A stretch of 32,000 nt of DNA, taken from contig BAAFHK010000002.1 of NCBI GenBank assembly GCA_042852035.1, forward strand, positions 90,001 to 122,000. Direction: 5' to 3'. The notes under the pieces are model-generated. The model was not told where the DNA came from and ran no database searches. It saw only the letters and a list, made by a program, of their open reading frames with translations. The stretch's first letter is position 1; each line of letters begins with the position of its first letter. This DNA is from Candidatus Saccharimonadota bacterium. GTDB taxonomy: Bacteria; Patescibacteriota; Gracilibacteria; BD1-5; UBA2023. Of this stretch, positions 1 to 32,000 are shown piece after piece. The position numbers were made by a program, and so were the translations under genes.

Positions 1-1
1 T

Positions 2-3000
2 TGGAGAAACGCCACTTATGCCTGTTTTACTCAAGCCTGAACCCCCAAGCTTGATTCATACTTCTGAGGAAATAGCCTTCTCAGGCTTATGGTAACTGGA
101 GAGGATCCAACAACATTCTTAAAATCCCCTCCATCAGGAACCGCACTTACTGGATTTTCACTCCCTATTTTTGATATTGAGGGAATGAAGGAGACCACCA
201 GACTTCCAAATCCTTCACTCGCTGACTGTACTTGAAATCGTTTCCAATACACTCTTCTTCAGCCACATACATTTTCCTATGATGTCAATGACTCTTGGAG
301 CTATAATGGATGAACTTATAATTGTACCTGAGGGTACCCTCTTGAGTGGACGAACTCTACTTCCTACTGTCCGAATAATGCTCTTACAAATAGTCCAAGA
401 TTTACTTGTAATACAGTTCATACCAGTTATCCTGGATGAAGCTCGATGGCTGATTCCCTCGCTGTCTATAACACTCCTTGTTACTATGGAACTCTTGTAA
501 TTGATGGAAAATATTTTAATAACACAACATCTCTTTCAGTTGGGCAGGTAAACCTTTGAAGTCAGTGTATTATACCAGGAAATGCCTACAATGGTATCCC
601 CGATGTCGATAATACTGTATATCAGAATCGAGTCTTCCATACTATTCCATCCCTCCTTAAGCATGTCTCACCAACAAGTGCTGAAATTGCTGCAGCGAAG
701 GCAAATGGAGCAAGTCCATCAATTCCAGTTGATGCAATACGGACGGTTGAGTTTCTCACTCAAAAATGAGGAACAGCACGACTTACATATCCAAATTTCT
801 TTGAAGCTCCAACGACGTCTATCGCTGATGTTCGTGCCTGGCTTAAAACACTTTCTGATACTGAATGGAATGGAATCATAGCTGCAGAAAATGCACGCGT
901 ACAAACTGCACTTGATCGAAATGTTGCTTTGAGTCTCTGAGCAAATCCACTCCCGAATGCCCCAATCGACTGGAACACTCTTATTACTGATGATGTAATC
1001 GAAAAAATAATACGAGCAAAACGTTCCCTAGCTCCAAATGTCACAAAAAAATATCAGAATCTTCTCGAGGCGGGTCTTTCATATTCTCATACATCTTCTG
1101 GAGATATACTGGATAATCCACTTCCACTTCCGAAACTATCACAAGGGTATGAAATTGCATACCTTTGATTGACTCCATTTACTCCAAAATGACAGGCAAG
1201 TGAAGAAGATGCTTCTCTTCAGGGATACCAATATCAGCTTTGAGAACTCCAATGACTCAATTTCGTAGAACAAGACCCAGCACTGACTGATCCTGACCCT
1301 TCGATAAAAGCTCAAGCTGAATGTGGGCCGCCAGATGGTGTGCCATTATTTCAGTGGCCTTCAGCGATACAGTGTTGGATTAAGACTCTCTTCCCAGTAA
1401 AGATTGTTCCAGGATCATGTGGCTCAAACACGATTTGAATTGCACAAGGTACGCTCTCAAGTGCTCCACCTCCAATAGCAATAGCAGGGGATAGCGCAAG
1501 CCTTCGTACATATTATAGTAATGCTCAGATAGTATACAGCATTGAGCGAACTATGATACAGCCAGGATGAAATATAGAAATACAGTACTATCTTAATAAT
1601 AATGGGGTATTGGTAGAACTTCCTCCAGATGCTTCGATAGATTTAAATATTTCTTCGGTTACGGCAAGCGGGCAAAATATTTCACCAGATAAATATGGTG
1701 AGTATGTTACTCTTTCTTCATCGAATTGAACCTATACGAATGAAGGGGCATCATTTGTGGTCAATTCTATATGACCTTTTGCTGACATTTCATTGGTTCC
1801 AAAACTTACCGTTCCACTTCCTGATGGAACAATATATGAAAGTATCGGTGCACAGATGGTTCTCAAGGTTCGAGATGAATATGTCGATATTCTTCCAAAA
1901 GCAGGAACAATCCCAGTATCTTCATTTGAAACAACAAGTACTGAAGCATTAACACTCAATTTCGAAGCAAAGCAAGGAACGGGTATAAATATACCAACTT
2001 CACCACCATATAAGATGGATATATATGATGATGTTGCTTGAGTTTTAGTTGAAAGTTGAATCACGATAAATAGTGACACCTACACTCTTTGATCGAAGTA
2101 TAAGGATGTTATTTGAGTTTACCGATTTGTAGTTTCTGATTCAGCAGGTCGTGCAGGTGAAGCGACACTAGCAGTCCGTTCAGGTCCTGTTGCTCGTATG
2201 GATTTTATTCCAGTATCTTCATCAGTCGTTACCGGAAAGGAATCCGTAGGTGTGTTACGACTTCTTGATGCAAAAGGAAATCTTGTATCACCGAGCCTTC
2301 TTCAGCTTACAGCAAATATAACGAATGGTTCCTTTATTGATGGTGCGGGAGCATATGTTCCAACCATGAGTATGGATTCTACTGAATCAGAAATTCTGTT
2401 TCGGTATATGGCTTGAAGTATAGGAACCATGAGCATGAATTTTTCTATTGCAGATCCAAATGTTTCTAAGTCTTCAAGTGTAAGTGTTATTGATATACCT
2501 AAGGTGCATATTATTCGATCATCGACACCAAAAGTTGGTGAGGCTCCTATTACAGTTGATATAGAACTCAGAGACCCAGTAACAAACACTCCAATTTCTG
2601 GATTCTCATCACTTGCTACTCTTGATATACCACCTGGTGCTGGTGCTTTTGATAAAACTACAGTAAATATTGAAAATGGTCGAGCTGAACAAGTAACATT
2701 TACTCCTTGAAAGGTCGCTTGAGATCATGTATTTACTATAGAAATTGCAGGAGTAGGGAATACCACCGAGAAAAAATTTAATGTACTCCCAGGAGTACCT
2801 ATGTATATAGATGGAACTATTACGAGTACAAATATAGAATTTGCCCTAAGAGATAGATACGGAAACCTCTCTCCAGAATCCCCAGCTGGAACTACAAAAC
2901 TCAATCAAGATCTCCCAACTCCTATAAACTTTACAGATGGGAAATATATTATGCCACGGGTTCCATGATACTGGAAAATAGAAGCTCCTTCTATCAAGCT

Positions 3001-6000
3001 CAATACGATTACCTATGTTGATAATGATAATGGATCAACATCTACAACAGCAACTGGAACTGTGACAAAGACGATTACAGGTATCCCATTCTACCAACTC
3101 TTTGTTCCTGATGCTGGAAGAAATTTTGGATTCAGGCCAGACTATAATGCTCGATATACGGTTCTTGCTTGAGATGCATATCTGAGTGAAGGAAGCCAAA
3201 TTCTTTATGAGACAGCGCCATGACAGTCTCAGAGTCTTGCTGTTTCAACAATACTTACTTCGCCCTATGAGAAGGAGTCACTTTTTTCTATTTATCCTGG
3301 CTGAGGTTATAGTGTTGGTGCGACATCAGATACAGCGATTGAAACAAGCCTAAGAAATCGTACGGATAGCCTTCATCTTGAGGCTTTTGATACTGCAAGT
3401 CAGACTCCTGTTGCTCGAGTTGCTTATCCGATGAAGAATTTGAGTTTTTCTTCGTGTCTAGAATCGAGTTCTGAACTTTCTGAGTGTAGTATCCTCGGCA
3501 GTCAAGGAGCGATTATGTTCGTTACCTATAAATGAGATAATACTACGATTCAAAGCAATGCGAACGAAGCTGCGATTATTATCGACAACGTTGAGAAAGT
3601 AAAATATAATGCAAATGTTGGACTGAGTCTTGGGGAATGAGTGACTCTTTCTCCTATTTGAGACCAATCTATCTCAAGTCTAGTTGTCGATGTTATCGAC
3701 AATGGAAATTCAATCGGAAAACTTCTCGTGCATACTGATGAATCATGAGGAGTATCAGTGTGAGATTCAAATGTTCCTGTAAATGTTCTTACTCTGGATG
3801 AGAAGTTTTCCTATTCTTTGACGCCAAGTTATAGTGATATCTTTAGTCCAGAGAAGAAGGGATATTCTCTTGTAAGAAATCCTTCAAGTCAAATGATCGA
3901 TGAAAGACTCGTCTGACCTTCTCGTATAGAGAGTTTTGGGGCACTTCTCGATGTACCATGAGTATGATGGCATGGGAATAATCGTACTCTTCTCTCATTT
4001 GCTGCATGAGATACTGTAGGTGAGGCGACAAGATGGTTCCATACCTATACACTTGTCAATCTTGGTGATCCAGTTGCTCATGTTGATCTTCCTGATCCAA
4101 TAAATGGTATTCCTGCTCCACCCGAAACAGAAATGGAATGAGTAGATAGAAGTATCGGTACGCAGATTGCTAGTTCTTCAGATCGATATATTCAATCCTA
4201 CAAAAGAAAGGATATGAATGGGGATGGGCTTGAGGATGTGATTGTTGTTTATAGTGATGGCTTTATCGAGCTCTATCTTAATATGGGAGGAACATTCCGA
4301 AAGAAGGAAAAGATAGCCTATATTCCATATATAACCCCATTAGGTATACAGCTTGGTGATTTTACAGGAGATAAATATGCAGACATAATCGCCCTTGATC
4401 GATCAGGATCTCTTGCTCTTGTTGATAATGGGCTGAGAAAACTTAAAGAAACGCTCATAAAAGTAACTGGGGATTTTGCACCAAATGGCATCACCCAATA
4501 CAAGGTCTATGACATGGATAATGATGCTCGTGATGATATCGCTTATCTCACGGAAGGTTGAGAACTGGGAATTCTTTATGGTACTCCTGCTGCAGGGACA
4601 TTCGAGAAGAAGATTCTTGAATCAAATCTCTGAGTAACCCTTTCTTCAGATCCTGAAAAATGAGGGTGAGCCATTAAGGCAAGCATTACTCCGACCTCTC
4701 TTCTTTCGAATCCTACGGGAACCTGAGCTGACGAATCCGTCCTCAATACTGAAGTATTCTACCTCCTTCAATCCGTTTCAGGTACACCAGCTGTTATCAC
4801 AAGTGATGTTTCAGTTATTGATGCGACATTTACTTGAAGTTTTACTGATCCAAATGAGGTTCCAGTATATTCTTGATCGACAGCAACAGGAGTACTTTAT
4901 GTGAAGAGCGAATATGCGCCAGCATATGGACTAGAGGTAGAAAAAAGATATACGAATCTTTCATCTACGACCATCCATGGTGGAGATCGCATACAAGTAG
5001 AGATACATATTACCAATAGTGGATCACAGATAGCAAAAGATGTTAGCTATTTGGATCGAGTTGCAAAAATATTTGAAATTCCAGAAGACTCAAAATATCA
5101 AATTCAACTCGGAGGATCAAACCAAGAGAAGGATTTCGTATCACTTTCTGGTGAAGATTACGAGCTTATACTCCAATGAGTCGATATCCCTCCTGGTCAA
5201 ACTCTCAAATTTCTCTACCAACTCATAGCCACTCCTACTTCGTATGGAGATATGATTGTAGATAATCTTGAGAAAAATCTTGCTTGAGATGATCCATTTG
5301 GTGATGTTGGATTTGAAACATCGAATACCTGTGGAGCAGATATGGTAGTCTGGAATTCAACCGCAGTTCGAGACTATCTGAGGTGAATTCGTTCATTTAC
5401 TCCAGCTGACCTTCCTCCATGACTTGCTGCAAAGCTTGCGGATGCAAATGCTAATGGTATTCCTGATAGTATTGAATTTGCTTCTTGAAGTTCATTTACC
5501 GGATGAGCTCAGGCAACTCTTACAAATGAATTTAATAATATAACAAATTCAGCAACCAATAATCAAACGAACATACTTAATGTAAATGTGAATCCATCTG
5601 GGCAACTTGCTACCATTTGATTTAGTCCAAATGTTGAACAAGAGCTCGAGACAACCATGCAGAATCTTGCAGATGGTCTATCATGTGGATTTGGGTGAGG
5701 ATGATGTCTTTCTTCTCCGATAAACTGGGCACCACTTGCACCAGGAAATGCGATCTCCGTTCTTGGTTCTCCAGTATGAAGAAGTCCAGCAGTGAACCAG
5801 GGTATTCCTGTATTTGCAGCACTTACGAGGATGGATGTTTGAGTTACTCCATATTGTTTTAGCTTTCCTGTTGTATGGCCTGTTTCTCCTCTTTCTCTGA
5901 ATGCCTCACTTCCATGTAGTTCAAGCAATGTGGCTACCGCTTGGTGAGAGGCTGCAGCACAGATGCCAACAGCATTTATGTGAGTGTCGACCGCTTCCAC

Positions 6001-9000
6001 AAATATTGGTGCCGGATGAGTCCTCTGAACGAAATCAAGTAGTAACTTCCTTCGAATATTCGTAACGCCTACCCTTACACTCGGGATGGGTACAGCTATA
6101 TGTATGTGACCTGCATCGACGAATGGTCCAAATCCACTCTATCCTCTTGTTTCGAAAGGAAATTGCATCGTCATGACAAAATCACTTCCTGTTTGTAAAT
6201 GAGATGGATCTGCCGCCGATGGAGATGTTACGGGTATTTCATGACTCGGCACGTCTCGTGATACTTGGAATAGTAACAGTTGTAGTATGAAGGCTGCAAC
6301 GAGTCTTACACCAGCACAAGAGCAATCAATGATTGATGATATCGTAAGCTATATTAAGAGTCCAGATACAACAAGACTGAATAATATCTATAAAAATATC
6401 TCTGCTCGTTGATGAAAATCTGTAAATCTTTGAGGTCCTGCGATTAAACTCGGTGACCCAGGATCTTCAGGAACAGCTATTGATATCGATCTTGATAGCT
6501 CTAAACCTTTCGAAATCGGAAAGATTGTGAAAGTGAATAACAAGAGAATTGCTGGATTTCCTGAATTTATCATGGACTGGGTGTCTCGACAAACAGAAGA
6601 GATAACCAATAAGCTCTTTACTCTGCCGAATCTTGTTATCTATACGCCGAAATCCTATGGTCCAAATACTTCATGAGATCTCTCCGAACTCACGAATTCA
6701 TTCTCAGAAGCGTCTATAAAAAAATGAGTCGATGACTTTACGGCTAAAGTCGGAAGAGCTGGTGATGCTACAAATACGGCTAATGAGCTAAAAAAGAGAA
6801 CCACAGGGAAAACAGCTGCCTCATCAGGATATGATAAATGGCTTGATGGAAAAATTTGAGAAAATGCATCTAAGATTAATGCTGTAACTGGATGAGCAAA
6901 TCAATGGCGACAAGCATGGAAACTTATCGGACAGATACCATTTGTGCAGGTTGAGCAGGTAAGTGTCCCGATTAATATTCCATGGCTCCTCCCTCAAGAT
7001 CTCGATCGCTACGCTCGTTCTCTGAAGCAGTATGAGAATGAATGGAAACGAGCGGAGAATGATTGGTGTGTCGGAAAAACGCCACAAGAATGTGCAGATA
7101 TCAAAACGAATACAAACACTGCAGGGGTACAAAGTACGATAAAAAAGACCATGAAGAGTATCGAAGAATGGAGAAGATTCCCTGAAAAACTCCAAAAGTA
7201 TATTACTTGGAAACAGAGGTATGTAACACAGATTCTTTGTAACATTGATATCCTTGAGCGAATGGTTGGTGGATGGTATCGAGACAATGGTATTCGCTTC
7301 AAAAAATGGGCAGAATTCTATGTTCTTATACGTACTATAGCTGAGACATGGCAGCCATTCCTTGATCTCTGGAGAGATAAGGATCGTTCCTGTTCAGTTT
7401 GTCAAAACCAGAGATGGGATCTGAAGTATTGGAAATTTAAATTACTTTCAGCCGTGATTCCACAGTTGCCAATATTGCAATTTCCACGCTGGCCAGATAT
7501 TGTATTAGATCTTTCTGATATACGATTTGGGGTAGTGTTCCGAGTTCCTGAATTCCGATTCAACATTTCGCCAATAAGACTTCCTGATCTCCCTGCGATC
7601 CGTCTTCCAAATGCTCCAACAGGATCTCTCAATCTTGGATTCAATTTTAATATTCCTCCTCCTCCAAATCTTCCAAATCTTCCTGATCTTCCTTCACTTC
7701 CAAATATACGTCTTCCAAATCTTCCAACTCCACCAAAACTTCCTAAGCTTTTTGGGGCTGTCTCAGTAGGAATAAATATCTTTAAGCTCTATACGAAGAT
7801 TCAGTGTTACATGGAGAAAACACTCCTTGTTCCTGAGGACTATGCTTGAGCAACGATAGCCCAGAGAACCGATAGACAAGGGACTCTTCCTTTTGATTTT
7901 CTCAATTTCCGTCTCCCTCAAATCGCCATCTGAGCATGGCCGAGAGAAATTCGTGTTTCAACCCATGTAAATTTCCAAATAAAGTCTGATTTTATCGTCG
8001 AATTTGCGAAAGCAGCAGTAAAGCCTATTAATGAATTTAGTACGGATCTTGCACGAATGCCAAAGAAATTTGCTCCAGATATAAATATCCAAGGCCCAGG
8101 GAATAAAACGATCAATGTTCATGGAGCGATACAGACCCATGACTATGATGCAGTAATCGCAGCTCTTACAGAAGAACTTCGAAAAAATCAGAGCGATGAG
8201 CTTCTCTCTGTTGATGAGTTTACACCATATCTTCGTTCTGAACTTTTGAAGGCAGGACTTGATGTTGGGAAATTCGATAGAAGCCTCCTTAAGGCAAGAA
8301 ATGAGGCAGATGCCTATACCAAGAAACTTCAAGATGAAAATAAAGAATCATTTAGACTTCTTCGAGAGTACCTTCATGCTGAAGAGGCTGAGACGAAAGA
8401 GCTTGAGAAATTTATCGACCGTCTCAAGGCAGGAAATGCTCTCCTTTCATCACGAGATATTCCTCAATCAGTATTTATAAGTGATACTCCAAGTCTGTCT
8501 GATAGTGCCCTTGATCGATATAATAAGTATCAGAATAAGCGTCTTACTTCTCGAGATTCTGATGTTCCAGATGATCTTGATAAGAAGCTTACATCGATAG
8601 GAAATCGAATGAATCGACTCCTCGCTGCTTGAGTAGGTCCCAATAATTCATCTTCCACGGCACAGGGGTATAGTCCAAGCTTCAATGGTATCTATATACT
8701 CTCTCCTGTTTCAAAAACTCAGACTCGACTTTTTGACTATACGAGCCTTCTTCAAGGGGATGAAGAAGCTGATGTTGCAGATATTGATAACGATGGAGAT
8801 AATGACTACCTCTACCTTCTCTGAGGTTCACTCTATATCAAGTATAACCATCAAAATTCCCCTCAGAGACCAATAGATCTCACTATTTCTACCGTCAATA
8901 CTGATCCAAGTCTCTTACCGGAAACACCAAATTTCTTTAAAGAAAATGTCTCAAGTCCATGACAGATCTATCTTTCATTTAGAAAGGCAAACTCACAAGA

Positions 9001-10720
9001 CACTTCCTTCCGACTTGAATTTTTCAACCGCTATCTCGAATGGGATAGAGTGAAGCTCAACGGGAATGACTTTCCTGATACCCCTCGAACTATAGTAGAT
9101 CTTACAGTTACGGACAATACTGATGATGCTACAATTACTTCAGACTATACAGAATCTCCGATAACTCGATCCCTCGAGTCTGCTTCTGTATGACCGGACT
9201 TTGTTCTTGAGGGTATGAAGGTCACAACCCTCGTCTCTGGTCAGCCATTTGGACTTTCTACAGGGCGTCCTATATATACCGGAAACGGTCAAGCAGTTCT
9301 GTCAGTTACTCTTGAGGGTACTGGTGAACAGAAAGACTTTACCCTCGATAGATTCAAAAAGTATGTATTCCCAGATACTCTCTCTGGAAGTATTACTTCA
9401 GGAAAGGCTTATATTCTTACCCCGTCAGGAACGGAGAAGCTCAGCTATACCAATGACATGCTTGGTATGCCTCTCCTCCCAGGAACGAGAGTTATAGATA
9501 CATCGAATACGATAAGTATTTATAACCCTGTAGAAAATCTTTCGACACAGATTCCTGTTGCAACAGAATATAGGCATATAGGTCTGACAGGAAAGAGTGC
9601 TTCATATTCAGTAAACTTTCCTTATGAGAATGGATACTATAGTGCTCGCCTCAGGTCGCTTCGAACGGGGAATGATATCAATGCTGGTATAACTCTCCTC
9701 GCTCCTCTTGCGGGACTCGATAGATCAGCGCCAGTTGTTGAACTTATGGATCAGAAGGTACCAGTCTATCAAACAGTAACAATCCCACTCAGTGATGCCG
9801 TATCAGAAGCAAGCTCCTTCACATTGCTTGCCGATCCAGATGTGACTCAAGATAGTGATTCAAATGGTGGATATGCAGATGATTTTGTTGCATCAGCTTC
9901 AGGAGTTTCTATCACTTCGAATCAAATTCTTTTTGGTCAGTATGACACGCTCGGAGCTCGAATGATGAATCTTCGTGTTGTAGATTCTTTTGGGAATCGA
10001 TCAACATCTCCTTTGAAGGTTGATGTTTATGCTCCAGTACCAAAAATTAACGCAGTAAGTACCGGATGAGTTCTTTCTGGATCATTGGAAGAACCAATAT
10101 CCCAAGAGCCAATCCATCTTTTCCGAGTGAGACAAGGAGATGGTATTAAGCTTTTGGATCAAAATCCACTTCTCACAGATACGACTGGAAAATTTAGTCT
10201 TGCAAATCTCTTTGGCGCAAATAACACCATTTCTGTCACAAATGGGAATACTTCTACAAATCTTTCTCCAGCTACAGGACTCCCACTCTCTGATCCGAAT
10301 ATTTCAAGTACGGTGACTCCTGCGAATGCCACAGATCCTCTTCAGATTCGATTTACCAATACGAGTACGAATACTCCACTCTTCAAAGCATCTATCGTTC
10401 CTCCATCTAGCCTTCAGGTTATAGGTCCGAATATGAGTTACACTTGATCTAATCCAGTCCTAAAGATTGATCCTCTTTGAGGAACTCAGACGGTTCCTGC
10501 ATCACTTTCGGATCCTAATATTGCATGAGGAATGTACATTACAGAAAATTCTTCTCCTATCATTGGTATCGATAGTCATGGGCAGATCTATCTCATAGAT
10601 TCTTCCGTTACTCTCAGGGCTACAGAAGAATGAGGACACCTCGTTCTCTATGCCTCAAAATGAGGACTTGATGTTGCGAAACTTTCATACCTCTTTGACT
10701 TTTTTATAGCCGGAAAATAA
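2..10720 (+). CDS. Giant secreted/cell-surface protein, 5'-partial (>=3,572 codons with TGA=Gly). Contains Ig-like repeats, FG-GAP/VCBS-like repeats, a Cys/Gly-rich core, a Pro-rich LPxLP repeat and a coiled-coil segment
   Basis: The frame starting at nt 2 has no TAA/TAG until the TAA at 10718-10720. I walked it codon by codon across all gaps between track ORFs (2042-2197, 2711-4213, 4562-4900, 5180-6943, 7850-8056, 8633-9214, 10070-10720) and found only TGA interruptions. Track ORFs at 1793, 2198, 2429, 4214, 4901, 6944, 8057, 9215 and 10085 all share this frame. There is no start codon boundary inside the window. Confidence 0.85.
2130..2995 (+). other. Tandem bacterial Ig-like (invasin/Big-type) domain region inside the giant protein
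   Basis: Repeated blocks of about 90-100 aa follow the pattern 'V..D..GN.V......T....G.F......V....G.A...F'. Examples are LRLLDAKGNLVSPSLLQLTANITNGSF, IELRDPVTNTPISGFSSLATLDIPPGAGAF and FALRDRYGNLSPESPAGTTKLNQ. Assigned by eye only. Confidence 0.45.
4205..4570 (+). other. Three FG-GAP/VCBS-like (integrin-alpha type) Ca-binding repeats inside the giant protein
   Basis: DMNGDGLEDVIVVYSDGFIELYLN, GDFTGDKYADIIALDRSGSLALVDN and YDMDNDARDDIAYLTEGGELGILYG. A further copy, DIDNDGDNDYLYLLGGSLYIKY, lies near 8775-8840. Confidence 0.6.
7577..7750 (+). repeat. Proline-rich LPxLP short tandem repeat (in-frame low-complexity segment of the giant protein)
   Basis: Peptide RLPDLPAIRLPNAPTGSLNLGFNFNIPPPPNLPNLPDLPSLPNIRLPNLPTPPKLPKL. 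At DNA level the units cttccaaat / cttcctgat recur. Confidence 0.8.
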
Positions 10721-10769
10721 TACTTGCTTTTTCTCCTATTATCACTATTGTTCGTTTCTCAATTTCTCT

Positions 10770-12227
10770 ATGCTTCCAAGAATCACCATCATCGGTCGAC
10801 CGAATGTCGGAAAATCAAGTCTCTTTAATGCGCTCTCAGGTCACCGAATCGCTATCGTTTCGGATATCGAGAATACAACTCGGGATATTATCGAGTATAA
10901 GATGAATGATGAAGTTCGAGATATCTCTTATATCCTTGCTGATTCTGGTGGTATTGTTGAAGCGGATGATGAAACTCTTCTTTCTGATGTGCGTGCTCGG
11001 GTGGATGATGCTATAAAAACTTCGAATGTCATTCTCTTTGTCCTCGAATATGACAGAGTCACTGAGTGGGATGAGAGAGTGGCTCGAAGGCTTAGAAAAT
11101 CTGGAAAGCCCATCATCGTTGTTGCTAATAAAGCAGATAATCCAAAACGCGATATCGAATCCTATACTCTCCTCGAGCTTGGTCTCGGAGAGGTGATTCC
11201 AACGAGCCCGATGCAATCTCGATGACTCGATAAGCTTCAGGATGCTATGGTTTCTGAACTTCGAAAACTTGGATTTACGGGTCACGTTGAGAATGATGAT
11301 CACCTTGAAGGGATGCTTAAGCTCGCGATTATTGGTCGACCAAATGTTGGGAAATCATCGCTCGTAAACGCTATTTCTTGAGAGACTCGTGCTATCGTAA
11401 AAGATATGCCAGGAACAACTCGCGATGCTATCGACACCATCATTACTCATAATGAACAAGAAATCTGCCTTATTGATACTGCAGGAATCCGTCGAGCCGG
11501 GAAGATAGGATCAGGGAATATCGAAGACTGGAGTGTTATGAGGGCTGAGCGTTCCATCGAGCGATCTGATGTTATCGCTATCGTTATCGATGCCTTCGAA
11601 TGAGTAACTCATCAGGATGAGGTAATCGTCGGGAAAGCTATCGAGGCGAAGAAGGGTATTGTTCTGGTATTTAATAAATGGGATAAAGTCCTCGCAAAAC
11701 CAGGGATTAATGCTTCTACGATTCTTGACCGATACATGAATTATCTTTCGAAAAAATTCGATTTTCTTTCCTATGCTCCTGTTGTTTTTACCCAAGCAAT
11801 CGAAGGGAAGCGTATCGAGCTCGTTCTTGATCATGCTCTAAAAATCCAAGAAGAACGCCAAAAACGTGTGAAGACAGCGGTCTTTAATAAGTTTCTCGAA
11901 CAGATTTCTTATGACCATGCTCCAACAGGAAATAAGAAGTCTCATAAGCCAAAAATATTTTATGGATCTCAGGTTGATGTGAATCCTCCTCGATTCGTTA
12001 TATCTGTAAATAATGCGGATCACTTTCATTTTTCGTACCTCAGATATATCGAAAACCGCATTCGAGATACTTTTGGTTTTGAGGGAACACCGATCGAAAT
12101 CGAGATGAAATCTCGAAAAAGTATGTTTAAGGCCGGGGAAAAATGAGGTCTTGCAGAGGAATATTTTCCAGAAGGTCGCGAAAAAGGGAATGAACATGGA
12201 GTGAAAAAGGATAAGAAATCAAAGTAA
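10770..12227 (+). CDS. der: Ribosome-associated GTPase Der (EngA), double GTPase domain plus KH-like C-terminal domain
   Basis: Two P-loops GRPNVGKSS, DxxG motifs (DSGG, DTAG) and NKxD motifs (NKAD, NKWD). Four in-frame TGAs at 11223, 11379, 11601 and 12144. The one at 11379 gives LVNAISGETRAIV, matching the conserved L.GE.R.IV Gly. Ends at TAA 12225-12227. Confidence 0.95.
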
Positions 12228-12250
12228 TTTTTTTCATACATTTCATACTC

Positions 12251-13255
12251 ATGAAAGATTCAATATCAATGCGCAATATGAACTATAGAAGTACGTTCTT
12301 TATTCTTTCGAGTTTCTTCGCCACTATTTGATATATTACTCAAGTCCTCCTTTCTGGTTGGCTTTCACTTCCTTTTGCTCTTATTGAGATTGCTTTTGTG
12401 AGCTGAGTCTTTACTCTCTTTATTCGTATTTTTTCTCGGAGAGGCTATACTTTTTCATCCCATTTTCTCAGATATTTCCTTCTCCTTTCCTCTTTTATAG
12501 GACTTCTCTCATTCATTATGTGGATAGGAGCATTTCTTTCGAATACCTTCCCAGGAGCTCTCTCGAAAATTACCCTCACTAATGGGGAAAATACCATCGT
12601 ATACTATCAGATGTCTCACATAGGAACGAAGAAGTACTATGACTCTATCCGAGATGAGCTTCTTGGATATGCTGGAAATGAGTATTCGATCTATCTCGAG
12701 TGAGTTCTTCCAGGAACGCCAGAAAATCAAGTCCGCCTCGAGAAAGCTCTCGGGATAAAGATTTCGAGTGGAACTTACGAAGATATAGCCCAGGTTATGG
12801 GGATGCAATCACAGGATGAACGACTTCTCGAAGGTATCGATAAAAAAGTATTTATCCATGCTGATCTTGGCGTGGATGATATCGTGGCGTATCTCTCGAC
12901 CTGATCCGTCCGAACAGAGGATCCTGTCGATATGTCCGTCGAATTCAAATCTCTTCGCGATGCCTCAAATAATGCATGGGCAATTTCATATATATTTCGC
13001 TCTCTTTTGAATGCTTCGATACGCTATTCTCTCTCGACCGATGGTATGTTTGAATTTCTTGGGCCTGAGACCATGCAAGCACTCCTCGAAAAACGAAATC
13101 AGAAGGTCATCGATACTTACTATAAAAATGATACCAAAAAATCAGTCTTCCTTTATGGTGCTCTTCATTTTGAAGGGATATATGCTCTTCTCAAATCAAA
13201 AGATCCACGATGGAGCATTGTATCGCATGATCCAATCTATCCGTATGTTCCGTAA
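12251..13255 (+). CDS. Polytopic membrane protein with a C-terminal TraB/GumN-like domain (tentative)
   Basis: ATG at 12251, one frame, TGA interruptions only, TAA at 13253-13255. The N-terminal ~100 aa is hydrophobic (FFILSSFFATIGYITQVLLSGWLSLPFALIEIAFV...). The motifs YYQMSHIGTKKYY and VFLYGALHFEGIYALL resemble the two conserved ends of TraB/GumN proteins. Start could instead be 12269 or 12278. Confidence 0.6.
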
Positions 13256-13350
13256 AATAAATTTTTTTATATTGTCAATATAAGCTCCGAAAGCATTTTG
13301 ATTTTCAGTCTCATTTCTTTATACTACCTTGGCTTTAATTACTATTACTC

Positions 13351-15321
13351 ATGCCACCAAAAGATAATAAAAAACTGAAAAAACCACTTTCGAAAAAGCC
13401 AAATCAAAACGGACCACAAGTAAAGATTATTGAAATATCTCTCTCAAAGATGATTCTTCCTCTTATTGGGATTCTTCTTTTTATCGTGCTCCTTTGGAAT
13501 TTCGGCAGTAGTGGAGTTTTTTCTGATGAAAAAACACAACTCAATGAAAAAATTGGCTTAAATCAACTCCTTGCTCTTTATAATTCTGGAACCTATGAAG
13601 AGGTTCGGGTTGAGGGCGCTATATTGTATGCCAAAAGACCAATCCGTGAGGTAATCGTCAATAATCAGATGGTAAAATATCGTGATGTTGATAAGCTTCT
13701 TCTCCCGGATAATGTAAAAATTACAGACCTTGGACTCGGAAATCCAGATATTGCTACAAAGGTTGTCATAAAGGGTGAGTGATTCGGAAAGCTTCTTTCT
13801 GATCTTCTTCCATCACTGCTTGGAACCGTCCTCCTTGTGGTTATATTTTTCTGGTTTCTCTCTCGTATGGGAGGGGGTGGTATGGGCTGACCTATGGCAT
13901 TCATCAAGTCACGTGCTCGTGTCTATGATCCAGAGATGGATGAGAAGGTGACTTTCGAGGATGTTGCTGGATCAGATGAAGAGAAATCAGACCTCGTTGA
14001 GGTTGTTGATTTCCTCAAATCGCCACAGAAGTATAAAGATCTCGGAGCAAAAATCCCACGTGGTATCCTCCTCCAGGGGCCTCCAGGAACTGGAAAAACT
14101 CTCCTCGCTCGTGCTGTTGCCTGAGAAGCTGGAGTTCCATTCTTCTCGATTTCTGGTTCTGAATTTGTTGAGATGTTCGTCGGTGTAGGTGCTTCTCGTG
14201 TTCGAGATCTTTTTAAGGATGCCCGTGAAGCAGCTCCTTCGATTATATTTATCGATGAGATTGACGCTATAGGGAAAAAACGAAGTCCTGGTATCGGTGG
14301 AGGTCATGATGAACGTGAGCAAACGCTGAACCAAATCCTTACGGAAATGGATGGATTTGATAACGATACCAATGTCATCGTCATGGCAGCAACCAATCGT
14401 GCTGATGTCCTCGATAAGGCACTCCTTCGTCCGGGTCGTTTTGATCGAAGAGTCACTATCAATCTCCCAACCCTCGAAGACCGTAAAAAAATCCTTGCCG
14501 TCCATGCGAAGGGAAAGCCTTTTGCTGACGATGTGAACTGGGAGAAAATCGCTGGTATTACTGTCGGGTTTTCTGGTGCTGAACTCGGAAACCTTCTCAA
14601 TGAAGCCGCTATCCTCGCGGGGAAAAATAGTAGCAAGAGTATCACGATGGAGATGATCCAGAAGTCTGTAGAAAAAGTCGTTATGGGAAATGAGAAAAAA
14701 TCCCTTCGAATGACCGAGCATGAGAAACGTCTCACGGCTATACATGAAGTCGGACATGCCCTCGTCGGGAAAATGTTGGCTCACACTGATCCAGTTCATA
14801 AGATTTCTATCCTTCCACGTGGTGGTGCCGGTGGAGTTACTTGGTTCCTCCCAGAGAAGGATCGTACCTACACTTCGAAGGCAAAATACCTCGATGAACT
14901 TGCGACCCTCTACGGTGGACGAGTCGCGGAAGAAGTATTCTTTGGTTCTGAATATATCACAACAGGCGCAAGTTCTGATATCGAACGTGCGACTGAGATT
15001 GCACGAGCGATGGTGATGCGATTTGGATTCGATAGTGAGATCGGACCTGAGAATCTCGCTCCTGATATGAGTGAAGGGAACTTCCTCGGAGGTCAGACGA
15101 ATGCCAAGGTTATCTCAGATAAGACTCAGGATCTTATCGACTCGAAGGTTCGTAAGCTTCTCCTCGATGCCTATGCACTTGCCAAAAAGATTATCACTCA
15201 CAATAAAGATCTCCATGAGAAGATCGCACACGCTCTCCTCGAGCGCGAAGAGATGCTTCAGGATGAGTTCGATGAGTTCTTCACCGATGTAAACGGAGTC
15301 CCACAGAAAGTCGCTATGTAA
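13351..15321 (+). CDS. ftsH: ATP-dependent zinc metalloprotease FtsH
   Basis: N-terminal TM helices, Walker A GPPGTGKT, Walker B IIFIDEID, and Zn site HEVGH ([11 protein letters not shown]). Three in-frame TGAs at 13780, 13888 and 14122. The last gives LLARAVAGEAGVPFF, a universally conserved Gly. Confidence 0.97.
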
Positions 15322-15324
15322 CAA

Positions 15325-15351
15325 TAAATCCTCCCAGTAAGGGAGGATTTA
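15325..15351. terminator. Bidirectional intrinsic-terminator-like hairpin between convergent ftsH and the orphan gene
   Basis: taaatcctccc (15325-15335), agtaa loop, gggaggattta (15341-15351): a perfect 11-bp stem. It lies 3 nt after the ftsH stop and abuts the minus-strand stop at 15352-15354. Flanking A/T tracts are weak. Confidence 0.6.
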
Positions 15352-16029
15352 TTAGTAGTGACCATCAACGAGATCTTCATATCCTGTCTTTCACCATCCG
15401 ATGAGTCATGCGGTATTTGCTGTTGTACTCTTCTGTCACGACCTTCGGGATTCTCTATGATCGAATGTATTTCTTCGACCGAGAAGGATATCTACATATG
15501 GCCTTGCGATGGCAAGGAAAGATTCACGATGTTTCCTCTGTAGCTGCCAAGATTTCCTTCCACCGGTACTGAATTCTGACTCTTGGAACCAACCTGGATG
15601 CTCTTCTCGAACCATGCCGATGAGGAGCTTGATCTCATAGTAGTTGAGATCGAGAATGAGAGTATTGATTTCTTTCGCTGAAAGGGTTTCTTTTGTATTT
15701 TTTGATCGTTTTCTTCAGGCTAGCAGTCATCGCACTCTCGCCTGGATATCTTCACTCAGATTCAAGAGAACTTCTTTATCTTGAGAGAGCTCCCTTTCTA
15801 TGTGCATCTTTTGGAGTCGATGACTCCTCGCTATCCCAGCTTCACTCGAGTGCCCCACTTGCTCTACGATAGGATCAGATGTGACGATGCCTTTTAGTGC
15901 GGCCTGGACGAGTCGTTCGACCTCTTTGCTCTCTATACCAAATTGCTGTCCCCAATAGTCGAGACTTTGGCTTCTGAGATGAGATGTAGCATCTTGTTCG
16001 GTAGTTGTAGGGAGAGGAGTGTCTGGCAT
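15352..16029 (-). CDS. Hypothetical protein (225 aa) with a C-terminal HEPN-like RNxxxH motif
   Basis: The track ORF 15727-16029 continues through 5 TGA codons for another 125 codons with no TAA/TAG, ending at TAA (15352-15354 on +). The C-terminal segment ARPYVDILLGRRNTFDHRES contains R-N-x3-H. I recognise no other family. Confidence 0.6.
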
Positions 16030-16068
16030 TAGGTAATTTTAAATATAAATGAAATGATGTCAATAAAA

Positions 16069-16168
16069 TTAATATTTTGTTAATATTTGTGTGAAGAATT
16101 AAGTTAATATTAAAACACTCTTAATTCTGGAAGGCTTTTTGTTTTGAGAAAAACTAAGTATTAATATA
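16069..16168. promoter_or_regulatory. Repeated TTAATATT boxes in the AT-rich divergent intergenic region upstream of the methyltransferase
   Basis: Exact TTAATATT at 16069-16076, 16080-16087 and 16104-16111, the third extending to the palindrome TTAATATTAA. An imperfect TTAATATA lies at 16161-16168. Boxes 1 and 2 are 11 bp apart. Confidence 0.4.
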
Positions 16169-16191
16169 ATACGAAAAATTTGTTATTGAAT

Positions 16192-17430
16192 ATGTCTAAA
16201 GAAAAGAAACACATTAAAATTATTGAACTTTTTGCTTGAGTTTGAGGATTCAGAATCTGACTTGAATCAGCATCAGATTTATTTAAGGTTGTCTGGAGTA
16301 ATCAGTGGGAACCTTCAACAAAAACCCAAGACGCCTCAGATATATATGTGTCTCGTTTTTGAAGTGAACATCACTCAAATGAAGATATCGCAAAAGTAGA
16401 AACCGATTCTATACCGAATTTTGATATGCTGGTCGGATGATTTCCTTGTCAGGATTACTCCGTAGCTCGTACACTTAAACAATCTGCTTGACTTGAATGA
16501 AAGAAATGAGTTCTTTGGTGGCAAATTCATAGACTTCTTTCAGAAAAAAAAGAGAAGCCGTCATATTTATTCCTTGAGAATGTTGATAGATTATTAAAAT
16601 CTCCAGCAAAACAAAGATGAAGAGATTTTGCAATAATGCTTGCATCACTTTCCGATTTAGGGTATGCAGTAGAATGGCGAGTAATTAATGCTGCTGAATA
16701 CTGAATGCCTCAAAGAAGAAGAAGAGTTTTTTTCCTTTGATATCATAAGTCAACAAAACTCTATCACGATTTACTTGCTTCAAAAAGTTCTTGGATTTCA
16801 AAAGATTGAGTACTTGCAGGGGCTTTTCCTATAAAGGAGAGTCCAGCTTTGATTAAAGAATTTCAACTTGAGTGAGATCTTGTTGAGCTCACAAATGAAT
16901 TTAATAAATGATTAAAAAAGGCAAGCCCATTTGAGAATGCCTGAATAATGATTAATCGAGAAGTTCTTAGTTATAAAGTCAGTCCAAATTATAAGTGAAA
17001 ACATGTAACTCTTTGAGATATCTTAATACCTGACAACGAAGTTCCTGAAGAATTTTTTATCAAAGCTGATACTCTAGATAAATGGAAATATTTAAAATGA
17101 TGAAAGAGCGAGAAGCGTGTAAATAAAACTACCTGAATAGAGTATAAATATAGTGAAGGATGAATGATTTTTCCTGATGCACTCGATAAGCCTTCTCGAA
17201 CCATTATCACAGGTGAGTGAGGTGCTTCGGCATCAAGGTTTAAACATGTTATTGAAACTAGTGACGGACGACTTCGAAGACTTACCCCTATAGAACTAGA
17301 ACGACTCAATATGTTCCCAGATAATCATACAGCTTGAGCTACCAACATTAAGCGAGCATTCTTTATGTGAAACGCACTTGTTGTTGGTGTTATTAATAAA
17401 ATTTGACAGTCACTAGCATCAAGGATATAA
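16192..17430 (+). CDS. DNA (cytosine-5)-methyltransferase, type II R-M modification subunit (M.Sau3AI-like)
   Basis: Motif I IIELFAGVGGF, motif IV GGFPCQDYS, motif VI ENV, motif VIII QRRRRVF, motif X GNALVVGV. Both Gly in FAGVGG (16237, 16243) and one in GGFPCQ (16438) are TGA. Ends at TAA 17428-17430; 412 aa. Confidence 0.93.
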
Positions 17431-17437
17431 AGAAGGG

Positions 17438-18874
17438 GTGCTTACTAATTTTGATCAGACATCTCCAGAGTCAATTTTAGCTTTTGCTAAGAAATTATTG
17501 TGAACGAATTTAAAAAGCATTTTACCACCTTGATATAAACCAAGATGAGGTAAATGAGGTTTGTGACAACTTTTAGAAGAGCATTATTTTCATAAACCTT
17601 TAGATAGTGATAGTAAGCCTGATTTTCCTGATGCTTGAGTCGAACTAAAGGCTACACCAATAAAGAAATTCTCTAGAAAATGAATTTGAGCAAAAGAGAG
17701 GCTCTCTTTAAATATAATAAATTATGATGACCTAGTTAATGAGACTTGGGAAAATTCACATTTCTTATCAAAGAATTCACTACTTTTACTAGTATTTTAC
17801 CTATACGAAGAAAATCAGATTAATATAGATCACTTGATAAAAATAGTGGAGCTTTATTCCTTCTTAGATTATGAAGAGGATTTAAAAGTTATACAGAATG
17901 ACTGGATTACTATTCAATATAAGGTTTTAGAATGAAAGGCCCATGAACTATCTGAATGAGATACTCAATATCTTGGCGCTTGTACGAAGTGAGCAAAAAA
18001 TCAAAAACCAAGATCCCAACCATTTTCTTCTACTCTAGCGAAACAGAGAGCATTTTGTTTTAAGCAGGGGTATGTAAATTATATACTCAAGCGAATCCAG
18101 TGAAAAACTAGAGAGTATGATTCGCTTTTTAAGAATGATGGATTGGATATAGCAAAAATAAGTATTGAGCAAAGAGTAAAGACCTTATTTAAGCCTTATT
18201 TATGAAAAACAGCTTTTGAATTGGGTAACATATTTGGAATGGAATTTAAGAATCAAAAGGGATATTATGCTAAAATTAGTGATAATATAGTAAAAATGAT
18301 ATTGTGAGTAAAGAATCTTAATAAGGTTTCGGAATTTGAGAAGGCTAATATCTCCTTAAAGACTATTAGGGTTTCTTATGATTGAACAATTCAGGAAGAT
18401 ATTTCTTTTCCTGCATTTAAATTTTGCGAAATTATAAAAGAGGATTGGTATGATTCTGAACTTTATAATTTACTCGAGTCCACAAAATTTCTTTTTATTA
18501 AATATAGAATTACCACAAATACAGTTGCCGAGTTTGATAGATTAAATGATACAGAAAAAAATAAATTTTTAATTTTGGATGAAGTTTACCTTTGGAATGC
18601 TCCAGTTAATGATATCGAAAATTATGCTAAACAAACATGGAGAGATACAATTAAAATAATCAAGGAATGAGTTATAATAAATCCTATTATTCAAAAATCA
18701 TGAAAAGTAATAGAAAGGAATAACCTCCCAAAATCTAGGGATACTAAAATGATTCATGTTCGCCCGCATTGAATAAATAAGAAAGATATTGATATACTTC
18801 CAAACTGAAAAGAATTAACAAAACAATGTTTTTGGTTTAACAAAAGTTATATAAAAGACCAGCTTTGATTTTAA
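17438..18874 (+). CDS. MutH/Sau3AI-family type II restriction endonuclease (predicted GATC-type specificity)
   Basis: The N-terminal block GKGGLGQLLEEHYFHKPLDSDSKPDFPDAGVELKATPIKK...KERLSLNIINY is the MutH/Sau3AI D...E-x-K nuclease signature. One frame, TGA interruptions only, TAA at 18872-18874. GTG at 17438 is the first start after the in-frame TAG at 17414; there is no in-frame ATG near the N-terminus. Confidence 0.85.
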
Positions 18875-18890
18875 AATAATCAATATTTTT

Positions 18891-20096
18891 TTACCCCACC
18901 TCGAAGAGTATTCCATCATCTCCTTTCGATTTTTTCCCGATGAATCCCTCATGGATGATAGACTGCCCATATCGAGACCGGAGGTTCGCGAGAGTCGAGT
19001 GGAGACGAGTGTCGTGGTCGATACGTTCTTCACGCACATCGAAGACAGAGAGTTGACGAGGGGAGAAGGGAGAGAGATGACCGAAGGTAATCCCGACCGT
19101 TCGATAGAGTGCATCTGACTCATAGGCCTCATGGAAGAGGGCTCTGAGTGTCTCCATCATCCTCCCTCGATCGATGGTAGTTTCTCATAGGTCAGCATAT
19201 TTCGAGGTGTAGGCGAAGCTCTTTTTTCTGAGGAATATGCCGATAAGCCGGACTCACTCTCGTTCGGTCATAAGGGTTTCGTAGGCGCGTTCGAAGTGCA
19301 TGAGTGCCTGCTTCCAGAGAAAGTGGGGATTACTATTGATATTGGCATTAAACGATCGACTCACGACGATGCTCTTTCGTCGTTTCTCGGTATCTCGAGG
19401 TTTCCAGGTATCGATCCCATGGAGTTCACTCCAGAGGATGAGTCCATTTTTCCCGAGGATTTTTCGTACGCTATGAGGATCCATATTCATGAAGTCAGCG
19501 ACCGTGCGGATATGGATGCCGAGGCGGTCAGCGCTCCCGCGTCCGATAAAGGGAACTTCTCTTATGGCAAGATTCTTATACACGGATTCGACTTCATCGC
19601 GGTCCCAGAGGACCGTTGTGCCAAATGGCTTATGCAGATCTCAGAACATTTTCGCTCGTATGCGAGTATTCGATATTCCTATAGATACGGGGATACCGAT
19701 ATCATGGTAGATATCGAGCTTGAGACTTTCTGCGAATGCATTATATTCTCGTGCCATCCCACTCACCGTCGCGAAGGTTTCATCGATCGAGAATATTTCG
19801 AGTTTCCCGAGTTTCGTCGCGAGATACCCCATGAGACGTTCTGATATTTCTCGGTAAAACTTGTGGTCGGGGTGTTTCTTCACGAGATCTTTCTTCACGA
19901 CTCGTTCAGCTTCCCAGAAGGGGGTACCGACTTTGATCCCGAGACGCTTCGCCTCATAGCTCGCGGCTATCGTGATCTGATCTCCTACGATAATCGGCTT
20001 TCACCGGAGGCTTGGGTCACGCAGGACTTCACACGAAGCATAAAATGAGTTGCAGTCTATGTGCGCATAGAGTGTTTTCGAAGTATGAAAAATCAT
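18891..20096 (-). CDS. Y-family translesion DNA polymerase (UmuC/DinB-like)
   Basis: N-terminus MIFHTSKTLYAHIDCNSFYASCEVLRDPSLRGKPIIV, catalytic SIDETF, and ...KPFGTTVL...VPFIGRGSA. Three track ORFs share one frame and are joined by 4 TGA codons (20001, 19641, 19254, 19185). TAA at 18891-18893. Confidence 0.92.
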
Positions 20097-20110
20097 ACAT
20101 AAAAATCTTA

Positions 20111-20488
20111 CTAATTATACTTGCGAAAAGAGCCAACTACCACACCGAGTATTTCGCAGGGTCCGGTGATATCTATAGGTGAATATTTCGGATTGGCGGG
20201 GAGGAGTCGAAGAGTGGTTTTCTTCTTCTCAAGGATTTTTAGCGTGACAGCGCCATCGAGGGAGGCGATGATGATATCTCCGTCTCGGGGAGTTCGGCCA
20301 CGGTCGAGAATGACGGTGTCTCACGCGAGTATGCCGACCCCTTCCATACTGTCTCATCGTACTCGTACGAGATAACTCGATGCGGGGTGATCGATAAGGT
20401 GTGTCGTGATGTCGAGTGGAGTACCCGGTGAGGTCTCTGGGGTAAATGGGAGACCTGCTGGTACAGATTCGTAGATTTTGAGAAGCAT
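20111..20488 (-). CDS. UmuD-like S24 (LexA-family) self-cleaving peptidase with no DNA-binding domain
   Basis: MLLKIYESVPAGLPFTPETS...VRVRGDSMEGVGILAGDTVILDR...DGAVTLKIL...LLPANPKYSPI. Ser (GDSM) and Lys (TLK) dyad, and an Ala-Gly putative cleavage site at residues 11-12. The Gly of GDSM is TGA (20354-20356). The stop lies 14 nt upstream of the polymerase start. An alternative TTG start at 20527 would add 13 aa. Confidence 0.88.
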
Positions 20489-20492
20489 AATA

Positions 20493-20505
20493 TATACAAA
20501 GTATA
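20493..20505. promoter_or_regulatory. Palindrome TATAC-AAA-GTATA immediately upstream of the umuD-like start (candidate operator)
   Basis: Perfect 5+5 inverted repeat 5-17 nt upstream of the ATG at 20488. On the coding strand it reads as two adjacent TTTGTATA direct repeats. Confidence 0.3.
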
Positions 20506-20582
20506 CAAAAATACATTCAGAGAGCAAATATTTTTGTGAGATTTCCTTTTTTCACTAGAATAGGGCTTACTTTATCTTTTCT

Positions 20583-20993
20583 ATGACGAAAGCTTCTCCG
20601 AAAAAATTCCCAAAATCACTTCTGATCCTTGGGGGAATCGTACTCATATGAGTTCTCCTTCTCTCTGCCTTTTTCTTTTTCCGTACGCTCAAGGGAGTGC
20701 GGCAGGATGGATGGAGGCATCCACCTCGGAGTCCACTTGGGATGTTTCTTTCCTGAGAATCAACGATACATGGGACAGGGGCTATCGAATGATGGATGAC
20801 CTTTGATTTTGTGAATACTTCATTTCACCTTCCTCCCGAATACCTCAAGGATACTCTTCATATCGAAGATAAAAAATATCCCCACATCCCAATAGACCGT
20901 TCTGCAAAAAAAGCCGGATTTAAAAAAGAAGATTACTTGGGTATGATACAACGAGCGGTAGACTATTATTCTCAAAGCACAAAAATCCAATAA
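20583..20993 (+). CDS. Small membrane-anchored hypothetical protein (136 aa)
   Basis: MTKASPKKFPKSLLILGGIVLIGVLLLSAFFFF is an N-terminal TM anchor. Three in-frame TGAs. TAA at 20991-20993, followed 1 nt later by the dedA start. Confidence 0.65.
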
Positions 20994-20994
20994 A

Positions 20995-21603
20995 ATGTTT
21001 GAATCTCTTCTCTCGCTTCTTCTCATCTATAGCTATCTTCTTATTTTTATCGTAGGATTTCTTGCTTCTCTTGGTCTTCCGATTCCAGCGACAGCTCTTT
21101 TTATAGCGGCAGGAGCATTTGTTGGGTCAGGATATCTCGAGGGATATATGCTCTTTTTTGCTGGTTGGTGAGCCTGCATTCTTGGAGATATTGCAGGATA
21201 TGCTCTAGCTCTGCATTATGGGAGGAGTTTCTGGAAACGTTTTTCCCTCGATCGGTTTCTTCCGATTTCTCTTATTGAGCGGAAGTATGGTTCTCATATG
21301 GAGACTCGAGGCTTTCTTCTTATTTTTACGAGTCGGTTTCTTTTTACTGCTATTGGTCCATCAGTGAATATTCTCGCAGGATTTATGAAAACGGGATGGA
21401 AGGTTTTTCTCTCGGCAGATGTTCTGGGAGAATTTCTCTATATAACCATTACTGTTGGTCTTGGATATAGTTTCGCCAGTGAATGGCAAACTATTGTATC
21501 ACTCTTTGAGAGTGCGAGCTCATTTCTGTCGAGTATGTTTTTATTCATTATTGCTCTATACATACTTTATAAAAATCGTTCACGTTTTTTCGAACGTACC
21601 TAA
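20995..21603 (+). CDS. dedA: DedA / SNARE-associated (VTT) family membrane protein
   Basis: GLPIPATALFIAAGAFVG...FFAGWGACILGDIAGYALALHYGRSFWKRF...FTSRFLFTAIGPSVNILAGF is a typical DedA core. One TGA (AGWGAC). Confidence 0.85.
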
Positions 21604-21614
21604 TCAATTTTTCT

Positions 21615-22070
21615 ATGGCATATTGGATCATGAAAAGTGAACCTTCTGAATACTCTATTGATGATCTTGAGCGCGATCGTGTTTCGAGCTGGTTTTGAGT
21701 TCGAAATTACCAAGCTCGGAACTTTATGCGAGATAACATGAAAGAGGGGGATGAAGTCTTTTTCTATCACTCATCCTGTGATGAAGTATGAATAGTATGA
21801 TTTGCAAAAGTCGTAGGGAAACCCCATCCTGATGAGACACAGTTTGATAGTAAAAGTGATTATTTTGACCCGAAAGCAACGCGAGAAAAACCAATTTGGA
21901 TTTGTATCGATGTTGCCTTTAGTTTGAAATACCCCCGTGTCATCACTCTCGGGGAATTGCGAAATATGAGAGGGCTTGAACATATGAGAATCCTCCAAAA
22001 AGGAAATCGACTCTCCATCACTCCGCTCACAGACAATGAGTGAGAAATTCTAAAAAAAGCCTGCTATTAG
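21615..22070 (+). CDS. EVE (PUA-like) domain protein
   Basis: MAYWIMKSEPSEYSIDDL...SWFGVRNYQARNFMRDNMKEGDEVFFYHS...IVGFAKV...DPKATREKPIWICIDV is the canonical EVE signature. The Gly of GVRNY is TGA. Confidence 0.88.
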
Positions 22071-22079
22071 GCTTTTTTT
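22052..22079. terminator. Bidirectional terminator hairpin embedded in the overlapping 3' ends of the EVE and PhaZ genes
   Basis: aaaaaaagcct (22052-22062), gctatt loop, aggcttttttt (22069-22079): an 11-bp stem with an A-tract on one side and a T-tract on the other. Confidence 0.65.
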
Positions 22080-23524
22080 CTTGATCTGGATTTTGCTCTA
22101 TTCTCAGCTTCAATCTCACCCAGAAATGCATCAAGTTCTCCGAGATATCTCTCACGAAAGAGTTTTCCAGCAAAAGTTCCATAGTGACCAGCTCCTTCGA
22201 CCAAAATATGTCGACTTTTTCGTGGATTGGTGATATTTTGCGCTGCTTCGGTTTGTCCGATTCCGCATATATCGTCTCGATCTCATTCTACAGTGATGAG
22301 GGGGGTAGTCATGTCTGAGAATCTCACTTCATTTCCATTGTACATAACTTTTCCTCTTGCCCACTCATTTCCTCGGAACACTCGGTTTACCGTACTTTCA
22401 TAAAACTCATGAGGTAAGTCCATAATGGCAAAATATTCCTCATAGAAGGCAAGCATTTTTCTCTCATCCTCATTGAGGGGGCTTGTTTTATAGGCAAGTT
22501 TTCTATAGTTTGCGAGATGTTCATCAGGTTTTGTGGAGATAAAACCCATAATCTGAAGTGCAGCTGGGTAGACGGATCGACCACTTCATAGTTTTTTCCC
22601 TTCGGGGATGGTGAGTTTTAGGCTCTCGAGGACATGGGGATTGAGCTTTTCTCCCGTTTCATTGATGGCGGTAGGTGATTTGCTCACATCGATTGGTCCT
22701 GCCATGAGGGTGAGACTACGAGGCTTTGGGAGCTTGTGCGTCTCAGCATACGTAGTTGCTGTTAGGGTTTCAGGACTTGGTTGACAGACGGCGAGCGTAT
22801 CGAAAGTTCCACCATCTTTTTCTACCACACGAAAGGCATTGAGTACTTCAGTCGTATATCGGTCGACCGTGAATTCTCCTTTTGATTTCTCTACATTAAA
22901 GGGGGATTTCCAGTCAGTAATATAAACGGTATATCCAGCCTGATGAAGGCTCTCTACAGTCTTTCGAAGTAGTGTTGCGAAATGTCCGCTCATTGGAGCG
23001 ATAAGGAGCATATTTCGGCCATTCTTGTTTTCTGGTGCGGCTTCGAACTTTAGAATATCAGCGAAATCCAGACTTTCAACTCGAGTCGGTTCGATTCCAA
23101 GCTTCCAATCTGGTCGATTAAAGGTGAAAGTAAATGCGAGATTCGTACGAATAAAGTTCTCTACTTGTTGGAAAAGGGGAGGAAGTACAGGAAAAAATGA
23201 TTTTATTACTTTGAGTTGAGTCAGTGCCATCTCGAAAAAAAGCTTTCTCGCTTTCTGAGATTCAAGAAAGACGTGGTAGGGATTCATCCCATTTGAGAGT
23301 CCGTGGCTGAAGTTTGCTGGTCGGAGATTTTCCTCAGCATCATAGCTTTGGAGTTTTGTTTGAAGTTCTTTGAGCATCTCAACTCCGATATTGTTCGGAT
23401 CAAGAAAAGGATTCATTCGAGTGAGAGCTCATGTTACCATCTTTGCATACCCAAGCTGCATATCCCAAAATCTCAAAACAGGGGATCGTATGCCTTGATC
23501 GAGTTCGAGTGCTTCAGTGCTCAT
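22067..23524 (-). CDS. phaZ: Polyhydroxyalkanoate (PHB) depolymerase, intracellular PhaZ type (alpha/beta hydrolase with PHB_depo_C-like C-terminus)
   Basis: ...MLLIAPMSGHFATLLRKTVESL...YITDWKSP...AVCQPSPETL...LTLMAGPID...VYPAALQIMGFISTKPDEHL...LITVEGDRDDICGIGQTEAAQNI...LVEGAGHYGTFAGKLFRE. Two track ORFs plus the C-terminal extension share one frame, joined by TGA. TAA at 22067-22069. Start could be 23524 or 23560. Confidence 0.8.
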
Positions 23525-23599
23525 AGGGATGCTATAAGTGATAGTGTATTCATCATACATAATTTTTTGGAAATGCAAGATTTGCGAAAATTTGCTTCC

Positions 23600-23631
23600 A
23601 AAAAACCTTCCCGATTTCTTGGGAAGGTTTT
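23600..23631 (-). terminator. Intrinsic terminator downstream of the VIT-vWA gene
   Basis: aaaaccttccc / gggaaggtttt stem (23602-23612 and 23621-23631) with an 8-nt loop. On the minus strand the stem is followed by a T-run. It lies 5 nt past the TAA at 23636-23638. Confidence 0.7.
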
Positions 23632-23635
23632 ATTA

Positions 23636-26600
23636 TTATGCGTCTTTCTTTTCTTGTGGTTCTCAAAGAGTCTCTTCTTTCGATTTCTTTTTTCTTATGA
23701 AATACCATATCCCTATTGGGATGAGTAGAAGTATGCCAAAGAATTGGAAGAAGCTTCCTCTTGTACCCCCAAAATTTGTCACTTCAGAAAGAGGTGTTAT
23801 ATTTCCAGCCTGAAGGGAGAGTGAGTTCGCACTTCCTCCTTGAATCCCCATTGATGCTGATTTAGTGGATCCAAACATGACATTTGATGAGCTTCTTCGA
23901 GGAGTTGATTGGATTTCTATGCTTTCCATACTTGAAGAAGCGTCGAACATGGTTCTATTTGACGCAGGAACAGCAATCATCTCACGACGATTCCATACTG
24001 GAGAACTTTGAGTTGAGTCGAAGTTTTGATAGGTGGTATCATATTTGTTATCTTGATTTGAATATCTTTCGAGATCAGATCTTTGGCGATCATTTTCCAG
24101 AGCAATAAGACTCATTGACTGGTTGATAACGTGGGCAACATTTCCGATTCTTTCCAGAAGCATCTCCCCTGAGAATTCTTTATATACCGTTTTGTTTATA
24201 AATAGAGAACTTCCAGATGATTTTATAAGTTCAGATCAACTCAGAAAGTAGTATCCAGATTCTGTTACTTCGATATGTCCTGATTGACTTTTTGATCACT
24301 TGAGACTATCGGGGTATGCATAATAGAGAACCCTCTGATTTCAGTTCAGGTCAGAAATCATCTGAGTGCCTCTCGTTTCATTTCATTGCTTCTCTTCTGT
24401 ATAGGAATAACCAGGATAGAGATACGTAGGATAGACGAGAGTTTTAATAATACCAGTTCAAAAAATACTTTCCCCGATGACTTTTTTCCCATCCCTTCCT
24501 CCTTCGAGTGCAATGAGTGATCCGGTATTTGTTCCGCTGTATGGTTCACATTGAGTGACTGTTTTTTTCGGAGAAAAGATGGATCTCATAGCTTCACTGA
24601 GAGGGGTTTCAGGATTGAGTCGGAGGACATCACCTTCAGTTACGAGGATTGATTTTGTTACTTCTGTTTTGAGAGTTCGGATCTTGTCCCCGATTTGTAT
24701 GAGGGAAATACGATTTGATTTGAGCTTCTTATAATCGATCGTTGCATCTATAGTATTTATTTTTTCATACGAATCATCATCGGTAAGGATGACAATATTG
24801 GCATTCTCGATAGTATTATTTTTTATATACGATATCACTACTGACATATCTGTATTTCCCCAGAAGTCGATATCCGAAAGGTCATACCCATGAGCCGTAA
24901 CCATCGTATTGAATGTATAGATATCGAGAGCTACACCGTTATTTTTCCAAGTATCGATGAGTTCTTGATAGCGTTTCTTCATGGATTTCTCTTCGCCGAT
25001 ACTCTTTGAAATATCAAGGAAAACAATATTCTTTGTGAGATTTTTTCCACTTCCAGAGAGTGATGCTATATTGATTCATTCGTACGTATTAATCGCACAA
25101 TATCAGAGTGAATCTTTCAGGGTTCATTCGAGTTTTACGGAAAGAACTTTCCCCCGTAAGAGATCATCGATAATGCTTGTCTTAAATGAATCTTGGTGAA
25201 GGGCTTTTGTTCCTTCCATGACACGAGTAACAATTTCTGATTTATTTGTGAGTTTGAGATTGAGGATATCAGTTTTTGGTACCACGACGATATTCTCACT
25301 CGTTGTGATAGGGGTAATATAACTGAACTGTACTCTTTGGCGGCCCTGTGTTCGACTGTCATTGAGAGATGGTACAGGAAATACTCGGAGACGATACGTT
25401 GTAGGTCCTGTTTGTTCTAGGAGGGCTGGATCAGTATTACGCCTGAGAGAGTCAGTATATACTCTTTCTGCAGCGCCTCGTGGAGCGAGTGTTCCTGTGA
25501 GTTCGAGATTGAGTCAAAGTCGGAGATTCGTAACGACTGACTCACTCGTTGGAAGCTCTATTGAGAATATTACTTCCTGATTTTGTGTATCAGTATTTTG
25601 GAATTCATAGGTAACTTGAGTTTCTATCGCACCGATGTCTGTCTGTATTACTGACTCATGTTTTGCGAGAGTAAGTTCTACTTTCGCATTTTCTCATCGA
25701 GCCAACATGCTTGTGCCGTTTGAATTTCTCGTGCGATACTTGTTTACGTCAAGTTCAGTATCAATTTCGCTCTCGATGCTACGGTCAAAGATTCTTGCAT
25801 AAAGGTCCTTTTGGTAGAGCTTATTCTCGAGATAAAGTTCCTTCATGGCCCATTTGAGTCACCATACTGAGGCTGCTCGATTGTATCACTCTGGACTTTC
25901 CCCATATTCACCGAGGATGGTATTTGCTTTTTGTATCTGATTCTTGATGAATTTTTCTTTTATAAAAGGGCTTCCCCAGAGTACCATGAGAAGGAGAGTG
26001 AGTCAGAGGGCTCATTTTCTTATTTGTTTTCTGCCACGTTCATCTATAGGTTCTAACTCATTCCAGCCATAGCTTACCATCATCCACGTGAAAATGAGGA
26101 AAATGGAAAAATAATTCATAAAAGTCATAAGATCTCTCCAGGAATCACCCAGAAATATCCAGATTATGATGAAAAGGACTCAGCCTGATAGGACAAAAAT
26201 AGCGAGTGTAATTATGAGAGCCATAATAGACTGACTATAACAAGTGAGAATCTTTTTGAATAGACCTTCATGTGAAGAGTAATCCTTCAGAAAATGAACT
26301 ATAGGAGAAAATGCATACAATCAGCCTAAAACAAAGAGATACCATGGGAACCCTGAAAAATCTCGATCCGCAAGTTCTCTATATATGGAAAGGACTACTA
26401 TACCAACGAAGAAAGGGAATGTTGTGTTCGTAAGAGATCGAAGTACTGAAAAATTCGGTGACTGAAATTTTTTCCATGCCGAGTAGAGAAGTGACCCAGT
26501 GAGAAGAACAAGAAGAGCGCCTCAAAGTACCACTTCGAGAAATGAGTCTCATGGAAGGAGACTTTCACAATTCCAATAGCTCTGACGATAGACTCAATAG

Positions 26601-26839
26601 GAGTATCATCCATAGGAGTGGCACTGCCAAAAAATCGTTCGAAGAATTTCCCAAATGAAGCTACCAGTAACTAAAATAAGAATGAGAGAAAATATACGAT
26701 TTCCCCACATTCTAAACCTTTCACTTTTTTTAACCCAAATAAGGAAACCAATGAGAGTATCAAGCATAAAAATGAATGAGAAGATAAAAGAATCTGTACT
26801 GAATGACGAAAGTCTATTCCTTTCGTGACATTTTTGCAA
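23636..26839 (-). CDS. Large integral membrane protein: N-terminal ~8 TM segments, VIT domain, vWA domain, and a C-terminal TM plus basic tail (sorting-signal-like)
   Basis: One frame is open, with TGA only, from the TAG at 26846-26848 down to the TAA at 23636-23638; checked codon by codon. VIT-like block: QVTYEFQNTDTQNQEVIFSIELPTSESVVTNLRL...AERVYTDSLRRNTDPALLEQTGPTTYRLRVFPVP. vWA MIDAS: NIVFLDISKS ... IVILTDDD. Tail: GGTRGSFFQFFGILLLIPIGIWYFIRKKKSKEE. The start is uncertain (TTG 26839 or ATG 26767). Confidence 0.8.
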
Positions 26840-26932
26840 ATATGGCTATTTATTTTTCTTAGCAGTCCTTGAGTATCTTTCAAATAGGGAAGTGAGGTTG
26901 AAATGTTGTAAAAAAATAAAAGGATAAAATTC

Positions 26933-27970
26933 CTATAAGGAAGTTAGAAGGAATGAACGATATTCTTTCTTAGAGAATTCGAAGAATTTCTTATCCCCCA
27001 TTTGGATCTGTGCATTGACGAGAATAAATGGCTTTCCATCTGAATTCATCCATTTCTTTTGAGGGGGACGGACTGAAAGTTCCAGATTATAATGGTTTCG
27101 AAAGTATACTTGGATATATTTCCTGATATCTCGATGGAGAGCAGGGTCGAGAATAAAGGGAGTATATTTTTCTCAATCAGGACTATAATATGTCTGATGA
27201 TCCTTGTGAAGGATGACTATAATCTGTGCATCAGGTAGTGGAAAATGCACTATTTTTTTATCTTGGATTTCCTCAAGAGATCAGCGAGTTTTGTAAAATA
27301 AACTATCATGAATTGGGTACTCTTCCCAGACTATTTGGCTTGGGTTTTTGATATCGACAAGACTCCCGAAATCCATAAGGGCGTTGTTTATATCTCTTGC
27401 GAGTTCTTCCTTTTTGTATTTATCAGTGTAAGTGATACAAAAATTTCGAAAATCTGCTTCAATGATTTCTTTTTCTTGAATGGTAAGGATTGTATCTTTT
27501 CAGCCTTTATAAAATCTCGAAAATACCTTTTCGAGATTTGTATCCCAAGCAAGAAAGGCATCACCATATCCAAATGCAAGGATTGCACTAGACGTATATG
27601 GTCATACTCCTGGGAGTTTTCAGAGTTGATTTTTTTCTCTCGGGAATTGCCCATTATATTTTTCTATGACTTCTTTGGCGGTTTTTAGGATGTTTCGCGC
27701 TCGGGAATAGTATCCAAGTCACTGATAGTAGGGGAAGAATGTTTCATAGTCAGTATTTGCAAGTGATTCAAGAGTTGGAAATTTTTTTATTACCCTTTCG
27801 AAATAATCGATAACGCGTGATACTTGTGTTTGCTGCAGAAATATCTCAGAAAGCCACACACGATAGAGTATGTCTTTTGAATTTTTTGATTGATATTGTC
27901 TCCATGGAAGTGAGTGTCTCCCATGTTTTTTATACCACTCGAGAAGTTCGATCCAGGGGAAGGTCATCAT
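26933..27970 (-). CDS. mutY: A/G-specific adenine DNA glycosylase MutY (HhH-GPD plus NUDIX-like C-terminal domain), lacking the canonical 4-Cys Fe-S loop
   Basis: LLEWYKKHGRHSLPWRQ...YRVWLSEIFLQQTQVSRVIDYFERVIKKFPT...GLGYYSRARNILKTAKEV...LPGVGPYTSSAILAFGYG. In-frame TGAs give GLGYY and GVGPY. True stop is TAG at 26933-26935; 345 aa. Confidence 0.88.
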
Positions 27971-28074
27971 TTGCCCATTCTATTGCTTTTTTGACTCGAT
28001 GCAAATTCACTCTTTTCTCTTGTTTTTCCCTCTATAAAATCTATACTTATTCTATAATATTTTACTCCACTTTT

Positions 28075-31000
28075 ATGCGTAAACTTATACGGATATTCTT
28101 ACTGATTGTTGCCCTTGTTTCAGTATGAGCTCTTGCTTATACCGCATATATTTTGAGTTCACGTACTCTTATTCTTCCATTTGTAGGATCAGAGAATCAA
28201 AAATGAAGCCTACTTGAGTTGGTATTTTCTCCTCCATGAATTCTCGCTCCCACAAAGGATGTTGAGCTTATTGATAGTGAAGCAATACTTTCTTCTCTTG
28301 AAAAAGATGGTAAAATCCTCCCTCAGGAGGTTGTTTCTGGAGAATATAGCCTTCTCGTAGAAGGCTGATATTTACGACTTGCATCGCTTAATACAGAAAA
28401 ATCAGATACTCCTGTTACCATTAAATCGAGTAATTATAATAAAATAAAAAAGACCCTATTTCGACTTCCAAGAAATATTACCCTGACTCCCTCAGATATT
28501 CCGAAGAGTATTTCAGTATATTCACTCGGGGAACCAAAAGATCAACTCTACGAGGTTTCATTCTATGGTCTTCCTGATGGTATCACCCCTTCTGATGTCC
28601 GATATTATGTACACTATGATACTCAGGCATGATGTAATATTTCGAATTGGCAGACCTATCAACCGCTCCAATCCTTGTATTACTGACCAAAATATCCTTT
28701 CTGATCGAATGTTTCTGGTGAGATTGCTATACGCACAGAAAGAGTTGCATATACCCCTCTTCTTTCGGATGAAGTTCTTCCAGATGGAAGAGATGGTCAG
28801 AAGTGGATAAAACAAGTGAAACTCCCGTATAATCGAGATGCTTCTCGAGTTTGTATTATTGCTTGAGTTGGCGGACTTTACCAGGTAGTTGAAGACCGAT
28901 TTATGGATCCATTTACAGCGACTGGAAAACTTTCTGAATCACTTTCTCCAGAGTTTGATATGAAGAGTCAGATTGAATTCACTTTTTCACATGACATATA
29001 TGCTGATAGTGGAGCTCTCTACAGTGCGGAATATATGAATCATCGAAATGATGCGAAAGTTGAGTTTCTCAAACGCTTTGATATTACTCCAAATATTCCT
29101 CTCAAAACAGAGGATCTTATGCTTACTCCGAATCGTGCGGTTCTTACTCTTCCGCTTGAAGAAGGTAAAGATTACAATATAAGTCTGCGTGATGTGACTG
29201 ATATTTATGGCAGAAAAACGACAGTTCATACTTTAGTAAATCCGAAAAGTGAACCATTTCTTTCATTAAAACTTGGTCAAACAAAACAGATTTTCACGAC
29301 GAAAAATACGATAGAAGGGAAGCTTTATGCTCTGAAATCGAATGAAAAAAAGTACAACCTCAAGCTTTGTAACCTTTCCCTTGAAGACTATTCAAAGATC
29401 GAAAGAATGAATACAAACACTTTGCGAGGAAAGAACGCTCTTGTGTTTGAAATTCTTGCTCGTGGAAGAGAGTGTCGTACGAAAGAGATTGTTCTTTCAT
29501 GAAGTTGATATGTGTCTCCGTTTACGGTAGATGAATTCTTTCAATGAGAAAAAACGCCAGGACTTTATGCCCTCTATTTTGCGAACTCCTCAGATATAGA
29601 AAAATTTGATAAATTTATATCACCTATTATTTTTTCTATAGTAGATACGCATCTTACCCTAAAAGTTGATGCAAGTGGAAAAATGATGGTTCTTGCGACT
29701 GATATCCTCACAGGAAAACCGAGACAAAATCAAGTAATTAGTCTCACGAGAAATATATCACGTACCTATAAGGAACGATGGGATAGTTCGAATCAAAGAG
29801 TCGAAAAAGAATACATTCCCCTTACGAGTCAGGCATTTGCTACTGGGGTAAGTATATGAGTTACAAATGGTGGATGATTCGCTGAGACAAAAGTTGATAC
29901 ACTTGCATGACTTGATGGATACGATTCAAATCCATTCTATCTTACCTTTCAAAGTTGGTGGGATTATGAGGGTCGATATGATAGTTTTCTCGTAGAATCT
30001 CATGGTGATGGGCATCTTGGATATCTGGTTTCTACATGGAATGATGGTATAACGGGTTATAATTTTTGAATCAAAGATTCTGATTATTCTTACCAGAGTC
30101 GAGGAAAATACACAAGTTACATCCATACGGATAGGAAGCTCTATCTCCCATGAGAAAAAGTTCATATACATGCAATCCTTCGTGAAAATAAAGCATCTTT
30201 AACGATTCCAACTACTCCTTTTATTGCAATACTTACCGACCCACTTGGGCGAGAGATACGTAGAGTTTCTGTCAAAACAAATGAGTATGGATCTTTCTCT
30301 CTTGATTATGAGCTCCCAAAAGAGGCAACTCTCGGAATGTATAGCATCAACCTCATTACTCCGGATAATACAGAATATGTAGAAAACTCTTGGACGAATT
30401 TTCAGGTTGAAGTCTTCAAAAATCCTACATTTACAGCTACGGTTGAGTTAAAGAGTGATGATTTAGAAAATGAAAGCGTAAAAAATCTCATGAAGGTCCC
30501 GAATAATGATCCGTACAATCCATGGTATACTGATGCATATATTGGAAACTTTAGTATCGGGGGAATCGTAAAAGCCAAATACTATAATGGTGCAGAAATG
30601 AGAAATACGAGCTTTACCTATCGTGTCTATAGAAGCGAATATTATCCTGATGATTATTGGGGGGATTGTTTTTGGTGATGTTACTGGGAGCCACCTCTAG
30701 AGCTCTATAGCGAAGGTACTGGAAGTATTGATGGTGATGGCTATGGTGTTATGCGGATCCCAGTAGAATATAAATCATTTTATAGCGACTATAAGTATAC
30801 CGTTGAAGTAACAATTAGGGATGCTCTTTCTTGAGAAGAGGTAACAACGCCTTGATCACTTATTGTGAAGCTTCCTTCGACCTATAAGGGATTCTCTCTC
30901 GATAACCCTCTCGTATTTACTCCAAAAAAGAAAATCCTAAAAAATACTGAAATGCTTACGGGCGATTTTGCTCCGACTTATGGTAAGTGGGACCAAAGTC

Positions 31001-32000
31001 TTGTGAATAAGTATCAGTATGAGATATATAGAAAAGACTATGAAGAGTGATGGGTGGAAGATATTCGTATGGGAAAAACTCGTATAACGACAAGCGAAGA
31101 TGTCCTTATATCGAGTGGGGTTATCGTTAAAAAAGACTTTTCTATAAATATCCCAGCAGCAAAACCAGGAGAATACCACATAAAGGTTCGCCCTGCTTCT
31201 TGAGATGCTCCAGAATCGAGTATATCTGAGACGCTATTCTATATTTCATGAGACAATACAAGCATCAGAGATATGAATCTCAGAGTAATACCAGAAAAGA
31301 CGGTCTATCACAAGGATGAGACAGCGAGAGTTATGATTCAAGTGCCATTTACTGGTTCATATCTCCTTATTACTCAGGAGAAATGAGGTGTTATTCAGAA
31401 AGAATATCTTTACCTTTCGGGAAATACCCTTATGCGTGAGTATAAGGTAGATGATACGATGATTCCAAACTCGTATATATGAGTTGTGGCACTTCGTCCT
31501 TGAATTGGTTGAGATGATACAAGAGGATATGCAGTAGGCTATGGAGAAATTATTACCGATATTTCCGAGAAGAAATCTATCCTGACTATTACTCCAGATA
31601 AAGAGCGTTATAAGAATCGAGATACAGCGAATATTGATCTCACTCTCACAAATAGCTCTTGAAATCCTCTTATTGGGGAAGTGACAGTAATGGTCGTAGA
31701 TGAAAGTCTGATTCGTCTCCTGGGAAATGTCGACCTTGATATTATGCCAAAATTTTATCAAAAGTATCCATTTACCGTGCGTACAGCTCTTACAGCTATT
31801 GGTATCGAACGCTGACAGTTTCTCTCAAGAAAATGATCGAACGGAGGCTGAGGAAGCAAGTGATGAGATGGTTCAGAGATCTCAACTCGAACACTCTTCG
31901 AAAACACAGCCTACTATCATCCTGGAATTGTTACGGACATAAGTGGTAAGGCACGAGTTACCTTTACGCTTCCTGATAACATTACAAACTATCGTATTAT
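28075..32000 (+). CDS. Alpha-2-macroglobulin family protein (bacterial A2M/MG-domain), 3'-partial
   Basis: Signal-anchor MRKLIRIFLLIVALVSVGALAY. MG-domain motifs YIHTDRKLYLPGEKVHIHAILRE, FQVEVFKNPTF, VTVMVVDESLIRLLG and RTLFENTAYYHPGIVTDISGKARVTFTLPDNITNYRI. The frame is open (TGA only) from 28075 to the window end. The Gly-rich linker GSNGGGGSKGGDGSE uses 5 TGA codons. Confidence 0.88.

Follow-up and report, generated by a model that had tools for sequence, protein, structure and literature searches.

A family of giant, probably surface-located proteins with an orphan central module in TGA-recoded Gracilibacteria-type bacteria

Giant surface proteins of the Gracilibacteria-type group have already been described. 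Those of the Absconditicoccaceae, as far as the available parts of the two reports go, exceed 1,500 aa, carry a signal peptide or membrane targeting together with integrin/FG-GAP-type adhesion domains, and are proposed to be surface-targeted host binders (PMC8080830, PMC13059738). They are treated there as a loose set, and these parts of PMC8080830 and PMC13059738 do not describe any of them as an orthologous family that is conserved throughout the lineage and has an orphan central module, such as the one reported here. The two are alike in belonging to a TGA-recoded, host-dependent lineage and in their proposed role in host recognition, and the 4,163-aa "hypothetical protein" VAMP_16_20 of Vampirococcus lugosii is, by size and lineage, probably an orthologue of ours. 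Elsewhere, epibiotic growth of a Saccharibacterium requires a VCBS-domain envelope protein (PMC10633639), and a VCBS-annotated protein from two Gracilibacteria MAGs, 25_16 and 25_26, was detected in a metaproteome (PMC11452946); loci L015 and L042 of our set are family members from MAGs so named, the link being made via MAG and NCBI product names and not via sequence. Very large genes in ultra-small bacteria are also found in the Omnitrophota, which are probably predatory or host-dependent and whose giants have a proposed role at the cell-cell interface (PMC10066038; bioRxiv 10.1101/2023.11.21.568195). Compared by description, the Omnitrophota giants belong to another phylum, are much larger and are implicated in cell-wall degradation, whereas domain searches detected no hydrolase domain in the protein studied here.

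The giant Ca2+-dependent repeat adhesins of Gram-negative bacteria (LapA, SiiE and MpIBP type) are very long extracellular proteins with Ig-like extenders and Ca2+-binding motifs, and they fasten a cell to a surface or to another cell that is its partner; they are exported by type I secretion and carry C-terminal RTX repeats and many near-identical tandem repeats. Our protein resembles them in its great length, Ig-like domains and Ca2+-binding-type motifs, but it has no GGxGxD motif and no internal or tandem repeat detectable by BLASTP self-comparison, on which grounds the RTX/type I secreted class was rejected. It also differs in that its relatives have N-terminal signal peptides and in that about a quarter of it is a unique, non-repetitive module.

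The window, i.e., the whole stretch of 32,000 nucleotides that was analysed, opens with one forward-strand frame from nt 2 to nt 10720, which holds 3,572 codons, contains 82 TGA and meets its first TAA or TAG as the TAA at 10718-10720. The other two forward frames over the same stretch contain 123 and 108 TAA/TAG (158 +/- 12 in shuffles). In an alignment of four orthologous giants, Gly stood opposite TGA in 147 of 302 cells (49%, against a 7% background) and Trp in none of the 302. Because the TGA columns hold Gly, and never Trp, in the orthologues, TGA is read here as Gly (code 25) and is neither a stop nor Trp. Assignment of the gene to a TGA-recoded Gracilibacteria/Absconditabacteria-type genome is supported. 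The window edge cuts off the 5' end, and the orthologues carry 421-472 residues before our first residue; the gene product would be approximately 4,000-4,050 aa long, with its C-terminal 3,572 residues encoded in the window. The original prediction of a single, uninterrupted, 5'-truncated table-25 frame was therefore correct.

That prediction had named in-frame TAA or TAG codons, or several genes in place of one, as what would count against it. Public gene callers using the standard code do split the orthologues at TGA, making four genes of L001 and over ten of L003, and long antisense ORFs overlap the giant frame, as might be expected if the stretch were chimeric through misassembly, had decayed to a pseudogene or held a row of short genes parted by TGA stops. 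Against this, TGA aligns with Gly, the 10.7-kb frame is free of TAA and TAG, and the end-to-end architecture is alike in 67 independent loci. Relative to L085, the closest fragment found (76% amino acid identity), synonymous changes are five-fold commoner than non-synonymous ones (pN 0.157, pS 0.736), with no 100-aa block having an omega above 0.24. The TGA-Gly columns, shared architecture, selection and stop-free frame rule out the chimera, pseudogene or gene-string reading, to which we attach a negligible probability: this is one gene, in code 25, under strong purifying selection. The features of the gene and its 3' neighbour are as follows.

2..1501, + strand: conserved N-proximal region (aa 1-500; contains 10 Cys; family conservation of 100-aa blocks, 0.27-0.41).
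1574..3091, + strand: three to four Ig-like beta-sandwiches of Big_1/invasin-D3/GH2_C5 type (from Pfam matches in homologues).
3902..4681, + strand: FG-GAP/VCBS region with three Asp-rich Ca2+-loop-like motifs (aa ~1301-1560; Pfam FG-GAP_3).
4919..5311, + strand: DUF11-like beta-sandwich (aa ~1640-1770; weak profile scores, orthologue model).
5675..6178, + strand: uncharged Gly/Pro/Cys-rich segment (aa 1892-2059; family-invariant key motifs).
6563..6616, + strand: conserved helix EFIMDWVSRQTEEITNKL (aa 2188-2205; W2193, Q2197 and E2200 at least 90% conserved).
6944..8041, + strand: family-defining core (aa 2315-2680; AF2 model of orthologue P0001, family conservation).
8144..8626, + strand: charged, helix-prone spacer (aa 2715-2875; composition, low-to-moderate model).
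8780..8848, + strand: single FG-GAP-like/Ca2+-loop-like motif DIDNDGDNDYLYLLGGSLYIKYN (aa 2927-2949; family consensus).
8849..10717, + strand: C-terminal region (aa 2950-3572; conserved in the family).
10770..12227, + strand: der/engA GTPase gene, directly 3' of the giant gene (Pfam MMR_HSR1 and KH_dom-like).

The protein belongs to a large, unnamed family of 3,500-6,000-aa proteins. Each of the 83 related loci fetched has a member, and these loci come without exception from TGA-recoded Gracilibacteria-type genomes, which bears out the conservation across such genomes that the original prediction had raised; synteny is narrower, with the giant-Der order kept in five loci only (L003, L067, L076, L081 and L085), and Der is a housekeeping neighbour rather than a functional partner. 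In 67 of the 83 loci the ORF runs without interruption for 3,500 aa or more (median 4,253 aa; GC 21-58%; 2 to 333 in-frame TGA), and in nearly all relatives the giant protein is approximately 4,100-4,300 aa long. The GTDB species genomes yielded 200 confirmed family loci, and a profile search matched 762 clusters (50% identity), with values below 1e-30 for 351; many are 3,500-6,000-aa proteins in which the module has an equal relative position. The family extends to Parcubacteria.

With members in species-representative genomes the window protein shares 25-44% identity, and its aa 8-3572 align with aa 484-4110 of the 4,110-aa L001 protein in one BLASTP segment (36% identity). MAFFT placed 44 full-length members collinearly (a further alignment used 3 members), and of the 97 columns with conservation of 90% or more in the 44-member alignment the window protein retains 83. 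The 4,004-aa "VCBS repeat-containing protein" of a Candidatus Gracilibacteria (MCD5380636.1, our P0007), which begins with a signal peptide like the other full-length members inspected, is collinear over the whole length and shares the order of Ig-like, FG-GAP, DUF11-like, central-module and C-terminal parts as well as the invariant residues.

Within the N-proximal half, the first 500 residues come after an N-terminal domain typical of the family; this domain falls outside the window and has the motifs LIGDxPLPVV, PYTDF and EIWHGVI in all orthologues inspected; aa 1-500 had no match in Pfam, NCBIfam or PDB. A gingipain-like (peptidase C25) or caspase-like identity of the N-terminal domain was considered and rejected: there was no Pfam match, and a profile of ten N-terminal domains gave as its best match among PDB sequences a chance one, myosin, at E 0.047.

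The Ig-like region, predicted at about nt 2130-2995, is poorly conserved in sequence, and the window protein itself has no Ig-like Pfam match at E <= 1. Homology transfer nevertheless upholds these domains, as matches to Invasin_D3, GH2_C5 and Big_1 in P0059, P0120, P0007 and P0017 map onto window aa 525-607, 731-803, 821-923 and 937-1030. The scores exceed the cut-off in P0059 (Invasin_D3, 41.7 bits against 33; GH2_C5, 83.8 against 32) and in P0120, and fall under it in P0007 and P0017.

FG-GAP repeats had been predicted at nt 4205-4570, and Pfam FG-GAP_3 (PF13517) indeed matches aa 1404-1463, nt 4211-4390 (E 1.9e-12; 48.0 bits against a gathering cut-off of 26.9). The Asp triplets at aa 1404/1408/1412, 1457/1461 and 1504/1508/1512 are invariant in 44 family members, and aa 1401-1550 share 54-74% identity with the two closest full-length orthologues. 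As in integrin alpha/FG-GAP proteins (PF13517, PF01839), the score is over the curated cut-off and the Asp-rich loops, which would bind Ca2+, are spaced by the expected ~50 residues; our protein differs in that only three clear repeats and a lone motif 1,400 residues further on were seen, and no seven-bladed propeller. That lone motif, predicted as a second FG-GAP near nt 8775, is plausible at best: DIDNDGDNDYLY at aa 2927 coincides with the family majority consensus DxDxDGDxDxxY...YLKEN, but it has no Pfam match and only K2947 is at least 90% conserved. The sandwich tentatively placed with the DUF11/TIGR01451 repeat domain is likewise suggested by sub-threshold scores, namely DUF7927 in the window protein (E 4e-3; 17.7 bits against 31) and DUF11 in P0059, which maps to window aa 1657-1746 (21.2 bits against 24.6). 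In the AF2 model of orthologue P0003 no other part is confident, and Foldseek matched this one to generic pilin/adhesin sandwiches at E ~1e-3.

Every full-length member inspected begins with a basic n-region followed by a hydrophobic h-region, a signal peptide as judged by eye. Together with the Ig-like, FG-GAP and DUF11-like modules and the SLH domains of distant members, these suggest export and a surface location, in agreement with the surface-type protein of the original prediction, and the conserved Cys pairs would suit an extracytoplasmic protein. Distant members carry SLH (cell-wall-binding) and TSP3 domains, the SLH being confined to P0059 and P0120 and lacking a counterpart in the window sequence. 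The visible 3,572 residues contain no membrane helix, and a search for SLH, LPxTG and a C-terminal membrane helix revealed no anchoring device in the Gracilibacteria-type members. For our protein, the SLH-anchored S-layer class was rejected because there is no SLH match, and the sortase-anchored class because LPxTG and a C-terminal membrane helix are both missing.

It is rather unlikely, in our estimation, that the protein is a structural part of the bacterium's own envelope (an S-layer-like coat, spacer or scaffold) that serves surface building and not host binding. Whole-length collinearity across the lineage, a single locus per contig among housekeeping genes, uniform purifying selection and the SLH domains of distant members would all suit such a part, and the available portion of PMC8080830 ascribes the fibrous surface of Vampirococcus to giant proteins. 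Ig-like and FG-GAP modules, by contrast, typically bind ligands, and the window protein is without SLH. A coat is also hard to square with the known S-layer proteins, which are far shorter and are expressed at very high levels; TGA makes up 28% of the Gly codons of the giant gene and 27-32% in other large surface genes, compared with 5-11% in FtsH, Der, DedA and a PhaZ-like gene, a weak hint that expression of the giant gene may be modest.

The central module (aa ~1892-2680) begins with the Gly/Pro/Cys-rich segment, in which the motifs CGFGGGGC...PINWAPLAPG...FVTPTLT...C...C are family-invariant. Only 7 of its 168 residues are charged (GRAVY +0.45; Gly+Pro 23%; 7 Cys), conservation reaches at least 90% at C1895, C1902, P1906, N1908, A1910, R2018, PTLT 2023-2026, C2034 and C2055, and its AF2 pLDDT lies below 50. 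The helix at aa 2188-2205 is predicted with pLDDT 76-83 in an orthologue model. The core that follows is the conservation maximum of the family (0.50-0.54) and holds 15 of the 34 Trp of the window protein. An AF2 run on orthologue P0001 with 53 sequences, whose positions were mapped onto the window, reached pLDDT 72-94 across most of aa 2315-2680 at a medium-confidence pTM of 0.55. In this model a beta-hairpin precedes a helical hairpin, one helix of which spans 87 residues (aa 2362-2448, nt 7085-7345), an invariant CxxC (aa 2464-2467, nt 7391-7402), beta-strands, a proline-rich strap (aa 2525-2582, nt 7574-7747) and a helix with the invariant Cys2602 (nt 7748-7819); we propose that the helical hairpin may be disulfide-bearing. 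All 8 conserved central-module Cys are present in the window protein, as are the invariants CGFGGGxC, PxNWAPLAPG, PTLT, CxxC, the Pro ladder, Cys2602 and T.R 2623-2625.

The module matched nothing in Pfam, NCBIfam, PHROGs or PDB sequences, and the modelled core has no known fold: its best E values against the structures of PDB and BFVD were 2.4 and 0.12. The block at about nt 6900-8050, said in the original prediction to fit no family, accordingly stays without a match in the databases searched while being the best-conserved part of the family. That most of the protein's length is uncharacterised is supported as well.

Could the module act on membranes? The Gly/Pro/Cys-rich segment and the Trp-rich CxxC hairpin might insert into or remodel the host envelope in a pore, bridge or fusion-like step, with the sandwich domains as a mere stalk. 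The near-uncharged aa 1892-2059 with their invariant motifs, the Trp, long modelled helix, CxxC and further invariant Cys of the core, and the combination of highest conservation with no known fold all point in this direction, and Absconditabacteria relatives eat host cytoplasm by a route given as unknown in the available part of PMC8080830. We nonetheless judge it improbable: the idea depends on composition and a medium-confidence model, the apolar segment is modelled with very low pLDDT, a conserved apolar stretch may just form the interior of a domain or fix the protein in the membrane of the cell that makes it, and nothing in PDB or BFVD likens the module to pore-forming or fusion proteins.

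Beyond the core, the predicted coiled coil at about nt 8150-8620 was borne out only as a helix-prone spacer. Residues 2700-2900 are 30% charged with 8% Gly+Pro and include a single charged run of 54 aa without Pro or Gly (aa 2757-2810, nt 8270-8431), and helices are modelled in an orthologue, at positions that map to aa 2715-2748, with low to moderate pLDDT (~60-74), but a crude heptad scan gave no periodicity above threshold. In the C-terminal region we found no assignable domain, membrane anchor, LPxTG or RTX repeats; homologues of aa 3065-3355 have no Pfam domains, and the C-terminus, ending in LSYLFDFFIAGK, has neither a membrane helix nor an LPxTG motif.

Overall, we consider it most likely, with moderate confidence, that the giant protein is exported by Sec and serves as a surface fibre in contact with the host, a host-attachment or attack role that is also the standard reading in the available parts of the literature (PMC8080830, PMC13059738). 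A signal peptide just outside the window would direct Sec export, and the exported protein would then stay on the cell as a long surface fibre of many domains, ordered as conserved N-terminal domain, three to four Ig-like sandwiches, three Ca2+-type FG-GAP repeats, DUF11-like sandwich, central module, charged helical spacer and conserved C-terminal region. With this fibre the host-dependent bacterium would physically touch its host cell; reach and binding would come from the sandwich and FG-GAP modules, and the central module would be the conserved working part, serving in assembly, envelope anchoring or action on the partner's envelope. A simple adhesin picture fits less well with collinear conservation, housekeeping neighbours, purifying selection and the absence of tandem repeats. 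Unlike host-specific adhesins, the family has uniformly low omega, and its end-to-end collinearity holds for every related locus fetched, whether the sample was oral, marine, from groundwater or of another kind. Because of this lineage-wide collinear conservation and the housekeeping neighbours, the protein resembles a core part of the envelope whose central module is invariant, and not a fast-evolving host-specific adhesin. The module is common to Gracilibacteria, Absconditabacteria and at least some Parcubacteria. Should its ~800 residues prove to be a previously unseen membrane-active or envelope-breaching device, which we think improbable, these ultra-small bacteria would feed by opening or bridging the host envelope with it.

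Read from nt 2 on the plus strand of the window (39.9% G+C), the giant's frame meets its first TAA or TAG at 10718-10720, which leaves 3,572 sense codons, 82 of them TGA, and confirms the uninterrupted table-25 frame of the original prediction (2-10720). The remaining two plus-strand frames over the same 10.7 kb contain 123 and 108 TAA/TAG codons, against 158 ± 12 in a shuffled stretch, and the long antisense ORFs over the giant are shadows of its frame. The genetic code was tested with three orthologues taken from other assemblies, which were aligned with the window protein. Wherever one sequence has TGA, the residues of the others were counted: Gly occupied 147 of 302 cells (background 7%) and Trp none. 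With Gly far above background and Trp absent at these positions, TGA is a glycine codon in the window, and the assumption of code 25 is borne out. TGA is also read through in neighboring genes, namely those for Der (the GTPase encoded immediately downstream), a membrane protein, FtsH, the Dcm methylase, the MutH/Sau3AI-like nuclease, DinB, DedA, the PHB-depolymerase-like protein, the VIT-domain membrane protein, MutY, and the alpha-2-macroglobulin-like protein. TGA makes up 24-40% of Gly codons at aa 1-2300 of the giant, 12% around the core (aa 2301-2900), and 17% beyond, and 5-11% in der, the phaZ-like gene, ftsH, and dedA. This distribution may reflect avoidance of TGA-Gly wherever accuracy or expression is important.

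Homologs were sought with TGA-free pieces of the window protein and with orthologue fragments. A search with aa 1860-2700 returned six proteins, including P0003 on the 290-kb contig L001, where a standard-code caller had broken up a single code-25 ORF of 4,110 aa at its four TGA codons, yielding four genes. A single BLASTP segment (36% identity) aligns window aa 8-3572 with aa 484-4110 of this ORF. The orthologous locus L003 carries a 4,112-codon ORF (43.5% identical) that, like the giant of the window, has Der and FtsH downstream, and a third locus, L004, has an ORF of at least 4,188 codons. In the orthologues, 421-472 residues precede the first residue of the window protein, as expected from its predicted 5′ truncation, and their N-termini run from a basic through a hydrophobic stretch to an Ala-rich site (e.g., ...LLVFVLIFSQTFQFHFFGTAQA/HS); a similar N-terminus was found in all 14 further full-length members inspected. 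The giant's own missing 5′ end was not found by exact look-up of two table-11 sub-ORFs or by an exact metagenome DNA scan.

The closest relative found, L085, covers the final 2,533 codons and Der, with 76% protein identity. Between the two proteins, non-synonymous differences per site amount to 0.157 and synonymous differences to 0.736, and omega is at most 0.24 in every 100-residue block, values that are upper-bound-like and imprecise because dS is saturated. With pN far below pS and low omega in all blocks, the frame is coding and constrained along its entire visible length. We looked for in-frame TAA/TAG codons and for a division into several genes, and found neither; the possibility of several genes or an artifact is refuted by the end-to-end architecture shared by 67 loci, the use of TGA for Gly, the lack of TAA/TAG, and the constraint throughout. 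A protein sequence identical to aa 2315-2615 is encoded on the 2.2-kb contig L084 (Logan DRR350542), and the 76%-identical relative with the giant-Der order is present in both Logan DRR438528 (L085) and DRR438526 (L086). The samples behind these three contigs may permit recovery of the full gene and genome.

The visible part of the protein, encoded on the plus strand throughout, is organized as follows.

Domain anatomy of the window protein
aa 1-500, plus strand: conserved Cys-containing region, no family match
aa 525-1030 (nt 1574-3091), plus strand: three or four Ig-like sandwiches, mapped from Pfam matches of homologues
aa 1300-1560, plus strand: FG-GAP region (Pfam match at aa 1404-1463, E 1.9e-12)
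aa 1640-1770, plus strand: DUF11-like sandwich; weak sequence evidence, confident part of the second AF2 model
aa 1892-2059, plus strand: uncharged segment (7/168 residues charged, GRAVY +0.45, 23% Gly+Pro, 7 Cys)
aa 2188-2205, plus strand: conserved helix (W2193, Q2197, E2200)
aa 2315-2680 (nt 6944-8041), plus strand: core, highest conservation in the whole family
aa 2715-2875, plus strand: charged helix-prone spacer with one Pro/Gly-free stretch of 54 residues
aa 2927-2949, plus strand: single FG-GAP-like Asp loop, matching the family consensus
aa 2950-3572, plus strand: conserved C-terminal region without an assigned domain

The adhesion-type modules largely follow the original prediction. 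Pfam gave no match to the window protein itself at aa 525-1030; the Invasin_D3, GH2_C5, and Big_1 matches of four homologues, two of them above Pfam cut-offs, map onto this region and support the Ig-like repeats predicted at about 2130-2995. The FG-GAP repeats predicted at 4205-4570 coincide with the Pfam match, and the region has three invariant Asp-rich loops about 50 residues apart. Near 8775, where further FG-GAP repeats had been proposed, there is a single FG-GAP-like Asp loop rather than repeats. The coiled coil proposed at about 8150-8620 falls on the charged, helix-prone spacer, where a crude heptad scan gave no signal above threshold; a coiled coil there is a weak candidate.

The central module, consisting of the apolar Gly/Pro/Cys-rich segment and the core (about 800 residues), defines the family and is without a known family or fold. 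Pfam, NCBIfam, and PDB sequence searches with the whole window protein returned FG-GAP only, a profile of the central module had no match among PDB sequences, and orthologue fragments had none in PHROGs. Most of the giant's length is uncharacterized, and the block at about 6900-8050 that could not be assigned from sequence is both without a match and the best-conserved part of the family. The core was modeled with AF2 on orthologue P0001 (49% identical) using 53 sequences, giving a mean pLDDT of 68.8 and pTM of 0.55, with pLDDT of 72-94 over most of aa 2315-2680. The model begins with a beta-hairpin and a helical hairpin, one helix of which is modeled as 87 residues, leading to an invariant CSVC (aa 2464-2467). 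After this come two strands, a proline ladder of 58 residues, modeled confidently but with no regular secondary structure, and finally a helix that bears the invariant Cys2602. Foldseek found no match to this model (best E 2.4 in PDB and 0.12 in BFVD). A second AF2 run covering the apolar segment (pLDDT 49) was usable only for the DUF11-like sandwich, whose Foldseek matches were generic (pilin and adhesin sandwiches). Invariant elements of the apolar segment include CGFGGGxC, PxNWAPLAPG, FVTPTLT, and three more Cys. This segment, together with a Trp-rich CxxC hairpin, might have a membrane-active role, which we consider quite improbable. Searches of the window protein for a membrane helix, LPxTG, RTX repeats, or internal repeats found none. 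The family's N-terminal domain, upstream of the window, likewise had no match in Pfam or PDB-sequence profile searches, which leave a gingipain-type peptidase reading, based on motif shape, unsupported.

A six-sequence profile of the central part matched 762 clusters at E < 1e-3, 351 of them below 1e-30, in a search of 1.84 billion representative proteins. Many of the clusters represent proteins 3,500-6,000 aa long in which the match has an equal relative position, and database names attached to the family include "uncharacterized repeat protein (TIGR01451 family)." A single peptide pattern from the core, scanned against GTDB genomes at one per species, gave 200 confirmed loci; the best 80 of these all belong to Gracilibacteria, "Peribacteria," or Patescibacteria MAGs, two of which are complete (GN02-873, human oral, and a MAG of dolphin oral origin). 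The family was found in all 83 related loci fetched (21 to 58% G+C), each with in-frame TGA codons (2 to 333), and in 67 of the 83 the ORF runs uninterrupted for at least 3,500 aa (median 4,253 aa). In a collinear alignment of 44 full-length members from end to end, 97 columns are conserved at ≥90%, and the window protein retains 83 of these. A distant member occurs in a Taylorbacteria (Parcubacteria) MAG. In five distant proteins of 4,200-6,100 aa (P0059, P0070, P0090, P0120, P0142), the C-termini carry SLH and TSP3 repeats and share the motif CxxCPCxSxIDHTADLIPGD...SKSN, which suggests an anchoring or sorting end unlike that of Gracilibacteria-type members; the SLH, bacterial TSP3, and CxxCPC elements have no counterpart in the window protein.

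Genes adjoining the giant encode seryl-tRNA synthetase (19 loci), SmpB (13), DnaE (11), an M23 peptidase (11), and, in a few loci, Der. No recurring operon-type partner was found among the neighbors, which comprise housekeeping genes and a pilin-like gene only. The latter, the sole recurring non-housekeeping neighbor, encodes a protein of about 700 aa on the minus strand of the downstream flank in 16 of 82 loci (e.g., L063), with a motif like ...RDSIRISDLKFIESAVEQYYQDNGEYP....

The original prediction regarded the giant as a candidate for host attachment or attack. This interpretation is partly supported, in that the protein is largely uncharacterized and of a surface type; a host-specific adhesin fits less well than a core envelope device, given the whole-length conservation across lineages from very different habitats, the housekeeping neighbors, purifying selection that is uniform along the protein, and the absence of tandem repeats. 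Such a device could be a purely structural envelope component, which we consider unlikely. The best-supported reading, with moderate confidence, is that the giant would be exported through Sec and kept at the cell surface as a long fiber that contacts the host. The sandwich and FG-GAP modules, the latter possibly binding Ca2+, would give reach and binding, and the invariant central module may be the conserved working part.

Giant surface proteins with adhesion-type modules are already known in these bacteria, and orthologues of the window giant stand uncharacterized in public databases. Vampirococcus and Strigamonas have giant surface-targeted proteins with integrin-type domains, for which host binding is proposed (PMC8080830, PMC13059738). 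The longest Vampirococcus protein, a 4,163-aa "hypothetical protein," is probably an orthologue of the giant. A metaproteome contained a VCBS-annotated protein from the groundwater Gracilibacteria MAGs 25_16 and 25_26 (PMC11452946); MAGs of these names yielded family members L015 and L042, from which we infer that the detected protein belongs to the giant's family. Epibiotic growth of a Saccharibacterium strictly requires an envelope protein with a VCBS domain (PMC10633639). We found no publication treating these giants as one conserved family or describing the central module; what is new is the recognition of a lineage-wide collinear family whose defining module is unmatched.

Several other genes of the window deserve mention. 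A Dcm-type C5 methylase and a MutH/Sau3AI-like nuclease form a restriction-modification pair (16192-18874, plus strand) with 29-35% G+C, compared with 40% for the window, and TGA at 71-74% of Gly codons, compared with 5-38% in other genes, which suggests that the pair was acquired as a cassette from a different code-25 organism of higher AT content. A gene of >1,308 aa cut by the window end (28075-32000, plus strand) has a signal-anchor-like start and the MG2 and A2M bait-region domains of alpha-2-macroglobulin-like proteins, two of which are reportedly among the ten longest proteins of Vampirococcus. On the minus strand, 23636-26767 encodes a protein of 1,043 aa that has a VIT domain (E 6e-9), several membrane helices at the N-terminus, and one at the C-terminus; TGA provides 27% of its Gly codons, much as in the giant. 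The minus-strand PHB-depolymerase-like gene (22067-23560; PHB_depo_C, E 1e-45) is unexpected, as a storage-polymer enzyme, in a reduced host-dependent genome, and could act on host material. The ftsH-dcm gap (15322-16190) contains a minus-strand ORF of 228 codons (15352-16038) and had no Rfam match, and no tRNA or Rfam family was found over the whole window.

Under the standard code, the family is miscalled, being cut at TGA into 4 to >10 pieces (e.g., L001 3803-16168; L003 516-12854), and code-4 translation puts Trp where Gly belongs, as in database entries P0008 and P0026 (e.g., ...YSWVNDSL..., WYWWWNSP). Because of this shredding and substitution, the family is easily missed in public protein sets. 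Pili and secretion systems are usually suspected as the means by which Gracilibacteria, Absconditabacteria, and other Patescibacteria grip and feed from their hosts. Wide presence, a cost of about 1% of a 1-Mb genome, strong purifying selection, and an orphan best-conserved third make the giant family a concrete target across the lineage, one that cryo-ET, surface proteomics, and structural work could address in the few existing co-cultures.

Follow-up and report, generated by a model that had tools for sequence, protein, structure and literature searches.

Gene content and genetic code

The window is the whole 32,000-nucleotide stretch of DNA that was analysed. Between ftsH and dedA it carries five genes over 15352-20488, which are intact when TGA is read as sense (Gly, code 25), as an earlier note on this DNA had described. 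Exact code-25 translations of all five are present in an NCBI-derived collection. The genes and features of the region are:

15321-15356: stem-loop between convergent ftsH and ORF225
15322-18890: variable defence slot, from ftsH stop to umuC stop; its cargo changes between relatives
15352-16029, minus strand: ORF225, an orphan protein of the slot; GC 0.457; 5 TGA among 18 Gly codons
16030-16191: ORF225/M intergenic region, 162 bp, AT-rich and divergent, with promoter-like sites; the GC step starts here
16192-17430, plus strand: M, C5-cytosine DNA methyltransferase, 412 aa; GC 0.344; 25 TGA among 34 Gly codons
17438-18874, plus strand: R, Sau3AI-family type II restriction endonuclease, 478 aa, GTG start; GC 0.290; 20 TGA among 28 Gly codons
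18891-20096, minus strand: umuC-like Y-family DNA polymerase, 401 aa; GC 0.492; 4 in-frame TGA
20111-20488, minus strand: umuD-like S24 self-cleaving peptidase, 125 aa from the ATG at 20488; GC 0.484; 2 in-frame TGA
20489-20582: AT-rich, divergent intergenic region between umuD and the next ORF
20583-20993: membrane ORF, 136 aa, 62-63% conserved in the relatives L084-L086; followed by dedA

In-frame TGA thus occurs in all five genes and is dense in M and R, where it reaches into motif I (FAgVgGF) and motif IV (GgFPCQ) of the methyltransferase and into the catalytic stretch of the endonuclease (DFPDAgVELK), as the earlier note had stated. Where the window has TGA, Gly fills 80% (M) and 58% (R) of the cells of standard-code homologues, and Trp fills none.

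The left-hand hairpin was confirmed by folding. It has a perfect 13-bp stem (dG -19.8 kcal/mol, z = -6.3; 0/200 shuffles fold as well) and is likely to be a bidirectional terminator that marks the left edge of the slot. A promoter-like sequence, TTGACA-16-TAAAAT (11/12), lies on the minus strand at 16063-16036, between ORF225 and M. The AT-rich divergent region described to the right of umuD is also present, but the conserved membrane ORF occupies part of what had been called promoter. The reported absence of mobility signs holds within the window, which has no tRNA, integrase or transposase, and a search for flanking repeats gave none that is convincing and no att-like repeat.

A Sau3AI-type restriction-modification pair

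Pfam, NCBIfam and PADLOC all uphold the reading of M and R as a Sau3AI-like system. M matches PF00145 (9e-65), TIGR00675 (244 bits, cut-off 100.65) and PADLOC MTase_II (2.4e-170). R exceeds the NF040973 equivalog cut-off over its full length (483 bits, cut-off 300), and contains two stretches that match MutH (PF02976) and the invariant catalytic residues D62, E69 and K71 (D...E.K). The pair therefore resembles Sau3AI/M.Sau3AI, a GATC system with C5-methylcytosine that combines an NF040973 protein with a Dcm-type methyltransferase, also in its gene order, with the methyltransferase gene immediately ahead of the endonuclease gene on the same strand. From family membership and GATC depletion, the predicted activities are C5 methylation of the cytosine in GATC for M and cleavage of GATC sites that lack methylation for R. 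Observed/expected GATC is 0.78 in the window and 0.64 in its relative L083, and 0.41, 0.22, 0.73 and 0.48 in other loci with an R homologue (L081, L089, L091 and L100, respectively), as against 0.95, 0.93 and 0.92 in sister loci that lack the pair (L086, L084 and L087). This depletion is moderate; CTAG, GGCC, ACGT and GTAC are depleted more strongly. In contrast to Sau3AI itself, the window genes are written in code 25, and all members of their sub-clade come from TGA-recoded genomes.

The sharp compositional steps that had been counted by hand are borne out: GC is 0.34 in M, 0.29 in R and 0.49 in umuDC, with 0.449 in ftsH and about 0.40 elsewhere in the window. A tetranucleotide scan of the 32 kb in 1-kb windows singles out the same stretch, with z>3 only at 16001-19000 and 19001-20500. 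TGA makes up 45/62 Gly codons (about 73%) in M and R, compared with 172/736 (23%) in the other window genes (Fisher p = 9e-15). The corresponding share is 0.72-0.76 in the AT-rich code-25 loci L100 and L179, and 0.39-0.45 in L081 and L091. The TGA-Gly usage of the pair fits AT-rich code-25 genomes and not the host. Host genes spread widely, with GC3 of 0.27-0.55 and TGA shares of 0.05-0.37, so gene-specific codon usage could explain part of the anomaly.

A variable slot beside a conserved backbone

The earlier note had treated the five genes together as one mosaic accessory block, inserted with ftsH on one side and the dedA cluster on the other. Relatives, mostly short metagenomic contigs that may be incomplete, show a different arrangement. 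They conserve a backbone composed of a giant gene, der and ftsH, then umuC, umuD, dedA, EVE, mutY and A2M, and variation is confined to the DNA between ftsH and the umuC 3' end. The most direct comparison is L086 (ftsH 91% identical), where the full window backbone is present on both sides and the slot contains nothing but an Mrr gene. Nucleotide homology between L086 and the window stops at the ftsH stop codon (15321) and fades near the umuC 3' end; protein homology reaches the umuC stop, and the DNA downstream of both stop codons is unrelated. Variable DNA therefore ends on the right at the stop codon of umuC (18891) and does not extend to the umuD promoter. The same five genes in one order and of homogeneous composition are not what the relatives share, as the cargo found in the slot or next to umuC illustrates:

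L083, slot: ORF225, M and R (Sau3AI-type) with a PDC-S13/DinD-like gene
L084/L085, next to umuC: 1075-aa helicase, PADLOC 'alt Cas3' (7.8e-175); GC 0.268; TGA 45/61
L181/L182, next to umuC: type I R-M
L183, next to umuC: AbiEii with TnsA-like and rve genes
L087, next to umuC: uncharacterised 146-aa and 429-aa genes with an ORF225 homologue

Slot cargo has a GC of 0.27-0.41, compared with 0.40-0.54 for backbone genes. Every cargo gene contains in-frame TGA, and in most the use of TGA for Gly is raised (max 0.80), the exceptions being Mrr (0.15) and the AbiE pair (0.09-0.21).

In other bacteria, umuDC operons are frequent on plasmids and ICEs, which lends the one-block model some general plausibility, as does the fact that the R-M and umuDC stretches are both tetranucleotide outliers. 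The identity proposed for this operon stands. The polymerase matches PF00817 and PF11799 and the peptidase PF00717 (6e-27); umuD lies upstream of umuC in all relatives, 14 bp away in the window. Its accessory status does not stand. The array umuC-umuD-136aa-dedA-EVE-...-mutY-A2M is collinear in L084, L085 and L086, umuDC is flanked by part of it (EVE, VIT, mutY, A2M) in L181, and umuD-umuC sits beside the slot in L087; with L183, umuDC synteny extends to six relatives. L084-L087 and L181 carry the operon without the M-R pair. The high umuC GC is common to all relatives (0.51-0.54), these loci included. UmuC similarity also tracks taxonomy: matches at 99, 87, 78, 76, 67, 66 and 56...39% identity are Gracilibacteria wherever a source name is given, those at 36-32% are Absconditabacteria, and the remainder reach at most 32%. 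On this evidence umuDC is vertically inherited chromosomal backbone of a Gracilibacteria lineage and not accessory DNA. Nucleotide homology between the window and L081 is likewise limited to M-R (16192-18852), starting exactly at the M start codon. A single inserted block of five genes is thus very improbable.

The operon resembles UmuDC (DNA polymerase V) in having an S24 peptidase without HTH domain directly upstream of a Y-family polymerase (IMS and IMS_C). It differs in that its scores fall short of NCBIfam's curated cut-offs (UmuC, DinB and UmuD) and in that it forms a Gracilibacteria/Absconditabacteria-specific lineage that is chromosomal, not mobile.

The reading that we favour, and consider highly probable, is that 15322-18890 is an ordinary defence hotspot bounded by the 3' ends of the ftsH and umuC genes, with the umuDC translesion-polymerase operon (18891-20488) as vertically inherited backbone and M-R as a code-25-restricted Sau3AI sub-family. 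As in other defence islands and integration hotspots, the flanks are fixed (ftsH; umuC-umuD-dedA-EVE), the cargo is atypical in composition, and one position holds type II R-M, type IV Mrr, type I R-M, AbiE, an alt-Cas3-like helicase or a PDC-S13 candidate. Unlike usual hotspots, the window lacks integrase, tRNA and att repeats, the breakpoints coincide with stop codons, transposase genes occur in only one relative (L183), and all cargo has in-frame TGA. Cargo could turn over through recombination in the conserved flanks or through transposons.

History of the M-R pair

Members of the Sau3AI family are common in standard-code Bacillota and occur in some viral contigs, and the recoded clade must ultimately stem from a standard-code ancestor. 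A recent donor of this kind (for example a Bacillota bacterium or phage), with TGA gained later, would nevertheless have to account for the 45 in-frame TGA, mostly at conserved Gly sites, and for the many TGA positions common to six recoded lineages. The best 21 R homologues (46-73% identity) all have TGA at conserved Gly columns; from rank 22 downward none does. At the DNA level, 8/8 loci with at least 49.6% identity contain 10-24 in-frame TGA, and 0/85 loci with at most 45% identity contain any. The recoded sequences form a clade in neighbour-joining (not maximum-likelihood) trees of R (bootstrap 199/200) and M (200/200), the standard-code M set having been drawn from the R-based search and not from an exhaustive M search. 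The nearest homologues of these TGA-rich genes do not lie in standard-code bacteria, whose closest R is at most 45-48% identical and closest M about 66%, versus 67-74% for recoded R homologues. IMG/VR contigs yielded no close R-M homologue; their viral contigs hold only standard-code homologues at 37-45%. Three findings exclude a recent standard-code donor, as the earlier note had argued: the close R homologues all bear TGA, the recoded sequences form clades, and the L081 pair adjoins integrase, primase and DUF5906 genes. Such an origin is scarcely credible.

A more serious alternative is that M-R is an old resident pair of the genus, with its low GC and many TGA codons due to gene-specific codon usage (weak expression, AT-biased mutation) instead of foreign origin; a code-25 mobile pool would then be unnecessary. 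In the window, L083, L089 and L090, four related lineages, the pair comes immediately after ftsH. The M genes of the window and L083 are sisters (200/200), and their nucleotide identity of about 80% is the same as for der and ftsH; on the favoured reading as well, M-R was probably present in the common ancestor of these two lineages, hence no recent arrival. TGA and GGN swap in both directions with a high TGA share kept in every lineage, and the GC3/TGA gradient among host genes also suits residence. Yet the same pair (68-77% aa identity) occurs in unrelated contexts in code-25 genomes that differ in GC, including L081 and also L091, where it adjoins EVE and arginine genes. The M of L089 is matched equally well by that of L081 (80.7%) and that of the window (80.8%). 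The TGA share is 0.72 in M and R, at GC3 0.22, but only 0.27 in the giant gene, at GC3 0.27; all other slot cargo has a lower GC than the backbone genes next to it and is mostly TGA-richer. Taken together, a purely resident pair is unlikely. The four ftsH-adjacent M genes group as a clade in only 11/200 bootstraps, so either one ancestral acquisition or repeated acquisitions would fit.

The gene pool confined to code-25 organisms that had been proposed for the whole block is thus supported for M-R only, given its recoded-only clades and TGA-bearing homologues, and not for the umuDC backbone. These clades support a Sau3AI sub-family whose circulation is limited to TGA=Gly bacteria, and we infer a donor of that type. 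Prophages of Gracilibacteria/Absconditabacteria are mobile DNA densely set with in-frame TGA, for which code 25 was judged the only compatible code (Liu et al., mBio 2023, PMC10746230). M-R follows the same idea, a mobile gene pool restricted by code; unlike those prophages, the window carries a defence gene pair without phage genes and without close IMG/VR counterparts.

ORF225

ORF225 was previously labelled HEPN-like. This label is unsupported: the protein has no Pfam, NCBIfam or PADLOC match, and the His of RNTFDH is not conserved. Foldseek gives MarR, RPC62 and ScpB as best matches, none significant (best E 0.068). Only 5 matches were found among 1.84 billion representatives, and homologues occupy the same ftsH-umuC slot in L083 (38%) and L087/L088 (27%). 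ORF225 is not linked to M-R in L081, L089, L090 or L091, and its composition is host-like. It is a fast-evolving, lineage-specific orphan; the AF2 model (pLDDT 68.8) has two helix/beta-hairpin units and may represent a tandem winged-helix fold.

Genetic code and gene content

When read with translation table 11 the window falls apart into short ORFs, and when TGA is taken as a sense codon long, tightly packed genes extend across it. At the TGA sites of the methyltransferase gene M and the putative endonuclease gene R, standard-code homologues show Gly in 80% and 58% of cells, respectively, and Trp in none; TGA in the window is therefore read as Gly (code 25). Exact code-25 translations of eight window genes were found in a public protein collection, all from one NCBI contig. 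An earlier note described five genes between ftsH and the DedA cluster as anomalous in composition and codon usage. Both observations are correct, and all five genes lie where it placed them.

Genes of the putative accessory region (window coordinates, strand, product, GC fraction, TGA codons/Gly codons)
15352-16029, minus strand, ORF225: GC 0.457, TGA 5/18
16192-17430, plus strand, M, C5 DNA methyltransferase: GC 0.344, TGA 25/34
17438-18874, plus strand, R, putative Sau3AI-family endonuclease: GC 0.290, TGA 20/28
18891-20096, minus strand, umuC: GC 0.492, TGA 4/29
20111-20488, minus strand, umuD: GC 0.484, TGA 2/12

TGA codons fall inside catalytic motifs, namely motifs I (FAgVgGF) and IV (GgFPCQ) of M and the stretch DFPDAgVELK of R. 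Across the 32 kb, 1-kb windows reach a tetranucleotide deviation of z above 3 only at 16001-19000 and 19001-20500, and the strong hairpin noted after ftsH folds at -19.8 kcal/mol (z = -6.3). The hallmarks of an integrative mobile element are absent from the window: as the note had remarked, it holds no integrase or transposase gene, no tRNA and no convincing flanking direct repeat, and it also holds no att-like repeat and no Rfam element.

A defence hotspot between ftsH and umuC

The closest ftsH genes among GTDB representatives belong to a Candidatus Gracilibacteria MAG (67%) and a Patescibacteria MAG (63%), which share upstream synteny only and are too distant for an insertion test. Closer relatives were obtained by exact-protein look-ups rather than by the GTDB genome scan with ftsH, and they yielded related loci from other genomes or contigs, labelled here with L numbers. 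One of them, L086, is a 63-kb JGI contig whose der and ftsH are 93% and 91% identical to those of the window. Its backbone follows the window order on both sides: a giant protein, der, a TraB-like gene and ftsH on the left, and umuC, umuD, a 136-aa ORF, dedA, EVE, a PHB-depolymerase-like gene, VIT, mutY and A2M on the right. Nucleotide homology between the two ends at the ftsH stop codon and picks up again inside the 3′ end of umuC. The other relatives retain umuD-umuC, and most also keep further right-hand backbone genes, with different DNA next to the umuC stop. In all loci the sequences past the two stop codons are unrelated.

Content of the slot in the window and related loci
Window: ORF225, M and R
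L086: a lone Mrr in place of ORF225, M and R (303 aa; PADLOC type IV methyl-directed restriction enzyme, 1.9e-54)
L084/L085: a 1075-aa helicase (PADLOC "possible alternative Cas3", 7.8e-175; GC 0.268; 45/61 Gly codons TGA)
L181/L182: a complete type I R-M system (HsdR, HsdS, HsdM) with DUF6602 and DUF3800 genes
L183: AbiEii and a partner, then TnsA-like and rve transposase genes
L087/L088: unknowns of 146 and 429 aa, an ORF225 homologue and a 69-aa ORF
L083 (ftsH 92.5%): ORF225 (38% identical), M (86%), R (71%), a 98-aa ORF and a PDC-S13/DinD-like gene

Over the window and eight related loci, six different sets of genes occupy the space between ftsH and umuC or the position beside umuC. From the synteny of L086 and the other relatives, the variable element is therefore the slot running from ftsH to the 3′ end of umuC (15322-18890), an ordinary defence hotspot of the chromosome that adjoins a conserved umuDC operon. 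The five-gene mosaic block reaching from ftsH to the DedA cluster, as first proposed, does not hold as a unit. All hotspot cargo found carries in-frame TGA; the slot cargo other than M-R also has a lower GC content than the backbone and, for the most part, a higher share of TGA among its Gly codons. Mobility genes do adjoin related cargo elsewhere, an integrase in L081 and a transposase in L183.

The flanks of the slot diverge incongruently. The C-terminal part of ftsH (14650-15321) is 96% identical between the window and L087, against only 78% for umuC, and the umuC genes of L084 and L087 are 96% identical, a pattern that suggests recombination breakpoints at the slot. At the L183 locus (11243-15268), from a more distant relative, the TnsA-like and rve genes have TGA at 52-61% of their Gly codons. 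This element is a code-25-adapted transposon and possibly a vehicle of the kind that fills the slot; a canonical Tn7 was considered, and its gene order and orientation do not match.

The umuDC operon

UmuC carries the two Y-family polymerase domains (IMS, PF00817, 5.6e-34; IMS_C, PF11799, 6.9e-12). UmuD, encoded upstream in the same orientation across a 14-bp gap, is a 125-aa S24 peptidase (PF00717) without a DNA-binding domain, in which the AG site and GDSM...K motifs are visible by eye. Since the scores lie below the curated NCBIfam cut-offs (UmuC, NF002955, 127.9 against 431; best DinB model, 188 against 399; UmuD, NF007621, 94.1 against 110), "umuDC-like" is the right name for this divergent lineage.

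Identities of UmuC homologues form a smooth series of 99, 87, 78, 76, 67 and 66%, then 56 down to 39%. Matches in the 99-39% range with a source name are from Gracilibacteria and those at 36-32% from Absconditabacteria, with the remaining matches at or below 32%. In every relative umuD and umuC are neighbours, with a GC content of 0.51-0.54. Being common to all relatives, the high GC of the operon is a stable property of the lineage and not evidence of recent import. The two genes, listed earlier as accessory or mobile, are compositional outliers but inherited vertically, with backbone synteny in the relatives.

The stretch between umuD and dedA, previously read as promoter DNA, holds a 136-aa ORF (20583-20993) that begins with a membrane helix and is conserved in L084-L086 at 62-63%. 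Further along, a standalone EVE-domain protein (21615-22070), which has a modified-base reader fold, belongs to the conserved backbone close to the slot. An EVE gene of L091 that is 61% identical to it (2198-2653) directly follows a Sau3AI-like R gene with a 10-nt overlap, and has a GC content of 0.454 against 0.348 for the locus. EVE and m5C R-M may be functionally linked.

The restriction-modification pair

M matches PF00145 (9e-65), TIGR00675 (244 bits against a cut-off of 100.65) and, over its full length, the PADLOC type II methyltransferase, and it carries the AdoMet motif FAGVGGF and the catalytic PC motif GGFPCQ. The adjoining gene R begins 7 bp downstream. Its product scores 483.4 bits against a cut-off of 300 with the equivalog model NF040973, over residues 10-476 of 478, and matches PF02976 (MutH) in two stretches, the catalytic core and a second MutH-like region. 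Residues D62, E69 and K71 of the D-(X)n-E-X-K motif are invariant across 23 sequences. By its sequence, R is a Sau3AI-family type II restriction endonuclease. Family membership predicts that M would methylate C5 in GATC and that R would cut unmethylated GATC.

Observed/expected frequency of GATC
With an R homologue: window 0.78; L083 0.64; L081 0.41; L089 0.22; L091 0.73; L100 0.48
Sister loci without an R homologue: L086 0.95; L084 0.93; L087 0.92

This depletion is consistent with the predicted GATC specificity, but it is modest. Over the whole window CTAG (0.56), GGCC (0.62), ACGT (0.66) and GTAC (0.75) are more depleted, possibly through the action of further R-M systems encoded elsewhere in the genome. 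If one lineage has an m5C methylase at the slot and its sister lineage a methyl-dependent Mrr, each would be expected to restrict the DNA of the other.

A recoded-only clade

The best protein matches of R mostly show TGA as W, because their source pipelines translated with code 4. Matches 1-21 (46-73% identity) all have W at conserved Gly columns, and from the 22nd downward none does. The same split is found at the DNA level, where 8/8 loci of at least 49.6% identity have 10-24 in-frame TGA codons and all 85 loci at or below 45% have none. After W had been masked to G, the 22 recoded R sequences grouped in a single bipartition (199/200 neighbour-joining bootstraps), as did the five full-length recoded M sequences (200/200). 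A recent standard-code donor for the R-M pair, which the earlier note had argued against, is thus excluded. Its further suggestion of a gene pool restricted to code-25 organisms is supported for the R-M pair, for which recoded-only clades were recovered, and for that pair only. The principle of code-restricted mobile DNA is not new, since dense-TGA prophages of the Gracilibacteria and Absconditabacteria phyla have already been described (PMC10746230).

The genomic settings of the pair differ. M-R directly follows ftsH in the window, L083, L089 and L090; in L081, from a 33%-GC code-25 genome, it lies beside an integrase, a primase, DUF5906 and a type III R-M system, with homology to the window limited to M-R (16192-18852); and in L091 it is followed by the EVE gene and arginine genes. 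TGA accounts for 45/62 Gly codons in M and R, compared with 172/736 in the other window genes (p = 9e-15), a share closer to that of AT-rich code-25 loci (0.72-0.76 at 21-23% GC) than to that of the host. In two such genomes, of 21-23% GC, the Sau3AI homologue uses TGA for almost every Gly codon (22/23 at L179, 6371-9441, and 24/26 at L100, 7006-8445). In L179 it is paired with a methyltransferase of 554 aa that is encoded convergently and adjoins HNH and AAA_21 genes.

A viral origin was considered and rejected. A scan of IMG/VR gave seven loci, none of which has in-frame TGA and all of which are 37-45% identical, and no close relative. When metagenomes were scanned with the R alignment, the homologues obtained were mainly standard-code ones, since TGA cannot occur in back-translated patterns; they served only as the standard-code comparison set.

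Age of the pair in this lineage

The M genes of the window and L083 are sisters (200/200 neighbour-joining bootstraps), with a nucleotide identity of about 80%, the same as for der and ftsH. The M-R pair is therefore probably older than the split between these two lineages. No clade unites the four M genes next to ftsH (11/200 bootstraps), and the M of L081 is as near to that of L089 as the window M is; the pair may have been acquired once or several times. When codon identity at conserved residues was used to date M-R relative to ftsH, all comparisons gave about 0.5, a value near saturation and so uninformative. M-R remains rich in TGA in all lineages, with codon changes running both ways, and codon usage specific to these genes may therefore be part of the explanation. 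A recent recombination tract joining the slot and the 3′ end of ftsH was rejected, as sliding identity revealed no near-identical tract.

ORF225

ORF225 has no Pfam, NCBIfam or PADLOC match. A word-indexed homologue search returned nothing, and an exhaustive search only five matches among 1.84 billion representatives. Homologues occupy the same slot in L083 and L087, and none lies next to M-R in L081, L089, L090 or L091; ORF225 is outside the transferred R-M unit. The HEPN label originally given to it is not borne out: besides the lack of a profile match, the Rx4-6H motif (R-N-T-F-D-H) occurs in the window protein only, with His replaced in 4/4 homologues, and a Foldseek search with the ORF225 models retrieved no HEPN structure, its recurring best matches being winged-helix proteins at non-significant scores. 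The models, of moderate confidence (pLDDT 63-69), contain two helix/beta-hairpin units, and H144, P145, W147, G157, L163, F171, R185, R186, T202 and T206 are invariant. ORF225 is best described as a fast-evolving, lineage-specific and possibly DNA-binding slot protein.

The genetic code as a possible barrier to gene flow

The degree to which an altered genetic code isolates a lineage can be followed here gene by gene. One branch of a common R-M family has been seen in TGA=Gly bacteria alone, which extends the earlier observations on code-25 prophages to defence genes and makes the genetic code as a barrier to gene flow countable in natural genomes. Tentatively, the altered code could be a working firewall, in which Gracilibacteria and Absconditabacteria would draw their defence genes, and even their transposase genes, from a private pool confined to code 25 (low GC, near-saturated TGA-Gly) that refills hotspots of the umuC type and leaves sister lineages with mutually incompatible defences, m5C R-M against methyl-dependent Mrr. 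For annotation, the umuDC operon demonstrates that a compositional outlier need not be foreign. Trp at conserved Gly columns in public proteins is a cheap flag for code-25 genes translated with code 4, and it can point to TGA=Gly genes without DNA. Public R homologues translated in this way have up to 31 W per 470 aa, an artefact that lowers apparent similarity.

Other genes of the window

A single ORF of 3543 aa (89-10720) contains 80 in-frame TGA codons; in L083 and L086 its homologues have FG-GAP repeats, measure about 4050 aa and are encoded upstream of der. Another giant gene, of the A2M/MG2 family in relatives, begins at 27817 and continues past the window end. The longest frames of the mutY-like gene (26933-27970, minus strand) and of this A2M-like gene (27817-31998, plus strand) share about 150 nt where their 5′ ends meet, and the true starts of these divergent genes are probably further in.
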